A stretch of 61,799 nt of DNA. Source: Candidatus Moraniibacteriota bacterium (GTDB taxonomy: Bacteria; Patescibacteriota; Minisyncoccia; Moranbacterales; UBA11712). The translations under genes and the position numbers were made by a program. Each line of letters starts with the position of its first letter. Positions within the stretch are counted from its first letter, which is position 1. Shown here piece after piece: positions 1 to 61,799 of this stretch. The notes under the pieces are model-generated. The model made no database searches. It was not told the DNA's origin and worked only from the letters and a program-made list of their open reading frames with translations. Location of the stretch: the NCBI GenBank assembly GCA_028716005.1, contig JAQUQQ010000001.1:1-61799 (forward strand), read 5' to 3'.

Positions 1-195
1 AGCCTCGATTTCGCTTTTGGAAAATATCTCCGCGTGACAAACCGCGCCAATGGCAAATCGGTGATTGTGCAAGTGAATGACTCGGGACCATACGGCAAAG
101 GCCGCATCATCGACCTCAACAAAAAAGCTTTCCAGAAGATCGGTGACATCGGCGCGGGAGTGATCAATGTCAAGGTGGAAGAAATACTGAACTAA
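1..195 (+). CDS. RlpA-like double-psi beta-barrel domain protein, C-terminal fragment (5' end outside window)
   Basis: Frame 1 is open from the window edge to TAA at 193-195. Translation ..LRVTNRANGKSVIVQVNDSGPYGKGRIIDLNKKAFQKIG.. resembles the RlpA/DPBB signature. Confidence 0.55.
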   Translation, partial: SLDFAFGKYLRVTNRANGKSVIVQVNDSGPYGKGRIIDLNKKAFQKIGDIGAGVINVKVEEILN

Positions 196-309
196 TTTTT
201 AATTTCTAATTCTGAATTTTGAATGAAATTCTAATAATTGAATGTTTGAAACATTAAAAATTCAGTAATTCAAAATTGATTCAAAATTCGAGTTTCAAAA
301 TTAAAAATT

Positions 310-1089
310 ATGCCTACTAAACTTGGTCAAAATTTTCTCACGAGCGATGATATATCCCGAAAAATCGCCGATTCGGCTGGTTTATCAACCAAAGATAATG
401 TTCTCGAAATCGGCCCGGGAAAGGGCATGCTCACCAAATATCTTGCCGAATACGCGGGGAAAATATTGGCGCTGGAAATAGACCGCGCTTTGGCAAGCGG
501 GCTGCAAAAAGAAAATTATAGAAACACAAAGATTATCGAGGGAGATATTTTGAAAATAAATTTGCCAAAATTGATTGAAGAAAATGATTTCCAAAATTAT
601 AAAATCGTTGCCAATCTCCCTTATTACATCACTTCAAAAATCATCCGCTTGCTTCTGGAAACAAAATACCCACCGCGAAAAATGATTTTGATGGTCCAAA
701 AAGAAGTCGGGGAGAGAATTGTGGCGCTTGATTCAAAAGAGAGTATTTTATCCATCTCCGTGAAATTCTATGCCGAGCCGGAAATCTTATTTTATGTCGC
801 AAAAGAAAACTTTGATCCCGCTCCGGAAGTAGATTCCGTGGTCATCCGGATAAAAAGAAAGAAGGAAATTCCAAAAATAGATGTAAAAAAGTTTTTTTCC
901 ATAGTAAAAGCCGGATTTTCATCAAAGAGAAAAATGCTCGTGAACAATTTATCTGCAAGTTTTTCCGTTCCCAAAGCCGAGCTTTTGAAACAGATGAAAA
1001 AAGCCGGCCTGGATCAAAAAATCCGCGCCGAGAAATTGAAGATTGAAGATTGGCTGAAGCTCCAAAATTTTCTTAACGCGAAAAAATAA
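310..1089 (+). CDS. rsmA: 16S rRNA (adenine1518/1519-N6)-dimethyltransferase RsmA/KsgA
   Basis: 259 aa. N-terminal LGQNFL, SAM-binding EIGPGKG and NLPYYI motifs are typical of KsgA. Confidence 0.9.
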   Translation: MPTKLGQNFLTSDDISRKIADSAGLSTKDNVLEIGPGKGMLTKYLAEYAGKILALEIDRALASGLQKENYRNTKIIEGDILKINLPKLIEENDFQNYKIVANLPYYITSKIIRLLLETKYPPRKMILMVQKEVGERIVALDSKESILSISVKFYAEPEILFYVAKENFDPAPEVDSVVIRIKRKKEIPKIDVKKFFSIVKAGFSSKRKMLVNNLSASFSVPKAELLKQMKKAGLDQKIRAEKLKIEDWLKLQNFLNAKK

Positions 1090-1383
1090 ATGAATCCTGC
1101 GCCATTGATTCCCCTGAAATATGCTTATCTGACTGGCAGTTTATATTTTCTGGCAATCTGGTTTCTTCTTTTTCAAAAATGGCCGAACCGGAGAAAACAT
1201 ATGCTTGTCGTCGGCGTTGTTTTTTTATGGATTGGGATTTTCGCCGAGTATTTTTGGTGGACCAGAGATTGGTGGCGGCCCATGACAATTACCGGAACTC
1301 GAATTGGCATCGAAGATTTCATAATGTCTTTCACCCATTCCGCAATTGCGATCTTGGTCTATAAATATTTTTTTAATAAATAA
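1090..1383 (+). CDS. small membrane protein, lycopene-cyclase-domain-like (first half)
   Basis: 97 aa, about 3 TM segments. W-rich segment ..AEYFWWTRDWWRP.. followed by IGIEDFIMSF resembles the PxEE-type motif of CrtYc/Yd-like domains. The ATG directly follows the rsmA stop. Confidence 0.35.
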   Translation: MNPAPLIPLKYAYLTGSLYFLAIWFLLFQKWPNRRKHMLVVGVVFLWIGIFAEYFWWTRDWWRPMTITGTRIGIEDFIMSFTHSAIAILVYKYFFNK

Positions 1384-1527
1384 CTTGACCGGCAGTTTGA
1401 AGTAAATGATAAAATTATTTTTTCATCTGCCTCAAGATTTCTTCCTCTTTTCGCAGTTTCTTTTTTACCGACCGCCTTTTCAATTCATTTTTTTCATCTC
1501 AATTCGTTCACAAGCACCTGCTTTGGA

Positions 1528-1884
1528 ATGTTTTTGGGTGGAATTTTCATATCCGCAATCCGTTTTGATCTTTTTCGCGCCCAATTATGGAGTGCTTTTT
1601 TGATGGTTTTGATTTCGCTGCCAGTCTATATTCTCGGGAACATCACATCTCCTGAAGCGATAACTTCATTTTGGATTCTTCCAGGATTTGCGACACAGAA
1701 AATAATCGGCATCCCGATTGGAGATATCCTTTGGTATGCTTTGTTGGGCTTTTTTCTTGGAGGGATAATCGAGTATGTCTTTGATTACCGGCTGGCGGAC
1801 AAAAAAGGCCCGCCTCGAGCGGGGGGTGCGGGCGGAGAAGCTGGAAGTGGAGGATTGGGTGAGGTTATACGAAGTAATTGGTAA
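1528..1884 (+). CDS. small membrane protein, lycopene-cyclase-domain-like (second half); same frame as 1090..1383
   Basis: 118 aa, hydrophobic, IGIPIGDILWYALLGFF motif, Gly-rich tail. Frame 1 is open from 1384 to 1527, so only the single TAA at 1381-1383 separates it from the upstream ORF. Confidence 0.35.
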   Translation: MFLGGIFISAIRFDLFRAQLWSAFLMVLISLPVYILGNITSPEAITSFWILPGFATQKIIGIPIGDILWYALLGFFLGGIIEYVFDYRLADKKGPPRAGGAGGEAGSGGLGEVIRSNW

Positions 1885-1935
1885 TTGGTAATTTCGCTCG
1901 CTACGCTTGCTGTAATCTGGATAACAAAATTCGAA

Positions 1936-3588
1936 TTACGAATTACTGATTGCGAATTGCATATTTTTCCAAAAGAGAAAATAAGCCATCAGCAAAACAT
2001 AGAGGAAAAGCAGTCCAAACACGAAAATATGCACCTTCCGGGCGCTTATTTTTTTGTTCTGGAGAATCCAGAACGAGACTGCGCCGAGAAGCATCGCCGG
2101 AAAAAACAAAATTTTGGCGTTGAGCCAGACGACGCTCAAAGCATAGGAGACGAATATGCCAAGACCGATGAAAAATCGCGCCCAGGTTTCGCCGAGGAGA
2201 ACGGGGATTGTCCAAACCCCGTTTTTTTTGTCGCCTTCAATGTCTTTGAGGTCCTTTATCGGAAGGGAAATCATGAAAGCGATGATGAGAAGCCAAAAAA
2301 CTTTGATCGGAAGCTGCGCAATGTTTTGCCCGTCGGCGAGAAGCATGAAACCGCTTATAAAAAGCAAATTTAGCGCAAGAGCCGAAAGAAAACCGGCCAC
2401 AATCGGAAATCTTTTGAGCCGAAACGGCCAGCCGGAATACACCCAGCCGATGACTTGATACACAAGGACCAAAAGAAAAAATTTCACCCCGACGGTGAGC
2501 GCAAGAACAAGAGACACGAGAAAGCTGACCAAGAAATATTGCTGGTATTCTTCGGTCGAAACCTCTCCGGTGGCCGTCGGCCTTTTTTGGTTGGTGATTT
2601 TGTCGATATCAAGGTCAACAATGTCATTCAAAAACACCGAGGCGAGCCAGGCGAAAACCGCTGCCAGAATAAGATTCGCAAGAGCGAAAAAAGAGAAGAT
2701 GTCTATGGTCAGATTTTTTGGAAAGTAGAATGCTCCCAACCCCGCGCCAAAAAGAATGAGCCCCGCGTGGATGGAAATTTGGATCCAGCGGACATTTTTT
2801 GCCACCGCCCAGAATTTTTTTCTGAAGTGAAACCAAAAGAAAAATACTAAAAGAAAAGAGATTAGGAAAGCATATATCAAATTCATCTTGGCATTGAGCG
2901 CGTTCAAAATTTCAGTACCAGAGTGTGAGAAATAGTGGATCGGAGAAAGAAAAAGTCCGGCCACATCAAGTCCTTCGATTCTGGTAATATTTTTTTCAGG
3001 TGCCAAGAACAAAAAAGAAAGCCACGAAGGGAATGAACCGAGGATAAAGAGAATCGCGTAAGCAGCCAATCCTCCCAGAAATGCCTTGAGGGCATTTTTG
3101 GTTTTGAGGAATATATAGAAAATCAGAAAAAGAACCGCGAGAGCCACTTCAATCCGGACGCCGTAGGTGATTCCAACCACCGGATCGCTTCCGAAAAAAG
3201 TGAGGAATCTTTTCCCCAGCCCCGTCAGGCTGTCAAAGGCATAAAAACTCCAACACCGCTGGGCCCCGCAAAAATATTTGTCGAGAATCGGCGGTGTGAT
3301 AATCAAAAAGAATCCCCAGAGCAAAAGATTTGATATTTTTTGGAAAGATTCCCCGAGATACGCGCTCAAAAACAAAATCAGGAGGATCAACGAGAACAAA
3401 AAAAAGAGCGTGGTGGCCAGGATCGACCCGACAATGAATTCCGCCGGCCGGCTCCCAAGATTCGACAAAAGATTTTCACCCAAAATCCGAAGCGCGATGA
3501 GAGCCGAAAAGGCGAGAAGGAATTGAGGAAGGGAGAGGGGATAATTCTCGATGTGCGTGACAACTTTTCTGACGCGATACATGACCAT
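1936..3588 (-). CDS. UbiA-family prenyltransferase fused to a large N-terminal polytopic membrane domain
   Basis: 550 aa and very hydrophobic. C-terminal half carries NDIVDLDIDK (NDxxDxxxD) and a second Asp-rich motif, KDLKDIEGDKKNG. Confidence 0.6.
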   Translation of the reverse strand: MVMYRVRKVVTHIENYPLSLPQFLLAFSALIALRILGENLLSNLGSRPAEFIVGSILATTLFFLFSLILLILFLSAYLGESFQKISNLLLWGFFLIITPPILDKYFCGAQRCWSFYAFDSLTGLGKRFLTFFGSDPVVGITYGVRIEVALAVLFLIFYIFLKTKNALKAFLGGLAAYAILFILGSFPSWLSFLFLAPEKNITRIEGLDVAGLFLSPIHYFSHSGTEILNALNAKMNLIYAFLISFLLVFFFWFHFRKKFWAVAKNVRWIQISIHAGLILFGAGLGAFYFPKNLTIDIFSFFALANLILAAVFAWLASVFLNDIVDLDIDKITNQKRPTATGEVSTEEYQQYFLVSFLVSLVLALTVGVKFFLLVLVYQVIGWVYSGWPFRLKRFPIVAGFLSALALNLLFISGFMLLADGQNIAQLPIKVFWLLIIAFMISLPIKDLKDIEGDKKNGVWTIPVLLGETWARFFIGLGIFVSYALSVVWLNAKILFFPAMLLGAVSFWILQNKKISARKVHIFVFGLLFLYVLLMAYFLFWKNMQFAISNS

Positions 3589-3690
3589 AAATAGGGGAAA
3601 AAATGGTTATTTTTCACCGATGAAGGTTTTTCTTCTTGTATCTAAACCTTACCAGCAAAACCACGATTTATCAACACCCCGAAAACTTTG

Positions 3691-3716
3691 TTGACAACAA
3701 AATATTATGGTATAAT
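3691..3716 (+). promoter_or_regulatory. candidate sigma70-type promoter for the plus-strand secretion cluster
   Basis: TTGACA at 3691-3696. Extended -10 TGgTATAAT with TATAAT at 3711-3716. The spacer is only 14 nt, so the extended -10 would have to compensate. About 95 nt upstream of the ATG at 3812. Confidence 0.35.
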
Positions 3717-3811
3717 TTTTGTATATTTACCCCGTTATAAATCCGGTGAGGAAAATCATTGGCGGGGAAGTTTTGCTGCAGCTATAAAACAAAATTAACG
3801 AAAATAAAACT

Positions 3812-4948
3812 ATGCTTCCCAGCGGAATAAAAAAATCAAATAAGAGAAAAATCATCGCGATGGGAATCGCTACCCTGGCCGTTTTTTTCTGGACGCTTTT
3901 TGCCATGGCGGAAAACAAAAACAGCAACTCTCTTTTTCTCGACTCCGACCAGGACGGCCTCACCGACCAGGAGGAGAAGATGATCGGCACTGATCCGCTC
4001 AACCCGGACACGGACGGAGATGGATATTCCGACGGAAAGGAAGTCTCAAGCGGATACAATCCCTTGAAAGCCGCTCCGGGAGACCAGATCGTGGCCGAAA
4101 CCAATCTCTCCGCCAGCCAAGACACAAGCAACGGAAATGCCGCCGTTCAAAATCCGACAGCTTCGGGAGCGGCGTCCGGTTCAGGAAGCCTTTCCGGCGC
4201 GTCCAGCCTTCTGGGTCTCGGGAGCTCGGCTCTCACCGACAGCACTCTGGCTGATTTTTCTTCCGATCCCCAAAATCCGAATCTGACCAACGAGATGATC
4301 GGCCAGTTGATGACTCTGACAAAAGATAAAGCCGGGAGCTCCGCAGACTTTGCCAGCAACCCGACTTTCTCCACTGACGACCTTTCGGCTGTCACCCAAA
4401 ACGCTCTTCAGTCCGCAGATATCACTCAAGAACTTCCCAAGATCCGTGACGACGAGGTGAAACTTCTTCCACCGGTTGACGAAAAAAGCCTCACGCCCGA
4501 GGAGGTGAAAGAGAAGCAAAAAGCGGAAATCGAAAAATACCTGGCGTCTCTCGCTTTCGTGTTCGCTTCCAACGCCCCTTTCACGGTTGACCAGCCGGAA
4601 AATCTCGCCTCGAACCTCGAAAAAGAACAGGGAAATCTTCTCGCAGCTCTCACCAGCGGAAACAAAGCCAAAATAGACGACTACGCCCAAAAAGCCCGAA
4701 CCGCGGTTGACCAAATCAAAAAAATAGAAGTGCCCTATGTTCTTGAGAACGTCCACAAGTCGGCGCTGCAACTCGCGATTTACACCATGGATCTCAAAGA
4801 CAAAGCGGTCATCGACCAGAGCGATCCGCTCAAAAGCCTCACCGCTTTCAGTCAGCTCCAGGCCGTGGGCCAAGCCGCGTCAAAACTTGGAAGCGAAATG
4901 CAGTCTGTCGCCAAAGAATACGGGATTAGTTTTATAAATTTCCCCTAG
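3812..4948 (+). CDS. secreted/anchored protein with thrombospondin-type-3-like Ca-binding repeat
   Basis: 378 aa. N-terminal TM/signal anchor (IAMGIATLAVFFWTLFAMA), then DSDQDGLTDQEEKMIGTDPLNPDTDGDGYSDGKEV and a Ser/Ala/Gly-rich linker. Confidence 0.5.
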   Translation: MLPSGIKKSNKRKIIAMGIATLAVFFWTLFAMAENKNSNSLFLDSDQDGLTDQEEKMIGTDPLNPDTDGDGYSDGKEVSSGYNPLKAAPGDQIVAETNLSASQDTSNGNAAVQNPTASGAASGSGSLSGASSLLGLGSSALTDSTLADFSSDPQNPNLTNEMIGQLMTLTKDKAGSSADFASNPTFSTDDLSAVTQNALQSADITQELPKIRDDEVKLLPPVDEKSLTPEEVKEKQKAEIEKYLASLAFVFASNAPFTVDQPENLASNLEKEQGNLLAALTSGNKAKIDDYAQKARTAVDQIKKIEVPYVLENVHKSALQLAIYTMDLKDKAVIDQSDPLKSLTAFSQLQAVGQAASKLGSEMQSVAKEYGISFINFP

Positions 4949-4951
4949 TTT

Positions 4952-5076
4952 TAGTTATGGGTAACAAGGCTGTGAGCAGTTGGTCTGGTTGTGGGTCATA
5001 AGTCAATGGCTAGCTTATCCAATGACTAAAGACTAACGACCTGTCCCACCGCCAATAACCTAGTTACCAAAGACTA
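4952..5076. repeat. ~125-bp imperfect intergenic palindrome
   Basis: Left arm tagttatgggtaac...gtcataagtcaatgg pairs imperfectly with right arm ccaatgactaaagac...gttaccaaagacta. About 12 of 15 positions pair in the inner stem when checked by hand. Confidence 0.5.
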
Positions 5077-5087
5077 AAAACAAAAAT

Positions 5088-6128
5088 ATGTTCAAAAAAC
5101 TCACCGCAACAATCCTTCTCCTGTCATTTTTGAGTTTCGCGCTGCCGCGCCCGGCTCGAGCCGGATCCTGGGGAGAGGATCTTGCGGCTGCCTGGCAGGA
5201 AGTGACCCTCACGAAAATGCTCGATACAATTGAGAAAACGCTGGTTGCCAATTTGAAAATCATGGCTATTCGAGTCATTCAGGGAAGAATGCAGGTGCTT
5301 CTCACGGGAAGTTGCGGGTCATACTGTATCGGCGGCTCGTCCGGGTTCATCACTGATTGGCAGGATTATATTTTCGGCTCGGCGCAAAGGACGGCCGAAA
5401 ATACCGTCAACACTTTTTTCAACGGCATGCGAAGCGGCGTCGGATCGGGCATGGAGCGAGTGGTCAACAACGCGCAAAAAAGAATGGATGCCGACGTGAT
5501 AAACACAAAGTCCGATCTTGCAAATTATGTCAGCGAGGGAAAAGCGACTCTTATATTCGATGCGACAAAAACAAGCAATAGCTGGGTGGCTTCCCGGAAA
5601 AAGTGGGAGCCCCAAAATGACGAGGCTATGATCTTTTTATACGCCACCGCTTTGGACAAAACGGCTCGCGAGTCGCGGGAAGAAATGCAAAAGACAGAAG
5701 GCGTCGCCGGAAAGGGTTTTCTGCCAACAAGGGGGAAAACAACCACTCCGTCGCCAAAACCGCAACAAGTTGTTGCTTCCAACGGAAAAATAGTATCTGT
5801 CCCATCGGGTTCAGACTATACTGGAATAGCGCCTGTCGCGGAAGGCCCCGTCACCCTGCCCCCTTCGTTGAAAGAAGACATAATGGCAGAAGTTTATAAT
5901 ATGGGAACAAACATGATTACGTTCGCCAAATCTATCCCGGAAGTGGTTGCCAATATGGTCGCCCAGACACTCACCAATGTCATCACTTACGGCATCCGCC
6001 AGGTGACCGACCCGGTTGACAAAGCCATCACGGATACCCGGAACAAAGTCGGAACAAGCATCAACCAGGCCCAAAGCGACATTCAATCGGGCATGAGAGA
6101 TTCGATTTATTTCAATAACAAGAAATAA
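5088..6128 (+). CDS. secreted hypothetical protein
   Basis: 346 aa. Signal peptide MFKKLTATILLLSFLSFALPRPARA. No recognisable catalytic motif. Confidence 0.5.
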   Translation: MFKKLTATILLLSFLSFALPRPARAGSWGEDLAAAWQEVTLTKMLDTIEKTLVANLKIMAIRVIQGRMQVLLTGSCGSYCIGGSSGFITDWQDYIFGSAQRTAENTVNTFFNGMRSGVGSGMERVVNNAQKRMDADVINTKSDLANYVSEGKATLIFDATKTSNSWVASRKKWEPQNDEAMIFLYATALDKTARESREEMQKTEGVAGKGFLPTRGKTTTPSPKPQQVVASNGKIVSVPSGSDYTGIAPVAEGPVTLPPSLKEDIMAEVYNMGTNMITFAKSIPEVVANMVAQTLTNVITYGIRQVTDPVDKAITDTRNKVGTSINQAQSDIQSGMRDSIYFNNKK

Positions 6129-6180
6129 CGCTAACTCGGCCGGCAAAAAGAAAATTTTCGGAACACCTAAAATAAAAATC

Positions 6181-8565
6181 TTGAATAGCCAAGAACCAAC
6201 TTCAAAAATTTACGGATTTCAAAAAATAAAGCCACGCAAGAGGCGAATGGCTTTTTTTGTTTTGCTGGGAATGGTAGCGTTTCTTTTTCTTTCTCCTTCT
6301 TGCCATGCTGAACTTTCGAAACAACAAGAAGAGACCTTGAAAAAAGACTACGGACTCACGGATAGCGAAATAACAAATTTAGGAAAAACACCTGGCGCAT
6401 CTTTTGAGGGATTTTACAACGTTTATAAGGGCCAAATATCGAAAGGCCAGTCGGGAGAAGATGCGGCAGCGTTTGCTTATAAAGATCTGACAAACCCTTC
6501 CGCAAGCTTATCGGGTGAAGCCGCGATGGTCAACCAGAATTCAACCATCGGCAACTGGATAGCAGATAAAGCTTCGTCATGGATTGGCGCCGTAATTTTT
6601 GCTCCAATAATAGCCGTGCTGTATATAATCGGACTGTTCTGTATGTTATTTGTCAACATCGCCGCCTATTTCCTGGATTCGATGGTGAACCCCGCCCTCT
6701 ATCATTTCACGAGCGAGACAATAATCACCACCGGTTGGACGGCCGTCCGGGATGTCTGCAATCTTTTTTTCCTGCTCATTCTCCTTTTCATCGCCTTTTG
6801 CACCATCCTTCAGATTGAAAAATACCACGCCAAAAAAACTCTCCTGATTTTCATTTTGATGGCGCTTCTCGTCAATTTCTCGAAACCAATCGCTATTTTC
6901 ATTTTCGACGGCTCCCAACTCCTCATGAATTTTTTCCTGAACAAGCTGTCAAGCGGCGGTTCATCACTTTCGGTCACTCTCACCAACACATCAGAGGTTG
7001 CAAAAGTAATTTGGAACGATTCGAGTCTTGATTACTGGAAAAATGATAGCAGCGCAGCGCTAGCGGCAAAATACATAATGACAATCATATTTTTGTTCAT
7101 GCTTGGAGTGGCCTACATCGTTATGGCCATTTTTCTGCTCATTCGAATTGTCGCTTTGTGGATCTTGATCATCTTGTCTCCTTTGGCTTTTTTGTTCAAC
7201 GCCGTTCCCGATTTCAAAAAAATCTCCTCCCAATGGTGGGACGCTCTTTTCAAATACTCCTATGTCGGCCCGGCTATCGCTTTTTTTCTTTGGCTTTCCA
7301 CGTTGCTGATGGATACCTCTTTCTACAAATCATTGAACAGCATGCAGCCAAGCGGCCCCAGTGATCCTTTATTCACTTGGGTTGTGCAACGCATCATTCC
7401 GTTTTTTGTCATCCTCGTTTTTCTCTACGCCTCCATTATCGTCTCACAAAAATTCGGCATTGCTTTCGCCAGCGCCATCACCAGCCGGGCGAACAAGGCT
7501 TTGTCCTTCTTCCCGCGGCAAGGCTGGGCAGCGACGAAGTATGGCGCCAAAGCTGGACTCAAAATGTTTGACCGAGATGTACTAATGAAGCAACGGAAAT
7601 TCAAATGGGGAGATAAAGAATACAAATTTAATTTGAGCCCTCGCGCCTGGAAACAGGGATGGAAAGAACGGGCTGAAGAAATGGACAAGCGAGCGCTATC
7701 GCAAGCCGCGGGAAGCAGCCGAGACAATCTCAATAGTTTTTTCAAGGGCACCCGCGGGACAAAACCGGAAGGGTTTCACGGTGACCTTGCTTTTTCGCGT
7801 CTGGAAGAAGAAATGAAAAAAGAAATTTCCTCTATTTCCACCGAATCCGGGTATCTTTGCAAAATCATTGAAGATGCGGAAAAAAAGGAAACAAAAACCG
7901 ACGAAGATCGCGCTCGTGTTGCCGCCGCCTTAAAAATGCTATTTGAAAGCAATGACCAGGATGACTTCATGCTGGATTTCCGGGATTATGCTGATTTTGA
8001 TCCATTTCAGCTGCGAGATGAAATCAGGAAAACCCTCGAAGGCATGGGGATGAGCACGCAAGAAGCAGCCCGGCAGGCATATCAGTTGGGATCCATAGCT
8101 CTGTCCAAGGGAAATTTGGGACACTACGGCATGGGCAAATTCAACTCAGATACGGGACAATACGAATTCAATGATGACGACGGCCAGATTGCTAAAATTG
8201 TCGGCAAGTACGGAACGATGGAGACTCAACAAAAAGCGAAAATACTTCACCGAAATGCTCTTATCACCGAAGGAAAAGTTAGGGCCGGGGAAGTGGATCC
8301 TCTAACAGGCAAAACAGCCACAAAATATACCCGCACCTATGGCAAGATGCATAGGGTGGGCCAAGAATTGGCTCGGGAAACCGCAGCGGCAGAATTAGGG
8401 CAAATGAACCGGGCCAGAGGAGACACTTTGAATGCGGTTTCCAAAGCTTACAGCATCATTCAGAACCAGGCGGTCAATATCATGGAAACTGATGCAGAAT
8501 TGGCTACCAAGATGGCAGAGCTTGCCAAAACTTTGCATGAATTCAAAACATCGAAACCGAAATAA
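6181..8565 (+). CDS. polytopic membrane protein, possible VirB6/TrbL-like channel component with a long hydrophilic C-terminal domain
   Basis: 794 aa. Signal-like N-terminus and at least 6 hydrophobic segments between about aa 130 and 440. Sits in a cluster with VirB3-, VirB4- and VirB2-like genes. The track start is TTG at 6181; an alternative ATG is at 6247. Confidence 0.35.
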   Translation: MNSQEPTSKIYGFQKIKPRKRRMAFFVLLGMVAFLFLSPSCHAELSKQQEETLKKDYGLTDSEITNLGKTPGASFEGFYNVYKGQISKGQSGEDAAAFAYKDLTNPSASLSGEAAMVNQNSTIGNWIADKASSWIGAVIFAPIIAVLYIIGLFCMLFVNIAAYFLDSMVNPALYHFTSETIITTGWTAVRDVCNLFFLLILLFIAFCTILQIEKYHAKKTLLIFILMALLVNFSKPIAIFIFDGSQLLMNFFLNKLSSGGSSLSVTLTNTSEVAKVIWNDSSLDYWKNDSSAALAAKYIMTIIFLFMLGVAYIVMAIFLLIRIVALWILIILSPLAFLFNAVPDFKKISSQWWDALFKYSYVGPAIAFFLWLSTLLMDTSFYKSLNSMQPSGPSDPLFTWVVQRIIPFFVILVFLYASIIVSQKFGIAFASAITSRANKALSFFPRQGWAATKYGAKAGLKMFDRDVLMKQRKFKWGDKEYKFNLSPRAWKQGWKERAEEMDKRALSQAAGSSRDNLNSFFKGTRGTKPEGFHGDLAFSRLEEEMKKEISSISTESGYLCKIIEDAEKKETKTDEDRARVAAALKMLFESNDQDDFMLDFRDYADFDPFQLRDEIRKTLEGMGMSTQEAARQAYQLGSIALSKGNLGHYGMGKFNSDTGQYEFNDDDGQIAKIVGKYGTMETQQKAKILHRNALITEGKVRAGEVDPLTGKTATKYTRTYGKMHRVGQELARETAAAELGQMNRARGDTLNAVSKAYSIIQNQAVNIMETDAELATKMAELAKTLHEFKTSKPK

Positions 8566-8609
8566 CGACCGAAGTCTCTCACCCACATCAATAAATCTAA
8601 ACGAAGCAA

Positions 8610-10175
8610 ATGCTCAATCCACTCGTAGAAAAGAAAATTGAAAATTTCTCTGGACTCTCCGACCAAGAATGTGCCGCCATTGTCCAAAATTATCTGCTGG
8701 AAACTCTTGATAGCGAAACAAATTTTGAGTGGGAACTCCTGACAAAGTTCATTGAGAAACCATATGAACTCCGAGAACCGCTCTGCACTCTTTTCAATTC
8801 CGCCGTTAGGCATAATCAGCAGATTCTTGGCGAAAGGTCTGTCTCCGAATGGATTGACATCTATCGAGTGACATACAATGAGCGGGAGAGAGGCCCGGGC
8901 ACATTTTTTGAATTTGTCTCCGGCAGCAACAGCGCGAAACTATTGTCGCAAAAAGAACAAGTCAAGCTGATGAGAATTTTGCGAATTTTTGATTATCTTT
9001 TTATCGAACCATTCTTTGACGTCGAGGAAGGGCCGGCAGCCGAGTTTATGCGACATATTATTTATCCCTCAACAACGCCGAATGAGATTCTTTCTTGGAT
9101 TCCCGAAATCTCTGGTTCAGCTCCTGGGCCAAGCAAAAAAAATGCCGCATTGCAGCTTAAGCAGGCTCTGCAAAAATTTCCCAAAATCGGCGAGCAGACA
9201 ATCACCTCGTCACCTTTGAATATCAAATCTTTCGACCGGCCCGTCCGCCCATCGATCAAAAATTGGCTCTACGATTACACTTCTGTTTTCGGACAAGGAG
9301 CCCACGATTCGATGCAAAGAACCAATTATCTTTTCCGATCGGAAAACGCGAAGAATCTTTCCTCGACTGAACGGGAAAAATTGGGTATAATATTGAAGTC
9401 ATTCGACGAAAACACGCCGCTTCCAATTGACACAAAGAACAATGAAGTAGTGTTTGAGGTTCGCGAAACGTATAACGTAGAACCTGCCCCCCGCATTGCT
9501 GCGCAAAGCGCTGCAGGCGGGCGTAGAACGCAAAGCCCCACTCGAAGTCCGGAAAAGGAGACATTTATCAGGCCTTATCCGCAGTCCGTGGCAAAGCCGA
9601 CAGCGCCGCCTAACCCAGTTGAAAATAGTTTTGTCAGGCCGTATCCGCCCATATCCCGCCCTGCGGGAAATGTAGCCGATAGGTCCACTGCCACAGAAAA
9701 ACCTCCAGTTCCGCCACAACCAGCCCCCAAACAAATGCCAGATCCCGCATTATCCAAAGCTCGGCTTTTCCCTTCCCCGACAAGTCGGGGAATTCCTCAA
9801 AGCCAAGCTTTTCCGGATACTGAAAAGATACAGTTCGTGAATCCTTATCCCAAGCCAGGAACTCACGAAGTGATAGATTCCCGCCCGGAAATGGCCGGTG
9901 AAGCACCGGTGAAGCTCAAGGGATTTTCGGAGGGCGCTCCGAAGGACAATCAAGGTTCGGCTCCTCCCGTATTATCCAAAGCTCGGCTTTTTCCTTCCGG
10001 CAAGCAAGTTGCCGGAATTCCTCAAAGCCAAGCTTTAGCTCCTCCCGAACCGCCAAAGCCCTACGCCCCCAGCCGTCCCAAAAATGTCATCTATCCCCAC
10101 TACGGAGCGGGAAGAGAAAACCAGCCGGAACCGAAGATTGACGGAAACGTTGTTGATCTATCTGGAGAGAAATAA
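8610..10175 (+). CDS. hypothetical protein with Pro-rich repetitive C-terminal half
   Basis: 521 aa. Internal repeats LSKARLFPS..GIPQSQA (x2) and F(I/V)(R/N)PYP (x3). Confidence 0.5.
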   Translation: MLNPLVEKKIENFSGLSDQECAAIVQNYLLETLDSETNFEWELLTKFIEKPYELREPLCTLFNSAVRHNQQILGERSVSEWIDIYRVTYNERERGPGTFFEFVSGSNSAKLLSQKEQVKLMRILRIFDYLFIEPFFDVEEGPAAEFMRHIIYPSTTPNEILSWIPEISGSAPGPSKKNAALQLKQALQKFPKIGEQTITSSPLNIKSFDRPVRPSIKNWLYDYTSVFGQGAHDSMQRTNYLFRSENAKNLSSTEREKLGIILKSFDENTPLPIDTKNNEVVFEVRETYNVEPAPRIAAQSAAGGRRTQSPTRSPEKETFIRPYPQSVAKPTAPPNPVENSFVRPYPPISRPAGNVADRSTATEKPPVPPQPAPKQMPDPALSKARLFPSPTSRGIPQSQAFPDTEKIQFVNPYPKPGTHEVIDSRPEMAGEAPVKLKGFSEGAPKDNQGSAPPVLSKARLFPSGKQVAGIPQSQALAPPEPPKPYAPSRPKNVIYPHYGAGRENQPEPKIDGNVVDLSGEK

Positions 10176-10178
10176 AGC

Positions 10179-10258
10179 ACTCGCTAATCGGAGCGAATTA
10201 CAGCTAATTTGAGCGAATTCGCACTCATTCGCTTTCTATTAGCTCCACATTCGCGAGT
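10179..10258. repeat. ACTCGCGAAT-family palindromic element, compact copy A
   Basis: actcgctaat..gagcgaattcgcactc..cattcgcgagt. Arms made of CGAAT/CTAAT units about 10 nt apart. Lies between the stop at 10175 and the ATG at 10266. Confidence 0.75.
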
Positions 10259-10265
10259 CAATATT

Positions 10266-10682
10266 ATGCACGCCAATGTCCCCCAATTTATAGAAATGGA
10301 AGACAAGATCGCTTTCGGGCTCACCTCGAAGCAGCTTTTGTGGATGGGCGGAATGGCCGCCTGTCTCATCGTCCTCTACGGACTCGTTGACCGCCAGATT
10401 TTCCTCTTTGTCGCCATTTTTATCGTTATTATTTTCGGGACTTTTACTTTCTACCGCCCGCAGGGAATACCCTTTATATCTTTTTTCGGTTTTATGGTTC
10501 AGTATTTCACCAGTCCCAAAAAATATATCTGGAGAAGAGTATACGATACAAAGGAATCAGCCTTTTCCAAATCCCTCCAGGAAGCCCAAAAGAAAAGAAC
10601 GGGATCTGCGACGCAGATAAAAAGGATCCCCAGCCAAAGCCAGCTGAAAAGGATTGCATGGGTATTGGATACTAAAAAGTAA
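10266..10682 (+). CDS. PrgI/VirB3-like small membrane protein
   Basis: MHANVPQFIEMEDKIAFGLTSKQLLWMGGMAACLIVLYGLV.. followed by a second TM segment, just upstream of VirB4. This is typical of PrgI-family proteins in Gram-positive-type T4SS. The track ORF starts at 10209 inside the repeat; ATG 10266 is preferred. Confidence 0.55.
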   Translation: MHANVPQFIEMEDKIAFGLTSKQLLWMGGMAACLIVLYGLVDRQIFLFVAIFIVIIFGTFTFYRPQGIPFISFFGFMVQYFTSPKKYIWRRVYDTKESAFSKSLQEAQKKRTGSATQIKRIPSQSQLKRIAWVLDTKK

Positions 10683-10684
10683 TA

Positions 10685-10789
10685 ACTCGCGAATTAAAGA
10701 ACGAATGGAAAGCGAATGCGAACGAACTTGCTGACACGGAAAAAATCATTCGCTCTAATTCGTTTCTAATTCGCTCCTCATTCGTGAGT
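10685..10789. repeat. ACTCGCGAAT-family palindromic element, copy B (105 bp)
   Basis: actcgcgaattaaagaacgaatggaaagcgaatgcgaacgaa..loop..ttcgctctaattcgtttctaattcgctcctcattcgtgagt. Starts 2 nt after a stop and ends 7 nt before the next ATG. Confidence 0.85.
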
Positions 10790-10796
10790 TGCTATC

Positions 10797-11492
10797 ATGG
10801 AAAGCTTACATTCCAAAAATTTAACCAAAAACGAAGCACTGGGAAAAGCAGCCCAGGAATTTGTTGATATCGCTGAAATCAAAGACGGCGTGGTCATCCT
10901 CAAAAATAACTCCCTTCGGGCAGTGCTTATGGTGTCTTCCATAAACTTCGATCTGAAATCCACCCAGGAGCAGGAAGCGATCGTCTCCGCCTATCAGGGA
11001 TTTTTGAATTCTCTCGATTTCCCGCTTCAAATTATCATCAGCACCAGAAAACTCGACATCAACCCCTATCTTGAACTGCTCACCGAAAAGGAACACACCC
11101 AAGCCAACGATCTGCTTCGCTTTCAGATCAGCGAATATCACGCTTTCATCAAAAATCTGGTCAACACTTCAAACATCATGGCCAAAAATTTCTATATTGT
11201 CGTTCCCTTCGCCCTGACGGAAGCAAAAAAAGGCGGATTTTTGGAAAAATTGAAGATTGCCCTCAATCCCAAGCAGGCCCAGGTTGAGCGGGAAATGGAA
11301 TTTGAAAACTACAAGAGCCAGCTTTGGCAGAGAGTGGACCACATTGTCGCCGGACTTTCCGGAACCGGGATAAAAATCGCCCCGCTTGGGACAGAAGAAC
11401 TAGTCGAGCTCTATTACAACGCCTATAACCCGAAAGTGACCGAATCGGCGGAAAAAATAGAAGCGGAGAAGCTGGATATCAATAGAATTTAA
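10797..11492 (+). CDS. cytoplasmic T4SS-associated protein, possibly VirB4 N-terminal-domain-like
   Basis: 231 aa. ..VDIAEIKDGVVILKNNSLRAVLMVSSINFDLKSTQEQEAIVSAYQGFLNSLDFPLQIII.. has the same pattern as the N-terminus of the adjacent VirB4 (..ITDLIAPSALDIGSNFIQVGETFAKTIFVTTYP..). Flanked by repeat copies B and C. Confidence 0.4.
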   Translation: MESLHSKNLTKNEALGKAAQEFVDIAEIKDGVVILKNNSLRAVLMVSSINFDLKSTQEQEAIVSAYQGFLNSLDFPLQIIISTRKLDINPYLELLTEKEHTQANDLLRFQISEYHAFIKNLVNTSNIMAKNFYIVVPFALTEAKKGGFLEKLKIALNPKQAQVEREMEFENYKSQLWQRVDHIVAGLSGTGIKIAPLGTEELVELYYNAYNPKVTESAEKIEAEKLDINRI

Positions 11493-11493
11493 T

Positions 11494-11598
11494 ACTCGCG
11501 AATTAAAGAACGAATGGAAAGCGAATGCGCACGAACTTGCTGACACGGAATAAATTGTTCGCTCTCATTTGTTTCTAATTCGCTCCTCATTCGTGAGT
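11494..11598. repeat. ACTCGCGAAT-family palindromic element, copy C (105 bp, near-identical to B)
   Basis: Differs from copy B at only a handful of positions. Starts 1 nt after the stop at 11492 and ends 4 nt before the ATG at 11603. Confidence 0.85.
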
Positions 11599-11602
11599 TA
11601 TT

Positions 11603-13429
11603 ATGTTAGATTTTCTCAAAACAAAAAAGGAGGAGGAAAAAAAACCGGCGGAGCTTTTCGCCGAGGGCGCCGACGCGGAAAAAATCTTCCGCGAAGGTCT
11701 CGCCACCATCACCGACCTCATCGCGCCGTCGGCTCTTGATATTGGCTCAAATTTCATCCAGGTCGGCGAGACATTCGCCAAAACTATTTTCGTCACCACC
11801 TATCCGAGATATCTCCACACAGCCTGGTTCTCTCCGATTATCAACCTCGATGTCCCGATGGATATCTCCATGTCCATTTACCCGGTGGAAAGCGCCAATG
11901 TGATGAAAAGCCTGCGCCGCCGGATCACCCAGGTCGAATCGGAAATTCACCTTGAGGCCGAAGCCGGCAAAGTCCGCGACCCGGCCCTTGAAACAGCCCT
12001 CCAGGACATTGAACAACTGCGAGACCAGCTCCAGCAGGGAACCGAGCGCTTTTTCCGGTTCGGGCTCTATCTCACGATATATGGAGGAAGCAAAGAGGAG
12101 GTGGAAAAATCGGCCCAATTCATCGAATCCCTTTTGGAATCAAGGCTGACTTACGTCAAGGAAGCTGTTTTCCGTTCCGAGCAGGGATTTTCTTCCACCT
12201 TGCCGCTCGGGAACGACGAGCTGAACGTGAACAACAACATGAACAGCCAGCCGCTTTCGACCACTTTCCCTTTCGTCTCTTCGGACCTCTCCTCCTCAAC
12301 TGGCGTTCTCTACGGCATCAACCGGCACAACAACAGCCTGGTTCTTTTTGATCGGTTTGAAATGGAAAACGCCAATATGGTCATTTTCGCCAAGTCCGGC
12401 GCGGGGAAAAGCTACGCCGTGAAACTTGAGATTCTTCGTTCTCTCATGTTCGGAACAGACGTGATTGTGCTTGACCCGGAAAATGAATACCAATTTCTTT
12501 GCGAGGCCGTCGGGGGAAGTTTCGTGAATATTTCCCTCACTTCCAACTATCATCTCAATCCTTTCGACCTTCCCAATATCGGGGAGGATGAAGACTTGAA
12601 AGACATTCTTCGGAGCAATATCGCGAGCCTCTTGGGACTTCTGCACATCATGCTCGGGAACATCACGCCCGAAGAAGATTCCATCCTCGACCGGGCCATC
12701 AGTGAGACCTACGCCATAAAAGACATCTCTTTGGAAAGCACCGTGCGCATTTTCCCGAAAGACCAGGTTCCGACAATGTCCGATCTCTATGAAGTGCTCC
12801 GGAATATGGAAGGCGGGGAAGATCTCGCCACGCGCCTTGAAAAATATACCCAGGGAATTTTTTCCGGATTCCTCAATAGCCCAAGCAATATCAGCCTTGA
12901 AAACCAGATGGTTGTTTTCAATATCCGCGATATGGAAGAGGAGCTGCGGCCGGTGGCCATGTATGTCGTCTTGCATTTCATCTGGAACGAAATCCGCTCG
13001 AAGCTCAAAAAAAGGATGATTGTCGTTGACGAAGCCTGGGTGATGATGCAGCACGAGGACGCCGGATCTTTCATGTTTTCGATCGCCAAGCGCTGCCGCA
13101 AGTATTTCGCCGGCCTCACGACCATCACCCAGGACATTTCCGACTTTTTGGCCTCGCGCTATGGAAAGCCGATTGTCACCAATTCTTCGATTCAGCTCCT
13201 TCTCAAGCAGTCCCCGGCGGCAATCGATATCATTGGCGACACTTTTTATCTCACCGACCAGGAAAAATTCATGCTGCTTGAGTGTGGCGTTGGAGAAGGG
13301 ATATTTTTTGCCGGAACGAAACATGTGGCGATCCAGGTTGTGGCTTCCTACTCCGAAGATCAATTGGTGACAACAAACCCGGAGCAGATTTTGAGAAGGA
13401 AAGAGGAAGCAGCGGAAAAAGCGAATTGA
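11603..13429 (+). CDS. virB4: VirB4/TrbE/PrgJ-type type IV secretion ATPase
   Basis: 608 aa. Walker A FAKSGAGKSYAVK, DPENEY, Walker B MIVVDEAWVMM, then ..TTITQDISDF... Confidence 0.85.
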   Translation: MLDFLKTKKEEEKKPAELFAEGADAEKIFREGLATITDLIAPSALDIGSNFIQVGETFAKTIFVTTYPRYLHTAWFSPIINLDVPMDISMSIYPVESANVMKSLRRRITQVESEIHLEAEAGKVRDPALETALQDIEQLRDQLQQGTERFFRFGLYLTIYGGSKEEVEKSAQFIESLLESRLTYVKEAVFRSEQGFSSTLPLGNDELNVNNNMNSQPLSTTFPFVSSDLSSSTGVLYGINRHNNSLVLFDRFEMENANMVIFAKSGAGKSYAVKLEILRSLMFGTDVIVLDPENEYQFLCEAVGGSFVNISLTSNYHLNPFDLPNIGEDEDLKDILRSNIASLLGLLHIMLGNITPEEDSILDRAISETYAIKDISLESTVRIFPKDQVPTMSDLYEVLRNMEGGEDLATRLEKYTQGIFSGFLNSPSNISLENQMVVFNIRDMEEELRPVAMYVVLHFIWNEIRSKLKKRMIVVDEAWVMMQHEDAGSFMFSIAKRCRKYFAGLTTITQDISDFLASRYGKPIVTNSSIQLLLKQSPAAIDIIGDTFYLTDQEKFMLLECGVGEGIFFAGTKHVAIQVVASYSEDQLVTTNPEQILRRKEEAAEKAN

Positions 13430-13452
13430 TTTATTGTTATTTTATTTTGATC

Positions 13453-14094
13453 ATGAGCGCGGCTCCAGCGACAACAGCCAATTCGAAGGGAAATGCCGGC
13501 AATTCTGGCACAAATCCCGCCCACGGGGGAAATTATGTCTCTCCCCGAGATCAGTCTGATGTCGGAAATATGCTAAACCGGCAAAGGCGGCAAGAAAACG
13601 GCGATGGACCCGGCCAGGGAAAAGCTGATTCTCCCAACCTCCAAAATCTGGCCAAAACAGCCGCCGCAAGCCCTCAATCGGCCGCGCGGCAAGCTGCCGA
13701 ATTGGTCTTGAGTATGTTTCGACAAATTGAGCCGACCAAAGACTGGCCTTATCTATTCATGACTTTGCCTTTTTCCCTGCTAAAAGATTTGCTCGATCTC
13801 GGTTGCGCCGGTCTTGATGCGACTGTTCCGGGGCTGGGAACCGTCGTCCTTTTCATTCTCTCATTGATGCTTACGATTCTCACAATTATCAGCCTTATCC
13901 TTATCGGGGAAAAACTTTCATCGAGAAAAAGCGGGAAATATTTCGCCGGATTAGGGATTGAATTTGTTTCAGAAGCTCTCCCTGGTCTCGGCTGGCTGCC
14001 TCTTGCTTTTTTTGAGACTGCCGCGATCTATTCTTTTGTCCTTTACGACCGCGCCACAGCTCCCGAACCCCAGAGCGAAGAAGCTACGGCGTAA
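13453..14094 (+). CDS. membrane protein, hypothetical
   Basis: Start taken at MSAAPATT (ATG 13453), because the upstream part of the track ORF overlaps virB4. Hydrophilic N-terminal half, then 3-4 TM segments with PGLG motifs. Confidence 0.45.
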   Translation: MSAAPATTANSKGNAGNSGTNPAHGGNYVSPRDQSDVGNMLNRQRRQENGDGPGQGKADSPNLQNLAKTAAASPQSAARQAAELVLSMFRQIEPTKDWPYLFMTLPFSLLKDLLDLGCAGLDATVPGLGTVVLFILSLMLTILTIISLILIGEKLSSRKSGKYFAGLGIEFVSEALPGLGWLPLAFFETAAIYSFVLYDRATAPEPQSEEATA

Positions 14095-14136
14095 TCGAAG
14101 CGGAAAAAACCTAAACAACCCCGTTCTGAAAACAAA

Positions 14137-14817
14137 ATGGCTATAAATCTCAAAAAAATATCCCCAAAGACTCCTTTCCCGAAAAAGCATCGGCGTGAAA
14201 TTCTGATCGGTTTTTGCGCCCTGCTTGTCCTTCTCGTCAGATTTATTTTCCCGGCGAATTTGAGCGGCGAAGTTTTTTGGATGGTTCTGGCTTTGTTTTT
14301 TGTTTTTCCTTTCCTCATTGTCAGTTTTGTGATCAAAGAAAGTCCGCGAAATTTTGGATTGCAGGCTGGAAACGTCAAGCAAGGGATTATTTTTTCTGTG
14401 ATTCTTCTTCTTGTTCTCGCGGCCGCCGGCTATTTCATCGTTTCGAAAACCCCCTGGCGCAACCAGCTTCTTGTTCCCTCCGGCATCGCCCAAAATTTTT
14501 GGTATTTTTTGTGGTTCGAGCTCATTATCGCTCTGCCTCTCCATTTTTTCTGGGAATTTTTCTTCCGGGGATTTATTCAGCTGGGACTCGAAAAAAAACT
14601 GGGGATATTTTCCCTTTTTCTCCAGGGGATTCTCCAAACCGCGCTCGCTCTCAAGGGACCTCGTCCCATGATTTTCCTTGTTCTGGGCTCGTCCCTTCTC
14701 TCCGGTTTTGTTGTCTGGAAAAGCCGATCGATATATTATTCCGCCGCGGCTATGTGGCTTGTTTCTCTGGGCTTGGATATAATACTCATAAGATACATAA
14801 ACTTTGGAGGCCTCTAA
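14137..14817 (+). CDS. CPBP/CAAX-type intramembrane protease-like membrane protein
   Basis: 226 aa and polytopic. WEFFFRGF resembles CPBP motif 1 (EExxxR). The downstream His motif is not evident. Confidence 0.4.
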   Translation: MAINLKKISPKTPFPKKHRREILIGFCALLVLLVRFIFPANLSGEVFWMVLALFFVFPFLIVSFVIKESPRNFGLQAGNVKQGIIFSVILLLVLAAAGYFIVSKTPWRNQLLVPSGIAQNFWYFLWFELIIALPLHFFWEFFFRGFIQLGLEKKLGIFSLFLQGILQTALALKGPRPMIFLVLGSSLLSGFVVWKSRSIYYSAAAMWLVSLGLDIILIRYINFGGL

Positions 14818-14828
14818 GCGCTAAATAT

Positions 14829-17800
14829 ATGAAAACAAAGAGAAACAAAAAATTATTTTCCGCGACCACGCTATTTATTTTTCTTTTTTTGAATTTTGTT
14901 TCGTTCAGCCCCAAAGAGGCCGAGGCTTTCTCTTGCTCTTTTGGCGTCGGCGCCAGCTGCACTGTAGACGTGGCCCAGGAAACAAACACCGCCCTGAACC
15001 AGGTTCTGACCCGCACGGGGGACATCACGGGAAGTTTTATGGGTTCTTCCGAAGAAAGATACGGCCTCACAAAAAATATCTGGCGAACGGCCCAGAACAA
15101 ATCCAGCGCTCCCAAGGCGGAAATCTTTTTTGATAACACCAACCCAAAGGCCGGCGAAAAGGTGACGGCCCACGCTATGCCGGAATTTTTCAAAAATGAT
15201 CCGCAGAATCTCTATTATACCTGGTATCTGATCCATACATCGAATGGCACTCCCCAAACCGCCACCAATTCCATTGAATCGGGGAAAAAAGAAGCCGCGA
15301 GAATTATGGCCCGGGGAGATTATGACCCCAACCTCGACGGACAATACTACACTTCAAGCGCCAGCAGCGACCCCGATCAAGACGGCTGGCCGGCAATTGA
15401 CAGCAGCTACGACGAAGACAAAACTGCGGCTCCAATGGGAGGTTCTGACGGAGTCGGAGGCCTGACAGAGGAAAGCGATAATATCGAATCCTACAACACA
15501 GCTGAGGGTTATTGCGACTCCAAGGGCGACCATACCGCAGACAGCTGCAATCTCAACACCGATAAAAGCAGTTTCAACAGCTACTACACCATGAAATCCG
15601 ACCAGTCAGGAGACTACTGCGCCTATTGCCAGGCAAATACCACTTTTTCCGCGACCTTGTCTTCGAACAACCAGTGCTGCTATCTTGTCACTTCTCCGGA
15701 TGATACCGACTATTCAGAATACAACAGCAGCGTGAGTTATTGCCCCAGCTCCTACAACGCAACCTATGAGGGCTGTTTCGACTACAGCACTCTCCAGTCC
15801 ACAAACACGAGTTTGATCACCAGCTGCCTTGACAGCCAGTATAGCGCTTGCGAAGAAAATTGGAATACTGTTCACGCGAGCAGCTCAATCGACAACTCCA
15901 CGGAAGCAAGAAGCTCTTCCGGCGACAGCGCGTCCTATTCAAGATGTTTCGAGCATAATTTTGGAACAAACGCCGACCCTCTCGGCTATCAGGGCTATTC
16001 CGGGTCTTCCGATGAATACGGAAGCGACCCGTCAGGAAAAGACTTTCGCGTGGCCTGCAAGCACAGATGGCCAAACGCGCCGGGCTATAAAAGCGGTTCC
16101 GGAAAATTTCCGACCGGCGAGGAAAAATACTGGAAAACCGACCCCACTGATCCTGATACGGACGGAGACGGCTTCAAAGACGAAGCTGACGTCATTGGGC
16201 TCGGCCAGCAAGACTTCACTTGGACATATCAGCCCGGCGACCGCGTCGGGGTCATGGTTGAGGGGACCTCGATGACACCCACTGACGAGCAAAACGCCTA
16301 CTACAAAATTATGTGGGGCTATCTCGATGTTTGCGACTCGACCAAAGCCAAGCTTTTGAAAAGTGACCTGTGCGACGACTCCGGCGATTATGGCTACGGC
16401 TTCATGGCGACTGAATCTCCCAACGAACAGGGCAGCGAACAACTGAAAATTTCTCTCTCTTTTTCTCCCGACAGCCCCGTGGCTGACCCCAGCGATGAAA
16501 ACAAAGACAATATCAGCGGCAGCGGAAGCATTCTCGACGCCGACCAGATTTCAGTCGCTTCTTCCCTCGACAATACCCAATTCGACCCCAACGTTCTCTA
16601 CTATAACTGGCAAATCCAAAGAGGCGACCCAAAAAATGATGACTGGGGCGACGCTTTGAATATCAACGACAACTTTGACACAGCTTCCAAGCCCTCCGGA
16701 ATGGGAATCACCGCCTTCAGCTTCACCCCCAAAAAGAAAGCGCTGACGTCTTCGAGCGACGACGTCGTGTATTTCAAAGTGACTGCCACCGTGGCCCAAG
16801 CCTCGGGCGTTGAGTCAAGCCGGGGAAGATCAAGCGTTATTGTCCCCATCAACAAAAACGGCGTCAAAGTAGATTTATACAAAGTCGACATCTCGGGCGG
16901 GAAAGCGACTCTGGGAGAAAAGATCTGCACCGAAGGCCTTTACGCCGCCCTTTGCCCGGCTGTCAAAGGCCAGATGCTCGCCGCCAAAATTTCAGGCAAT
17001 CGCTACAACACCACGAACAGCGAATTCGCCTGGCAAACCAACGGGAATCCTCTCAACCCGCCGACAAATGTTTCTGATTATTTCGATGGCTGGTCGAACA
17101 CGGCCGTATTTTTCCCGATTACGAAACAAGAGCAGCAGCTCGAAGAGGTTTCCGTCACCTTGACCCCCAAAGACAAACTCGAGCCGGTGAAATCCAGCCG
17201 GCTTGTCACCGTTGTCGAACCAGTGGCGCTTATCCGGTCGTCTGACGAAAGCACCGCCTGGCCGAAAACCATAACTGAAAAAATTGGATCGACGAAGGAT
17301 TCCTTTCAAAACGTGAGCAATCTCTCGATGCTCGAAACTTATCCCGGGTCAGAAGTTTCTCTTTATCTCGACTACGTGCCGTATTATCTTCTCAAGGACG
17401 ATGAAAACACCATCGTTGACTGGCAATTCGGAGGAATGAGCTTAAGCGACGAAAGCTTCAACGGAACATACGGCGATCTCAACGTTCTCACCACCGGAGG
17501 AAACGACTTGTCGTTCACCGCGCCCGCGAGCGTCGGCGCCTATCAGAACATCTCGGTCAATTTGAAAAAATACTGGTCCGAAGACGAGGCCAACATCATG
17601 TTCAACACCTGGGATATCGTCCCGCGCCCTCTCGAAAGCGATCGCTCCATGACCATCACCACTGCCACAGCGCCGGTGGATAACACGATCAGTTCAGCCA
17701 AACCAACCCAGCTCCTGGCCGCCATTGGAACTCATCTCCCGCATTATTTGATGTATAATCTGCGCCTGGCGCTCACTCTTCTGGTCATGCTTTTCGCGAG

Positions 17801-17852
17801 TTTCTGGCTCTATTCCCTAATCCAAAAATTTACAAGCCATGAAGAAAGGTAA
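14829..17852 (+). CDS. large Cys-rich secreted protein with TSP3-like Ca-binding repeat and C-terminal TM anchor
   Basis: Start taken at MKTKRNKKLFSATTLFIFLFLNFVSFSPKEAEA (ATG 14829). DPTDPDTDGDGFKDEADV motif, many Cys in the first 450 aa, C-terminal LRLALTLLVMLFASFWLYSLI. The 5' 615 nt of the track ORF overlap the CPBP gene out of frame. Confidence 0.6.
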   Translation: MKTKRNKKLFSATTLFIFLFLNFVSFSPKEAEAFSCSFGVGASCTVDVAQETNTALNQVLTRTGDITGSFMGSSEERYGLTKNIWRTAQNKSSAPKAEIFFDNTNPKAGEKVTAHAMPEFFKNDPQNLYYTWYLIHTSNGTPQTATNSIESGKKEAARIMARGDYDPNLDGQYYTSSASSDPDQDGWPAIDSSYDEDKTAAPMGGSDGVGGLTEESDNIESYNTAEGYCDSKGDHTADSCNLNTDKSSFNSYYTMKSDQSGDYCAYCQANTTFSATLSSNNQCCYLVTSPDDTDYSEYNSSVSYCPSSYNATYEGCFDYSTLQSTNTSLITSCLDSQYSACEENWNTVHASSSIDNSTEARSSSGDSASYSRCFEHNFGTNADPLGYQGYSGSSDEYGSDPSGKDFRVACKHRWPNAPGYKSGSGKFPTGEEKYWKTDPTDPDTDGDGFKDEADVIGLGQQDFTWTYQPGDRVGVMVEGTSMTPTDEQNAYYKIMWGYLDVCDSTKAKLLKSDLCDDSGDYGYGFMATESPNEQGSEQLKISLSFSPDSPVADPSDENKDNISGSGSILDADQISVASSLDNTQFDPNVLYYNWQIQRGDPKNDDWGDALNINDNFDTASKPSGMGITAFSFTPKKKALTSSSDDVVYFKVTATVAQASGVESSRGRSSVIVPINKNGVKVDLYKVDISGGKATLGEKICTEGLYAALCPAVKGQMLAAKISGNRYNTTNSEFAWQTNGNPLNPPTNVSDYFDGWSNTAVFFPITKQEQQLEEVSVTLTPKDKLEPVKSSRLVTVVEPVALIRSSDESTAWPKTITEKIGSTKDSFQNVSNLSMLETYPGSEVSLYLDYVPYYLLKDDENTIVDWQFGGMSLSDESFNGTYGDLNVLTTGGNDLSFTAPASVGAYQNISVNLKKYWSEDEANIMFNTWDIVPRPLESDRSMTITTATAPVDNTISSAKPTQLLAAIGTHLPHYLMYNLRLALTLLVMLFASFWLYSLIQKFTSHEER

Positions 17853-18219
17853 AAAAATATTTCTCCATGTCGCTGTTTTTCTGTGCATTATTGTTCTTTT
17901 CGGCTCTTCGGCTTTAGCCCAATATACGAATCAGGAAAAAATTCCGGGAGCTTCCCAACAGCAGTCGGAATTTGTTCCCTATGTCAAAGACATCATCGGT
18001 TTCGGCTACGCGACGATCGGGATTCTGGCTATGTTCATGCTTTGCATCGGCGCCTATCAGTATCTCATGGCCGCCGGAAACATCGGCAAAGTGGAAAGCG
18101 CCCGAAATACGATCGGCTCGGCCATTTTCGGCCTCGTCCTCGGCCTTCTTTCCTGGATAATCCTTTCCAAAATCCATCCGGATCTCGTGGCTTTCAAAGC
18201 CATCTCGGGGGGGAAATAA
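17839..18219 (+). CDS. TrbC/VirB2-like T4SS pilin
   Basis: 126 aa. Signal peptide, then two TM helices: ..IIGFGYATIGILAMFMLCIGAYQYLMAAGN..ARNTIGSAIFGLVLGLLSWIIL.., a typical VirB2-like hairpin. Confidence 0.6.
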   Translation: MKKGKKIFLHVAVFLCIIVLFGSSALAQYTNQEKIPGASQQQSEFVPYVKDIIGFGYATIGILAMFMLCIGAYQYLMAAGNIGKVESARNTIGSAIFGLVLGLLSWIILSKIHPDLVAFKAISGGK

Positions 18220-18254
18220 GAAAAGCCTCGCAAAAATTTCGCAGCACAAGAAAA

Positions 18255-19157
18255 ATGAAAAACAAAAAAACAATTTTCCTGGCAGCCGCTATTTTTTTTA
18301 TCAGTATTTTTATTCTCCGGCCGGTTTTTTCCGCGGAAGTCAATCTTTATTCCAACCAGCAGATGATTCCCGGCGCGACTTCCCGAACTTGCGACGTGTC
18401 AACTTATATCCAACAGATTATTGGCTTTGGCTATGCCACCATCGGCATCCTCACCATGTTCATGCTCGGCATTGGTGCTTTCCAGTATATTATGTCCATC
18501 GGGAACACGGCTAGGATGACCAGCGCTAAAAATACCGTCAACTACGCGATCCTCGGACTTGTCCTGGGACTGCTTTCCTGGATCATTCTCTACACGATCA
18601 ATCCCAATCTCGTGAAAGTCAGCCTCGGAGAAACGGTCCCGTGCACGATTCAATGGGGAAGCACCGGGACAGGAACAACCATAACCGGGACCACGACTGG
18701 AAAATATGATGCCATCTCTCTCAAGAACTCAATCAGAGACAGGATAAATTCCTACAATGACATAATCAAAGAAGCTTCTGAAAAGTACGGGGTGCCGGAA
18801 TATATGATAAAAGCCGTTATCTATCAGGAAAGTAGGGGAGTTTATGACGCCACTGGCCCCATGACAAAATATGGGCAAGCTGTGGGCCTAATGCAACTGA
18901 TACCAAGCACGGCTAGCGGACTTGGTGTTGCGAACAGCAAGGATCCCTATCAGAATATCATGGGAGGAACCAAGTATCTTAGCCAACTCTATAACAATGA
19001 AAAATACGGAAATAAAAATTGGGAAAGAACTCTAATCGCCTATAACTGGGGAGAGGGAAATCTAACAAAAAAATATGACAACGGATCTGCTCTTCCGGCT
19101 GAAACAGCCAAATATGTTCCGAGTGTTTTAGGGCTGGCGGAGTCGTTCAAAAAATAA
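18255..19157 (+). CDS. VirB2-like pilin fused to an SLT-type lytic transglycosylase (VirB1-like) domain
   Basis: Start at MKNKKTIFLAAAIFF (ATG 18255). The N-terminal half is paralogous to 17839..18219 (IIGFGYATIGILTMFMLGIGAFQYIMSIGN). The C-terminal half has VIYQESRG, GLMQL and AYNWG, the SLT motifs. Confidence 0.7.
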   Translation: MKNKKTIFLAAAIFFISIFILRPVFSAEVNLYSNQQMIPGATSRTCDVSTYIQQIIGFGYATIGILTMFMLGIGAFQYIMSIGNTARMTSAKNTVNYAILGLVLGLLSWIILYTINPNLVKVSLGETVPCTIQWGSTGTGTTITGTTTGKYDAISLKNSIRDRINSYNDIIKEASEKYGVPEYMIKAVIYQESRGVYDATGPMTKYGQAVGLMQLIPSTASGLGVANSKDPYQNIMGGTKYLSQLYNNEKYGNKNWERTLIAYNWGEGNLTKKYDNGSALPAETAKYVPSVLGLAESFKK

Positions 19158-19226
19158 TGATTCTCACTGACAAGTATTTTTTCATATTTTTTCAGAGTTA
19201 TAAATGAAAATTATATTGTAAACATA

Positions 19227-19772
19227 ATGAATGCCGTATCAAAAAAAATAGTTCTCTTTATTTCCTTAGCAATTTTTGCCATCTTGCTGGCCTCGATTTT
19301 TTTCATTTCAAAAAAGAATCAATCCGTCCCCGAAGAGCAAAAGATTCCAGAAGAAACCGACCAACCTATCCCGCTCCCGCCTCCTTCAATTTCCTCAGAA
19401 TTGGAGAAGAAAAAACAGGAAAACAAATATCAGCCCTACAAACAGGAACAATATTCCTATGGCCTTCTGAAAAACAGTCCGAATATCATCGGCCAGGCCA
19501 AAGAATTGATGAATGATTTTTCAATCGACAAAATGGCGGTATCGACTCCAGTGGTGGACATGAAGCTGGATGACGGCCGGGAAGTGCTTCTCCTCTCCGG
19601 ATGCGAAGAACACAATTGCGGCGGAACGGGAATCATCATTGCCTACGACAAAGCCGCGAACAAGGTATATCTTCTCACGGAAGAAACCGGCTCGAGCGAG
19701 GAATACAAAATTTTGGGTAACCCAGACGATGAAATAAAAAATTTGCTGATAGATTATTACAAAAACGGATAA
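19227..19772 (+). CDS. membrane-anchored hypothetical protein
   Basis: 181 aa with one N-terminal TM segment. No recognised motif. Confidence 0.45.
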   Translation: MNAVSKKIVLFISLAIFAILLASIFFISKKNQSVPEEQKIPEETDQPIPLPPPSISSELEKKKQENKYQPYKQEQYSYGLLKNSPNIIGQAKELMNDFSIDKMAVSTPVVDMKLDDGREVLLLSGCEEHNCGGTGIIIAYDKAANKVYLLTEETGSSEEYKILGNPDDEIKNLLIDYYKNG

Positions 19773-19793
19773 CCCGCGAGATCTCGCACTCCA

Positions 19794-20960
19794 ATGACCA
19801 AAAAAATATTCGCCATTTCAACTTTGCTTCTCGTGCTCGTTATTGGAGCTATTTTTGCCTACAATTTTCTTTTCAAAGCGCCGGCTGCCCAAAAAAACAG
19901 CGCCGATACGGCCAAAACCGCGGATGAAGGAAAGCTGGGCGGAACAGATTCCTCGGGAAAAACAGCCGGAACAAGCGCCTCCGTCAAGGCCGTCTCAGAC
20001 GAGCCGGTTTTTGGCGCGACTCTTTCGCCGGATGGAAGCTATCTCTACGCTTTTCTTTCCGGAAACGGGCAGCTCAACCAGTTCGACTTGAACGGAAAAC
20101 TGGACAAGATCCTCTCCACTGAAAAATTTGAAAACATAAAAAAAATCGTCTGGAACAAGCCGAAAAACAAAGCGATTATCAAGCTCGAGCCCAGCCCCGG
20201 CACGGTAAAATTTCTCTATTTCGACATTTCCGGGAAAAAGGTGTCTGTCCTCAAAGAAAACATTGACGCTGTTTCCTGGTCAAATTTGGGAGACAAAATC
20301 ATCTACAAACACTATGATCCAAAGACGAAAAAAAGAACGGTGAATGTCGCTGATCCGGACGGCAAGAATTGGCATGCCGTTGCCGAAACAAATTATCGCA
20401 GCGCTGAAATAGCTCCCATACCCGGTTCGTCTGATATTTCTTTTTGGCCGAGCCCCAACGCCTTCACCGCGACCTCCGCCGCTTCCGTGACTTTCGGCGG
20501 GGAAAACCAAAAAGAGCTTCTCAAAGACCGCTATGGAGTTGATCTTCTTTGGGCGCCAAGCGGTGCCCGCGCCGTTTTGAGCGCTTCCGATTCGAAAGGC
20601 GGCCACAAAATCGACCTTCTCCTTATGAACCGGCAGGGAGGCGAGGTTCAATCTCTGGTATTCCCGACTTTTGCTTCAAAATGCGTTTGGTCGTCCGATT
20701 CGAAAACTCTTTATTGCGCCGCGCCCGGAGACATTCCCGATTCGGCTATCCTTCCAAACGACTGGCAGGAAGGAAAAATCACCACTTCGGACACCTTTTG
20801 GAAAATCGACGTCGCCAGCGGCAAAAAAGAAAGGCTGGTCGACCCGGAAAAAATCGGCGGATCCTATGACGCGCTCAATCCTTTTCTCTCTCCAGATGAA
20901 AAAACCTTGTTTTTTGTGAACAAGGCGGACGGGAAGCTTTATAAGCTATCGCTAAACTAA
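19794..20960 (+). CDS. membrane-anchored protein, possibly TolB-like beta-propeller (PD40-like repeats)
   Basis: 388 aa with an N-terminal TM segment. Recurrent LSPDGSYLY / WAPSGARAV / WSSDSKTLY / LSPDEKTLFF blade-like motifs. Confidence 0.45.
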   Translation: MTKKIFAISTLLLVLVIGAIFAYNFLFKAPAAQKNSADTAKTADEGKLGGTDSSGKTAGTSASVKAVSDEPVFGATLSPDGSYLYAFLSGNGQLNQFDLNGKLDKILSTEKFENIKKIVWNKPKNKAIIKLEPSPGTVKFLYFDISGKKVSVLKENIDAVSWSNLGDKIIYKHYDPKTKKRTVNVADPDGKNWHAVAETNYRSAEIAPIPGSSDISFWPSPNAFTATSAASVTFGGENQKELLKDRYGVDLLWAPSGARAVLSASDSKGGHKIDLLLMNRQGGEVQSLVFPTFASKCVWSSDSKTLYCAAPGDIPDSAILPNDWQEGKITTSDTFWKIDVASGKKERLVDPEKIGGSYDALNPFLSPDEKTLFFVNKADGKLYKLSLN

Positions 20961-21007
20961 AAGTTTAAATATAAAATGAAAAAGGAATAGCTAAAAATTA
21001 AAAGCTT

Positions 21008-22288
21008 CTAGTTTTGCGTCGTAGTTTTTAGATTTTCGCTTTTAGATTTTTGATTGGAATTTGACGATTTATCGAGAGAGAAATCTGCGAGGTAAATATT
21101 CACCACAACCACCGTCCAAAAAACCACCGCCATATCATTTCGCCAATAGGTTGTGTCAACGAGGCCGTGAACGAGGAAATACAGGATTATCGCCAGACAC
21201 AACAAACCCGCTTCGAGATTGTGTTCGCGGGTTTTTTTGTTATCTTTGAAAAACAACCAAATGACCCAAAAAAATCCCGCAAGGCCCGCGAGGCCCGACT
21301 CAAGCCAAAAAGCGAGGTATAAATTGTGGGGCTGGGGCACCGCCCATTCAAGATAAGGCGGAAAATATTTCTGATATTTAAGATATTTGTTTTGAAAATT
21401 ACCCGGTCCTATGCCGAAGACCGGATTTTTCTCGATCATCAGCCCCGCTGATTTCCAGATCATGACGCGCGACGCCAATGAGGAACGGCTGCCAAGATTT
21501 TTTATATTTTCGAACTTCGCATAGCTTATGGCTGATATAATTGTCAAAAAAAATATTATCATCATAGCCGCATATCTTCTCCCTATTTTTTTCCTATACT
21601 TAAGCCAAAATACGACAATCAGCGCCAAGCCAATCGCAAGCCACGCCCCGTATGATTTCGTCAGATAAAGATTGAAAAGTATTAAGATCAATCCGAGCAT
21701 TATTCCCATTAATTTCCAAAGTTCGACTTTTCCCTCCCGACAACAGAGTTGTCGGGATTCCTCAAATCCAAACTTTAATATTCCGATCAGGAAAACCGGC
21801 GCGAGAAACATTGCCAGCTGGTTGGGGGAGTCAAAAAATATCCGAAGTCTCCCGTCATACGTGAGAAGCCCGGAAAGCCAAAAATATATTCCTTCGGCCG
21901 CCACAAAGACACCTGAAGCGAAAAGAGCGACAAATATCTTATTCGGCAATTTTTCGTCTTTTTTGAGATTATCAAACAAAATAACCGCGAAAATTATCGG
22001 AAAGATAAACCAGCCCTTTATCACTCCGAGGCCAACATAGTAGTTTTTATTTGCGATAACAGACAAAAGAAGGCCAGTGAAAATTAAACCGATAGGAATT
22101 GAGAATTGAGAATTGAGAATTGAGAATTTTTTTTCTTTGCCAAGAAACCATGCAAAAAAAAGTATAATTATCAAAATTTCAACCAGATTCAAGGAGGCCC
22201 AGTTGTATTCAAACTTGATAAAGTAAAAGGGCAGCAAAAATAAGGTCGACAGAATTAAAATTTGTTGCAAACGTTTCAGAAACGACAT
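21008..22288 (-). CDS. O-antigen ligase (Wzy_C)-like polytopic membrane protein
   Basis: Polytopic, with ..LTKSYGAWLAIGLALIV.. typical of the family. Start chosen at ATG 22288 (MSFLKRLQQIL); the track start at 22333 is a TTG. Confidence 0.55.
   Translation of the reverse strand: MSFLKRLQQILILSTLFLLPFYFIKFEYNWASLNLVEILIIILFFAWFLGKEKKFSILNSQFSIPIGLIFTGLLLSVIANKNYYVGLGVIKGWFIFPIIFAVILFDNLKKDEKLPNKIFVALFASGVFVAAEGIYFWLSGLLTYDGRLRIFFDSPNQLAMFLAPVFLIGILKFGFEESRQLCCREGKVELWKLMGIMLGLILILFNLYLTKSYGAWLAIGLALIVVFWLKYRKKIGRRYAAMMIIFFLTIISAISYAKFENIKNLGSRSSLASRVMIWKSAGLMIEKNPVFGIGPGNFQNKYLKYQKYFPPYLEWAVPQPHNLYLAFWLESGLAGLAGFFWVIWLFFKDNKKTREHNLEAGLLCLAIILYFLVHGLVDTTYWRNDMAVVFWTVVVVNIYLADFSLDKSSNSNQKSKSENLKTTTQN
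22096..22134. repeat. tandem heptanucleotide (GAATTGA)x4 plus a partial unit, followed by a T8 run, inside a CDS
   Basis: gaattga repeats at 22096-22102, 22103-22109, 22110-22116 and 22117-22123, then gaatttt. T-run at 22127-22134. Encodes KKFSILNSQFSI on the minus strand. Confidence 0.9.
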
Positions 22289-22329
22289 ATAGCAAAAAGT
22301 TTTTAGTTTTACGCTGTAGTTTTTCGTTT

Positions 22330-23631
22330 TCAAATTTTACTTTTTCGTTCGGCTAAAATCCGCTTTACCATTTTTGCCCTAGAGGGTTGAGCCGCGCCTA
22401 TCGCCAACAAAACCAGCAAGATCACCATCACTTGCGGCGACCAAATCGGCGTGTCGAAAAATCCGTGAACGAGAAAATATACCAGCCCCGAAGCTATCCC
22501 CAGATTCAGAAAATTTTTCGAAGCAACGTTTCGCCAAAGGCCAGCCAAAATCAAAGCGCTGAAAACAAGCCCGTTCAAAATTCCAGTCTCTGCCGATATG
22601 TCGAGAAAAGTGTTGTGGGCGTAAATTGAGGAGCGCTCTCCTGAAGCCGGGGCTATATACGAGGCATAGTTCCCCAGCCCGACCCCCGAAAGAGGATAGT
22701 CCCTTGTCACGCCAAGGGCTTGCTGCCAATTTTTTGCCCGTTCCGCGTTGGATCCTTCTTTGAGATTGAACGCTGACGCAAGCCGGCTTTGGATTGTTCC
22801 TTGAAAAAAAACGGACGCCAAAAAAAACAAAATGGCTCCTCCTGCCGCAATCTTCCCCGCGTTGCCGGACCTTATCGCCAAAACGGCGAGAAAGAACAGG
22901 CTCCCCATTATCACTCCGAGATAAGCTCCCCTTGAGAAAGAAAAGATTATTGCAAAAAACATGATAGCTATGCCAATTCCTGCCAAAATTTTCCATTTCC
23001 GTTTTTTTTCCCACGCGAAGTATCCTAATCCGACGAAAAAACACAGGCTTGTAAATATAGAAAACATATGCGGATCCGAAAAAAAGCCAAAAGCCCGCAT
23101 CCAGGTCTTGCCGGAGACATTCACCAGCCAGCTCGGATTGTCCGTGACCAATTTTCCGAAGGAGCTCCCCAAAAAAAACGGGGCTATTTTTCTCCAAGCG
23201 GCAAGCGTCGCATCAAGACCAACCAAAAAGGGAAGCGAAAATTGCCCTATTCCAACCGCGGCCGCCAGCGCTCCGCTTGCCCAAACAGCCCTGATCATTC
23301 TGACACGAAACTTTGCGTCCCGGGCAAAATCCGCTGCCGCAAAGTAAACCGGAAAAATTGAAAGCAAATACAAGATTTTTCTCGTTCCTTTCCCCGGATC
23401 AATTCCCGTCCAAAGAGAAAGCGCGGACAGAACCAAAAACGAAAGGACGAGCCAGGTTTCCGCCTTGTTCGCCGCCCAAATTTTTTTTTGGGCGAGCCCG
23501 CCCAAAAGCCAGAGCAAAAAAACAGCCGGAATCAAAACCCGGGTTGTCACCAAATCAATATTTTCACCCATGTTAAGCGCGAACTGAAACGGGAGAAGTA
23601 TGAGAATGCCTAAAAAAAGATATCTTGTCAT
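22330..23631 (-). CDS. O-antigen ligase (Wzy_C)-like polytopic membrane protein
   Basis: 433 aa and polytopic. ..FSFSRGAYLGVIMGSLFF.. and ..HNTFLDISAETG.. are typical of the family. Confidence 0.6.
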   Translation of the reverse strand: MTRYLFLGILILLPFQFALNMGENIDLVTTRVLIPAVFLLWLLGGLAQKKIWAANKAETWLVLSFLVLSALSLWTGIDPGKGTRKILYLLSIFPVYFAAADFARDAKFRVRMIRAVWASGALAAAVGIGQFSLPFLVGLDATLAAWRKIAPFFLGSSFGKLVTDNPSWLVNVSGKTWMRAFGFFSDPHMFSIFTSLCFFVGLGYFAWEKKRKWKILAGIGIAIMFFAIIFSFSRGAYLGVIMGSLFFLAVLAIRSGNAGKIAAGGAILFFLASVFFQGTIQSRLASAFNLKEGSNAERAKNWQQALGVTRDYPLSGVGLGNYASYIAPASGERSSIYAHNTFLDISAETGILNGLVFSALILAGLWRNVASKNFLNLGIASGLVYFLVHGFFDTPIWSPQVMVILLVLLAIGAAQPSRAKMVKRILAERKSKI

Positions 23632-24422
23632 CGTTTCCTACAATATACGTTCCGGACATAAAAGGGAAATCTCAATATTTTCACCAGCTCCGCCCACAAG
23701 GAACCGAAGTTTTTTCTTATGTAGTGGTCTTGGGACTGATAATAATATTTTTTCTTGACGCGATTGTCCGAAAAGCTCTGTCCGCTTTTGTGAAAAATTT
23801 TCGCCCCGGGGTGAACGATTATTTTCCACTCTTTTTTCTTGGCTTGGAGACAAAGGTCAACATCCTCAAAATACATGAAATAATTTTCGTCAAATCCACC
23901 AAGCTCTGAAAACAAATCTTTCCTTATCATCATTGCCCCGCCGCTTACCCAATCCGTCTCAAAAATATTTTCTGTCTCTGCTTTTTCTTTCCGGCGAGAG
24001 ATTTTTTCCCTAATCGTCGACAGGGGAGTTCTTTCCGCCCCATAATGATCCTCGCCAGAAATATTTTCTTTCCCGACGTGAATCGGCCCGACAATCCCCG
24101 TTCTTTCATTCGAAGAAAAAACCTCAAGCATTTTTTCGACCGTTTCCGGAAAAATTTTTGTGTCTGGGTTTAGCAACAAGATGTATTTTCCCCGAGCCCT
24201 GTCCAGGGCCAGATTATGCGCCTTCCCAAAGCCCACGTTTTCGTTTTTTTCAATCAGCTCAACGCCAAATTCTTCCGGAAATTTTTCCAGTTTGTCTTTG
24301 TCGTTGTTGATGACAACAATCTGAAGGTTTTCTTGGTCAAAAACATGTTCCCGTATCGAACGGAGGCAGGCTCGAAGATTCTCGCGGCTGTTATAATTTA
24401 CTATTTGAATCGTGAGAAGCAT
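23628..24422 (-). CDS. family 2 glycosyltransferase
   Basis: 264 aa. IVNYNSRENLRACLRSI, VVINNDKD, GFGKAHNLAL, LLLNPDT. Confidence 0.8.
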   Translation of the reverse strand: MLLTIQIVNYNSRENLRACLRSIREHVFDQENLQIVVINNDKDKLEKFPEEFGVELIEKNENVGFGKAHNLALDRARGKYILLLNPDTKIFPETVEKMLEVFSSNERTGIVGPIHVGKENISGEDHYGAERTPLSTIREKISRRKEKAETENIFETDWVSGGAMMIRKDLFSELGGFDENYFMYFEDVDLCLQAKKKEWKIIVHPGAKIFHKSGQSFSDNRVKKKYYYQSQDHYIRKNFGSLWAELVKILRFPFYVRNVYCRKR

Positions 24423-24429
24423 TGATTTT

Positions 24430-24471
24430 CCTAAAGCTAAACTTTAGGAAATCCTAAAGTTTAGCTTTAGG
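24430..24471. repeat. perfect 19-bp inverted repeat between the flippase and GT2 genes
   Basis: cctaaagctaaactttagg (24430-24448), spacer aaat, cctaaagtttagctttagg (24453-24471). Each arm is itself nearly self-complementary. Confidence 0.85.
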
Positions 24472-24479
24472 ATTCCAAG

Positions 24480-25931
24480 TCACGCCATCGGTTCATATTC
24501 CCGCATTTCCGGCCCCTTTCGGCTGATGAGACTCAAGACTTCGTGGGTGCTGACCGCCCGGAAAATCCAGAGAAACACGAAATAAAGAGCCACGCCCGCC
24601 GCCGCCCGCACCAAAAAATTGAGATCCGAAAAAATATAAAAAAATACTCCCATCATAATCCCCGAAAACGAAATGGCGAAGAATTTTTCAAAAGAAGGGA
24701 TGTATTTCAGCAACCTCCAGCAGGCCGCTCCGGAAAGAATAGCGACCAAAAATTCCGTGAGGCTCGACGTCACCGCCGCGCCCCGATAGGAAAACCGCGG
24801 AATGAGAATCAGGTTCAGGGAGATATTGAAAACAGCGCAAAAAAGCAAAATGGCAATCAATTTTTTTTGCTGATTTCCGGCGATTATCACGTTCGTGAAA
24901 AAATTCCCGAAAAATATAAAGGCCATGGCAAAAGCCAATATCTTGAGGACCAGCACCGAATCTTCGTATCCCGCCCCGCCAATGAGACCGATGATGTTTT
25001 TGGCGAAAAAAACGGAACCGACCACCAGCGGCACGGCAATGATCAGAAAAACTTTGAATGTTTTGTCAGCCACTTTTTCAAACTTCTGGCGCTCGTGGAA
25101 AATATAGCGGGACATTATCGGCATCACCAGCCCCACAAACATCGCCGGAAAAAAAGCTATGTTCTCAACCACTTTATAGGCCGCGTTATAGATTCCCACA
25201 TCGGCGTTTGTTTTGAGGATCGAAAGAAGAATCGTGTCCAGCTTGAAATAGGCGAAAACAATGACCGCCGAAATTCCCACCGGGTATGATTCTTTCAAAA
25301 ATTTCTTCCAGGCTTGCCAGTCGAAACGAAGAGAAAAGGAAATGTATCTTTTCGAAAAAAGATAAACGACGGCAAAGCTTGCCAACATGTTGAAAAGAAG
25401 CGAGCTTATGATCGCCAAAAACCCAAAATTGCTTTTGACCGCCAGCACCACTATGATGAGCTGAACGATTTTTCCGACAAATTCCCCAATAGCCACTTTA
25501 TCCATCGCCAGCCTTTTTTGGAAAAGGCCGATCAAAACCGAATATCCCGAAGCGAAAAAATAGGCCGAGGCGGCAATCACCACCCCAACCTTCACGCCCC
25601 CTGAATAGGGAAAGAAAAAGATAAAAAGAGGGGAAACAAGAAGAATAAAAAGGGAAACCGCCAATCGGATGGCGAAAACATTCCCGAGAATATTCTTTTC
25701 GTCGCTTCCCGGCCTTGATATTTCCCGCGTTGAAATAGCATAAAGCCCCAAATCAGCAACAGCCGAAAAGAAAGCGAAAAAGGCCAAGACCGTGGAATAA
25801 TCCCCAAAGCCTTCCTTCCCCAGATAGCGGGTGATGAACCCAATGCTGATAAGCGCCAAAACAGTGCCAAGGATTTTGGCCGCTGAAGTGAAAACAGCAT
25901 TATACGCGATGCGACGGGGAAGAGAAGACAT
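24480..25931 (-). CDS. MOP/Wzx-family polysaccharide flippase
   Basis: 483 aa, about 12-14 TM segments. N-terminal ..NAVFTSAAKILGTVLALISIGFITRYLGKEGFGDY.. is typical of the polysaccharide biosynthesis protein family. Confidence 0.7.
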   Translation of the reverse strand: MSSLPRRIAYNAVFTSAAKILGTVLALISIGFITRYLGKEGFGDYSTVLAFFAFFSAVADLGLYAISTREISRPGSDEKNILGNVFAIRLAVSLFILLVSPLFIFFFPYSGGVKVGVVIAASAYFFASGYSVLIGLFQKRLAMDKVAIGEFVGKIVQLIIVVLAVKSNFGFLAIISSLLFNMLASFAVVYLFSKRYISFSLRFDWQAWKKFLKESYPVGISAVIVFAYFKLDTILLSILKTNADVGIYNAAYKVVENIAFFPAMFVGLVMPIMSRYIFHERQKFEKVADKTFKVFLIIAVPLVVGSVFFAKNIIGLIGGAGYEDSVLVLKILAFAMAFIFFGNFFTNVIIAGNQQKKLIAILLFCAVFNISLNLILIPRFSYRGAAVTSSLTEFLVAILSGAACWRLLKYIPSFEKFFAISFSGIMMGVFFYIFSDLNFLVRAAAGVALYFVFLWIFRAVSTHEVLSLISRKGPEMREYEPMA

Positions 25932-26093
25932 AAAAATTTCTAATACCTAATGTCTAATTTCCAATAAAGCCAAAATGTCTAATACAAAAGTTTCGAAATT
26001 AGACATTCAATCATCCTAAATTTTTTTGGGTATCAGAAATTGGATATTGGATATTTGTGAAATATGCTGAATTTTCATACTGCCTGCCGACGT

Positions 26094-26582
26094 TTATTCA
26101 CTTTCGATATTTCCGACTGGCTTGATCACAACTTTCCTTTCTTCTCCTTCTCCGATGCTTTCTGTTTGCACCTGGTCATTCTCCGCCAGCGCCAAATGGA
26201 CAATTCTCCGTTCATAGGCGGTCATCGGCCGCAAAACCGCCGGGCGCTTGTCGTTTATGGCTCGCCGGGCCATATTTCTTGCCAGATCTTCAAGGGTTCC
26301 GATTTTGCTTTTGTTATAATCATTGACATCCACCGAAAATTTCAGTTTTTCCTCGGTTTTTTTTCGGGCCATAGCCCGAAGAATATGCTGGAGAGCCCGC
26401 AGATTTATCCCATATTGGCCGATGAGAAGATCCGACTCGCGGGAGCTGATGTTGAAAATGATATTTTCTCCATCCGGCCCGTCTTCTTCCCGAAAGCCCA
26501 TCGTGAAATCGGAAAAAGTCATTTTCTCGAGAGTCTCTTTTATGATATTTTTGAGCATTTCCACGTTTTCCGGTTTCATCAT
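26094..26582 (-). CDS. jag: Jag-like KH/R3H RNA-binding protein
   Basis: 162 aa. R3H-type ..RPMTAYERRIVHLAL... Located immediately downstream of yidC, as in many bacteria. Confidence 0.7.
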   Translation of the reverse strand: MMKPENVEMLKNIIKETLEKMTFSDFTMGFREEDGPDGENIIFNISSRESDLLIGQYGINLRALQHILRAMARKKTEEKLKFSVDVNDYNKSKIGTLEDLARNMARRAINDKRPAVLRPMTAYERRIVHLALAENDQVQTESIGEGEERKVVIKPVGNIESE

Positions 26583-26595
26583 ATTTTTTCGAAAT

Positions 26596-27318
26596 CTACT
26601 TGTTATCGCTGGCTGCCAGCTCCGGTTTTTTCATCGTCAAATACTGCTGAACTATCGCGAAGAGGGTATTCACCACCCAGTAAAGAGCCAGCCCCGCCGG
26701 AAATTTCATTCCGATGAAAAGCGTCAGCAGCGGCCCGAGATAAAGCATCTGCTTGGTCATAATCGAAGAAAAATCGTCTTTTTTCACCGGGGCGGGGTTT
26801 TTGGTCATCATCATTTTCGTTTGGACAAACTGTCCGGCCGCGGCGATGACCGCGAGGACGACATTGGGTTTCGCGAGATCCAGCAATCCAAAAAATTTCA
26901 CATTGATGCTGCTCGGGCAAGTCACGAAGCCATAGAGGTCGCTGCAAGCCGAATTGAAGTTTATTCCGGCGATAAACGCCCGGTAGAGAGCGATGAAAAA
27001 AACTATTTGAACGACCAGAGGCAGGCAGCCGGAGGCGGGATTCACCTTTTTTTCCTTATAAAACTCCATCAGAGCCCGCCCCTGTTTTTCTTTATCGCCT
27101 TTGTATTTGTCTTGAAGCTTTTTTATCTCCGGCTGAAGATCCTGAAGTTTCTTTTGGGATTCTATCTGCTTTTTTGAAATAGGATAGAGAATAAGGCGGA
27201 CAATCACGGTCAGCAGAATAATCGCCACGCCCAAATCATGGCCCGGAATGATATTATACAGCAAAATCAGCGCGTTATAGATCGGCTGATACACGAAAGA
27301 ATGAAAAATTTGGCTCAT
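26596..27318 (-). CDS. yidC: YidC/Oxa1-family membrane protein insertase
   Basis: 240 aa. ..LGVAIILLTVIVRLILYPISKKQ.., ..NPASGCLPLVVQIVFFIALY.., and conserved rnpA-yidC synteny. Confidence 0.85.
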   Translation of the reverse strand: MSQIFHSFVYQPIYNALILLYNIIPGHDLGVAIILLTVIVRLILYPISKKQIESQKKLQDLQPEIKKLQDKYKGDKEKQGRALMEFYKEKKVNPASGCLPLVVQIVFFIALYRAFIAGINFNSACSDLYGFVTCPSSINVKFFGLLDLAKPNVVLAVIAAAGQFVQTKMMMTKNPAPVKKDDFSSIMTKQMLYLGPLLTLFIGMKFPAGLALYWVVNTLFAIVQQYLTMKKPELAASDNK

Positions 27319-27662
27319 TCGATTAGTTTTGCCCGCATAAGCAGATCTTTTGTTTTCTCTTCGATAAGTGGGTAGCTTATCTGCTCGTATGGAAATTTAG
27401 AATTTATCAAAAATATAATCTGATGGCCTGTTCTTATTTTTCTCAAAAGAAGTTTTGTCGCTTCCCGGAGCCATCTCTTTACCCCGTTTCTTTCTGTCGC
27501 CTTTTTGGAGAGCTTGATCCCGACTGAAAAACCAATCTTGAGCTCACCGCCCCCAGCTTTTTCATATTTCATTATCAAAACTTCATTAGACACCGTTTTC
27601 CCCCGGCGAAAAACCTCATTGAAGTCTTTCTTGTTTTTCAATCTGAATTGGACTGGCAGCAT
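27315..27662 (-). CDS. rnpA: ribonuclease P protein component
   Basis: 115 aa. FRLKNKKDFNEVFRRGK.. Sits between rpmH and yidC. Confidence 0.8.
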   Translation of the reverse strand: MLPVQFRLKNKKDFNEVFRRGKTVSNEVLIMKYEKAGGGELKIGFSVGIKLSKKATERNGVKRWLREATKLLLRKIRTGHQIIFLINSKFPYEQISYPLIEEKTKDLLMRAKLIE

Positions 27663-27665
27663 TTC

Positions 27666-27800
27666 TTAAACGCTTAGTTTTTTGCGGCCTTTTCTGCGCC
27701 TCCGCGCCAAAACCGCCCGACCGTTTTTGGTCCGCATTCTTTTTTGGAAACCGTGCCTTCTCACTCTTTTTCTCTTTTTCGGCTGATATGTTCTTTTCAT
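27666..27800 (-). CDS. rpmH: 50S ribosomal protein L34
   Basis: Not in the ORF track because it is under 60 aa. Hand translation of the reverse strand gives [44 protein letters not shown]. Confidence 0.9.
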
Positions 27801-27920
27801 CTTTGTTGCCTATTTAGTCTCTTATTAGCTTCTGAAAGTTTACCAGCAAAAACCGCTTTGGTCAACGTATCTGGAAAGTTCCTTGATTTTTTCGTTTCCC
27901 TCCGCTACCATTTCAACAGG

Positions 27921-27968
27921 TTATCAACATAATTATCAACACATACCCCGTTTCCCATATTATCCTTG
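27921..27968. promoter_or_regulatory. DnaA-box cluster upstream of dnaA
   Basis: TTATCAACA at 27921-27929 and 27933-27941, and TTATCCTTG at 27960-27968. These are 1-2 mismatches from TTATCCACA. Confidence 0.55.
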
Positions 27969-27999
27969 TGCTATAATTAGAGAACTCAATTTCCAAACA

Positions 28000-29394
28000 A
28001 TGACAAACAACGAAATTTGGCAAGCGGTTCTAGGAGAAGTCGAGCTGGCTATTTCACCCGCCAGCTTTACTACTTGGTTTCGGAATACTTCCATAATCGA
28101 GTTTGAAAACGACGCGGTGATCGTGAGCGTTCCCAACGGATTTGCCAAAGAATGGCTGGAAAACAAATACAATCAGTTCATATTGAAAGCAATCAAAAAC
28201 TTTCAGGACAACACGCGGAAAGTCCGCTGCATTGTTTCAACGAAGAACGCCCAAAGAGCGTCTCTCGCACCCAAAAAAGACGTCGATTCTGTCCTTTCGG
28301 GGGGAGGAGAAAGCCTGATCGACCTTCGCGATGCGGAAACCCCCGCCCAGCGGGCAGAAGGAGGGCACATCGGCCTCAACTATCGCTATACCTTTGAAAA
28401 TTTCATCGTCGGCTCAAACAACGAACTGGCCCATGCGGCCTGCCTCGCCGTCTCAAAAAATTCCGGCCGGACATACAATCCTCTTTTCATTTATGGGGGT
28501 GTCGGGCTTGGAAAAACCCACCTTCTTCAGTCAGTCGCCAACTCGATCCTCGCCCAAGATCCCAAAAAAAGGATTATCTATTCAACCGCTGAATTTTTCA
28601 CCAATCGCTATATTGATATGGTGAAAAACCAGCAGGCCCGGGAATTCAAACAATCATACCTCGACACTGACCTTCTTATTATAGACGACATCCAATTTAT
28701 CGCCGGAAAAGAGAAAACCCAGGAGGAGTTTTTCCATATTTTCAATACCCTTTACCAGCTCGAGAAGCAAATTATTCTATCGAGCGACCGGCCGCCAAAA
28801 GCCATCGCCACGCTCGAAGACCGCCTCCGCTCCCGCTTCGAAGGAGGAATGATCGCCGATGTATCGCGGCCGGACCTCGAGACCAGAATCGCCATTTTGC
28901 AGCACAAAGCCGCCCAAAAAGACTTTGAAATTGAAAATGACGCCTTGAATTACATCGCCTCCAATATCCAAAACAATATTCGGGAGCTAGAAGGCGCCTT
29001 GAGCCGCATCATCGTTACCTGCGAGCTTAAAAATGCCGAGCCCACGTTGAATTATGTGAAAAAAACCCTCTCTGACATCATTCACTCCGGCAGAAAAAAG
29101 GGGACTGGGTTCAAGCAGGTTCTTGAAGCCGTGGCTGATTTTTACGACATCAATCAGCAAGAACTCGTGAACCGGTCGAGGAGAAAGGACATCGTAAAGC
29201 CCCGGCAAGTTGCCATGTATCTCATGCGTGAAGAACTTCGCGCTTCTTTTCCGGGGATTGGCGAGCAATTGGGCGGGAGAGACCACTCAACAGCTATGCA
29301 CGCTTATGAAAAAATCAGTCGGGAAATCGAGCAGGACGAGGTTCTAGAGCAGGAACTCCAAAACATCAAGGGAAAGATGTATAGCAACAACTGA
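28000..29394 (+). CDS. dnaA: chromosomal replication initiator protein DnaA
   Basis: Start taken at [15 protein letters not shown] (ATG 28000). Walker [17 protein letters not shown], and C-terminal ..[13 protein letters not shown]... Confidence 0.95.
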
Positions 29395-29676
29395 ATTTCA
29401 CCAAAAAATGGGGATAAGGTGTGGAAAAGCCTCCTTTTTATCCTCATTGCGCCGATATTTTAGTGGAAAAAACAACTAATAAGTCCAGGAAAAATCGCCG
29501 AAGACTAAATACGCCGAAAATACACCCAACTTATACCCATTTATCAACACCCCTGTCAACTTTTTTTGCAAGTGAAATTACCCTTATTTAAGCCCAAAAA
29601 AAGACTTAACCCCACAATACACCGCCCTATATAATAAATAACTATCTAATATTATAACTATTTATACTTAAATATT
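29395..29676. other. candidate oriC (DnaA boxes plus AT-rich unwinding region) between dnaA and dnaN
   Basis: Boxes: TGTGGAAAA 29420-29428, TTATCCTCA 29438-29446, AGTGGAAAA 29462-29470, TTATACCCA 29531-29539, TTATCAACA 29541-29549. Very AT-rich stretch at 29625-29676. Confidence 0.6.
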
Positions 29677-30828
29677 ATGAAACTTCAGGCCTTATCAGAA
29701 AATTTTAAAAGGGGCATACTGATCGCCGAAAAAATAATAGGGAAAAACCTGACTCTGCCAATTCTCTCGAATATTCTGCTCGAGGCGGAAAAAAGCCGGC
29801 TGAAAGTTTCAGCAACAAATTTGGAGATAGGGGTGGTTTGTTCCCTCCGGGCAAAAATTGAAAAGGAGGGGAAACTCGCTGTTCCGGGCAGAATTGCGGG
29901 GAGCTATTTGAGCAATATTCCGGACGGCTCAAAAATGAGTATCGAAGCTAAAAATCAAACACTTTATTTGACGAGTGAAGGCAGCCGAGCGGTTATAAAG
30001 GGGGTTGATGCTAAAGATTTTCCAATTATGCCCAAGCCCCAATCTGAATATTTATTTGAAATTGATGGCCCTGCTTTTCAAGATAAAGCCGTCAAAGTGC
30101 TTACCTGCGCGGCCGCTTCAGAGACAAGACAGGAGCTCACCGGAATTTATTTTGGTTTTGAAAAAGATAGCCTTATCCTTGCGGCGACGGACAGTTTTCG
30201 TCTGGCGGAGGCTCGAATAAAGCTCGGGAAAAATGACGTAGGGACAAGTTACCCGAAATTTATTTCAAAAAATTCCGCTATTATTGTTCCAGCCAGAACT
30301 CTCCAGGAAGTGGCAAGGAGTATCGGCAACGAGAGCGGCCGGGTAAAAGTTTATATCGGTGAAAGCCAGATTTTTTTCGAGATTGACGAAATCATGTTTG
30401 TTTCGCGGCTTATTGACGGAAAATACCCGGAATACAAACAGGTGATACCGAAAGAATTTTCTTCAGGCGTTTTTGTCGGCCGGGAGGATTTGGCCAAAGC
30501 GGTTCGGACGGCCAGTATTTTTTCAGACAGCAAAAGTCGAGAAGTGAAGCTTCTTATAAAAGAAGGCGGTGGCAAAATGAAGATTGAATCCCAGTCGGTT
30601 GAGACGGGAGAAAATATTGCTGAAATTCCTTGCCAAAGCAAAACCAAGGGAGAAAATATTATCGCTTTCAACAATCGCTATCTGGTGGATGCCCTTAACT
30701 CTTTCTCAAGCGAAACAGTTTATATAGGTTTTAACGACAGCTTTGGGCCGGTGGTTTTTCGGGAAGTCCAGGAAAAAGAAAAACTTATTGAAGATTATCT
30801 TCATATCGTGATGCCAATTCGGAACTAG
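29677..30828 (+). CDS. dnaN: DNA polymerase III beta sliding clamp
   Basis: 383 aa. Immediately follows dnaA/oriC. ..ILSNILLEA....L.VSATNLEIG.., ..LAATDSFRLAE.. and a C-terminal ..MPIRN tail are typical. Confidence 0.9.
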   Translation: MKLQALSENFKRGILIAEKIIGKNLTLPILSNILLEAEKSRLKVSATNLEIGVVCSLRAKIEKEGKLAVPGRIAGSYLSNIPDGSKMSIEAKNQTLYLTSEGSRAVIKGVDAKDFPIMPKPQSEYLFEIDGPAFQDKAVKVLTCAAASETRQELTGIYFGFEKDSLILAATDSFRLAEARIKLGKNDVGTSYPKFISKNSAIIVPARTLQEVARSIGNESGRVKVYIGESQIFFEIDEIMFVSRLIDGKYPEYKQVIPKEFSSGVFVGREDLAKAVRTASIFSDSKSREVKLLIKEGGGKMKIESQSVETGENIAEIPCQSKTKGENIIAFNNRYLVDALNSFSSETVYIGFNDSFGPVVFREVQEKEKLIEDYLHIVMPIRN

Positions 30829-30871
30829 CGCAAAGCTCGGCCTTGAGGAATCGCGAGCTTTTGAAAAGAAA

Positions 30872-31159
30872 ATGAAACAAATTGCCGATTTATTGGGAGA
30901 AAGAAAGGCTTTTAGCAATCACGTGCGGGAAGCCGACGAAAAATCCGTCGAAAGCATTTTTTTCAGCGCTCTCAAGAAAAATTTACCGAATATTGCGCGG
31001 GCGGATATTACGAATTTTGTTTTAAGGGATAAAAAAATATATCTGCGGACGACCCATCCGGCGATAGCCGGCGAGATCTGGAGAAAGAGAGAAAGACTGA
31101 AAAACGAAATCAACGATTTTTTTGGCGGCGAAGACATCAAAGAAATAAAAGTAAAATAA
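30872..31159 (+). CDS. DUF721/DciA-like protein
   Basis: 95 aa. ..FVLRDKKIYLRTTHPAIAGEIWRKRERLKNEIN.. matches the DUF721 pattern. Position after dnaN is conserved. Confidence 0.5.
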   Translation: MKQIADLLGERKAFSNHVREADEKSVESIFFSALKKNLPNIARADITNFVLRDKKIYLRTTHPAIAGEIWRKRERLKNEINDFFGGEDIKEIKVK

Positions 31160-31161
31160 AA

Positions 31162-31187
31162 CCCCGACATAACGTCGGGGTTTTTTT
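31162..31187. terminator. bidirectional rho-independent terminator
   Basis: Stem ccccgac (31162-31168) / gtcgggg (31174-31180), 5-nt loop, T7 run at 31181-31187, A-rich tract on the other side. Lies between convergent genes. Confidence 0.8.
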
Positions 31188-31196
31188 GAAACAATA

Positions 31197-33455
31197 TTAC
31201 TGGCAGTCTCCAATATCACCTTTGATATCAAGTTTTTCCTTCTCGGCCCATTTTTGGACACCCTTTTCCCAGGCATCAAATTGGGGATCTTTCTGGGGCT
31301 GTTTCGGGGTGTCACCACGGGGGTTGTCTTTGTCCACCCAATAAAGGATATCATGGGCGCTAAACAGTTTCTTTTTCTTTTCGTCTGTGCCGTCGGGGCA
31401 ACTATCGCCGGTCGGAACGCAATATTTATTTTTTTTGATTTTGCAGACCTTCACATCTTTTTCTTCTCCGTTTATCGTTCCGTCGAGAACGGGTTTCCCG
31501 GTTTTTTCGTCTTTGGCTTGAGGGAAGCTCTCAACGGCCATATTGGAAAACGCCTTGTCCATAAACTCCCGCCAGATTGGCGCGGCGACGAACACGCCGT
31601 CAGCTCCCTGCGCCATCGGAGCGTTGTTGTTGTTTCCCGCCCAGACGCCAGCCACGAGGTTCGGCGCGTATCCCACCGTCCAAGCGTCCCGCCATTCATT
31701 GGTGGTCCCGGTTTTCACGGCTACCGGCCGGCTGTCGAAGCGGAGAGGGCTGTTCGACCCGAAAACTGAAGAGCGCAGGCTGTTGTCGGAAAGAATGGAA
31801 TCAATCTTGGCGCAAACATCCTGGTCGAGCACTTTTTCGCCGGCCGAATTTTTATACTCATCCAAAACGTTTCCTCGAGAATCAGTGATTTTGAGAATAG
31901 CTGTTTTGTCATGCCGAAACCCTCCCGTGGCGAAAGTTCCGAACGCGTTTACGTGGTCAACGAGTTTCACCTCGCCGCCGCCGAGAACCAGAGCCAGGCC
32001 GTAGCGGCTGGGATTTTGGAGGGTCGTGATTCCCATGGATTGAGCCGTATTGATCGAATTTTGCACGCCGGCAAGATAGAGGGTTTTCACGGCCGGAATA
32101 TTCAAAGATCTCGCGAGCGCCTCTTTCATTTTCACCGGTCCGCTGAATTTGTTGGAATAGTTTTGGGGTGTGTAGGGCTGGTCCTTTGTTCCGAAATTTG
32201 TCTCAACGTCAAAGAGGACTGTGTTTGGAGTATAACCTTTTTTGAAAGCCGTCGCGTAGACATACGGCTTGAAACTTGATCCTGGCTGACGGTCGCGAAT
32301 AGCCACATTCACGTTCCCGTCGATGGTTTTGTCAAAATAATCGCGAGAACCAACCATGGCGAGAATTTGTCCGGTCTTTGGATCGATGGCAACAAGGGCC
32401 GCGTTTGAGGCTCTGTATTTAGCGTTTGCCGCGGCTCCTTTTTTCACGGCCTCATCCGCGATTTGCTGCTTGTCCCAGTCAAGAGTGGTATAGACTTTCA
32501 TGCCTCCTTCTTCAACTTGCTGCTCGCCGTATTTGTTCACCAGAAGATCCTTCACATACATCACGAAATGGGGCGCTTGGATATTTTCTTGAAAAGGCCT
32601 GACTTCCGAGATTATATCAACTCCTTTGGCCGCGTCGGCTTCTTCTTTGGTGATATAGCCGAGCTTTGTCATTTGATCCAAAACATATTCCTGCCGGCCC
32701 TTGAGATCATCCGTGTTTGTGCCGTAGGGGGAATAATAGGTCGGGGCCTTGGGAAGAGAAGCGAGAAGCGCAGCTTCGGCGAGAGTCAAATTTTTGGCGT
32801 CTTTTCCAAAAAAAGTTTGGGCGGCAGCCTGGACCCCGTAGGCGTTGGAGCCGTAGGGGATCTCGTTGAGATACATTTCAAGAATTTCGTCTTTCGTGAA
32901 TCTTTGTTCAAGTTCGACGGCGAGGATCACCTCTTTTACTTTTCTGGTGAGGGTCTGCTCCGGAGTCAGCACCGTGTTTTTGATGAGCTGCTGGGTGATG
33001 GTCGAGCCTCCCTGGCTGACGTGGCGGCCAATAAGATCATAAACCGCGGCCCGGGCAATGGATTTGAAATAAATTCCGTGGTGCTGGTAGAAACTCTGGT
33101 CCTCGGCGGAAAGAGTGGCGGCCTTGATGACTTCGCCCATGTCTTTTATGGGAATCGTGGTGCGTTTTTCCTCGCCATGGATTTCATAGAGCAGGTGATC
33201 GCCCGTGCGGTCGTATATTTTGGTCGATTCAACCACCTGCCGCTTGTTGAGTTTTCCGGGGCTGGGGAGGTCTTTCGCGTAATAGGCAAAAACGCCGATA
33301 GCCAAAAGCAGCCCGGCGACAAAGCACCAAACAAAAAATTTGAAAATCCGCCGGAGCCATTTTCTCTTCTTTTTTGGCTTTTTCAAGGCGTTTTTCGTAT
33401 TATCGACGAGATCGTTTTTCATGCTTGCTTGCCCCGTGCCACAAAAAATAGACAT
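31197..33455 (-). CDS. class A penicillin-binding protein (PBP1A: transglycosylase + transpeptidase)
   Basis: GT51 motifs EDQSFYQHHG, GGSTITQQL and RKVKE. Transpeptidase motifs SSFKP, SLN and KTGTT. The start may instead be the internal MKNDL. Confidence 0.9.
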   Translation of the reverse strand: MSIFCGTGQASMKNDLVDNTKNALKKPKKKRKWLRRIFKFFVWCFVAGLLLAIGVFAYYAKDLPSPGKLNKRQVVESTKIYDRTGDHLLYEIHGEEKRTTIPIKDMGEVIKAATLSAEDQSFYQHHGIYFKSIARAAVYDLIGRHVSQGGSTITQQLIKNTVLTPEQTLTRKVKEVILAVELEQRFTKDEILEMYLNEIPYGSNAYGVQAAAQTFFGKDAKNLTLAEAALLASLPKAPTYYSPYGTNTDDLKGRQEYVLDQMTKLGYITKEEADAAKGVDIISEVRPFQENIQAPHFVMYVKDLLVNKYGEQQVEEGGMKVYTTLDWDKQQIADEAVKKGAAANAKYRASNAALVAIDPKTGQILAMVGSRDYFDKTIDGNVNVAIRDRQPGSSFKPYVYATAFKKGYTPNTVLFDVETNFGTKDQPYTPQNYSNKFSGPVKMKEALARSLNIPAVKTLYLAGVQNSINTAQSMGITTLQNPSRYGLALVLGGGEVKLVDHVNAFGTFATGGFRHDKTAILKITDSRGNVLDEYKNSAGEKVLDQDVCAKIDSILSDNSLRSSVFGSNSPLRFDSRPVAVKTGTTNEWRDAWTVGYAPNLVAGVWAGNNNNAPMAQGADGVFVAAPIWREFMDKAFSNMAVESFPQAKDEKTGKPVLDGTINGEEKDVKVCKIKKNKYCVPTGDSCPDGTDEKKKKLFSAHDILYWVDKDNPRGDTPKQPQKDPQFDAWEKGVQKWAEKEKLDIKGDIGDCQ

Positions 33456-33534
33456 TGATTGGGGTATGGGGTTTATTACGAAGTTGGCAAGTTTATATTT
33501 TCCGCTATTTTTCCACTGATGTCAATATGATACA

Positions 33535-34872
33535 CTATTTTTCCAAATTCTCTAAATCCCCATCATTTATACCAAGTTGTTCCAGCACCCACAGGTGCCG
33601 GGGATTCGTTGGGTCATATTTGCCTATCGAAAATTTTATTTCTGCGCCTGGCTTTTCTTTTAATAATCGCCACACACCTATATTCCCTTCCCTATAAACC
33701 ATATCCCTCGAAAGGCAAGCGCCTGGAGTTTTGCAGGTCGTTCCTCGAAAAATTCTAACGCAATCAGCCCAAGCATCATTTTTTGCGGTTTCGAGCGCGC
33801 TAGGCTTTTCTTTTTTGGATCTTATAAAATAATAGTCCTTTAAAATTTCAAATACCCGGCGAAAATCTCTCTTTTTTCCATCGACTCCTCGAGCCAAGGA
33901 AATGGCAAAATGGTAGTCTAATCCGCGAAAGCTCTTTGCTCCCTTTATTTTTTGCTCCCGATAGGTGGCAATCCCCTCCTCGCCTTTCAGTGACCTATCA
34001 AGCCCCAAAGCAAGCAGTTTGAGCTTTGAGCGTTCTCCTTTTTCTCTTTGCAAGACATGCGTTCTAAGCTCATGCTCCATCAGCGCCAGTAAGTCTGAGT
34101 GCTTTAGTTTTCTTATTGAAGGTATGTTTACGACTCTCTTCTGCTGACTGACACTAAGATTGGCAATTTTGCCTTCTCTTTCAACAACCACTCTCCATCC
34201 AGCTATCTGAAGTTTTTGCAAATACTCCTCGAAAGCAGACTTTATTTTTTCGGCCGAATAAACTTTTTCATCCCCGAATGATTTTATCTCAGGCAGATTA
34301 AATTCCTCAGGTCTTATCGAATTTTCATTATTCATCAAAACCTCAAACAATTCTGCATTGAGTCGTTTTGCCGCAGAAGAAATCTCCCGATCAGGATCAA
34401 ATATTTTCTGGTCGATGACTGCTTTAATTTGATAAATTGTGTGTTGATAAAATTCATTATCTGGTTTTCCATAAATAAAGGTTGAATATCTTGCGAATCT
34501 TCGGTCATCACCATTGCGTGCGGCTTTTAGCATACGCAATACAGCCAGCTGCTCGTTGACGCGAGTGCGGTAAGATTCTCTAACTGGCAGGTTCTTCTCC
34601 TGGGAAAGAATATCTCTTTTGAGAAGCAAGAGCCTTTGCTCCTTCTGATCAAAGCCGAAGTTTTCCAAGTCAGGTAAATCGAGGGACGGGTTTTCTATTT
34701 CTCCCGAGAGAAATTTATTTTTTTGCTCACTGCGGATTTCTTTCTTTCCGGATAAATATTCAAAATCCATAAAAGCCCCGACACTTTTGAATCTTTTATA
34801 CCAAAGGTCATCGAAAGCGCCTGGAACATTTTCCGGTTTATTCCGATGATCTGAAACTTCAAGCTTGTTCAT
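33535..34872 (-). CDS. DUF1704/MATCAP-like metallocarboxypeptidase family protein
   Basis: 445 aa. MEHELRTHVLQREKG (HExxH), followed by ..GLDRSLKGEEGIATYREQ.. (QEGLA-like motif). Confidence 0.65.
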   Translation of the reverse strand: MNKLEVSDHRNKPENVPGAFDDLWYKRFKSVGAFMDFEYLSGKKEIRSEQKNKFLSGEIENPSLDLPDLENFGFDQKEQRLLLLKRDILSQEKNLPVRESYRTRVNEQLAVLRMLKAARNGDDRRFARYSTFIYGKPDNEFYQHTIYQIKAVIDQKIFDPDREISSAAKRLNAELFEVLMNNENSIRPEEFNLPEIKSFGDEKVYSAEKIKSAFEEYLQKLQIAGWRVVVEREGKIANLSVSQQKRVVNIPSIRKLKHSDLLALMEHELRTHVLQREKGERSKLKLLALGLDRSLKGEEGIATYREQKIKGAKSFRGLDYHFAISLARGVDGKKRDFRRVFEILKDYYFIRSKKEKPSALETAKNDAWADCVRIFRGTTCKTPGACLSRDMVYREGNIGVWRLLKEKPGAEIKFSIGKYDPTNPRHLWVLEQLGINDGDLENLEK

Positions 34873-35494
34873 AATTTATTGGTGTAAAATTTTCTAATAT
34901 TTTTTCGAAATGCTGACTTTCTAATGCCTTCAGTTCTTTTTCTCTTTGTTTGTTATAGCTAGTGGTTGCTTTTGAATCGTAATATCCCGGGTGACAAAGC
35001 AATTCGATTGTTTCACCTCGGGCACTTTTCAGATTTTTGAACAGTTTTTCTTTTCGATTTGGATGCCAGCTGATGAATTGATCAGGGGTTTTTATCCCCG
35101 CCGCCTGCATCATTTTTTGATCAATGGAAGAAGCGGAGCGAACAGGCAGTTTGTATTTTTTCGCTATTTTCAAGACTTTTGAAAAGTTTCCAGGAAGCAA
35201 GTGATAATATTTGTGTCCGTCGAGGTGAGAAGGGAATCGGCCAAATAATTTTCTAAATATTTTTATCTGATTTTCTATTTCCTTTGCTGGTGTCTCAAGA
35301 GAAAGCTCCAAATGAAGGCCGATGGAAATATTTTTGTGCTTTAACAGATCTTTCGGATTGATAAATTTTCTTTTTATCATCACTGTCGTACTTGTGACAA
35401 TGCCTCTTTCGATCAATTCCAAAATTCCTCTGTTGAATTGTTTTGACAAGCCGTAATCGTCCGCGTTAATTATTATTTTTCGAAGCAATGTCAT
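34859..35494 (-). CDS. YdjC/ChbG-family carbohydrate deacetylase
   Basis: 211 aa. N-terminal IINADDYGLSKQFNRGILELIERGIVTSTTVM and HLDGHKY. Confidence 0.75.
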   Translation of the reverse strand: MTLLRKIIINADDYGLSKQFNRGILELIERGIVTSTTVMIKRKFINPKDLLKHKNISIGLHLELSLETPAKEIENQIKIFRKLFGRFPSHLDGHKYYHLLPGNFSKVLKIAKKYKLPVRSASSIDQKMMQAAGIKTPDQFISWHPNRKEKLFKNLKSARGETIELLCHPGYYDSKATTSYNKQREKELKALESQHFEKILENFTPINYEQA

Positions 35495-36389
35495 TTTTTT
35501 TCTCTATAAGATTGATTATATTTTTGGCAACATTTATTTCGGGAAAGGCCTTTTCAAAGCCGCTAAACTGGGCAAAGGGGTTGATTTCTATAATATATAA
35601 TTTGTTTTTATGGCGGAGTATATCCACTCCGACATAATCCAACTTCATTTTTTGAGCTACACGCAGAGCAAGATCGACCATCTCCTTATTTTTTTCCGCT
35701 CTCGAGACTGTTCCTCCCAAGGAAAAGTTTGTTCTCCATTCGCCTTTTTTAGGGCTTCTTTTCATGACGCCGGCAACCTTATTTCCTATCACTAAAACCC
35801 GATAATCTTCGCTAATTTCCAAATATTTCTGGAATAGAAAAAACTCTCCGTCGTGATGCCTGTCTCTCAAGAAAGAATAGAGTTCCTTTTTTTTGTTTAT
35901 CTTATATACCTGGGCGCCGAGGCTGCCGTCGGCTATCTTGGCAACTGTTGGGTATTCAACTTTCAACTTTCCGATATTTTTTTTGTTGAAAAAATAGCAG
36001 GAGGGTATTCCGGGGAGATCGTTTTCAGCTAAAAAAAACTGCTGGGAAAGCTTATCAAGCTTTTGATAGCCGGACAAAAAATTTTTATTCAATAAAAAAA
36101 AGCCGTGCTTGTTCGAAAACTCAACGAGAAGATCCAAAAGCGTGTTTCGCCGGAGAGTCACTTTTTTCTCTTTTGGTCTGATTATGCATTTGCAATTTCG
36201 GGGAATGATGGCGTCAAACTGGGCAAAAGATTTGCCGCCATCTCCAAAATAAATATCTTTTTTGTTAATTTTCAGAACAATATCATCCCACGTAGTTAAA
36301 TACATGGAGTGTCCAGCTTTTCCCCCCTCGTCGTATATTCGCTTTGGAGCGTAATCTTTTTTTCCTAAAGCAATAATGCAGATTTTCAT
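35466..36389 (-). CDS. RimK-family ATP-grasp ligase (alpha-L-glutamate-ligase-like)
   Basis: 307 aa. ..YRVLVIGNKVAGVMKRSPKKGEWRTNFSLGGTV.., ..DYVGVDIL.. and ..YIIEINPFAQF... Confidence 0.75.
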   Translation of the reverse strand: MKICIIALGKKDYAPKRIYDEGGKAGHSMYLTTWDDIVLKINKKDIYFGDGGKSFAQFDAIIPRNCKCIIRPKEKKVTLRRNTLLDLLVEFSNKHGFFLLNKNFLSGYQKLDKLSQQFFLAENDLPGIPSCYFFNKKNIGKLKVEYPTVAKIADGSLGAQVYKINKKKELYSFLRDRHHDGEFFLFQKYLEISEDYRVLVIGNKVAGVMKRSPKKGEWRTNFSLGGTVSRAEKNKEMVDLALRVAQKMKLDYVGVDILRHKNKLYIIEINPFAQFSGFEKAFPEINVAKNIINLIEKKNDIASKNNN

Positions 36390-36407
36390 TTGGAATGTTT
36401 GATTTAT

Positions 36408-37367
36408 TTAATCAAATAGAGCCTTTATCATTTCCTCTCCGATATCCCGCACTTTTCCTTTTGTCGGCTTGAGGTGGAAAACAAATTCGGGAGCCCCGTT
36501 GATTTCCAATAAATACCCGGGAGACGCGGGTGATGTTATCGGCCGGGAAATATCCGAGGCAATGAGATCGACGCTTACGACATTTAAATCCAAATATTTA
36601 GAAAGTTTTATCAGAAGATTTTTGTTCTCTCTGGAAATTTCGTCTGTCCGGTCAATCCATTCTCCGCCATCTGCTCCGCTAAAGCTGATAATAAATTTCT
36701 TGTTCTTTTTTGGGACACTATTAAGCTTCAAGCCTTGGAATAGCAATATATCCTTTGTCTTATTTGTTATTACAGAAGTATTGCCGGTATCTTTCTCGTA
36801 TTTTTTGATCAAGTTCTTGGCTGTATTTTTTCCATCACCAATCAAGCAGATACTTTCCGTTTCCAAAATACCTGCTACTTTATTACTCACCAATGTTATG
36901 CGGTAATATTTTCCAAAAACCTGTTTCTCGACAAGAATATTCTTATCATACTTCAGGGCATGTTTGAAAAATTTTTTTACCGCTTCCGGCGACCTGATAT
37001 CCAAAAAGACACCCTTGCCCCCCTCGTGGCTTCTTGGCTTGACGACAACGGGATATCCTATCCTTGCCGCCGCTCCGGCTGCCTCTTCAGCGGTTGTAAC
37101 CGAAATGCCTTTTGGGAAAGGTATGCCGACCTCTTTGAGTATCTCTTTGGTCAAAAATTTATCCTTGACAAGCCACAGAGAGACTGGGTTTGATACAGAA
37201 AGACGAGGCCCACGAAACCAAACGGTTTTAGTACCCTTTTTCAGAATAAAAATTCGCTCATTTTTGAGCAGCTTATAAACTCTTACCTTTCGCTTAAAAG
37301 CGGCGTTCAAAATTGACTGGCTTCCCGGATGATATTGCTTGATTTCTCTTTGTTTTAATTCTCTCAT
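36408..37367 (-). CDS. ATP-grasp ligase (resembles the cyanophycin-synthetase N-terminal/RimK type)
   Basis: 319 aa. ..KDKFLTKEILKEVGIPFPKG.., GYPVVVKPRSHEGGKGV, ..YLLEINGAPEF... Confidence 0.6.
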   Translation of the reverse strand: MRELKQREIKQYHPGSQSILNAAFKRKVRVYKLLKNERIFILKKGTKTVWFRGPRLSVSNPVSLWLVKDKFLTKEILKEVGIPFPKGISVTTAEEAAGAAARIGYPVVVKPRSHEGGKGVFLDIRSPEAVKKFFKHALKYDKNILVEKQVFGKYYRITLVSNKVAGILETESICLIGDGKNTAKNLIKKYEKDTGNTSVITNKTKDILLFQGLKLNSVPKKNKKFIISFSGADGGEWIDRTDEISRENKNLLIKLSKYLDLNVVSVDLIASDISRPITSPASPGYLLEINGAPEFVFHLKPTKGKVRDIGEEMIKALFD

Positions 37368-37371
37368 ATGT

Positions 37372-38778
37372 CTATTTCACTTCAATTAAAAATTTCTTGA
37401 GATCTCGTTTTCCAATTATCAAGGGGTATTTTAAGTTTTTTCGGTCTACAATATTTATTTTTGAAATCACTTTTTCGTTATCCATTTCAAATTCGAGCCT
37501 TACTACCGGACGGATGGACGAACCACTAGCCGCAAAAACAACAGCAACGTCCTCGATATCTGGCATTTTCTCTTTATATTTTTCTAGAATATCTTTTTTT
37601 ATCGAACTCTCATTTTCGGGAACTAATTGATATTGGGAGAAGTCAATTGAGAAAAATTTAGCAATTATTTCTTCATAGCCTAGCTGCTTTGCAACCTCAA
37701 TGTCAATTGATGTTGAATAAGCCCCTGTGTCGATTTTTGCTTCAACCTCGATTTCTTTTTCATTTTTTCCGATCAGTTTTATCTTTTCCACCGTGCCGAT
37801 TATTTTCTTTCCCGAAATTCCCTCAATTTCATCCTCAATTTCTCCGCCGAAAAGATTCATTCCGACTGACACGCCCTTTTCGGCGGTCTTGATTTTGAGA
37901 TCCTCGACACGGCGCAGACGCCCGAGGAGCCCGTCAGTGTTCGCGATTTGGATGGAAAGCCCCGGGCGGGCATTGAGCTCCAAAAAGACCGGACCGCGGT
38001 CGCGGTCGATGGAAACGTCGGCTCCCAAAAAACCCAGGCCGGAAATTTCCTGGGCCCGAACGGCCATTCGGAGCATGTCCTTCCAATAGGGGATTTTGAT
38101 ACCGGAAAGCAGAAGGCGGGTTCCGGGAATATAGTCAATCATCTTTCCTTTCCCGAGGACAGAAGTGGTGGTCACCCCCGTGGCCATATCAATTCCCACG
38201 CCGATCGCTCCCTGCTGGAGGTTGGCTTTCCCGTCCGATTCGCGCGTCGGGAGGCGCAGCATGGCCATCACGGGCACTTTGTTGTATACGATTATCCGGA
38301 TATCCGGGATGCCTTTATAAGCATAGGGCTTGAAAAGCTTCAAAAGTTTGAGCCGCTCCTCAAAAAAAGCGATGTCCGGAACGCCGGCCAGAGAAAAACT
38401 TCCGTCAAGAATGTTTCTTATGTGTGTTTTTATGTCCTCTATCAGAACGAGAGATCCATCCGCTTTGATCCAGGTGTTCTCCATGTTTTTTTTCTTTCCG
38501 TAAACAACCAAAATACCTTCTCCGCCGAATCCGCGGTTTGGCTTCAGAACAAAACTTTCCGGAAGAAGACTCCAATCGAAATTTTCGAGTTCCTCGAAAT
38601 TTTTTATTTTCGCGATAAGTTTCGGGACGGGGAGCTCGGCTTTCGCGAGAAATTTTTTGCTCAAGAGTTTGTCGTCGGCCAGTTTTTTGGCGCGACGAAG
38701 ATTGTTCGGGCGGATAAACCGAAGATTGCGGGCATTCATGCCCAAAATATTTCGTCGAGCTTTCGAAAAAGAAGTCAT
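37372..38778 (-). CDS. alpha-L-glutamate-ligase-like ATP-grasp fused to a C-terminal retropepsin-like (RimK-associated putative protease) domain
   Basis: 468 aa. N-terminal ..ILGMNARNLRFIRPNN..A..LADDKLLSKKFLAKAELPVP.., ..LKPNRGFGGEGILVV.. and FLELNARPGLSIQ. C-terminal ..IEVEAKIDTGAYSTSID.. is a DTG-type motif. Confidence 0.6.
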   Translation of the reverse strand: MTSFSKARRNILGMNARNLRFIRPNNLRRAKKLADDKLLSKKFLAKAELPVPKLIAKIKNFEELENFDWSLLPESFVLKPNRGFGGEGILVVYGKKKNMENTWIKADGSLVLIEDIKTHIRNILDGSFSLAGVPDIAFFEERLKLLKLFKPYAYKGIPDIRIIVYNKVPVMAMLRLPTRESDGKANLQQGAIGVGIDMATGVTTTSVLGKGKMIDYIPGTRLLLSGIKIPYWKDMLRMAVRAQEISGLGFLGADVSIDRDRGPVFLELNARPGLSIQIANTDGLLGRLRRVEDLKIKTAEKGVSVGMNLFGGEIEDEIEGISGKKIIGTVEKIKLIGKNEKEIEVEAKIDTGAYSTSIDIEVAKQLGYEEIIAKFFSIDFSQYQLVPENESSIKKDILEKYKEKMPDIEDVAVVFAASGSSIRPVVRLEFEMDNEKVISKINIVDRKNLKYPLIIGKRDLKKFLIEVK

Positions 38779-39428
38779 CTTGGTTTTATAATTTGGCGAA
38801 ATCTGAAATATTCAGAAAGGCGAAGTCCAGTCCATTTTCCCAAAAAGATATTTATCGGAATCGTGAGAAGGCTAATCCACGGATAGTTCAAAATCATCTT
38901 GATAAGCAGCGGCCAGCTGGCGATATAATATCCGATGATGGAAATGAAGAGGGTTTCCAGCGAAAGAATAACAGCGGCGCGGTTTCCCTTTTCAATTTGG
39001 ACGGCTATGAATTTTTCGACCAAAGTTATCATAATGAGAATCGGAAAAATGGAAACGCCCGCGAGGCCGGTCCGGTTCCAGGTTCCCCCGACAAAAAGGA
39101 GAAGCAGGATTGAAAATCCAACGACGGTGATCATTATGGCTACGCGGGGAAGATAAAGAAGCCTTGCTTTTTTGAGAAGATAGCGGGTGATTGTTCCCAC
39201 GACTATGACGGTCACAAAAATCGTGATGCCGTATTTGAGTTGGCTGGTGGCGAGCAGAGCGAAGGTGATGATGGCTGGCGTATAGATGCCAAAAGCTTTG
39301 ATCCCGATGACTTGACGAAAAAAAGCGATCATGGTCACGATAATCGGGAGGATCAAAACCAAGACCAGGGTGTCGAGCGGCACCCCGTTGGCAGCCGCAA
39401 GGGTGATGAACGGGTTTACGTTATCCAT
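38775..39428 (-). CDS. 7-TM membrane protein of the type associated with inactive-transglutaminase/ATP-grasp systems
   Basis: 217 aa, about 6-7 TM segments. ..FRQVIGIKAFGIYTPAIITFALL... Overlaps the downstream ATP-grasp gene by 4 nt. Confidence 0.45.
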   Translation of the reverse strand: MDNVNPFITLAAANGVPLDTLVLVLILPIIVTMIAFFRQVIGIKAFGIYTPAIITFALLATSQLKYGITIFVTVIVVGTITRYLLKKARLLYLPRVAIMITVVGFSILLLLFVGGTWNRTGLAGVSIFPILIMITLVEKFIAVQIEKGNRAAVILSLETLFISIIGYYIASWPLLIKMILNYPWISLLTIPINIFLGKWTGLRLSEYFRFRQIIKPR

Positions 39429-39466
39429 AGGGTTTTTCGCTTAAATTTAGGCAAAACGCTGATTAA

Positions 39467-39495
39467 AAAATACCGCTTTTTGGCGGTGTTGTCAA
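39467..39495 (-). promoter_or_regulatory. candidate sigma70 promoter for the 7TM/ATP-grasp operon
   Basis: The minus strand reads TTGACA (39495-39490), a 17-nt spacer, then TATTTT (39472-39467), about 40 nt upstream of the ATG at 39428. The spacer contains a small accgc/gcggt hairpin. Confidence 0.4.
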
Positions 39496-39501
39496 TAAAA
39501 A

Positions 39502-39606
39502 ACTCGCGAATTTGAGCAAATGCGAAGCGAATACGAGCGAATAATATTGTGTCTTGTTATTGAGTCCGCTCTGATTCGCGATTAATTCGCTCTCTCATTC
39601 GCGAGT
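39502..39606. repeat. ACTCGCGAAT-family palindromic element, copy D (105 bp)
   Basis: actcgcgaatttgagcaaatgcgaagcgaatacgagcgaat..loop..ctgattcgcgattaattcgctctctcattcgcgagt. The right arm overlaps the last ~16 codons of ruvC. Confidence 0.85.
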
Positions 39607-40069
39607 TGAGGTGGCATATCGCAATTGCTACCGCGTCTGCCGCGTCATCCGGTTTCGGAACGCATCGAAGCTTCAAAATATTTTTCACCATTTCCTGGAT
39701 CTGTTTTTTTTCGGCGCGGCCGTATCCGGTGAGGGCTTGTTTTACTTGAAGCGGGGTGTAGTTTTGAATTGGAATTTTATTTTTTTTTATTTCATACAAA
39801 ATTACTCCGCGGGCCTGGGCGACGGTGATAGCGGTTTTGAGATTCTTGAAAAAGAAAAGATCTTCGATAGCCGCCTCTTCGGGTTTGTATTTTTTGATGA
39901 GCGAGGAAATGTCTTTTCCAATCTCAACCAGTCGTTCCGCGTCGGAATTCAATTTGCTTGTGTTGACGCACCCGCAAGCAATGAGCCGCGGATTTTTGTT
40001 TATTTCCTCAACGACGGCCCAGCCAGTCGTCGCCGTGCCGGGGTCAATACCTAAAACTCGCGAATGCAT
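39557..40069 (-). CDS. ruvC: crossover junction endodeoxyribonuclease RuvC
   Basis: 170 aa. MHSRVLGIDPGTATTGWAVVE.. and ..ADAVAIAICHL... The first 4-5 codons and the last ~16 codons lie inside repeat copies E and D. Confidence 0.9.
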   Translation of the reverse strand: MHSRVLGIDPGTATTGWAVVEEINKNPRLIACGCVNTSKLNSDAERLVEIGKDISSLIKKYKPEEAAIEDLFFFKNLKTAITVAQARGVILYEIKKNKIPIQNYTPLQVKQALTGYGRAEKKQIQEMVKNILKLRCVPKPDDAADAVAIAICHLNSRMRERINRESERTQ

Positions 40070-40161
40070 GAGCTAATTAATCGCGAATCAGAGCGAACTT
40101 GCTAAGATGCGAATTGTATATTCGCTCTAATTAGCTTTAGGTTTGCTCTCTATTCGCGAGT
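40056..40161. repeat. ACTCGCGAAT-family palindromic element, copy E (106 bp)
   Basis: actcgcgaatgcatgagctaattaatcgcgaatcagagcgaac..loop..attcgctctaattagctttaggtttgctctctattcgcgagt. Fills the yebC-ruvC junction. Confidence 0.85.
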
Positions 40162-40163
40162 TG

Positions 40164-40880
40164 TTACAAGTTATCGTAAATTTCTTGAACGTCATCCAAT
40201 TCATCCAGTTTTTCCAGAAGTTTTTCATAATCGATTTTTGTTTCCGGGTCGATTTGAATCGGGGAGAGGGGCATGAACATAAGCCCGGCGTTGTCAATTT
40301 GGATGCCTTTTTTCTCAAGATTTTCCTTGATCTCTTTCAGATCACGCGGGTCGGTGAAAATTTGCAAGACCTCGCCTTGGAAAACGGTGTCCGCCGCTCC
40401 GGCGTCTATCGCCTGGAGTTCGATATCGTTGGCGTTTTCCTTGTTGGTTGTCGTGTATATCACGCCTATATTTTTGAATAGATATTGCAAGCTTCCGGCC
40501 GACGCCATTTTTCCGCCGGATTTTTCAATTATATTCCGAACTTCGCCGAGAGTCCGATTTTTGTTGTCGGTCGCGGTTTTCACGAGCATCGCGATGTTTC
40601 CCGGCGCCATAGCTTCGTAGACGACTTCCTCGATCGCGGCCGCGTCTTTCAGCTCGCCGGTTCCGCGCTTCACTGCCCGGTCGATATTTTCTTTTGGCAT
40701 GTTCACCGCGCGCGCCTGGTCAATGGCGAGACGCAAGCGAAAATTCATATCAGGGTTTCCTCCGCCCTCTTTCGCCGCGAGCGTCACCAGCCGCGCGACT
40801 TTGGTAAAAACGCCGGCGCGTTTGGCGTCTTGAGCCGCTTTTTTGTGTTTTATCCCCGCGAAATGTGAGTGTCCGGACAT
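40164..40880 (-). CDS. yebC: YebC/PmpR-family DNA-binding regulator
   Basis: 238 aa. MSGHSHFAGIKHKKAAQDAKRAGVFTK.. is the canonical YebC N-terminus. Confidence 0.9.
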   Translation of the reverse strand: MSGHSHFAGIKHKKAAQDAKRAGVFTKVARLVTLAAKEGGGNPDMNFRLRLAIDQARAVNMPKENIDRAVKRGTGELKDAAAIEEVVYEAMAPGNIAMLVKTATDNKNRTLGEVRNIIEKSGGKMASAGSLQYLFKNIGVIYTTTNKENANDIELQAIDAGAADTVFQGEVLQIFTDPRDLKEIKENLEKKGIQIDNAGLMFMPLSPIQIDPETKIDYEKLLEKLDELDDVQEIYDNL

Positions 40881-40947
40881 AATTGCATTTATTACCTTGA
40901 TTAGCGTAATATAATACTAGCCTCTTAAGACACATATTTCAAGGAAA

Positions 40948-41739
40948 ATGGGAGCTATTATTTCCGGAAAAGTTATTAAAGGCAAAGGAAAGGGGAAAAT
41001 ATTGGGTTTTCCGACGGTTAATATTGTGTTAAAGAAAAAAATTGAAAGCGGAGTTTATAAGGGAAAAGTTAAAATAACAACTCGCGAATGCGGAGCGAAT
41101 GGAAAGCGAATCGGAGCGAATGAGTGGTTGGCGGGGATTTTTATTAGTCCGGATGGGAAATCGCTTGAAGCGCATGTGGTTGGGTTTTCGGGAAATTTAT
41201 ACGGGGAAGAGATAGAGATAGAGATTGGAGAAAAAATTAGGGAAGCCATGAAGTTCGAAGATGATGAGGAATTAATAGAACAGATAAAAAAAGATATTAA
41301 AAGAATAACTCGCGAATATGGAGCTAATGAAAAGCGGATTGGAGCGAACAAAGGTTTGGTTTATCCGGAGTTAAGTTATAAGTTAGTCGGTTTGGCTATG
41401 GAAGTGCACAATGAACTTGGAAATATTTATCAGGAAAAGCATTATCAGAAATTGTTTGAGGAAAGACTAAAAAAGATCAAAATGCCTTATGAGAAAGAAA
41501 GACAAATGGTGATAAAAACCAAAGATAATTCTGAAATAGGAGAATTTTTTGCAGATTTTGTTATAGATAATAAAATTTTGCTGGAGTTCAAACGGGTGAA
41601 TTTTGTACATTACAATGATGTTAAACAAGTGCTAAGATATCTAGACGCGACAGGTTTAAAGCTCGGCATAATAATAAATTTCAAGTTGAATAAACTGCAG
41701 TATAAACGAATCGTGAATCCAAGAGTTCGCTCATATTAG
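40948..41739 (+). CDS. riboflavin kinase domain fused in frame to a GxxExxY-type (PD-(D/E)XK-like) protein
   Basis: aa 1-~125: GKVIKGKGKGKILGFPTVNI..LEAHVVGFSGNLYGEEIEIEIGEKIREAMKF (riboflavin kinase). aa ~137-263: ..ELSYKLVGLAMEVHNELGNIYQEKHYQ..GEFFADFVIDNKILLEFKRV..VLRYLDATGLKLGIIINF (GxxExxY family). Two repeat arms are translated (TTRECGANGKRIGANEW, ITREYGANEKRIGANKG). An in-frame TTG at 41356 could be an independent start. Confidence 0.6.
   Translation: MGAIISGKVIKGKGKGKILGFPTVNIVLKKKIESGVYKGKVKITTRECGANGKRIGANEWLAGIFISPDGKSLEAHVVGFSGNLYGEEIEIEIGEKIREAMKFEDDEELIEQIKKDIKRITREYGANEKRIGANKGLVYPELSYKLVGLAMEVHNELGNIYQEKHYQKLFEERLKKIKMPYEKERQMVIKTKDNSEIGEFFADFVIDNKILLEFKRVNFVHYNDVKQVLRYLDATGLKLGIIINFKLNKLQYKRIVNPRVRSY
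41080..41121. repeat. solo left arm of the ACTCGCGAAT element (copy F), in frame inside the riboflavin kinase domain
   Basis: actcgcgaatgcggagcgaatggaaagcgaatcggagcgaat. Four CGAAT units spaced 11, 11 and 10 nt. No matching right arm nearby. Confidence 0.75.
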
Positions 41740-41764
41740 CTATAATTTGCTCAAATTCGCGAGT
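41308..41764. mobile_element. composite ACTCGCGAAT element (copy G) whose loop carries the GxxExxY coding segment
   Basis: Left arm 41308-41349 (actcgcgaatatggagctaatgaaaagcggattggagcgaac). Right arm 41725-41764 (gttcgctcatattagctataatttgctcaaattcgcgagt). The GxxExxY-like coding sequence lies between them. Mobility is inferred, not shown. Confidence 0.5.
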
Positions 41765-41769
41765 TGATT

Positions 41770-42372
41770 ATGTTCACAGGAATAATCAAAAAAGTTTCGA
41801 GAGTTGAAAACGTTTTCCAAAAAAATGGAAGTTTTTTTGTTGAGATAAAAATTCCGAAGGGATGGAAAATTAAACTCGGAGAAAGTATTTCGGTGAATGG
41901 GGTTTGCTCGACGGCTAAAAAAGTTAGTAAAAATAATTTTACGGTTGAATATATGCCCGAAACGGTCAAAAAAACGACCGTTGGAAATTTTGCGAAAGGC
42001 AGGGAAGTAAATCTCGAGCGGAGTTTGCGCCTCGGAGATCCCATTGACGGGCACATTGTGCAGGGGCACGTGGATACGACCGGAAAAATAATCGGAGTCG
42101 ATAAAGTAAAAAGTTCTAAAGTTTTGAAAGTAGAAGTTCCGAAAGAGTTTATGAAATTTCTGGCGCCGAAGGGGTCGGTTTCTATCGATGGGACAAGTCT
42201 CACCATAGTTGACGCGAAAAAAGATTGGTTTTCTGTATCGCTTGTGAGCTATACGCTCGAAAATACAAACCTTGGAAAAATAAAAGTGGGAGAAAAAGTG
42301 AACATTGAAGTTGACGCGCTGGCGAAATATATTTTTAACATATTAAAATCGAACGGTTATGTTAAACGCTAA
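41770..42372 (+). CDS. ribE: riboflavin synthase (alpha chain)
   Basis: Canonical MFTGII start (ATG 41770; the track start at 41764 is a TTG inside the repeat terminus). ..SISVNGVCSTA.., ..GHIVQGHVD.. and ..GSVSIDGTSLT... Confidence 0.9.
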   Translation: MFTGIIKKVSRVENVFQKNGSFFVEIKIPKGWKIKLGESISVNGVCSTAKKVSKNNFTVEYMPETVKKTTVGNFAKGREVNLERSLRLGDPIDGHIVQGHVDTTGKIIGVDKVKSSKVLKVEVPKEFMKFLAPKGSVSIDGTSLTIVDAKKDWFSVSLVSYTLENTNLGKIKVGEKVNIEVDALAKYIFNILKSNGYVKR

Positions 42373-42820
42373 AAAAGGTAAAGTAAAAAAAATAGACGGG
42401 TCGAAACTGAAGATTGGAATCGTGGTTTCACAGTTCAATGACAACATCACCGGTCCGATGCTTGAAGGCGCGCTCGAAACACTCAAAGAAAACCAAGTCA
42501 AAGAAGAAAATATTGAAATAGTCTGGGTACCGGGTTCATTTGAGATTCCACTGGCTTGTCAAAAATTGGCCGAGACGAAAAAATACGACGCGCTGGTCGC
42601 CATTGGCTGCGTGATCAAAGGAGAAACTGATCATTACTATTACATCTGCAATGAAGTTTCGCGGGGAGTGATGGATGTGATGCTGGAATATAATCTTCCG
42701 ATCGGATTCGGGGTGCTCACCTGCAATAACTTGAAACAGGCCCAGGTCCGCTCCCGCGGGCGTGAAAACAAAGGCCGCGAAGCGGCTGTTGCGGCGCTCG
42801 CGATGGCCGACGTAAAGTAA
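42359..42820 (+). CDS. ribH: 6,7-dimethyl-8-ribityllumazine synthase
   Basis: 153 aa. LKIGIVVSQFN, VPGSFEIP, GCVIKGETDHYYYI. Confidence 0.9.
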   Translation: MLNAKKGKVKKIDGSKLKIGIVVSQFNDNITGPMLEGALETLKENQVKEENIEIVWVPGSFEIPLACQKLAETKKYDALVAIGCVIKGETDHYYYICNEVSRGVMDVMLEYNLPIGFGVLTCNNLKQAQVRSRGRENKGREAAVAALAMADVK

Positions 42821-42824
42821 ATTT

Positions 42825-44336
42825 ATGGCCAAATGGGAAAAAATCGCCAGTGACTATCACTGCAATTTCTGGAAAAACTATTGTTTTGTGAAAGGAGCGG
42901 CTCTTCAGCCGGAATTGATTGATATTCAGCAGGTGCATCTGGGCATTCGGGCTTGGCCCAAAACAATTGATTATTTGTATCTTCCGGAAACGTGGAAAAG
43001 GGGCCACAGAAAACTTGCCCAATTGGCTAGCCGGGATGTTTCGCTGGTTGAAAAAATCCTGAAGAAAACAAAATTAAACGGAGAGAGAATGAACGCTTTC
43101 ACGGAAAGTTTTGTTCGCGAAAATCTCACAAAATATTCCAACAAAAAAATCGTCGAGTCTCTCAAAAAACATGCCAATTTCAATTCGTTGGAATACGCCT
43201 GGGGAATTTTGATTCCCATTCTGGATTTTCAGGACGTTCACTATATTGAAGACAATCTCAAAGCGATTCTTGGGAGAAAATTGAGCAAGGCCCAGGCCGA
43301 GCGCGCGTTTTTCATCTTTACTCAGCCGCTTCATGACTCATTTGCTCTTGAGCAGGAAAAGTCAATTTTGAAAATATTTCAAAAAATACCGAAAAAACTT
43401 TTGGAAAAAGACGCAAAAGATATCTTGGAGAAACTCGAGGCAAGATACCCGGCCATATCGCGAGAATTAAGGAATCATGTGAAAAAGTATGCCTGGGTTT
43501 TTTATGTTTACTCCGGACCGGCGGCGACGGAAAAAGATTTTGTCGAAACGCTGAAATTTTACGCCAAAAAGAAAACCAATGCCGTAAAAAAATTGAGAAA
43601 AATGGAAAATGGCAGGAACAAACTGCTGGAGGAGCGCGAATATTTTTTTCAGAAAATGAAATTGGGAAAAAAAGAAAGAAAAACCGTGGAGCTTGCTGCC
43701 GAAGTTGTATATCTCAAGCCGCGTCGGAAAGACTATCAGACAAAATCATATTATCATCTCGAATTTTTGCAGCGGGAAATTGGAAGGAGGCTTCATTTGT
43801 CGCTCAGCCAAGTGAGAAGCTGCGCCTTCCAAGAGATAAAGTCTTCTCTTCGTGGGAGAAAAATTGACGTTCATGAGATAAACAAGAGGACGGAATATCA
43901 CATTGTTGTTCCTTCTGGGAAAGAAATCAAAATATATTCAGGGAAAAAGGCAAAAGAATTTGAGAAAAATATCAGAGAAGAGAGGGTGGAGATAGGTATA
44001 AAGAAAGAAATAGAGGGTCAGTCAGCTTTCCCCGGAACGGCGAGAGGATTGGTGAAAAGAGTGGATATACCTGGAGATATGAAAAAAATGAAAGAAGGCG
44101 ATATTCTGGTTTCCACCGCCACAACCCCGAGCATTATTCCGGCGATTAGGAAAGCAGCGGCCATTGTGACGGACGAAGGCGGGCTCACCTGCCATGCGGC
44201 GATTGTGAGCCGGGAATTTGAGATTCCGTGTGTAATCGGGACGAAATTCGCTACCAAAATCTTGAAAGACGGGGATTTAGCGGCAGTGGATGCTACCACT
44301 GGAAAAGTCAAAATTATAAAAAAAGCTAAAAAATAA
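42825..44336 (+). CDS. PEP-utilizer swivel (phosphohistidine) domain protein, paralog P1, long N-terminal domain
   Basis: 503 aa. C-terminus ..GDILVSTATTPSIIPAIRKAAAIVTDEGGLTCHAAIVSREFEIPCVIGTK... The N-terminal ~390 aa are helical and Lys-rich with KYAWVFYVYSGPA. No ATP-grasp motifs seen. Confidence 0.8.
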   Translation: MAKWEKIASDYHCNFWKNYCFVKGAALQPELIDIQQVHLGIRAWPKTIDYLYLPETWKRGHRKLAQLASRDVSLVEKILKKTKLNGERMNAFTESFVRENLTKYSNKKIVESLKKHANFNSLEYAWGILIPILDFQDVHYIEDNLKAILGRKLSKAQAERAFFIFTQPLHDSFALEQEKSILKIFQKIPKKLLEKDAKDILEKLEARYPAISRELRNHVKKYAWVFYVYSGPAATEKDFVETLKFYAKKKTNAVKKLRKMENGRNKLLEEREYFFQKMKLGKKERKTVELAAEVVYLKPRRKDYQTKSYYHLEFLQREIGRRLHLSLSQVRSCAFQEIKSSLRGRKIDVHEINKRTEYHIVVPSGKEIKIYSGKKAKEFEKNIREERVEIGIKKEIEGQSAFPGTARGLVKRVDIPGDMKKMKEGDILVSTATTPSIIPAIRKAAAIVTDEGGLTCHAAIVSREFEIPCVIGTKFATKILKDGDLAAVDATTGKVKIIKKAKK

Positions 44337-44345
44337 TTTTTCTAT

Positions 44346-45905
44346 ATGAAAACAGATTTGTGGGTCAACAATTTTTCGGTCCATCGCTCCGGTTATCACC
44401 TCGCCGCGCCGGTTCTCTATGGCATAATCAATTCCCAGAAAATATTGTTTGGGAAAAAGAAACCGCCGGTTCTTAGAAATTACTTCATGATTTTCGAGGG
44501 CCCGAATATGATTCAAGCGATTCACAAGAAAGAAGAATTACGGGAACTGATAGAAAATACAATAAAAGAAATATTCAAAAATCCAAAAAAACTCAACAAA
44601 ATTCACAAAGAAACCTACAAACTCAATGACCAATATCTTTCTTTTGCCAGGTACTGTGCCAAAATAAATTTGCGGGAATTGTCCGATGCGGAACTCGGTA
44701 AAATATATTTGAAACTGATTGATTGGCAAGAAAGAGCGCACCAGCATGCCATGGCGACGACCTGGTATCTCGATAGCGATGGCGAAGATTTTTCCAAGTT
44801 GCTTATCGAAAAAACGAAAGAGTTCTGCCACTCTTCCGGGGCGAAAATAAATTTTGCCGATGCTTTCAGTGTTTTGACGACTTCAACAAGAGATACTTTA
44901 GGGGCGAAAGAAGAGATGGAATCTCTGGAGGTGATGCGCTTAATTTTGAAAGACAAGCAAGCCAAAAAAATCTTCCAAAATTTGAGAAACTTTCAAATTG
45001 TTCCCGTCGGTCTTTCGGAAAATCTTGCCAGAGCCATTCAAAAACATTTTGAAAAATGGCGTTGGCTGGCTTTCAATTATATGGGACCGGCTTACGAGAT
45101 AGATTTCTTTCTCAAGATGTGGTCAGATTTGGTAAAACAAAAATTTGATGTCAAAAAAGAGATCCAAAAGAAAAAAAATTGGGCGGGGAAAATAATGGAT
45201 CAGAAGAAAACAATTATCCGAGAGCTGAAAATAGACAAAAAATGGCGAACCATATACAACATCGCGGCTGACGTCGTGAATCTCAAGGGATACCGCAAAG
45301 AGTGCTGCTTTCACGGATTTTTTGTCATGGATGCGATGCTACGGGAAATGGCCAAGCGGCTCAATCTGGCCCGCAGTCAAATGTATCTGCTCACTTTTCA
45401 AGAAATTGGCGACATCTTTTTGAAAGAAAAAAAAGTTGATGCCAATCAGATCAACAAAAGAAACGGTTTCACTATTCTGGATTTCAAAAAAGGAAAAATC
45501 CGCGTGTTTACGGGAAACCAAGCCAAAAAATATTTTTCGAAAATCAATCTTGAAAAAGAAATAATCGACAAGAACGTCAGTGAGCTTCAGGGAACGTGCG
45601 CCTGCAGCGGCCAAGCCAAAGGGATTGTTAAAATGATAAACTTTGTCGAAGATATGCCCAAGATGAAAAAGGGGGACGTCATGGTCGCCCACACCACGTT
45701 TCCCAATCTTGTTCCGGCCATGAAATTGGCCTCGGCCATCATCACGGAAGACGGCGGAATGACGTGCCACGCGGCGATTGTGGCGCGGGAGCTTGAAACG
45801 CCGTGCATCACCGGAATTAAAACCGCGACCAAGGTTCTGAAAGACGGTGATTTGGTCGAAATCAATGCGGATGAGGGATTGGTGAAAATAGTCAAGAGAA
45901 AATAG
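44346..45905 (+). CDS. PEP-utilizer swivel domain protein, paralog P2
   Basis: 519 aa. ..GGMTCHAAIVARELETPCITGIK... The N-terminal domain is homologous to P1 (KWRWLAFNYMGPA, ..LREMAKRLNL..). Confidence 0.8.
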   Translation: MKTDLWVNNFSVHRSGYHLAAPVLYGIINSQKILFGKKKPPVLRNYFMIFEGPNMIQAIHKKEELRELIENTIKEIFKNPKKLNKIHKETYKLNDQYLSFARYCAKINLRELSDAELGKIYLKLIDWQERAHQHAMATTWYLDSDGEDFSKLLIEKTKEFCHSSGAKINFADAFSVLTTSTRDTLGAKEEMESLEVMRLILKDKQAKKIFQNLRNFQIVPVGLSENLARAIQKHFEKWRWLAFNYMGPAYEIDFFLKMWSDLVKQKFDVKKEIQKKKNWAGKIMDQKKTIIRELKIDKKWRTIYNIAADVVNLKGYRKECCFHGFFVMDAMLREMAKRLNLARSQMYLLTFQEIGDIFLKEKKVDANQINKRNGFTILDFKKGKIRVFTGNQAKKYFSKINLEKEIIDKNVSELQGTCACSGQAKGIVKMINFVEDMPKMKKGDVMVAHTTFPNLVPAMKLASAIITEDGGMTCHAAIVARELETPCITGIKTATKVLKDGDLVEINADEGLVKIVKRK

Positions 45906-45906
45906 A

Positions 45907-47400
45907 ATGAAGAAGAAAACCTGGACAAAAATGTGGTCGGACCGGCCGTATTCCTTGCATCTCATGAGCATGGTGAACGAAGCCACGATTTTTGGTTTCA
46001 AAAAAATTTTCTGGCAGAGCAAAATCACCGGGGGCTTTAACTATTGGGAGGATGGCGCAAGCAGCTATTTTTATGAAACCCACGAACTACGGGAAACAGC
46101 CCGGCTGCTCGCGGAAAAATCTTTGAAGTTTCCCAATTTCCTGCTGGATTTTTTGGAAGATGTTTATCAGAGAGCTAGGCGTCTTCGGAGGACGACGGAA
46201 AAATACAAAAAAATAAATCTGGCAACCTGCCCATCCGAAAAGCTCGTGAAGTTTATTGAGAAATATTCCCGAGAGTTTCTTGATTTTTATGCTCGCGCTA
46301 CAGTCGCCCCGATTCTTGGATATCAGGATGAAAATCCAATCTACAAAAAAATGGATGAATTGATCCGATCAAAAACAAAAGATCATCCCGAAAAATATTC
46401 AGGCTATTACACATGCCTTACAAATCCGCCGAAGAAGCTCAAAAACAATTTTATGGAAATTGAGACTTTGAAATTGGCTAAAAAGGCAAAAAAAGCGGGC
46501 GTGAGGTCGAGAAGCCAGTTGATTAAAAATTTCAAAGACGAGCTTCAAGCCATTGCGGATAAATATAAATTTATGTCTTTTGATTTTTGCGATTCGGCGT
46601 CCTGGAATCTCGAGTATTTCGCGAATTTAGCGCTGGAAAAAATGAAAGCGAATATCAATTCCGAATTGAAAAAACTGCTGAATCTTGAAAAAATATCCGC
46701 CAAAAATTTCAAAAAAGCGGCAGGGGAGCTGAAACTTTCAAAAAAAGAAAAAGACATTTGTAACCTCGTGAAATATTTGGGCTATCAAAAATGGGCGCGG
46801 GAACATGAATTTCAAGAAGCGCAATATAACCTGAAGCCCGTTCAGGACGAACTGGGGAAAAGAGCGGGACTTTCAACGCTTGAAGCAAAATATTGTTTGG
46901 CGGATGAATATGGGAAATTGCTCAAGAGTTCGGAAGGATATAAGAAATTGACTCAGGCCAGAATAAAAAAATCCCTGTGCCTTGTAAAAATTGGAAAAAA
47001 AACAAAGGTTTTTCTCGGCCAAGACGCGCGAAATATATTTTCGAGGATGAAAAAAGAAGAACCAACGAAAATTGACAAAAAATCAGAATTCAAAGGCATG
47101 CCGGCTTTTCCCGGAAAAGTTTTGGGAAAAGTGAAAATAATTATCACCGTGAAAGACGCGGGGAAAATGAAAAAAGGAAACATTCTGGTTTCTCAAGCGA
47201 CCGGTCCGGATCTTCTCCCGGCCATGAAAAAGGCCGCGGCGATTGTGACGAATGAAGGCGGCATCACGGCTCACGCCGCGATAGTCTCTCGCGAGCTCAA
47301 AATTCCTTGTGTAGTCGGCACCAAAATCGCAACGAAAGTTTTGCAGGATGGAGATCTCGTCGAAGTGGATGCGAATAAGGGAATTGTTAGAAAAATATGA
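45907..47400 (+). CDS. PEP-utilizer swivel domain protein, paralog P3
   Basis: 497 aa. ..GGITAHAAIVSRELKIPCVVGTK... The ATG is 1 nt after the P2 stop. Confidence 0.8.
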   Translation: MKKKTWTKMWSDRPYSLHLMSMVNEATIFGFKKIFWQSKITGGFNYWEDGASSYFYETHELRETARLLAEKSLKFPNFLLDFLEDVYQRARRLRRTTEKYKKINLATCPSEKLVKFIEKYSREFLDFYARATVAPILGYQDENPIYKKMDELIRSKTKDHPEKYSGYYTCLTNPPKKLKNNFMEIETLKLAKKAKKAGVRSRSQLIKNFKDELQAIADKYKFMSFDFCDSASWNLEYFANLALEKMKANINSELKKLLNLEKISAKNFKKAAGELKLSKKEKDICNLVKYLGYQKWAREHEFQEAQYNLKPVQDELGKRAGLSTLEAKYCLADEYGKLLKSSEGYKKLTQARIKKSLCLVKIGKKTKVFLGQDARNIFSRMKKEEPTKIDKKSEFKGMPAFPGKVLGKVKIIITVKDAGKMKKGNILVSQATGPDLLPAMKKAAAIVTNEGGITAHAAIVSRELKIPCVVGTKIATKVLQDGDLVEVDANKGIVRKI

Positions 47401-48869
47401 AGAAAAAATTGTATAAAATCCTGGTCAAAGAATCAAATATCAATTTTCACAATTGGTATTCAACAGCCGAAGGATTTCATCATCCCGTATTCAAAAAATT
47501 TGTCGGTGCAGTCATTTCAAATTGGCTCATCAAAATAGAAAAAGATCGAGGAGAATGGGGCATAGTAGAAAAGGAGTGGGAGAATGTCGGCGCAATTTTC
47601 GCAAAAAGATTGGCAGCGGGGAAAATTGATATTTTTGACATCGAACAAAAACACTATCAAATAGGGGAGAAAATCTGGAGGCTAACTGATTTTGTTTATC
47701 AAAACAAGCTTGAGAGCGTACCCCTATCTCGTTTGCTGACGACTCTCAGACAAATGTGGAAATATTATTGGTATTTAAATGGTATTGGTTATATTGCAGT
47801 AATCAGCGATTTGGGCCACGGCTATCTGATGGGCCAACTGTCCAAAATTCTTTTGCAAAAAAAAGTTTCTTCTAATAAAATCCAAGCTTATCAAAGCCTG
47901 TTGTCCAGCCCCAATAAAAGAACTTTGTTTTGGCAAGAAAACCTGGAACTTCTGCAATTGTGCGATAAACACAAATTAGCGACAAAACTATCAGGCAGCC
48001 AAGATTTTGATAAGCATGTAGAGAAATGGTTTTGGCTCAATTATGGCTATCAGGGACCGGCTTGGAACGGGGATGATTTTTTGATGAGAGTAAAGGAGAT
48101 TTTCAGAAACAAAAACATTAAAAAGGCATTGGCCGAACATCAAAAAAATTTCCAAACACTAGTTTTGAAACAAAGGGCGCTAAGCAAAAAGCTCAAGATC
48201 ACACGAAAGGAGAATTACTATTTTGAAACAGCCAGGCTATTCACACATTTGAAAGGATACCGGATAGAAGTCAGGCACCGCTACAGCTGGGCTTTGGATC
48301 AAATATTTTCAGAACTTGGCAGACGTCTCAATTTGCCGCTAACCTTTTTCAGATATGCCACGAGGGAAGAGATTATCAGTGCTGCAACAAAAAAAAGTTT
48401 TCCAAGCGAGACGGTTTCAAAACGCAAACAAAAAATGCTTTATGTTTTTAAAAACTTAAAAGGCTCATTTATAAAAATCGACTCGGTGGATAAAAATTTT
48501 CAATCTTTACTGGAAGATGAAAAAATTGAAGCTTCCGAAGCTATTTCGGGGCAAACAGCGTATTCTGGCAGAGCGATAGGCAAGGTTAAAATTTTAGAAC
48601 ACGAAAAAGATGTGGCCAAGATTCGAAAGGGCGACATTTTGGTTACTTTTGCAACTACTCCGGATTTTTTGCCAGCAATGATAAAAGCATCCGGCTTCGT
48701 CACCGATCAGGGTGGAATAACATCGCATGCAGCAATCACTGCCCGTGAGCTCAAAAAACCCTGCATCATCGGCACCAAAATCGCAACGAAGGTTTTGAAA
48801 GACGGAGATCTCGTGGAAGTGGACGCGGACAAGGGGGTTGTGAAAATAATCAAGAAAAGAAGAAAATGA
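47397..48869 (+). CDS. PEP-utilizer swivel domain protein, paralog P4
   Basis: 490 aa. ..GGITSHAAITARELKKPCIIGTK... ATGA overlap with P3. Confidence 0.8.
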   Translation: MKKKLYKILVKESNINFHNWYSTAEGFHHPVFKKFVGAVISNWLIKIEKDRGEWGIVEKEWENVGAIFAKRLAAGKIDIFDIEQKHYQIGEKIWRLTDFVYQNKLESVPLSRLLTTLRQMWKYYWYLNGIGYIAVISDLGHGYLMGQLSKILLQKKVSSNKIQAYQSLLSSPNKRTLFWQENLELLQLCDKHKLATKLSGSQDFDKHVEKWFWLNYGYQGPAWNGDDFLMRVKEIFRNKNIKKALAEHQKNFQTLVLKQRALSKKLKITRKENYYFETARLFTHLKGYRIEVRHRYSWALDQIFSELGRRLNLPLTFFRYATREEIISAATKKSFPSETVSKRKQKMLYVFKNLKGSFIKIDSVDKNFQSLLEDEKIEASEAISGQTAYSGRAIGKVKILEHEKDVAKIRKGDILVTFATTPDFLPAMIKASGFVTDQGGITSHAAITARELKKPCIIGTKIATKVLKDGDLVEVDADKGVVKIIKKRRK

Positions 48870-49912
48870 ATAAATGGATAAAAACTTGGGATGGAAAATG
48901 GGGGGTGCTATCATCCTCATACCCTGGATATCTTTATACAAAAGGGATAAGAAAATACCTGGGCGCCTCTTTTGACAATTATCTTGTGATAGGCGCTAAA
49001 GGCTTAGGCGCCGGCTTCGTGCCACAAAAGGAAATAATCAGTTTTGGAAATAAGCTAGCGGGTAAAATAAAAACAAAAAGAAAAATAGCTTTGCTTTGGA
49101 TAAAAAATCTCAGAAAACAAACCGATTATATAAATAAACTTCTAAAGAAAATATATAAAGAAGAAAAACTAACAGAGAAGCACTACTATACAGTGCTGGA
49201 AGCAATGAAAAAATATGTTGCTTGGCACGCGGCGATAAAGTTTTCCGGTGATCATTTGTTGGGAGATGAACACAAAAAAATTCTTTCCGAATTTAGCAGA
49301 GCCAGGGTTTATTCAGAAAATATTTATGTTGAAGTCGAGAATTTTTTTCAGAAGCATTTATTTGTGATTTCCCGAAAGATCTCCTGTCCAATTTTTCTAA
49401 TAAACCAATTGACTGAAGTTGAAATAGATCGTTATCACAAGAAAAATATAATTCCCGAGAGAAAAGTACTCAAAGAAAGATTCAGAAAAATAGCAATAAT
49501 ATTTAAACGAGGAAAATATAAGATACTGTCAGGTAGGAAAGCCGGACTTTACGAAAAGAGAATTATCGGAAATAATATTACGAAAATTCTGAAAGGGCAA
49601 CCAGCCTTTCGCGGAACAGTTAGGGGCCGAATTAGAATTGTTTTGGATCCCGCGCTTCAGGCGATCAAAAAAGGTGAAATACTGGTTGCCGGAATGACAA
49701 GGCCGGCCTTCTTGCCTCTCATAAGAAATTCGTCGGCATTTGTCACGGATGCTGGCGGGACGCTCTCTCATGCAGCTATAACAGCAAGAGAATTGAAAAA
49801 GCCTTGCATAGTCGGAACCAAAATCGCGACCAAAGTTTTGAAAGACGGCGATCTCGTGGAAGTGGACGCGGATAAGGGGGTTGTGAGGATAATACAGAAA
49901 ACAATACTATGA
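48866..49912 (+). CDS. PEP-utilizer swivel domain protein, paralog P5, short N-terminal domain
   Basis: 348 aa. ..GGTLSHAAITARELKKPCIVGTK... ATGA overlap with P4. Confidence 0.8.
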   Translation: MNKWIKTWDGKWGVLSSSYPGYLYTKGIRKYLGASFDNYLVIGAKGLGAGFVPQKEIISFGNKLAGKIKTKRKIALLWIKNLRKQTDYINKLLKKIYKEEKLTEKHYYTVLEAMKKYVAWHAAIKFSGDHLLGDEHKKILSEFSRARVYSENIYVEVENFFQKHLFVISRKISCPIFLINQLTEVEIDRYHKKNIIPERKVLKERFRKIAIIFKRGKYKILSGRKAGLYEKRIIGNNITKILKGQPAFRGTVRGRIRIVLDPALQAIKKGEILVAGMTRPAFLPLIRNSSAFVTDAGGTLSHAAITARELKKPCIVGTKIATKVLKDGDLVEVDADKGVVRIIQKTIL

Positions 49913-50925
49913 AAAAGAATTTTTTTGAACTTATATTTACGCGTGATCGTCAGATTATTACGCAGTATGCATGGCAAGACGCGAATCGTGACGGTATGGA
50001 GAAACTTCTAAAAATTAAATTGCCCTCTCGTGTCGGCATGGTCGTTTATGTCAACAATGGTGCGATAGAATGTTGGGATAGCATAGATGGGGTGAAATTT
50101 ACGGAAAGGAAAGTTTTAGAGGCAAATAAAAAAAATCCTGAATATTTATTAAACTTGATTCGAAGATTTGATATAAAAAATGAAAAATATTTTTTGCCGA
50201 CCTGCAGGAAGGAAACTAGCAGTATCATAAAAATAAAAGAGTTTATAAAAAAATTTGATGAATATTCTGCATTGTTTGCGTATATTTGGATTTCGATGCT
50301 TAACCCTAGAACACCTGCCGCACTTTTAAAAAAAATTAATGAATGGAGAGATAAAGATGATTTTTTCGGTTTGGGATCGCAATTTCTAGACAAAAGTCTG
50401 GAAAATATCTACCCGGAATTGAAAGGGCTTACAAGCTACATCATGAAGGAAGAGGTTGAAAATCCCCCCTCAATAGACATCCTTAAAAAGAGGCAAAGAA
50501 ATTTTTTACGAGTTTCTCGAAAGAGTCCGGAAATAATTTCAATGGAAAAGTTTGCGAAAAAGCGTAAGGATATGATTTTCTTGTTTCCTGAGATTGTGGC
50601 TAGGAAGAAAATTTTAGGGCAAACTGGATGCAAGGGGAACATCAGAGGAACAGTAAAGGTGCTGAGGACAAAGGCAGAGATAGGAAAAGTAAATAGGGGT
50701 GATATTATAGTTTCGCCGATGTCCGTCCCGGAATTTATACCTGCGATGAAAAAAGCGGCTGCCATTATTACTGACGAAGGCGGGTTTTTATGCCATGCGG
50801 CAGTTGTTTCCCGAGAATTGAAAAAGCCCTGCGTCATCGGCACGAAGATTGCGACGAAAGTCCTGAAAGACGGGGATCTCGTGGAAGTGGATGCGGATAA
50901 AGGGATTGTGAGGATAATAAAATGA
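49909..50925 (+). CDS. PEP-utilizer swivel domain protein, paralog P6
   Basis: 338 aa. ..GGFLCHAAVVSRELKKPCVIGTK... ATGA overlap with P5. Confidence 0.8.
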   Translation: MKKNFFELIFTRDRQIITQYAWQDANRDGMEKLLKIKLPSRVGMVVYVNNGAIECWDSIDGVKFTERKVLEANKKNPEYLLNLIRRFDIKNEKYFLPTCRKETSSIIKIKEFIKKFDEYSALFAYIWISMLNPRTPAALLKKINEWRDKDDFFGLGSQFLDKSLENIYPELKGLTSYIMKEEVENPPSIDILKKRQRNFLRVSRKSPEIISMEKFAKKRKDMIFLFPEIVARKKILGQTGCKGNIRGTVKVLRTKAEIGKVNRGDIIVSPMSVPEFIPAMKKAAAIITDEGGFLCHAAVVSRELKKPCVIGTKIATKVLKDGDLVEVDADKGIVRIIK

Positions 50926-51980
50926 AGAACAATAAAAAGCGAAAAAAGATAATCTTTGAAAAAAACTATACCCGGGACTGTTCTTTGGTTATCCAAGGTC
51001 TTTGGCTCCAGGTTTCTAAGGATGCAGTAAAGGAAATTCTCGGAGAAAAATTTTCCAGTGAAGTTTACGGTTTCGATTACCTGAATAAGGGAGTCACTGA
51101 AATTTGGGAAAATAAAAAATTGGTGAAAAAAATAAAAGCGGCGTTGGTAAAACAATCTTTTCAACCCGATTCAAAAATATATAAATCTTTGGTTGAAGCT
51201 CAGGACAGGCTTGAGTATTTCAGGAAAGTGTGGCAAAAAAAGTATTTGTCGACTTGGAATGAATTAAACGGTTTCATGGATGAAATTGAAAGAGAAATGA
51301 GAAAGAATTTGCTCTATACGTATTTGGGTGTTCAAGAAACAGCCGAAAAAAGAACATATCAATTGGCGAAAAAAATGCGGTCAGAGGATCATTTTTTCGC
51401 TTATAACGACAGATTGGTTAGGGATACTTTAAATAAACTATATCCCTCTTCGAGAAGTTTCGAAGTTGCATTGACAGTCGACGAAATAAAAAGTGGCAAT
51501 CTTCCGAGGAGAGAAATGTTGAAAAAACGCTTCGATTCTTTTTTTCTGGATTCGGAAAATCATAAGATGTTGTGGAGCTCGAAAACATTCAGGGGAAAAT
51601 ATCCACATTATGTTTTGGCAGGGAAGGACGATATAAATTTCGGTGGAGTTTTGAAGGGAATCGCAGCAAGCAAAGGAAGCGCTATCGGACCCACGAGAAT
51701 TGTAAGGTTAAATCGCGAGGTAAATAAAATAAAAAAAGGGGACATGGTTGTGGCTTCAATGACCACGCCGGTATTAGTGCCGGGTTTAAAAAAGTCAGTG
51801 GGGATAGTCACAGACGAGGGTGGAATTCTGTGCCATGCTGGTGTAATTGCCCGGGAATTGGGCATACCTTGCGTCATCGGCACGAAGATTGCGACGAAAG
51901 TTTTGAAAGACGGGGATCTCGTGGAAGTGGATGCGGATAAGGGATTGATAAATATTTTAAAAAAATATGGGAGAAATTGA
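50922..51980 (+). CDS. PEP-utilizer swivel domain protein, paralog P7
   Basis: 352 aa. ..GGILCHAGVIARELGIPCVIGTK... ATGA overlap with P6. Confidence 0.8.
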   Translation: MKNNKKRKKIIFEKNYTRDCSLVIQGLWLQVSKDAVKEILGEKFSSEVYGFDYLNKGVTEIWENKKLVKKIKAALVKQSFQPDSKIYKSLVEAQDRLEYFRKVWQKKYLSTWNELNGFMDEIEREMRKNLLYTYLGVQETAEKRTYQLAKKMRSEDHFFAYNDRLVRDTLNKLYPSSRSFEVALTVDEIKSGNLPRREMLKKRFDSFFLDSENHKMLWSSKTFRGKYPHYVLAGKDDINFGGVLKGIAASKGSAIGPTRIVRLNREVNKIKKGDMVVASMTTPVLVPGLKKSVGIVTDEGGILCHAGVIARELGIPCVIGTKIATKVLKDGDLVEVDADKGLINILKKYGRN

Positions 51981-52743
51981 ACAATTTGGCATGATTCGGC
52001 ATGGTGCCAAACAAAAAGGAGGGGAAATAAGAAAGCCACTCGAGGAATCAGGGCTATCAAAAGAGCAGCAACGAAAATGGAGCGAAGCGGTTGAGGCTTT
52101 AAAGTTAGTAGACCCGGAGCTTTCCCATGAAACAGTTCCAGGAATTGAGAAATTGGCGCGGCATATATATGACGGGCTTCCAAAACATGCCCTTGTGATT
52201 TTTGTTTCAACAGACACGCCCAGGACGAAACTGACGGCTGACTTGCTTTCAATGGAGATACTAGAAATAGAGAATAGTGGGGGCAATAAAAAAGATGTGG
52301 CAGTAGCCTTTATTTGGGAACCGGAAGAAATAAAAAAGCAGCCGAACAGCCTTTCTAATATTCCGATATGGCCTCCTGAAATTATGAAAACAATGAGAGA
52401 GATAATCATGCAAGACGCAAGGGATGATGAGGTAATGGAAGCATATCTCAAGAGTGACGGAAATTTTGAGATTCCCAATGAAAACGGCATCATGTTCAGG
52501 GCGATAAACAACGATCTTTCCAATGAGGAATCTAGCCTCAAAAGAAGGGCTGAAGAGCTCATGATTCAGTATGAAAAATTGAAGAATACTTTTGTGAACG
52601 AAAAAAGGCCAATATTTTTTTATGGACTTGGGCATCATTCAAGCCTGGTTGCTCTTGATATCGCGTTTAATGGAAGAGAGGAATATATATCAGTGGATGA
52701 AATACCTAATCCCCTGGATCTATGGCACGCAAAAAAACAATAA
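51967..52743 (+). CDS. histidine phosphatase superfamily (PGAM-like) protein
   Basis: 258 aa. N-terminal MIRHGAK (RHG motif), ..STDTPRTKLTADLL.. and C-terminal ..FFYGLGHHSSLVAL... Overlaps P7 by 14 nt and P8 by 22 nt. Confidence 0.55.
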   Translation: MGEIEQFGMIRHGAKQKGGEIRKPLEESGLSKEQQRKWSEAVEALKLVDPELSHETVPGIEKLARHIYDGLPKHALVIFVSTDTPRTKLTADLLSMEILEIENSGGNKKDVAVAFIWEPEEIKKQPNSLSNIPIWPPEIMKTMREIIMQDARDDEVMEAYLKSDGNFEIPNENGIMFRAINNDLSNEESSLKRRAEELMIQYEKLKNTFVNEKRPIFFYGLGHHSSLVALDIAFNGREEYISVDEIPNPLDLWHAKKQ

Positions 52744-53789
52744 AGATCTCAATTCCGAAAGACGTTCACATTGCTTGGGAAAGGGATTTCTCCTTTTTGG
52801 GTTGCTATATGATCGCCGAGCAGCACCTCAAAGAATTAAAACGCTACATAGATGTTGGTTACACGATGTGTGCGTTCTATCACAAAAACGGACATGTCAT
52901 ATTTTACAGAAGCGAATCGGATGAGAAAAATTTCGATAGCCGAATTGCAGGCAGATGTCTGGAAGAAGAAGGTTTCGCGAAGCACGCTACGGAAAAGCTA
53001 AAGAAAATAACCGATGAGTTCAATGCTTTCTTTAAAAAACAAAAGCGTCTATCGAAAGATAACGTCAAGCAGTTTTTCCGGATGGCTAATGAGCATTTCG
53101 CTTATCATCTGGCAGTATTCTGGTCGGCTGATTATATAAGAAAAAACAATTTGGATAAAAGAAACAAGAAAATTTTCGGAATGCTTGAGAAGGCGCGAAA
53201 ATACAATGAAAATATTTTGCCCAACATTGAGAATTGGATTGCAAAACAAGATCCGATTTTTTCGGTGATGCGTCCGAAGGAGTGCGTGGATTATTTATGG
53301 AAAGAATGGAAGCTGCAGTCCTCGGTCCTTAGCGCTCGCGATGAGGCTTCTTTTGTGTATTTCGATAAAAAAAATAAATATGTATCCACCGGAAAACGTG
53401 CTATTGAGTATAAGAAAAAATTTGATAAATCTTTTCTAAGGAGGTTTAAGCTTTCTGAAAATATATTAAAAGGCAGGCCGGCTTACAAGGGTCGCTATAA
53501 AGGAAAGGTTCGCGTCATTGAAAGATTCGAAGATTTCAAGAGAGTGAAACGAGGAGAAATCATTGTTGCGCCGGTAACGCGTCCGGCATATAGTTCATAT
53601 ATAAGGAGAGCAGGAGCAATTGTGGCCGATGAAGGAGCAATTCTTTCTCACACGTCCATTATTGCGAGGGAATTCAAAATTCCCTGTGTTATTGGGACAA
53701 GAATTGCAACCAAAGTTCTCAAAGACGGCGATCTCGTAGAGGTGAATGCGGATAAGGGGATAGTTAAAATAACCAAAAAATCGAAATAA
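52722..53789 (+). CDS. PEP-utilizer swivel domain protein, paralog P8
   Basis: 355 aa. ..EGAILSHTSIIAREFKIPCVIGTR... Confidence 0.75.
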   Translation: MARKKTIKISIPKDVHIAWERDFSFLGCYMIAEQHLKELKRYIDVGYTMCAFYHKNGHVIFYRSESDEKNFDSRIAGRCLEEEGFAKHATEKLKKITDEFNAFFKKQKRLSKDNVKQFFRMANEHFAYHLAVFWSADYIRKNNLDKRNKKIFGMLEKARKYNENILPNIENWIAKQDPIFSVMRPKECVDYLWKEWKLQSSVLSARDEASFVYFDKKNKYVSTGKRAIEYKKKFDKSFLRRFKLSENILKGRPAYKGRYKGKVRVIERFEDFKRVKRGEIIVAPVTRPAYSSYIRRAGAIVADEGAILSHTSIIAREFKIPCVIGTRIATKVLKDGDLVEVNADKGIVKITKKSK

Positions 53790-53790
53790 T

Positions 53791-54729
53791 ATGGAAAAAT
53801 TCAGACCTTCCCGTACCGATACGCGTCAAATACCTCCGTTGAGTCCCGACAAAGATATGCCTGCACCGGTAGAATTAGAGAAAAAGGAAGACGAGCCTCG
53901 TCTTCTGAAATTTTCAATTCTGGCGGATGTCCATAAAGGTCCCGTGTCCTATTACAAAGGAGCTCTGCGGAAAATAACTCAAGGAGCGAAGGAATATCTG
54001 GATGCGTATATCGAGGAGATGAACGAGAGAGTAAAGCCCGCTTTTGTAATGGCTCTAGGAGATATTATTGAGGACGACGGTCTTGAAAATGACCGTCGGA
54101 ACCTAAAAGAAGTGATTGACGGACTAAAAAAACTAAACTGCCCGGTTTACTATGCTGCCGGAAATCATGATCTTCGCAACGTATCCGAAGAGGAACTAGC
54201 GCAGACTTTCAATCGGGAAAAACTATATTATTCATTCGACTCCGAAGATTATCACGGTATAGTCCTTTATTCAAAGGCTATTGAAGATAAAATAGCTGTC
54301 ATCTCGGAGGATCAGCTGACGTGGCTGAAGAAAGATCTTGAGTCGACGGACAAGAGATGTCTCGTATTCGTCCATCATGGTTTGTCTGACCAGGATATGA
54401 CCGGAAACCCGTGGTTTGAGGGTGCGCCATTCCCCAGCCTTGTGGAAAATCGGAGCGAGGTCCAAAAAATTCTCGAACAATCCGGAAAAGTTGCGGCGGT
54501 ATTTCAAGGGCATCTGCATTGGGACAAAATGGAAGTTCAAAATTCTATTCCATATTTCACCCTGCAGTCTCCAGTGGAAAATGAAGATGATCTTGGATTT
54601 GCCAGCGAAGCGCGGCATATTGTGGAAGTCAACGGAAAGGCAGTGAGCATGGAAGTGAGAGGGAGATACCCCAAAAAATTCAGGCACGAATTTTCTTTTG
54701 GAGAACGGCCTGAACTCGGGAGAAAATAG
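53791..54729 (+). CDS. calcineurin-like metallophosphoesterase
   Basis: 312 aa. ILADVHKG, LGDIIED, AAGNHDL, VFVHHG, FQGHLHWD. The ATG is 1 nt after the P8 stop. Confidence 0.8.
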   Translation: MEKFRPSRTDTRQIPPLSPDKDMPAPVELEKKEDEPRLLKFSILADVHKGPVSYYKGALRKITQGAKEYLDAYIEEMNERVKPAFVMALGDIIEDDGLENDRRNLKEVIDGLKKLNCPVYYAAGNHDLRNVSEEELAQTFNREKLYYSFDSEDYHGIVLYSKAIEDKIAVISEDQLTWLKKDLESTDKRCLVFVHHGLSDQDMTGNPWFEGAPFPSLVENRSEVQKILEQSGKVAAVFQGHLHWDKMEVQNSIPYFTLQSPVENEDDLGFASEARHIVEVNGKAVSMEVRGRYPKKFRHEFSFGERPELGRK

Positions 54730-54749
54730 TGCTTAAATGGGAAAATTAA

Positions 54750-54845
54750 AGTGTCGTTGGCACCAAAACCGCAACTAGAATAATCAGGAATGGCGATCTC
54801 GTGGAAGTAGACGCGGATAAGGGGGTAGTGAAAATAATTAAGAAA
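54750..54845 (+). pseudogene. 3' remnant of a ninth PEP-utilizer swivel paralog
   Basis: Reads SVVGTKTATRIIRNGDLVEVDADKGVVKIIKKEK directly after a TAA at 54747-54749. It corresponds to only the last ~30 codons of P3-P8 and runs on in frame into the ORF ending at 55253. Confidence 0.7.
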
Positions 54846-54917
54846 GAAAAAAATAAAGTAGAAAAAGTTCTGGCATATTGTATAAATAATAAGCATTTAC
54901 AATTAATTTTAATTAAT

Positions 54918-55253
54918 ATGAATAAAAGAGAAATGCCTTCTTCCCGAGAGAGAGAGGACCTGACAAAAGAGTTGCTTGACAAAGAGCTAGATGGGTTTGG
55001 AAAAGTCGTTCGCATTTACAGTGAAAAAACCGGTCAAAATATGCCCCCTGCGACTCAAAAATATCTCGAAGACATGCAGCACTCGTTAGATAATACGCAA
55101 GAAAATGATGTTGATAAATTGAGTGAAATTAAAGATGCAATTTTACGCGAGGCGGAATTTCATAGCAGAATAGCCGGTTTCGATTTGTGGGATGAAACTC
55201 GCGAAATTAATAACATAATCTCCAGATTGAAATCAGTAAAAGAATCAAAGTAG
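54918..55253 (+). CDS. hypothetical acidic protein (start uncertain; the ORF is continuous with the remnant upstream)
   Basis: MNKREMPSSREREDLTKELLDKELDGFG... No recognised motif. The track ORF 54801..55253 starts with a GTG inside the remnant. Confidence 0.3.
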   Translation: MNKREMPSSREREDLTKELLDKELDGFGKVVRIYSEKTGQNMPPATQKYLEDMQHSLDNTQENDVDKLSEIKDAILREAEFHSRIAGFDLWDETREINNIISRLKSVKESK

Positions 55254-55366
55254 TTGAGAGCATGAAATGGTTTAGAAAAAAAGAATCTAGAAATGTTATG
55301 AAACATGGCTTGGGATGCAATGGCGGGAAAAGACAGAGAGAATATATAAGTGCTAAAATCTAAATT

Positions 55367-56365
55367 ATGTATACAAAAACATTCAAAGAAATATCAAAAA
55401 AAGATGTCGGGATCGCTGGTGGAAAGGGGGCGTCTCTCGGCGAAATGTCTGGGTCTGGTATTCCCGTGCCGCCGGGATTTGTTATCACAATCGATGCTTT
55501 TGACCGGTTTCTCGAAGAAACCGATCTCGGAGTCGATATTGTTTCAATCCTCAAAAATATAAACTATAAAGATATGAGCTCGGTGGACAAAGCGTCGCAT
55601 GAGATCCGCGATATGATCCACGATGTTCCGATGCCGAAAGACCTCGCGAAATTATTTTTAGGAGAATTCAAGAAACTCAAGGCGCCATACGTCGCAGTCC
55701 GCAGCAGCGCAACGGCCGAAGACTCGGCGGTGGCTTCCTGGGCGGGAGAACTGGAAACTTATCTCAACACTACGGGGAAAAAGATTTTTGAAAACATCAA
55801 AAAATGCTGGTCCTCGCTTTTCACCCAGCGAGCGCTCTTTTATGCCTTTGAAAAGCAAGTGTTCACGAAAAAACATCAGCAGAAAATCAGAGCTGGAACG
55901 TCCAAAATCAAAGATTCTTACCCGGTGAGCGTGGCGGTGGTCGTTCAAAAAATGGTGCAGTCGGACATTTCGGGGATTTGTTTCACCGTCCATCCAGTGA
56001 CGGAAAACAAAAAACAAATGGTGATTGAAGCCGGGTATGGGCTTGGGGAGGCAATTGTTTCCGGACAGGTTACACCCGACACGTATGTTGTCGATAAACA
56101 AGATTTCTCGATTGCGGACATCAATTTCTCTGAGCAAACAAGAATGATTGTGAAAAAGAAAGGCGAGGGCGTGGAGTGGAAACCGGTGCCGAAGAAGACG
56201 CAAAATCGGCAAAAATTGACCGGCAAGCAGATTGTCGAGTTGGCCAAGCTTTGCGACAGAATTGAAAAACATTACAAAAAACCTCAAGACATCGAATGGG
56301 CGCTTGAGAAAGGGAAATTCTATATAACGCAGTCGCGGCCGATAACTACTCTCACTCGCGAATAA
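55367..56365 (+). CDS. stand-alone PPDK_N-type ATP-grasp (nucleotide-binding) domain of PEP synthase/pyruvate phosphate dikinase/rifampin phosphotransferase-like enzymes
   Basis: 332 aa. GIAGGKGASLGEM..GIPVPPGFVIT, VAVRSSATAEDS, VAVVVQKMVQSDISGICFTVHP, EAGYGLGEAIVSGQVTPD, DIEWALEKGKFYITQSRPIT. Ends at the domain boundary; the last codons and the stop lie in repeat copy H. Confidence 0.85.
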   Translation: MYTKTFKEISKKDVGIAGGKGASLGEMSGSGIPVPPGFVITIDAFDRFLEETDLGVDIVSILKNINYKDMSSVDKASHEIRDMIHDVPMPKDLAKLFLGEFKKLKAPYVAVRSSATAEDSAVASWAGELETYLNTTGKKIFENIKKCWSSLFTQRALFYAFEKQVFTKKHQQKIRAGTSKIKDSYPVSVAVVVQKMVQSDISGICFTVHPVTENKKQMVIEAGYGLGEAIVSGQVTPDTYVVDKQDFSIADINFSEQTRMIVKKKGEGVEWKPVPKKTQNRQKLTGKQIVELAKLCDRIEKHYKKPQDIEWALEKGKFYITQSRPITTLTRE

Positions 56366-56395
56366 TGAGCAAATGACGAGCGAATCAGAGCGAAT
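56354..56395. repeat. solo left arm of the ACTCGCGAAT element (copy H)
   Basis: actcgcgaataatgagcaaatgacgagcgaatcagagcgaat. Supplies ..TRE and the TAA stop of the ATP-grasp gene. No right arm follows. Confidence 0.75.
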
Positions 56396-56413
56396 GTTCC
56401 GTTAGACAGCAGT

Positions 56414-56965
56414 TTATTTCTTCTTTCTATATTCGAAGCCGATTATTTTTACCGGTTCAATCCGGTCTTTTTCAACAAGGCGCTTGATGGCATCGAAGAT
56501 GATTTTGAATTTCCCATCGCATTTTCGTTCTATGGCCTCTATTTTTTCGCGAAGTGCCCTATTGCTCGCAACCATTTCCCGAATTTTTGTGAAAGTTCGC
56601 ATAATTTGAATATTTACCCGAATCGCCCGTTCACTTCTCAAGACAGAGGAAAGCATCGCAACTCCCTGTTCGGTAAAAACATAAGGTAATTTTCTTTTTC
56701 CGCCCCATCTTGAAGTCACAAATCGTGACTTCAAGATTTCATCAGAAATCACAGATTGCGATTTCAAAATTTTCGCCTCTTGCTTTGTAAGTTGAAACAT
56801 AAAGTCGACTGGGAAGCGTTTCGCATTTCTTTTTGCTGCCTGATTGAGCACTTTTACTTGAACCCCATAAAGCCTTGCCAAATCGTCATCGAACATCACT
56901 TTCTTCCCGCGAATCAGATATATTTTGTTTTCGATTATTTCATTCGGTATAATTTTGTTTCGCAT
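56414..56965 (-). CDS. ORF6N (KilA-N-like) DNA-binding domain protein
   Basis: 183 aa. IYLIRGKKVMFDDDLARLYGVQVKVLNQAAKRNAKRFPVDFMFQLT and ..RWGGKRKLPYVFTEQGVAMLSSVL... Confidence 0.75.
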   Translation of the reverse strand: MRNKIIPNEIIENKIYLIRGKKVMFDDDLARLYGVQVKVLNQAAKRNAKRFPVDFMFQLTKQEAKILKSQSVISDEILKSRFVTSRWGGKRKLPYVFTEQGVAMLSSVLRSERAIRVNIQIMRTFTKIREMVASNRALREKIEAIERKCDGKFKIIFDAIKRLVEKDRIEPVKIIGFEYRKKK

Positions 56966-57024
56966 ATCATTTTCATTTATCCTCGTTCAAGGTCACAAAT
57001 TGCGACCTTGGAGAGGTTTAGATA

Positions 57025-58965
57025 TCAAAAATAAGCGAGGGTGTTTTCAGGCTGAAACGCAGGGCAGTATTCAGCTTCGTGCGGTTCGTATTCCAGCAGG
57101 CCGAAGAGCTTAAAAAAGATGAATTTATCTTCGGGAGAGTATAGGGCCGATTTTGGAGCAAGATCTGTTTGATTTTCATCCGTTGCTCCCAGAATCTCTC
57201 CGTCATCACTCGAACCGTTCTCCTCATTTTCATTATTGTCAGAATCTTCTTCGAAAGATTCTTCTTTTTTCGAAGGATTATCCGATGGGGCGATCCATTG
57301 CCACTCCCCATTGATTTTCACATAAGCTTCGCCCTCAGCAATCTTTTCGTTCGAGTATTCAACCTCGTCGATAATATTTTCGTTTGGAGAAAGAAGACGC
57401 ACTTTCCCGGCTTTGTTGTTGAGAGAAAATTTAGACACTTTACGGGTGATTGCTTTTGTTTCGCCTGGGGCCAAAGTAATCCCGGCGCTTATCGGATGAT
57501 TATATATTTTGTCTCCCGACCCCGTCGCGATTTTCCATCCTTCAAGATCAACCTTCTTCCCCGAGTTGTTTTTTACGTCAATGGTTTCTCCGTCTGAATC
57601 ATTTCCGGCGGGGTTGGGAACAATTTTCGCGATTTCGAGATCGGGCCGGGGATAATTTTTTACGGAAATGACAAAGCTTTTTCCGACTGTCTGTGAATCG
57701 TCACTCACGGAAAGCGTCACGGTATATTTTCCAGTATCAAGATATTTGTGCGAGGTTTTCGCGAGGTAGCTTTTCTTTCCATCTCCGAAATCCCAAACAT
57801 ATTTCAATTTTTTGGTTTCTTTGTCCTTGGCTTTGGCGGAAAATTCCGTGTAGAGATCTTTGTAAGTGGTCTTGATCTTGGAAATCTTCACAACTGGTAG
57901 AGAATCAAACTTGTTTTCCTTTCCGGGCGTCAAATATTTGCTCCATTTCCAGCTTGCGCCGTCGAAATTATATGATGAACCTTCAGTAGTCTTATTCCAA
58001 GAGACACTCGAAGTGATTTCTCCTCGTGGGTTGAACAGAGTGACGGTTTCCGCTGAATTATTGAGAGCCAGTTTGGACTCAGGGCGGTATATGGAAAAAT
58101 ATTCGCCGGATTTTATTTCCGCGTGATTCTTGAAAACATATTTTCCGGTTTTGGATCCATCGCGGATTGTCCAGCCAAAAAGATCAACCGGGCCATTCTC
58201 CTGGTTCATGATTTCAATATATTCTTCATTTTTTTCGTCGCCCTTGGGATGAGGAAGTATTTCATTTAGATAAACTTTTTCAGCGGCGGCTGTATCGCTG
58301 AAATTCGTCGTGTTGGTATTTTCGGAGCCGGTGCTGGTGTCGCTCACGTTTGCTTCGCTGGATGTGTTTTCCGCGGATGGACTTTTCACATCTTCGCACT
58401 TTCCAGATTCTTTTCCAGGGGTGCCTCCAGCTTCGCAACTCTCCTGCCAGTCGGGTCCGTTTTCGATTCTTTCCAAGCTATAGTTTTGTTTTGGGTCTGG
58501 CAATGGGAAAGAGCATTTTGCGGAAGTGCCCCAGCAAATGGAATCGATGATACTCGAATCCTTGGTTGCCGAAGTGCTTATATAGACAGCGCCATTCGAA
58601 ACCAGCGCTGCTGAGTATGTCGCGCCGATAGCAATTTCACTGTGTTTCTCTCGAAAAGTAGCGGAACCCAAGAGAAAATAGCCTTGAGATTTTATGGTGG
58701 GATTCAAAGTTACGTAGGCCAGTGTTTTTGAAGTGTCAGTTCCGGCGGAATTCACGATGTGTAATTTGAGCGGCAGCGATTTCAAATCGATATCCGCTGA
58801 AGTCGGGTTGTATAGCTCAATAAATTCTTCGTCAGCCGAGGTCCCTCCAACCAAAACTTCCGAAATTATCAGGCCGTTTTCCGCCGCCCGGGCGATATTC
58901 GCGCAAGCAGAAAATCCGAACGAGCCCGCGACCAGAAAAACAAGAAGAAAAAATATATTTTTCAT
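57025..58965 (-). CDS. secreted protein with three lamin-tail-domain-like modules and a PKD domain
   Basis: 646 aa with a signal peptide. ISEVLVGGTSADEEFIELYNPT, LNEILPHPKGDEKNEEYIEIMN and IAKIVPNPAGNDSDGETIDVKN are LTD-like. YVWDFGDGKKS..GKYTVTLSVSD is PKD-like. Confidence 0.7.
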   Translation of the reverse strand: MKNIFFLLVFLVAGSFGFSACANIARAAENGLIISEVLVGGTSADEEFIELYNPTSADIDLKSLPLKLHIVNSAGTDTSKTLAYVTLNPTIKSQGYFLLGSATFREKHSEIAIGATYSAALVSNGAVYISTSATKDSSIIDSICWGTSAKCSFPLPDPKQNYSLERIENGPDWQESCEAGGTPGKESGKCEDVKSPSAENTSSEANVSDTSTGSENTNTTNFSDTAAAEKVYLNEILPHPKGDEKNEEYIEIMNQENGPVDLFGWTIRDGSKTGKYVFKNHAEIKSGEYFSIYRPESKLALNNSAETVTLFNPRGEITSSVSWNKTTEGSSYNFDGASWKWSKYLTPGKENKFDSLPVVKISKIKTTYKDLYTEFSAKAKDKETKKLKYVWDFGDGKKSYLAKTSHKYLDTGKYTVTLSVSDDSQTVGKSFVISVKNYPRPDLEIAKIVPNPAGNDSDGETIDVKNNSGKKVDLEGWKIATGSGDKIYNHPISAGITLAPGETKAITRKVSKFSLNNKAGKVRLLSPNENIIDEVEYSNEKIAEGEAYVKINGEWQWIAPSDNPSKKEESFEEDSDNNENEENGSSDDGEILGATDENQTDLAPKSALYSPEDKFIFFKLFGLLEYEPHEAEYCPAFQPENTLAYF

Positions 58966-59005
58966 AGATTTTTTGATTAGATATTAATCTTTGCTCCAAC
59001 ATAAC

Positions 59006-59037
59006 AAAAAAGACCGTAATAAACTCGTATTACGGTC
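59006..59037 (-). terminator. rho-independent terminator downstream of 59074..60369
   Basis: Perfect 10-bp stem gaccgtaata/tattacggtc (59012-59037), followed on the minus strand by a T6 run (59011-59006). Confidence 0.75.
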
Positions 59038-59073
59038 AAAATAGTTTGTTTAAAGTAAATTTTCTATGGTGTA

Positions 59074-60369
59074 TTACTCATCTTTTGCGCAGCGAAAGCC
59101 AACATCAACGTCCTTATAATCCTTTTGGTAGCCAATTCTTGAGGCGGGACGCTGGTCGCTTTGCCCGTCGGTATATGCTCCGCCTTTTATGACTTTGAAA
59201 CCTTTTCCGAAATCTTGCTGAATGAATTTGTCGTTTCCCGAATAAGCATTGAAATCATCAGCCACCCATTCATATACATTGCCGGCAATATTGAGAATCC
59301 CGTAGGGACTCACGCCAATTTCAGCGCCGACCGGGGCGGTGTATTTCCAGCCGTCGCTTTCGTCAAAGCCGTATTCACTGCCGTTTCCGTGATTGTCCAA
59401 CGTTTCATTCCAGATATTCCCCCAAGGCCAAATTCTGCCGTCTGTTCCGCGAGCGGCCTTTTCCCATTCGGCCTCTGCTGGCAATCTTTTTCCGAGCCAT
59501 TGGCAATAGCCGTTGGCATCGTTCCAATCAACTCCGACAATTGGCTGATTCGGCGAATTGAGGTTTCGATCATTCCAAAGAGCCGGGGCGCTATGATTTG
59601 TCGCGCTGACAAACATTTTATAATCACCGTTCGATACTTCTTTTTTATCGATATAAAAATTTCCAAGCATAATCTTTCGCTGGGGATATTCCGAAAGATA
59701 ATCTTCTTTGCCATAACCGCCGTCGTTTTTTTGCCAGGCTTCGATGGCTTCTTTCTCGGTGCTTCCCATGACAAATTCTCCGGCTGGAATCAGCACCATA
59801 TCATTTTGAGGCTTTGGGCCGGAGTTTTCTGCTTCATCGGCTAAGCTTGATTTTGTGGCCACACCGGCATCTTTGTTTTTGTCATTGAGAACAACCACGC
59901 TGAAAATAATGAGCAGAAATATCGAAGAAAAAATAACCAGTTTTTCTTTGCTGGATAATTTTTTTCTCCACCATTGAGATTTTTCGTATGCGTCTTCGCC
60001 TTTTTCTTCTTCAGACGGATCTTTTTCAGTTGCCCGTGCTCTTGAAAAGGATGGCTCCAGGGTTGTTCCACTTTCGTTTTTCGAAACCGCGCCTTTTATC
60101 GAATAAATGTTATTTTTATAGGCAATCACATGGCGACCCACGATGGAATTTATTTTATAGCGATATTGCCGAACATGATTTTCAGTATAATTTTTGGATC
60201 CTGCAGGGTCGAAGTAGTCATTGATATCAGTTAGGGTAGCGTTTTTTTTGCCGCACAAAAAAGCCAGCAAGCGGTAGGCGTTGCCTGTCAGAATGAGCTC
60301 CTTGCCGTTTTCGTCAAAGACCTTTTTGCCTTCGTTATCGAGCTTGAAATACGGATGTTTATATATCAT
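59074..60369 (-). CDS. membrane-spanning protein: N-terminal OmpR/CadC-type winged-helix domain, one TM, C-terminal FGE/SUMF1-type domain
   Basis: 431 aa. N-terminal ..LILTGNAYRLLAFLCGKKNATLTDINDYF..VRQYRYKINSIVG..IYSIKG (wHTH-like). TM segment LVIFSSIFLLIIFSVVVL. C-terminal MVLIPAGEFVMGS, VDWNDANGYCQWLGKRLPAEAEWEKAARG, GNVYEWVADDF, VGFRCAKD. Confidence 0.7.
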   Translation of the reverse strand: MIYKHPYFKLDNEGKKVFDENGKELILTGNAYRLLAFLCGKKNATLTDINDYFDPAGSKNYTENHVRQYRYKINSIVGRHVIAYKNNIYSIKGAVSKNESGTTLEPSFSRARATEKDPSEEEKGEDAYEKSQWWRKKLSSKEKLVIFSSIFLLIIFSVVVLNDKNKDAGVATKSSLADEAENSGPKPQNDMVLIPAGEFVMGSTEKEAIEAWQKNDGGYGKEDYLSEYPQRKIMLGNFYIDKKEVSNGDYKMFVSATNHSAPALWNDRNLNSPNQPIVGVDWNDANGYCQWLGKRLPAEAEWEKAARGTDGRIWPWGNIWNETLDNHGNGSEYGFDESDGWKYTAPVGAEIGVSPYGILNIAGNVYEWVADDFNAYSGNDKFIQQDFGKGFKVIKGGAYTDGQSDQRPASRIGYQKDYKDVDVGFRCAKDE

Positions 60370-60501
60370 TTTATAATCAAAAAACAGCTCAAAAATGGCT
60401 GCTGAAAAATAAAATTTTTGTTGTATGGTTCAGCCCAAGCATGGCTTTAGGCCTTAAGTATAAATTTTCCTGTCCGAGTCTCGATCATTTTGGCAGATTA
60501 T

Positions 60502-61068
60502 TTATGGATTGCCCCGGATAAAGCTTCCCAGTTCTTCTTCTTCAGACTCTCTTTCCTTTTCCTGGAGATCGACAATCACATTTTTCACATAGTTTGGGTT
60601 GGGGATCTGAAAAAAAGTGAAATTGTCTATTTCGCCGGCCGTTTGGACGCAGATGTTCCCATAGTTGAAAAGGGTTGGAATGACGCCGACTATTTCAGAA
60701 GAAACATCCTGAATCTTGGTGAGCTTCAACTCCGAAATTTTTCGAATGAAGAATCCCCGCTGCTCGATGTTTATAATCCGCTCATTGGTGACAATCCAGG
60801 CATCGAGATAGAAATCCAGCCATAAAATGAAAAAGAAATTCCAGATGAAAAGAGTCGCCAGACTTTCGCCAAAGAGCAGGAGATTATAAAAAGCGCTTTC
60901 TTTGAAATTGGAATTGACTGTGCTGAAGAAAACATAAATTGTCACGAGCGCGACAATGGCAATCAGGATAAAAAGAATTCTCATGAAAAAAATGAACCAG
61001 TGGCGGCGGAGGAACAAGATTATTTTTTCATTTTCATGCTGACCGGGAAATTTTATTTCTTCGAACAT
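60502..61068 (-). CDS. membrane-flanked bacterial PH (YdbS/YdbT-like) domain protein
   Basis: 188 aa. Two TM segments, then ..DAWIVTNERIINIEQRGFFIRKISELKLTKIQDVS... Confidence 0.55.
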   Translation of the reverse strand: MFEEIKFPGQHENEKIILFLRRHWFIFFMRILFILIAIVALVTIYVFFSTVNSNFKESAFYNLLLFGESLATLFIWNFFFILWLDFYLDAWIVTNERIINIEQRGFFIRKISELKLTKIQDVSSEIVGVIPTLFNYGNICVQTAGEIDNFTFFQIPNPNYVKNVIVDLQEKERESEEEELGSFIRGNP

Positions 61069-61104
61069 TTTGTGAATTTTAATATTTTCAAAAGCGTAAT
61101 AGAA

Positions 61105-61323
61105 TCAGAATCCCGCGCCGGAGAAAATATCGTTCCAGCTGACGGATTGGAATAAAGAATAATTTGAAACAAGGAGCAAAATGCTCCCGGCGATATAGAT
61201 GGAAAACATGATTATGGCCACGCGACGGTTTATTTTGTAATAAAGCATGTGAAAAACAATCGCCGCGCCGATGACCAGGTAAATGAAGATGATTATTGAA
61301 TAAAAAAGAGAAACTAGCGACAT
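61105..61323 (-). CDS. small two-TM membrane protein, hypothetical
   Basis: 72 aa, two hydrophobic segments, tightly spaced after ruvB. Confidence 0.4.
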   Translation of the reverse strand: MSLVSLFYSIIIFIYLVIGAAIVFHMLYYKINRRVAIIMFSIYIAGSILLLVSNYSLFQSVSWNDIFSGAGF

Positions 61324-61332
61324 ATTTTCAAT

Positions 61333-61799
61333 TTAGAACAAATTGTCTTGATTTTCTTTATTATACTTCATTCCCAAATGTTTGTAAGCCTGCTCCGTGG
61401 CGACCCTTCCGCGGGGCGTGCGGGCGAGAAAACCGATCTGAAGAAGAAAGGGTTCATAAACGTCTTCGATTGTTTCAATTTCTTCCATGGTGGCGGCAGC
61501 CAGAGTCTGGATTCCAACCGGTCCGCCGGCAAATTTTTCGATAATAGTTTTGAGAATATGACGATCGGTCGGTTCGAGTCCCAGTTCGTCAATTTCAAGA
61601 TTTTTGAGGGCCTGGCGGGTCAAATTTTCGGTTATTTCTCTCTCGTTTTCCACTTGAGTGAAATCACGGACTCGCTTCAAAAGCCGGTTGGCGACGCGGG
61701 GGGTCCGGCGGCTGGAGCGGGAAATTGATTTCGCGCCGGCGCTGTCGATGGGTATCTCAAGAATTCGCGAGGAGCGGTGAAGTATTTTTTCAATATCTT
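61333..61799 (-). CDS. ruvB: Holliday junction helicase RuvB, C-terminal part (5' end outside window)
   Basis: The frame stays open to the window edge. ..LGLEPTDRHILKTIIEKFAGGPVGIQTLAAATMEEIETIEDVYEPFLLQIGFLARTPRGRVATEQAYKHLG... Confidence 0.85.
   Translation of the reverse strand, partial: DIEKILHRSSRILEIPIDSAGAKSISRSSRRTPRVANRLLKRVRDFTQVENEREITENLTRQALKNLEIDELGLEPTDRHILKTIIEKFAGGPVGIQTLAAATMEEIETIEDVYEPFLLQIGFLARTPRGRVATEQAYKHLGMKYNKENQDNLF

Follow-up and report, generated by a model that had tools for sequence, protein, structure and literature searches.

The segment at 41308-41764 of the window, by which we mean the whole 61,799-nt stretch of DNA analysed, belongs, as a full-length copy, to a family of small DNA elements with palindromic ends, and the 80-106-bp palindromes and solo arms elsewhere in the window are gene-less members of that family. 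The arm-gene-arm architecture recurs in other genomes, is present or absent at one gene junction, and is exchanged laterally in a tract limited to the cassette. A modestly probable explanation is a partnership like that of REPINs and RAYTs: a PD-(D/E)XK nuclease of the GxxExxY family would be cognate to the multi-repeat palindromic elements and would bind and cleave them.

Results

A GxxExxY gene between inverted multi-repeat arms

The 457-bp unit (element E7) consists of a left arm, 375 nt and an inverted right arm. Its parts, with the open reading frame into which it is built, are as follows.

41308..41349, + strand: left arm of E7, sequence ACTCGCGAATATGGAGCTAATGAAAAGCGGATTGGAGCGAAC; 45.7 bits, E 4.5e-12 with the arm profile
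41725..41764, + strand: right arm of E7, sequence GTTCGCTCATATTAGCTATAATTTGCTCAAATTCGCGAGT; 40.6 bits, E 1.8e-10 with the arm profile
41353..41739, + strand: GxxExxY / PD-(D/E)XK coding segment, based on profile matches, a structure model and invariant residues
40948..41739, + strand: 263-aa fusion ORF, with riboflavin kinase residues 5-121, an arm-encoded linker and GxxExxY residues 141-256

The arm profile was built from 14 arms of the window, both E7 arms included, and the two E7 scores lie within the range of the other window copies, in agreement with the typical left and right arms that the first-pass annotation had placed at 41308-41349 and 41725-41764. The left arm comprises four units of ~11 nt (ACTCGCGAAT / GGAGCTAAT / AAGCGGAT / GGAGCGAAC), and the right arm, its inverted counterpart, terminates in ATTCGCGAGT. 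The ends of these elements are mutually inverted arrays of 3-5 short units at roughly helical-turn spacing; the unit in the window is GAGCGAAT, and the family-wide core is C(G/T)AAT. With one mismatch allowed, the terminal decamer ACTCGCGAAT is found 21 times in the window versus 5.3 expected, and 0 of 100 shuffles reach 21.

The sole cargo of the element is a GxxExxY protein of ~125 aa with a PD-(D/E)XK domain. The start and stop codons of its gene are carried by the arms, and part of the arm conservation could therefore reflect expression. Within one element the left arm and the reverse-complemented right arm are 0.70-0.78 identical, and arms of different elements have a mean identity of 0.77. 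As identity is no higher within than between elements, conservation lies in the motif, not in the pairing.

The GxxExxY protein and its fusion to riboflavin kinase

The window holds one GxxExxY gene, the one enclosed by the E7 arms. Its product matches TIGR04256 (GxxExxY) over positions 1-116 of 116 (92.9 bits, cut-off 35, E 1.7e-26; 41368-41715 in the DNA) and PF13366 (PDDEXK_3) over positions 2-117 of 117 (88.1 bits, cut-off 22). The claim that the ~375 nt between the arms encode a complete GxxExxY domain is upheld by this full-length TIGR04256 match, and the peptides quoted for it are present. An AlphaFold2 model (pLDDT 93.7) has the secondary structure H-H-E-E-E-H-E-E, and its best Foldseek matches are Cas4 SSO0001, lambda exonuclease and MGME1, with Hjc also found (E from 3e-4 upward); the catalytic domain of I-Bth0305I is among the weak matches. 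E28, D68, E78 and K80 are invariant in 48 GxxExxY sequences. According to the model, these matches and these residues, the protein has the PD-(D/E)XK nuclease fold that had been proposed for it, with an intact catalytic constellation, and is predicted to be catalytic. A sequence search of the PDB gave no match. The dN/dS of GxxExxY is about 0.03-0.05, indicating strong purifying selection; rows of the dN/dS table for locus L129, which were offset by one codon, were left out.

In the window the GxxExxY domain is not a separate ORF but the C-terminal half of one that starts as riboflavin kinase, with Flavokinase and PDDEXK_3 as its only Pfam matches. The left arm is translated in frame as the linker peptide TREYGANEKRIGAN. 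A candidate start of the domain's own is the TTG at 41353; the stop codon TAG (41737-41739) lies inside the right arm, and the ribE ATG (41770) is 5 nt downstream of that arm. As the ribF stop codon of pristine relatives lies 16 nt inside ribE, insertion of the element at ribF/ribE severed ribF from its stop codon. The same 263-aa fusion protein is encoded in the independent assembly L001.

Gene-less copies in the window

Besides E7, the 61.8 kb contain five palindromes and two solo arms that belong to its arm family but lack the gene.

10179..10258, no strand: palindrome E1, 80 bp, gene-less and loopless with directly adjoining arms, placed after a stop codon and before the following ATG
10685..10789, no strand: palindrome E2, 105 bp, gene-less
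11494..11598, no strand: palindrome E3, 105 bp, gene-less, 93% identical to E2; repeat family D5
39502..39606, no strand: palindrome E4, 105 bp, gene-less, source of the ruvC stop codon and of the ~16 codons before it
40056..40161, no strand: palindrome E5, 106 bp, gene-less, providing the ruvC start (MHSRV)
41080..41124, + strand: solo left-type arm E6, in frame inside the riboflavin kinase CDS, encoding TRECGANGKRIGANE; 47.9 bits
56354..56395, + strand: solo left-type arm E8, at the 3' end of a PPDK_N gene; 46.2 bits

The short palindromes are positioned exactly between a stop codon and the following ATG, and repeats are also inserted in frame within ribF (window) and IleRS (L127). Several copies differ in occurrence between relatives. 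E5 is apparently missing, judging from gene coordinates on the P0123 contig, in a syntenic relative whose ruvC and yebC overlap. E6 is found in L116 (43/45 identical) and L002 and is absent from ribF of L216-L219. E8 lies at a synteny breakpoint relative to L002, and an ORF6N gene adjoins it. The E1 site was considered as an 'empty' homologue of the gene-bearing L129 site and rejected, the flanking genes being non-homologous.

The same layout in other genomes

In related Patescibacteria the arm family of the window surrounds close GxxExxY homologues at four unrelated gene junctions: ribF/ribE, ABC ATPase/FtsX permease, glycosyltransferase/IleRS and DUF5663/hypothetical. Every close relative examined (66-96% identity) has this arm family, and the arm profile of the window matches solely beside proteins of at least 66% identity. 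For more distant homologues, 63 loci from a metagenome scan were compared with 225 control ORFs from the same loci; inverted repeats with z>=5 flank 42 of the former versus 11 of the latter. In roughly two thirds of the 63 loci, CGAAT, CTAAT or a close variant is the 5-mer that the arms most often share. No arms are detectable at about a third of GxxExxY genes, the 37%-identical L006 paralogue and a Persicobacter copy included, and the repeats flanking a Fusobacteria copy are direct, not inverted. Of 56 outward-facing arm pairs with a spacing of 200-1200 nt, 54 enclose a GxxExxY ORF, a measure of specificity within this sample only, since the loci were sampled for GxxExxY content; pseudogenes are almost absent (54 of 56 intact).

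Similar layouts lie between housekeeping genes in Bacteroidota, namely in Bacteroides (CAGAGGAC x3, z=12) and in Bernardetia, whose arms are 28 nt long, as well as in Sphingomonas (CGCGAAG x3, z=9), and conserved-gene insertion sites in several phyla include fabD/fabG, radA/FAD protein, ribF/ribE and GT/IleRS. The adjacent paralogues of L166 differ in arm variant (GCGAAT versus CCCGAAT), and gene-less palindromes of matching type lie on the same contigs in L158, L146 and L194. A genome-wide DNA pattern scan, in which most matches were due to chance, as 17 specified bases in 596 Gb would lead one to expect, gave ~20 real matches, all in Patescibacteria (Moranbacteria, JAZDKA01 and others); repeated matches in Microcoleus, which come without a GxxExxY gene, were set aside. 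A tblastn search of a phage collection and a scan of IMG/VR detected no relatives, and thus gave no evidence for a viral vehicle.

Presence, absence and exchange at ribF/ribE

The ribF/ribE junction is filled in the window, L116, L002 and L134. It is empty in L218 and L219, where ribF and ribE overlap by 16 nt, and in L216 and L217 it is occupied by solo arms of two other families. The housekeeping proteins of carriers and non-carriers are about equally distant. Between the window and L116, which is another species, the cassette is 97.6% identical at the nucleotide level (left arm 39/42, gene 366/375, right arm 39/40) versus 72-78% for ribF, ribE and ribH, showing that the cassette has moved, or been exchanged, in one piece. 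The high-identity tract spans ~41282-41795 (94-100%, versus 70-76% outside) and thus ends about 25-30 nt beyond the arms. The proportion of synonymous differences (pS) is 0.07 to L116 versus 0.72 to L002. There are few gene-bearing copies per contig and they cluster by insertion site, which indicates that inheritance is mostly vertical.

Occupied and empty alleles, and a conversion tract confined to the gene and the bases next to it, are what a free-standing homing gene would produce. Under such a scenario, which we consider unlikely, GxxExxY would cut unoccupied junctions in genomes that do not have it, and repair would copy the gene in. The arms would then be not the substrate but an expression or insulation module, a hairpin with start and stop codons that limits polarity, and the short palindromes would be remains of sites that lost the gene, or a repeat with no connection to it. 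The sharp presence/absence at a conserved junction, the confinement of the 97.6% identity to the cassette with about 25 nt of possibly co-converted flank, and the wedging of GxxExxY between conserved housekeeping genes in several phyla would all agree with homing, and PD-(D/E)XK homing enzymes exist, with the I-Bth0305I catalytic domain among the weak Foldseek matches. However, family members without the gene, both palindromes and solo arms, occupy many unrelated junctions and even the inside of genes, arm variants track protein paralogues, and solo arms of two other families lie at ribF/ribE in L216 and L217. The long vertical persistence at a dN/dS of 0.03-0.05 with almost no pseudogenes is likewise unlike the usual cycle of gain and decay.

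That same persistence, with position kept over deep divergence, could point to a function for the host, though this seems more doubtful still. The palindromes would then have a structural or regulatory part in operons, for instance as mRNA hairpins, as RNase III sites or as arrays bound by a nucleoid protein, and GxxExxY would be maintained by the host to process or tolerate them, by cutting cruciforms or hairpins, or would be regulated by them, with no role in mobility. Consistent with this, the palindromes lie exactly between stop codon and next ATG and are stable as folded RNA (z -3.4 to -4.3), and in the minimum-free-energy fold the arms pair with the gene between them. Against it, conservation does not favour pairing between the two arms of an element, and an Rfam scan of 39300-42000 gave no match at E<=1. 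Cassette and palindromes are present or absent among equally related species, lateral exchange is limited to the cassette, several arm families coexist within one genome, and ribF and IleRS carry in-frame insertions, all of which speak against a host role.

A classical autonomous transposon with MITEs is improbable. In such a case the 457-bp element would be the parent, the 80-106-bp copies would derive from it by internal deletion, and movement would be by cut-and-paste. Long and short copies do share terminal inverted repeats, and the multi-site ends resemble those of Tn7 or Mu. However, the loops of the short palindromes (0-25 nt) hold no gene remnants and have no similarity to the gene ends, element sizes are bimodal with no intermediate-sized derivatives seen, and no consistent target-site duplication was found at 14 short copies or at the filled-versus-empty ribF/ribE junction. 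An IS/MITE pair would be recognized by a transposase family, a target-site duplication and a parent-derived interior; we found no known transposase domain and neither of the other two features.

A chance flanking of an unrelated small gene by two independent solo arms, which the first-pass annotation had named as a possible objection along with GxxExxY genes that lack arms, is refuted: although solo arms do occur in the window (41080, 56354), the arrangement is repeated at four junctions and dozens of loci, with arms at all close relatives and 42 of 63 distant loci, and the block is wholly missing from the empty sites of L218 and L219 and 97.6% identical in L116. An integron cassette with attC was dismissed by inspection, as the flanked genes are core genes (ruvC, yebC, ribF) and the termini are ACTCGCGAAT; no integrase was found among the few window ORFs scanned.

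Discussion

A nuclease as possible partner of a mobile repeat

Under the REPIN/RAYT-like reading, the nuclease would recognize the units repeated in arms of its own type and would cut there or close by, or else at junctions that are unoccupied. Repair or recombination by the host would then copy or exchange the cassette, and in trans the gene-less palindromes, with stop-codon/start-codon junctions inside operons as targets. Arm binding by the protein, cleavage, and spread driven by these activities are inferred steps. We know of no PD-(D/E)XK nuclease that carries out strand transfer alone, so spread must rely on host repair, which blurs the line between this reading and homing.

The first-pass annotation had suggested that the short copies are non-autonomous derivatives of a nuclease-bearing parent. 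The kinship stands; an origin by deletion of the gene is unsupported. With no gene remnants and no intermediates, the analogy to REP/RAYT, with a trans-acting partner, is better than that to a deletion-derived MITE. The further suggestion that GxxExxY is a mobility or maintenance factor of the repeats gains support from the arm association and the cassette exchange, with a putative action of the protein on the arms. Our literature search found no published description of a GxxExxY-repeat association.

Comparison with known systems

In REPIN/RAYT systems a low-copy gene is flanked by inverted cognate repeats that are also dispersed without the gene, paralogues go with different repeat variants, and inheritance is mostly vertical under purifying selection (PMC3116915, PMC3337134, PMC5581495). 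Likewise, the GxxExxY gene is flanked by inverted cognate repeats that also occur as gene-less doublets and singlets, its paralogues have different repeats, and it is mostly vertically inherited under purifying selection. However, the protein is a ~125-aa PD-(D/E)XK nuclease, not an HUH/Y1 (IS200/IS605-like) transposase, and since Pfam gives no HUH/Y1 transposase, membership in REP/RAYT is rejected and the resemblance is functional only. Unlike a REP, which is a single hairpin, a GxxExxY arm strings together 3-5 short units in direct orientation. Other differences are the start and stop codons of the gene within the arms, the location of the elements precisely at stop/start junctions in operons or sometimes in frame inside genes, and the inclusion of Patescibacteria among the hosts.

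The free-standing homing genes of phages, such as seg and mob of T-even phages, spread by 'intronless homing' and encode mainly GIY-YIG and HNH enzymes. Like the GxxExxY elements, they are small nuclease genes between conserved genes, with presence/absence polymorphism at the same junction and a high-identity tract restricted to the gene and a few flanking bases. Unlike them, seg and mob genes have neither inverted multi-repeat arms nor dispersed gene-less copies, and they decay after fixation whereas the GxxExxY gene is intact over deep divergence. Rickettsia palindromic elements, ERIC and Correia-type repeats are intergenic palindromes, and the gene-less copies are likewise imperfect palindromes, about 80-150 bp long, that lie between genes in transcribed DNA, with some copies inserted in frame in coding sequences and translated (ribF in the window, IleRS in L127). 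To our knowledge those repeats have no assigned mobilising protein; here, by contrast, one specific gene family is nested in the repeat.

The 23S rRNA intervening sequences of the Leptospira and Coxiella type have an ORF for a four-helix-bundle protein between inverted repeats. They share with the GxxExxY element a long inverted-repeat stem around one small ORF in an essential transcription unit, but the protein family differs and the sites here are protein operons, not rRNA. Tn7/Mu-type ends consist of several repeated protein-binding sites in inverted orientation, and TnsA has a PD-(D/E)XK fold; the GxxExxY element resembles them in its multi-unit inverted ends and its PD-(D/E)XK protein, but at 457 bp with a single gene it has no DDE transposase, ATPase or target-site duplication.

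Implications for the GxxExxY family

A total of 15,381 clusters at 50% identity match the GxxExxY profile at E<=1e-3. The family (GxxExxY/PDDEXK_3) is listed as 'function unknown' in a census of PD-(D/E)XK proteins (PMC3424549), and the literature that we found mentioning it does not address its function. The arm association provides a first concrete, biochemically testable hypothesis for it, as the partner of a mobile repeat, and would widen the REPIN/RAYT concept to a second, unrelated enzyme class. Tentatively, and as a possibility rather than a probability, the whole family (TIGR04256/PF13366) might be the dedicated nuclease of a previously unrecognized class of selfish elements that colonises housekeeping stop/start junctions in at least four phyla and spreads by nuclease-triggered, repair-dependent copying. 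Such a class would comprise palindromic cassettes with multi-repeat ends and their gene-less, REPIN-like derivatives.

In Patescibacteria, such elements would account for the odd peptides at the N and C termini of GxxExxY proteins (MGTN..., ...IRSD), for fusions by read-through like that of riboflavin kinase with GxxExxY, for in-frame repeats in essential genes and for some synteny breakpoints, and could serve as a marker for lateral DNA exchange among ultra-small bacteria. Solo arrays of other arm families also occur in the window.

1932..1957, + strand: solo array of another arm family, with TTCGAAT / TACGAAT / TGCGAAT units
25940..25966, + strand: solo array of a third arm family, TCTAAT ACCTAAT GTCTAAT TTCCAAT

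The array at 25940..25966 is of the same type as the one at the ribF/ribE junction of L217.

The gene-bearing element and its gene

The palindromic repeat family of the window has eight members, which are listed here with two solo arrays of other arm families.

Palindromic elements and solo arrays in the window
1932-1957: solo array of another arm family (TACGAAT-type), at a gene end
10179-10258: E1, gene-less palindrome
10685-10789: E2, gene-less palindrome
11494-11598: E3, gene-less palindrome
25940-25966: solo array of another arm family (CCTAAT-type), at a gene end
39502-39606: E4, gene-less palindrome
40056-40161: E5, gene-less palindrome
41080-41124: E6, solo arm in frame within the riboflavin kinase gene, translated as TRECGANGKRIGANE
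41308-41349: E7, left arm (45.7 bits)
41725-41764: E7, right arm with terminus ATTCGCGAGT (40.6 bits)
56354-56395: E8, solo arm downstream of PPDK_N

The first-pass annotation described E7 (41308-41764) as typical left and right arms enclosing a complete GxxExxY domain, and both points were confirmed. Against a profile of the window's 14 arms, the two E7 arms score in line with the others; each has four units at about 11-nt spacing with the consensus (G)AGCGAAT, the outermost unit being ACTCGCGAAT. The 375 nt between them, the one GxxExxY gene in the window, match TIGR04256 over positions 1-116 of 116 (E 1.7e-26) and PF13366 over positions 2-117 of 117. Beyond that description, the left arm is translated in frame within a 263-aa ORF (40948-41739) that starts as a riboflavin kinase (Flavokinase, residues 5-121) and has the GxxExxY domain as its C-terminal half. 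An independent assembly (L001) has this same ORF.

Judged by selection, invariant residues and a structural model, the gene looks functional. The dN/dS ratio is about 0.03-0.05 between site-orthologues, with dS saturated, and 0.19, from very few changes, between the window and Moranbacteria GW2011_GWC2_40_12 (L116). Across 48 sequences, residues E28, D68, E78 and K80 never vary. AlphaFold2 models the protein with high confidence (pLDDT 93.7), and among solved structures the model lies nearest in fold to Cas4 SSO0001, lambda exonuclease and MGME1 and, more weakly, to the Hjc resolvase, all of them PD-(D/E)XK nucleases. A sequence search of solved structures with the protein gave no match.

Recurrence among close relatives

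The nearest homologues, at 66-84% identity, are unfused proteins 130-155 aa long, whose N-termini (MRANEKRIGAN, MGANIKTREYGTNEKQTIAN, MGTN...) and C-termini (...NPRISSY, ...AIRSD) resemble translated arms, as direct reading of their contigs confirmed. On these contigs the same left and right arms surround the gene at four different junctions, at all of which the gene is co-oriented with its neighbors and occupies the intergenic gap. The first-pass annotation asked whether GxxExxY genes are consistently bracketed by the same inverted arms; among the close relatives examined, they are.

Junctions occupied by the arm-gene-arm unit (slashes mark gene junctions)
ribF/ribE: window, L116, L002-5, L134
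ABC ATPase/FtsX permease: L006-8
Glycosyltransferase/IleRS: L125-128
DUF5663/hypothetical protein, adjoining a TrwB/TraG-like coupling-protein gene: L129/130

Because the unit recurs, E7 is not a pair of solo arms flanking a gene by chance; arm-gene-arm recurrence at four junctions rules this out, and the probability left to chance flanking is negligible. In L127, a solo arm of the window's family (11079-11121) lies inside a called IleRS ORF (10471-14061), where it is presumably also translated in frame.

Occupancy and exchange at the ribF/ribE junction

Comparison loci for ribF/ribE were found by looking up close RibE relatives. In L218 and L219, ribF (110-113 aa) overlaps ribE by 16 nt with no element (...GATATTAAAAATAT/ATGTTCACAGG...), and the 457-bp unit of the window sits exactly at this overlap point. 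With the unit in place, ribF no longer reaches its stop codon within ribE, which explains why it is read through into GxxExxY. In L216 and L217 the GxxExxY gene is absent and a single arm-like array of another family is found instead (2960-3000 in each), with the last few ribF codons lying within it. The array is TAATTCG TAATTTG TAATTGG CAATTAG in L216 and TCTAAT ACCTAAT TATCTAAT TCACCTAAT in L217; given these two other families, the junction has therefore been colonized repeatedly. Relatives with and without the GxxExxY gene show similar divergence from the window (RibE 74-81%, RibH 75-84% amino acid identity).

Between the window and L116, nucleotide identity is 72-78% in ribF, ribE and ribH, versus 39/42 in the left arm, 366/375 (97.6%) in the GxxExxY gene and 39/40 in the right arm, and the high-identity tract stops about 25-30 nt beyond the arms. 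At synonymous sites the gene differs from L116 by a proportion of 0.07 and from L002 by 0.72, so the 97.6% identity does not come from constraint on the sequence itself. Nor is it an assembly artefact, since both versions are present in more than one independent assembly. The simplest reading of these alignments is that the cassette alone was recently exchanged laterally or converted, which is evidence that it is, or was, mobile.

Synteny breaks between window positions 56354-56965 and L002 positions 8590-11600. The order in L002 is PPDK_N-ribF-GxxExxY-ribE-ribH. The window instead has ribF through ribH upstream of a tandem array (42825-56365) of about ten paralogues with a C-terminal PEP-utilizing mobile domain (PF00391) and then a separate PPDK_N gene, followed by the solo arm E8 (56354-56395) and an ORF6N (KilA-N-like) gene on the opposite strand. 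Arms may mark rearrangement breakpoints. L002 has three copies of the PF00391 paralogue.

Gene-less members and the nature of the arms

E6 takes the place of a short hairpin-loop segment of riboflavin kinase (DDKEYK / GDKDYK in L218 and L219); it is kept in L116 and L002 and absent from L216-L219. Orthologous arms are conserved far better than adjoining coding DNA; for example, E6 is identical to L116 at 43/45 positions within a ribF that is only 72-77% identical.

The ruvC gene (39557-40069, minus strand) is flanked on both sides by complete palindromes, E4 and E5 (39502-40161); E5 supplies its start codon and MHSRV, and E4 its last ~16 codons and stop. With 89% complementarity, the arms on the ruvC side (39563-39607 and 40055-40099) match better than any other arm pair in the window, and E5 may have arisen from E4 by inverted copying. 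In a syntenic relative (7TM-RuvC-YebC-ribF-ribE-ribH, gene coordinates only), ruvC and yebC overlap at the position of E5, from which the short palindromes appear to be polymorphic too. The two solo arrays of other families indicate that several arm families co-exist in this genome, the CCTAAT-type being found also at ribF/ribE of L217; their cognate GxxExxY genes, if any, are outside the window.

The palindromes fold well as RNA (z -3.4 to -4.3), the E7 arms pairing across the gene, and an Rfam search matched no family. The two arms within one element are 0.70-0.78 alike, while arms of different elements are on average 0.77 alike, and unit spacing is unequal between the two arms of one copy. 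It is therefore the repeated unit that is conserved, not pairing. Binding sites repeated along one face of the helix, as in Tn7 and Mu ends and in iterons, fit this pattern better than a plain hairpin does.

Generality across the GxxExxY family

A metagenome scan gave 80 loci whose GxxExxY genes share 36-96% identity with that of the window, and among these the window's arm profile matches only beside proteins of at least 66% identity. With a test independent of arm family, inverted repeats across the gene (z>=5) were found at 42/63 loci, compared with 11/225 control ORFs of the same loci. Arms of distant clades are also short-unit arrays (CTCGCTAAT, CACGAAT, TACGAAT, CCCGAAT), and in about two-thirds of the 63 loci the top inverted-repeated 5-mer on both flanks is CGAAT, CTAAT or one close to them. 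In 713 kb of Patescibacteria loci, 54 of 56 outward-facing cluster pairs (C[GTA]AAT ... ATT[CAT]G, 200-1200 nt apart) enclose an intact GxxExxY ORF, a specificity that applies within this sample, the loci having been selected for GxxExxY presence. Two adjacent paralogues in L166 each have a different arm variant, and gene-less palindromes of the matching variant share contigs with the genes (L158, L146 and L194).

GxxExxY loci outside Patescibacteria, on large plasmids and chromids
Bacteroides finegoldii (L214): radA/GxxExxY/FAD protein, arms 3 x CAGAGGAC, z=12
Bernardetia (L220): ade/GxxExxY, 28-nt arms, 86% complementary, unit CACAGAGA
Sphingomonas (L215): fabD/GxxExxY/fabG, arms 3 x CGCGAAG, z=9
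Treponema: shorter inverted repeat
Gemmatirosa: perfect CAGAGGAC-type palindrome directly downstream of the gene
Fusobacteria plasmid (L213), 1400-1960: gene between direct repeats of ~50 nt (..CAGATTTAATCCGTGTACCTAT..), not inverted arms

In the first three, the gene is wedged co-oriented among housekeeping genes and the arms consist of phylum-specific units. The arm-gene-arm architecture is thus general for the family. That other GxxExxY genes are also armed holds for the 42/63 loci and for Bacteroides, Bernardetia and Sphingomonas, but not for the Fusobacteria plasmid with its direct repeats or the Persicobacter and Prevotella loci, where no arms were detected.

The family profile matches 15,381 clusters (50% identity) at E<=1e-3 and 4,288 at E<=1e-10. 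Among the best 150 matches, many are 260-660 aa, with the domain at one end or mid-protein of a fusion, or twice in tandem; such proteins may have arisen by read-through between neighboring genes, as with ribF-GxxExxY.

Possible mechanism

Observed are the architecture with its recurrence and specificity, arm variants that differ between paralogues, occupancy polymorphism, exchange confined to the cassette, and selection acting on the gene. As somewhat more likely than not, we favor a REPIN/RAYT-like partnership between a nuclease and its cognate repeats, in which arm binding and cleavage by GxxExxY would be causally linked to spread. The nuclease would recognize units of its own arm type and cut at them, or at unoccupied junctions; host repair would then copy or exchange the cassette and, in trans, the gene-less palindromes. 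REPIN/RAYT systems are the closest analogue of GxxExxY elements: there, too, a low-copy gene lies between inverted copies of its own repeat, further copies are scattered as doublets and singlets, and descent is mostly vertical (PMC3116915, PMC3337134, PMC5581495). GxxExxY elements are not members of that group, as they lack the HUH/Y1 transposase that defines it.

With the free-standing homing genes of phages, the cassette has in common its occupancy polymorphism and short conversion tract. We consider it unlikely that GxxExxY is a free-standing homing nuclease with arms that are only an expression or insulation module. Somewhat less likely still is a host-serving nuclease accompanied by regulatory palindromes. 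A classical transposon with MITEs arisen by deletion is improbable, as the loops of the short copies are unrelated, sizes are bimodal, and neither target duplication nor a transposase domain is present. The first-pass proposal of a nuclease-bearing element behind the repeats is supported when read as a REP/RAYT-like or homing system, but not as a parent giving rise to the 105-bp palindromes by deletion.

In-frame insertion into genes, here E6 in riboflavin kinase, resembles Rickettsia palindromic elements. ORF-bearing 23S rRNA intervening sequences carry an ORF within a long stem, a layout similar to that of E7. In the literature searched, the name GxxExxY occurs in three papers, none of which deals with its function, and nothing relevant turned up on palindromic repeats in Patescibacteria. 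A PD-(D/E)XK census entered PDDEXK_3 as 'Unknown', with multiple transfers (PMC3424549). The proposed partnership would be the first concrete functional hypothesis for this large protein family of unknown function.

Other repeats in the window

Repeat families D1 (246-nt) and D2 (100-nt) mark the conserved 3' ends of the PF00391 paralogues. Near the contig start (193-310) is an AT-rich imperfect palindrome with 55-nt arms, 76% complementary, and an 8-nt loop, unrelated to the CGAAT family. A separate direct-repeat family (TCCCGCATTATCCAAAGCTCGGCTTTT... / ...GGAATTCCTCAAAGCCAAGCTTT) has two copies about 222 nt apart (9743-10037) and a third 11.7 kb off (21705-21777).

Follow-up and report, generated by a model that had tools for sequence, protein, structure and literature searches.

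The window analysed here comprises the 61.8-kb contig JAQUQQ010000001.1 of Candidatus Moraniibacteriota bacterium, a member of the candidate phyla radiation, and we studied the single-strand locus at positions 42825–56365. It carries eight genes for swivel-His proteins (P1–P8) and one PPDK_N gene (G), all on the plus strand (Table 1). P1–P8 span 42825–53789 and, as originally predicted, each ends in an intact PEP-utilizer swivel-His domain: PF00391 matched all eight C-termini (E 1.4e-20 to 6.6e-26), from position 1 or 2 to the last of the 72-position profile. The genes are not strictly consecutive as first described, since a 258-aa gene interrupts the series between P7 and P8. Neighbouring genes overlap by 4 nt at four junctions and by 14 and 22 nt at further ones, the 22-nt overlap being that of the P8 start with the 258-aa gene. 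P8 is separated from G by a metallophosphoesterase gene, a ninth swivel tail preserved as a relic, and a small ORF. When all ORFs of 80 aa or more were scanned with HMMs, no other swivel or ATP-grasp gene was detected in the window.

Table 1. Features of the locus, in window coordinates
Feature	Position	Strand	Size	Evidence and remarks
P1, long-type acceptor subunit	42825-44336	+	503 aa	PF00391, E 6.6e-26, residues 423-493
P2, long-type acceptor subunit	44346-45905	+	519 aa	PF00391, E 1.8e-24
P3, long-type acceptor subunit	45907-47400	+	497 aa	PF00391, E 2.6e-25
P4, long-type acceptor subunit	47397-48869	+	490 aa	PF00391, E 1.7e-25; start overlaps P3 stop by 4 nt
P5, short-type acceptor subunit	48866-49912	+	348 aa	PF00391, E 1.2e-23; 4-nt overlap with P4
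P6, short-type acceptor subunit	49909-50925	+	338 aa	PF00391, E 4.1e-23
P7, short-type acceptor subunit	50922-51980	+	352 aa	PF00391, E 2.5e-22
Partner protein of P8	51967-52743	+	258 aa	No Pfam match
P8, short-type acceptor subunit, deviant His-loop	52722-53789	+	355 aa	PF00391, E 1.4e-20
Metallophosphoesterase (calcineurin-like), final gene of the tightly packed operon	53791-54729	+		NCBIfam matches below cut-off
Ninth swivel-domain C-terminal tail, relic (VVGTKTATRIIRNGDLVEVDADKGVVKIIKKEK)	54754-54853	+		Direct-repeat family D2, ninth copy
ORF in frame with the relic	54918-55253	+	111 aa	No significant Pfam or PADLOC match
G, stand-alone ATP-grasp (PPDK_N) subunit, proposed shared charger	55367-56365	+	332 aa	PF01326, E 1.1e-97

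Alignment of the P proteins revealed an invariant phospho-carrier histidine (H457 in P1 numbering), together with invariant G452, R463, E464, P468 and C469. The His-loop of P1–P7 reads T-x-x-G-G-x-x-x-H, the form described for HpeH (PMC12167813), and that of P8 reads A-x-x-G-A-x-x-x-H; the claim of an intact motif in every copy thus held for the histidine but not for the P8 loop. Within the window the swivel domains are 52–63% identical to one another, and the N-domains 22–28% identical where BLAST detects similarity at all. Taking an estimated swivel boundary, the N-terminal regions measure 390, 408, 389 and 377 aa in P1–P4 and 236, 229, 238 and 243 aa in P5–P8, in agreement with the predicted sizes of about 390 and 240 aa. 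A Pfam search of these regions matched neither PPDK_N nor any other family of nucleotide-binding domains, and lent no support to a nucleotide-binding fold of their own.

The N-domains had also been described as mutually homologous. At the profile level this is true of the last ~70 residues of long and short types (hhalign of P7 163–240 against P1 313–395, E 1.6e-58, swivel included), but the initial ~160 residues of the short domains match nothing in the long domains at that level. More extensive homology is suggested because the P1 and P7 models both match rifampin phosphotransferase (RPH) best. The AlphaFold2 model of P1, a 390-aa helical substrate domain followed by the swivel (pLDDT 92.9), had RPH 5HV1 as its top PDB match (E 4.5e-13, TMq 0.58, ~570 columns), and that of P7 (pLDDT 93.1) had RPH 5FBT (E 1.2e-11). 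Since models of both size classes match RPH best, each P protein is predicted to be an RPH-like substrate domain joined to a His carrier. P2 residues 315–516 align with RPH 667–866, and in the P1 family K298 and R301 are invariant and K302 nearly so; these residues align with the stretch of RPH containing Arg666 and Lys670. No conserved equivalent of RPH Glu667 was seen, and the alignment is weak at that edge. A database search with P7 returned 4959 proteins at E ≤ 0.001, many through the shared swivel, and the best 120 were mostly ~340 aa long.

G carries a complete PPDK_N domain (PF01326 match at residues 16–331) and ends where the swivel of PEP synthase starts (NF005057 model positions 6–340), which bears out the description of the only PPDK_N in the window as a 332-aa gene stopping at the domain boundary. 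Matches of G included 5HV6, the ATP-grasp of RPH (E 6e-63), and 9GOJ, a chain of 387 aa (E 6e-48). Arg117 and Thr136 of RPH, which are needed for the ATP-side half-reaction and His phosphorylation (PMC4844700), are kept in G as R112 and T131. Automated annotation would make the locus a split or degenerate PEP synthase or pyruvate phosphate dikinase of central carbon metabolism, the top NCBIfam rows being PEP synthase models and the database names 'phosphoenolpyruvate synthase' and 'PEP-utilizing enzyme'. We regard this as extremely unlikely: the domain content already contradicts it, the PEP/pyruvate-binding TIM-barrel PF02896 being absent from all nine proteins in a Pfam search, the PEP synthase matches, for which the cut-off is 740 bits, cover only the swivel in P (87–122 bits) or only the ATP-grasp in G (312 bits), and the N-domain fold resembles the RPH substrate domain.

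Co-occurrence and copy number were surveyed across Patescibacteria and DPANN archaea (82 loci), with G sought within ±10 kb. At least two P genes were present in 48 loci, at least four in 25 and at least seven in eight, with a maximum of 11. One stand-alone G (291–354 aa) was found in 20 of the 82 loci and two G genes in none. Most loci had no G within ±10 kb, which may reflect the flank limit or mean that linkage to G is not universal. In L002, the closest relative, the order at the syntenic site is P-P-P-G, with the 333-aa G ortholog closing the array, and another locus (L003) has seven P genes and one G. We had considered that G might be a truncated pseudogene without conserved occurrence beside such arrays; the recurrence of the many-P, one-G layout across Patescibacteria and DPANN led us to reject this.

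The N-domains of P1, P2 and P3 have orthologs in L002 at 65% (one-to-one), 66% and 69% identity, and that of P4 finds its best match in another genome (L052) at 35%. Across 188 modules, the best match lay in another genome for 176 N-domains and 171 swivels. Judged by sequence comparison, the P paralogs are ancient, separately conserved orthogroups rather than recent copies, so one ATP-binding module would supply eight acceptor specificities. Natural fusions join G to one module (P0066, P0117, L054), to two (L044, L068), to three (L014) or to ten (L082, a single 4768-aa Nanoarchaeota ORF), and a search of 1.84 billion representatives placed many multi-module proteins among the best matches. The single-module fusions run ATP-grasp, substrate domain, swivel, which is the RPH order, in keeping with the original view of a P protein as RPH minus its ATP-grasp.

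What the data establish are the domains present, their fold, the catalytic residues, the conservation of synteny and the natural fusions. We consider it likely that these genes specify a small-molecule dikinase of the RPH/HpeHI/PpsAB type, multi-component and one-to-many, in which the eight P proteins probably share the single G. ATP would be bound by G, and the swivel domain of any of P1–P8 would dock on it. The beta-phosphate would pass to the invariant swivel histidine, yielding AMP, Pi and P~His, and the swivel would then swing to its own helical N-terminal domain and hand the phosphate to a small molecule bound there. Charging in trans, as originally proposed, has comparative support in the fold, the G residues, the recurrent layout and the fusions. 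Beyond these 61.8 kb the genome may encode a second ATP-grasp or a full-length PpsA/PPDK, but the adjacency of P and G and their fusions make the latter unnecessary.

Alternatively, G could charge one or a few P proteins, the rest acting as ATP-independent His phosphotransferases between small molecules or drawing on another donor. ATP-independent roles are possible because HpeH, acting alone, can use 4-phosphoacetophenone as phosphate donor for acetovanillone (PMC12167813); a G is missing within 10 kb of many arrays, and a ~600-aa P directly adjoining G in L003, L034, L049 and a JGI contig hints at a privileged pair. In the present locus ~640 nt (relic and small ORF) part G from the tight P1-to-phosphoesterase block, which counts against a shared G. 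Selective charging is nevertheless improbable in our view, given that single G domains are fused with two, three or ten modules of both size classes, that no locus has two G genes, and that the contrast between conserved swivels and diverged N-domains fits a common docking partner.

The phosphorylated products would be acted on by the co-encoded phosphoesterase and possibly also by the 258-aa partner of P8. The latter has motifs that recall histidine phosphatases (R11-H12-G, STDTPRTKLTADLL and GHH), although its assignment as a phosphatase lacks statistical support. Only 10 proteins of this kind were found, the named ones all from Patescibacteria and none with a Pfam match, and homologs directly precede a short P gene in both other contigs examined (L085, G314-259aa-P342; L086, 254aa-P356). 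For the metallophosphoesterase, the NCBIfam models matched were those of cyclic-nucleotide phosphodiesterases (E 4.5e-13 and 3.6e-12), with scores under the cut-off in both cases. Phosphatases from five superfamilies recur inside arrays; the 58 in-array accessory ORFs, the window's metallophosphoesterase included, held one PF00149 Metallophos member (E 2.5e-12). The ninth-tail relic encodes 33 aa after a stop codon, without the His part, and is 78% identical to the P4 tail; the 111-aa ORF had no significant Pfam or PADLOC match and no relative in 86 fetched loci.

The presence of protein-type phosphatases in some arrays (one LMWPc, several histidine phosphatases), and of a swivel domain common to PTS Enzyme I, would suit P proteins that are phospho-carriers or regulators with proteins as acceptors, whether in a PTS-like relay or in a protein kinase system. 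That is very unlikely: HPr, EIIA or another relay partner is absent from the window and does not recur in the flanks, Enzyme I matches are confined to the swivel, and the N-domain is similar to the domain that forms the small-molecule cleft in RPH. The acceptors we infer are small molecules; no consistent metabolic context was found among flanking genes, and their identity is hence a guess.

Were these acceptors antibiotics or toxins, the same mechanism would provide a resistome of RPH-like inactivating kinases guarding an epibiont from compounds of its host or neighbours. RPH tops the structural matches for both P types, Stogios et al. placed it in a wide small-molecule dikinase family of which some members act on antibiotics (PMC4844700), and rph-like genes were scored as resistance genes when candidate phyla radiation genomes were surveyed (PMC8651080). 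We nonetheless think it doubtful that this is the function. The P proteins score 51–70 bits against curated RPH models with a cut-off of 999, and Glu667 is not conserved. Old, separate orthogroups in a family spread across tiny-genome bacteria and archaea fit core functions better, the arrays lie amid housekeeping genes, and the recurrent phosphatases would reverse an inactivating phosphorylation.

Among known systems, PEP synthase and pyruvate phosphate dikinase have an ATP-grasp and a swivel-His domain homologous to G and P, and the ATP-grasp domains nearest to G in sequence are those of PEP synthase and RPH; PEP synthase and pyruvate phosphate dikinase are, however, single chains acting on one substrate through a C-terminal TIM-barrel that P and G lack. 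The prodigiosin ligases PigC and RedH and other single-chain RPH-like dikinases share the three-domain logic with a variable, acceptor-setting middle domain, and NCBIfam matches cover G and the swivels, but at scores far below cut-off; these dikinases are single-substrate enzymes of secondary-metabolite clusters. RPH (PDB 5HV1, 5FBS/T/U) has the P order with G placed first, and its Arg117 and Thr136 in G and basic residues at its Arg666 and Lys670 positions in P are matched. Unlike the separate P and G, it is a single ~865-aa polypeptide with one substrate domain; P and G score far under its family cut-offs, and in the short P proteins the substrate domain reaches only about half the length of the one that binds rifampin.

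The closest parallels are HpeHI (hydroxyphenylethanone kinase), CreHI (4-methylbenzyl phosphate synthase) and PpsAB (phenylphosphate synthase), biochemically proven two-component dikinases of an ATP-grasp subunit and an RPH-like substrate/swivel subunit (PMC12167813). They share with the P/G locus the polypeptide split, with a ~330–390-aa ATP-grasp subunit, the T/S-x-x-G-G-x-x-x-H loop, a phosphatase encoded in the same pathway and, presumably, the mechanism proposed for HpeHI, from ATP to His to substrate with release of AMP and Pi (PMC12167813). The split itself is therefore not new; these precedents were missing from the original background. In HpeHI, CreHI and PpsAB the subunits pair 1:1, the acceptor subunit measuring ~600 aa, and the genes lie in aromatic-compound catabolic operons of cultured bacteria (HpeHI with a carboxylase). 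Similarity to curated models in the P/G locus lies mostly within the swivel. Our locus has eight acceptors per ATP-grasp, smaller substrate domains (~390 and ~240 aa) and no carboxylase or aromatic-catabolism genes; its relatives, in Patescibacteria and DPANN, vary in P:G ratio and include fusions of one ATP-grasp with up to ten modules. The one-to-many layout appears to be undescribed, and substrate domains as small as ~240 aa are likewise new. This probable one-to-many form of a known two-part kinase recurs widely, and unstudied, in ultra-small bacteria and archaea.

The array lies on one strand of the window and comprises eight genes (P1–P8) whose products, as predicted, end in a PEP-utilizer mobile (swivel-His) domain: all match PF00391 at their C-termini (E 1.4e-20 to 6.6e-26). 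Their N-terminal regions measure 377–408 aa in the long type (P1–P4) and 229–243 aa in the short type (P5–P8), in line with the roughly 390 and 240 aa of the original prediction, and give no Pfam nucleotide-binding match, which agrees with the claim that they lack ATP-grasp motifs. The sole PPDK_N domain is indeed carried by a separate 332-aa gene, G (PF01326, E 1.1e-97, residues 16–331, no second domain), and no other swivel or ATP-grasp gene turned up in the window when all its ORFs were scanned by HMM. Some points required correction. The eight genes, described as consecutive, are interrupted by a gene for a 258-aa protein that separates P7 from P8, and between P8 and G the description lacked a metallophosphoesterase gene and the relic of a ninth swivel tail. 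In addition, the phospho-carrier His and its surrounding loop are invariant or nearly so across P1–P8, but the loop T/S-x-x-G-G-x-x-x-H, which bears the catalytic His in two-component dikinases (PMC12167813), is found in P1–P7 only; P8 reads A-x-x-G-A-x-x-x-H, so that the motif said to be intact in every copy is so for its His and not for the whole loop.

The junctions from P3 to P8 overlap by 4–22 nt, and the gaps at P1/P2, P2/P3 and P8/phosphoesterase are 9, 1 and 1 nt. Because of these overlaps, P1 through the metallophosphoesterase gene looks like one operon. A scan of the locus found promoter-like sites somewhat above background (40 versus 26.1 ± 5.4 in shuffles) and terminator-like sites at background, neither of which defines the operon boundaries. 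The relic of a ninth swivel tail is in frame with a small ORF upstream of G.

Features of the window and of loci from related genomes
Feature	Contig or locus	Coordinates	Strand	Position or content
1212-aa ORF	window	14214-17852	+	
ATP-grasp gene cluster	window	35466-39428	-	beside 7TM transglutaminase-like gene
Scanned gene of that cluster	window	37372-38778		
Flavokinase-PDDEXK_3 fusion	window	40948-41739	+	
RibF, RibE, RibH	window	40948-42820		upstream of P array
Whole array locus	window	42825-56365	+	P1 to G
P1-P8	window	42825-53789	+	
258-aa gene	window	51967-52743	+	between P7 and P8, overlapping both
Metallophosphoesterase	window	53791-54729	+	directly after P8
Relic of ninth swivel tail, 100 nt	window	54754-54853	+	starts just past stop codon
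G (stand-alone ATP-grasp)	window	55367-56365	+	
ORF6N-domain gene	window	56414-56965	-	directly after G
RibF, RibE, RibH	L002	15603-17039		downstream of ATP-grasp gene
ATP-grasp-swivel protein	L055	1790-4441	-	
ATP-grasp-swivel protein	L056	3-2126	+	
Giant fusion ORF	L082	5858-20164	+	
G314-259aa-P342 unit	L085	9038-11798		
258-aa-family/short-P pair	L086	10001-11811		

The neighbours of the array include RuvC, YebC, riboflavin genes and phosphoesterases. In the closest relative, Moranbacteria RBG_13_45_13 (L002), the syntenic site, also adjoining RuvC and YebC, holds P500-P521-P510-G333; its three P genes are 1:1 orthologs of P1–P3, and P4–P8 have been gained in the window relative to it. The differing position of the riboflavin genes in the two genomes marks a local rearrangement around the array. 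The ORF6N-domain gene (PF10543, E 1.4e-33) may be inserted, since it is absent at the syntenic position in L002. Among the riboflavin genes, one encodes a fusion of riboflavin kinase (Flavokinase) and a PD-(D/E)XK nuclease domain (PDDEXK_3), and this fusion protein has two copies of the peptide motif TRECGANGKRIGAN / TREYGANEKRIGAN; a domain insertion is suggested because the L002 ortholog is a 109-aa flavokinase only. Elsewhere in the window, a conserved ATP-grasp gene cluster is syntenic with L002 and has the look of a ligase or peptide-modification system; a single window gene of it was scanned and has an ATPgrasp_ST match and a Zn-protease domain, while the L002 gene table supplies the rest of the composition. 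The 1212-aa ORF has no significant Pfam match, its sole row being a chance-level TSP3 repeat.

P1 and P7 were modelled with AF2 from alignments of 41 and 42 sequences (pLDDT 92.9 and 93.1), and both models have rifampin phosphotransferase (RPH) as their top PDB match: 5HV1 for P1 (E 4.5e-13, TMq 0.58, 566 columns) and, more weakly for the short type, 5FBT for P7 (E 1.2e-11, TMq 0.32–0.36). Since both models are closest to RPH, the P proteins equal RPH minus its ATP-grasp, as originally proposed, with the short-type substrate domain appearing in the model as a cut-down version of RPH's. Structure comparison was needed because the profiles of both P families cover no more than the end of the RPH substrate domain, which searching the PDB by sequence alone therefore failed to recover: such searches detect only the swivel and, in P2, the last ~100 residues of that domain. 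The proposed mutual homology of the N-terminal domains is borne out between the long and short families by profile–profile alignment only from P7 residue 163 on (E 1.6e-58); over the first ~160 residues its sole basis is the common fold match.

G is complete: its alignment to the ATP-grasp of RPH (5HV6, E 6e-63) spans the full length. Its R112 and T131 are conserved and correspond to RPH Arg117 and Thr136, mutation of which blocks rifampin inactivation from the ATP-grasp side (PMC4844700). In the P1 family K298 and R301 are invariant and K302 nearly so, and these map, in a weak part of the alignment, onto the RPH segment with Arg666 and Lys670. The pairing of K298 with Arg666 and K302 with Lys670 uses numbering extrapolated from the low-confidence edge of the alignment of P2 315–516 to RPH 667–866; RPH Glu667 falls opposite Pro or Gly in this weak region, with no counterpart in the P1 family. 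Unlike PEP synthase and pyruvate phosphate dikinase, the locus has no C-terminal PF02896 (the PEP/pyruvate TIM barrel), which matches none of the nine proteins, and the cut-offs of TIGR01418 (740; P proteins 87–122 bits, G 312 bits) and TIGR01828 are not reached. A split PEP synthase, contradicted by the lack of a PEP-binding domain, is thus barely credible.

The window contains 100-nt direct repeats and near-identical GTKIATKVLKDGDLVEVDA swivel tails. Gene conversion or concerted evolution of the swivels was considered and rejected, as the best matches lie in other genomes and the tail is a family-wide consensus. Across 188 modules (substrate domain plus swivel) from loci with at least three, the best match was in another genome for 176 N-domains and 171 swivels. 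Within the window, N-domains share 22–28% identity where BLAST detects them, most pairs being undetectable, and swivels 52–63%. Because the best matches lie in other genomes, the eight genes represent old, separately maintained orthogroups; such a history fits acceptor specificities that are distinct and conserved, and is harder to square with a system that evolves fast or was amplified recently. That the array inactivates antibiotics or toxins, a reading that differs in substrate and not in mechanism, we regard as unlikely; the resemblance of the models to RPH speaks for it, and the age of the orthogroups against it.

Searches at E ≤ 0.001 returned 3006 database proteins for P1 and 4959 for P7. 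Nearly all of the best-scoring ones have a length of ~500 aa for P1 or ~340 aa for P7, carry the swivel as their one Pfam domain and belong to Patescibacteria, some to DPANN. When 1.84 billion representatives were searched with a profile, 33,352 matched at E ≤ 0.001, and 8,572 cluster representatives still did so at E ≤ 1e-30; many top matches have 2–6 matched stretches and lengths up to 2648 aa. A survey of one genome per species gave 79 loci; judged by their record titles, about one in three belongs to DPANN archaea (Micrarchaeota, Nanoarchaeia, Woesearchaeota, Pacearchaeota, Iainarchaeum), and Patescibacteria account for most others. When the ORFs of 82 loci were scored with a swivel HMM and the ATP-grasp sequence, at least two P genes were present in 48 loci, at least four in 25 and at least seven in eight (maximum 11), and a stand-alone G of 291–354 aa occurred in 20, usually at the 3′ end of the array, while none of the 82 had two. 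Further examples are a 678-kb contig with six P genes, an HD gene, a HAD gene, a 626-aa P and G312, and a JGI contig with P599-G286, five more P genes and a HIT gene.

G is also found fused in a single ORF to one module (L054, P0066 and P0117, the last two 40% identical to P1), to two (L044, from Moraniibacteriota, and L068) and to three (L014). In Nanoarchaeota archaeon H52-bin087_1 (L082), a 4768-aa ORF has an N-terminal ATP-grasp followed by ten modules of mixed long and short type, with substrate domains of ~250 and ~320–400 aa, and a separate 541-aa P gene lies downstream. P–P fusions without G occur as well (P0015, P0016, L022). Chains that join one ATP-grasp to several modules provide the best argument at hand that a single ATP-grasp also serves several modules encoded separately. 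Two surveyed loci encode, less than 10 kb from P genes, proteins with a swivel immediately behind the ATP-grasp and then a long C-terminal region; these look like canonical PPDK or PEP synthase, and since one of the loci (L056) also has a stand-alone ATP-grasp, a canonical-type enzyme and the split system may coexist.

We therefore infer that the locus is probably a one-to-many dikinase in which G charges all P proteins. G would bind ATP, the swivel of any P would dock on G, its His accepting the beta-phosphate, and would then swing back to its own substrate domain to phosphorylate a small molecule bound there; co-encoded phosphatases would act downstream. The data document the domains, the fold, the catalytic residues, the conserved linkage and the fusions, whereas the charging of all eight in trans, the small-molecule acceptors and the phosphatase roles are inferred. 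That only some P proteins use G, the others being ATP-independent phosphotransferases, has little probability in our estimate; the known protein HpeH by itself moves phosphate between substrates (PMC12167813), and the multi-module chains point to sharing. A protein phospho-relay is more improbable still.

As for accessory genes, at most 15 of 58 same-strand ORFs inside arrays encode phosphohydrolases, from five superfamilies at one protein per family match (six HAD, five histidine phosphatase, two HD, one metallophosphoesterase and one low-molecular-weight phosphatase). Only these recur inside arrays; the remaining ORFs are mostly PIN/toxin-antitoxin and other selfish elements. The family of the 258-aa protein is small, with 10 proteins found, of which every named one comes from Patescibacteria; in two further contigs examined a gene of this family lies directly before a short P: in L085 within the minimal unit, which adjoins sigma-70 and ribonucleotide reductase genes, and in L086 as a pair with no nearby ATP-grasp. 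Since a short P follows in both, it appears to be a dedicated partner of P8-type proteins. Its invariant motifs, R-H-G, S-T-D-T-P-R-T-x-x-T-A (S-x-x-x-R-x-x-x-T-A) and G-H-H, may hint at histidine phosphatases. Assignment to them was tried by Pfam, PDB profile search and hhalign against the His_Phos_1 array proteins, and gave nothing significant.

The array flanks (150 ORFs, 183 Pfam families, none with more than three occurrences) provided no pathway signal from which to read a function. PADLOC defence models matched none of P1, P4, P7, P8, G, the 258-aa protein and a 111-aa ORF, and gave a single chance-level row of 14 bits for the metallophosphoesterase; with no PADLOC matches, the reading as an anti-phage defence system was rejected. 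Given heterogeneous flanks and no PADLOC match, context indicates phosphate chemistry only and no pathway.

A large part of microbial diversity falls within the Patescibacteria and the DPANN archaea, groups whose genomes are tiny and which are believed to rely on host metabolites. To our knowledge, the enzymes with which they handle such metabolites are largely unknown. The P-type family is large in both groups, and its largest arrays have 11 genes or more. If one ATP-grasp serves many modules, a compact and modular system could phosphorylate many substrates, the newly recognised two-component dikinase family would extend well past aromatic catabolism, and one charger with eight carriers, read out by His phosphorylation, would make a ready in vitro system; metabolic and resistome reconstructions of these organisms would also see their automated 'PEP synthase / gluconeogenesis' and 'rifampin resistance' calls corrected. 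A broader idea, which we put forward only tentatively, is that shared-charger phosphoryl distribution is a signature trait of ultra-small symbiotic prokaryotes (Patescibacteria and DPANN), one ATP-grasp feeding up to a dozen ancient acceptors in trans or as one giant chain and providing, together with dedicated phosphatases, a large part of the cellular equipment that phosphorylates scavenged metabolites. Were this so, it would constitute an undescribed modular way to build a kinase repertoire, and the labels 'PEP synthase' and 'rph' would in many cases be misannotations in these genomes. We found no prior description of the arrays in the full-text literature searched, mostly outside subscription journals; one survey merely tallied the rph-like genes of candidate phyla radiation genomes as resistance genes (PMC8651080).

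The split between ATP-grasp and acceptor is already known from PpsAB, CreHI and HpeHI. The original prediction, in stating that these domains sit in one polypeptide, was right for the three enzymes it named but missed these precedents; for the hub-and-spoke layout, its remark that it knew of no described system agrees with the literature searched. The finding is less surprising than first held because the split has precedent, and it nonetheless concerns an enzyme system that is large, has not been studied and can be tested directly, in organisms about which little is understood. HpeHI has been characterised: HpeI is a stand-alone ATP-grasp with a crystal structure, HpeH an RPH-like substrate domain plus swivel, ATP-dependent phosphorylation requires both, and the His is essential; CreHI and the phenylphosphate synthase PpsAB belong to the same two-component subfamily (PMC12167813). 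As in these systems, G is a separate ATP-grasp-only subunit and the second subunit combines an RPH-like substrate domain with a C-terminal swivel; G matches the 387-aa stand-alone PDB chain 9GOJ (E 5.9e-48), probably the ATP-grasp subunit of HpeHI, CreHI or PpsAB. Unlike them, with one acceptor per ATP-grasp, the window has eight acceptor genes for one ATP-grasp, and their setting in aromatic-compound catabolic operons was not found, the window holding no carboxylase or aromatic-catabolism genes. RPH differs in being a single polypeptide of ATP-grasp, rifampin-binding domain and swivel, whereas the window has the domains in separate genes, although fused relatives exist in other genomes; the RPH family threshold is not reached, the P proteins scoring 51–70 bits and G 289 bits against NF041857 (cut-off 999; the other curated model, NF000283, has a cut-off of 1700). 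The enzyme logic is thus that of HpeHI, PpsAB and RPH, and the novelty lies in the proposed sharing of one charger, in substrate domains of minimal size, in the giant fusions and in the confinement of the system to ultra-small bacteria and archaea.
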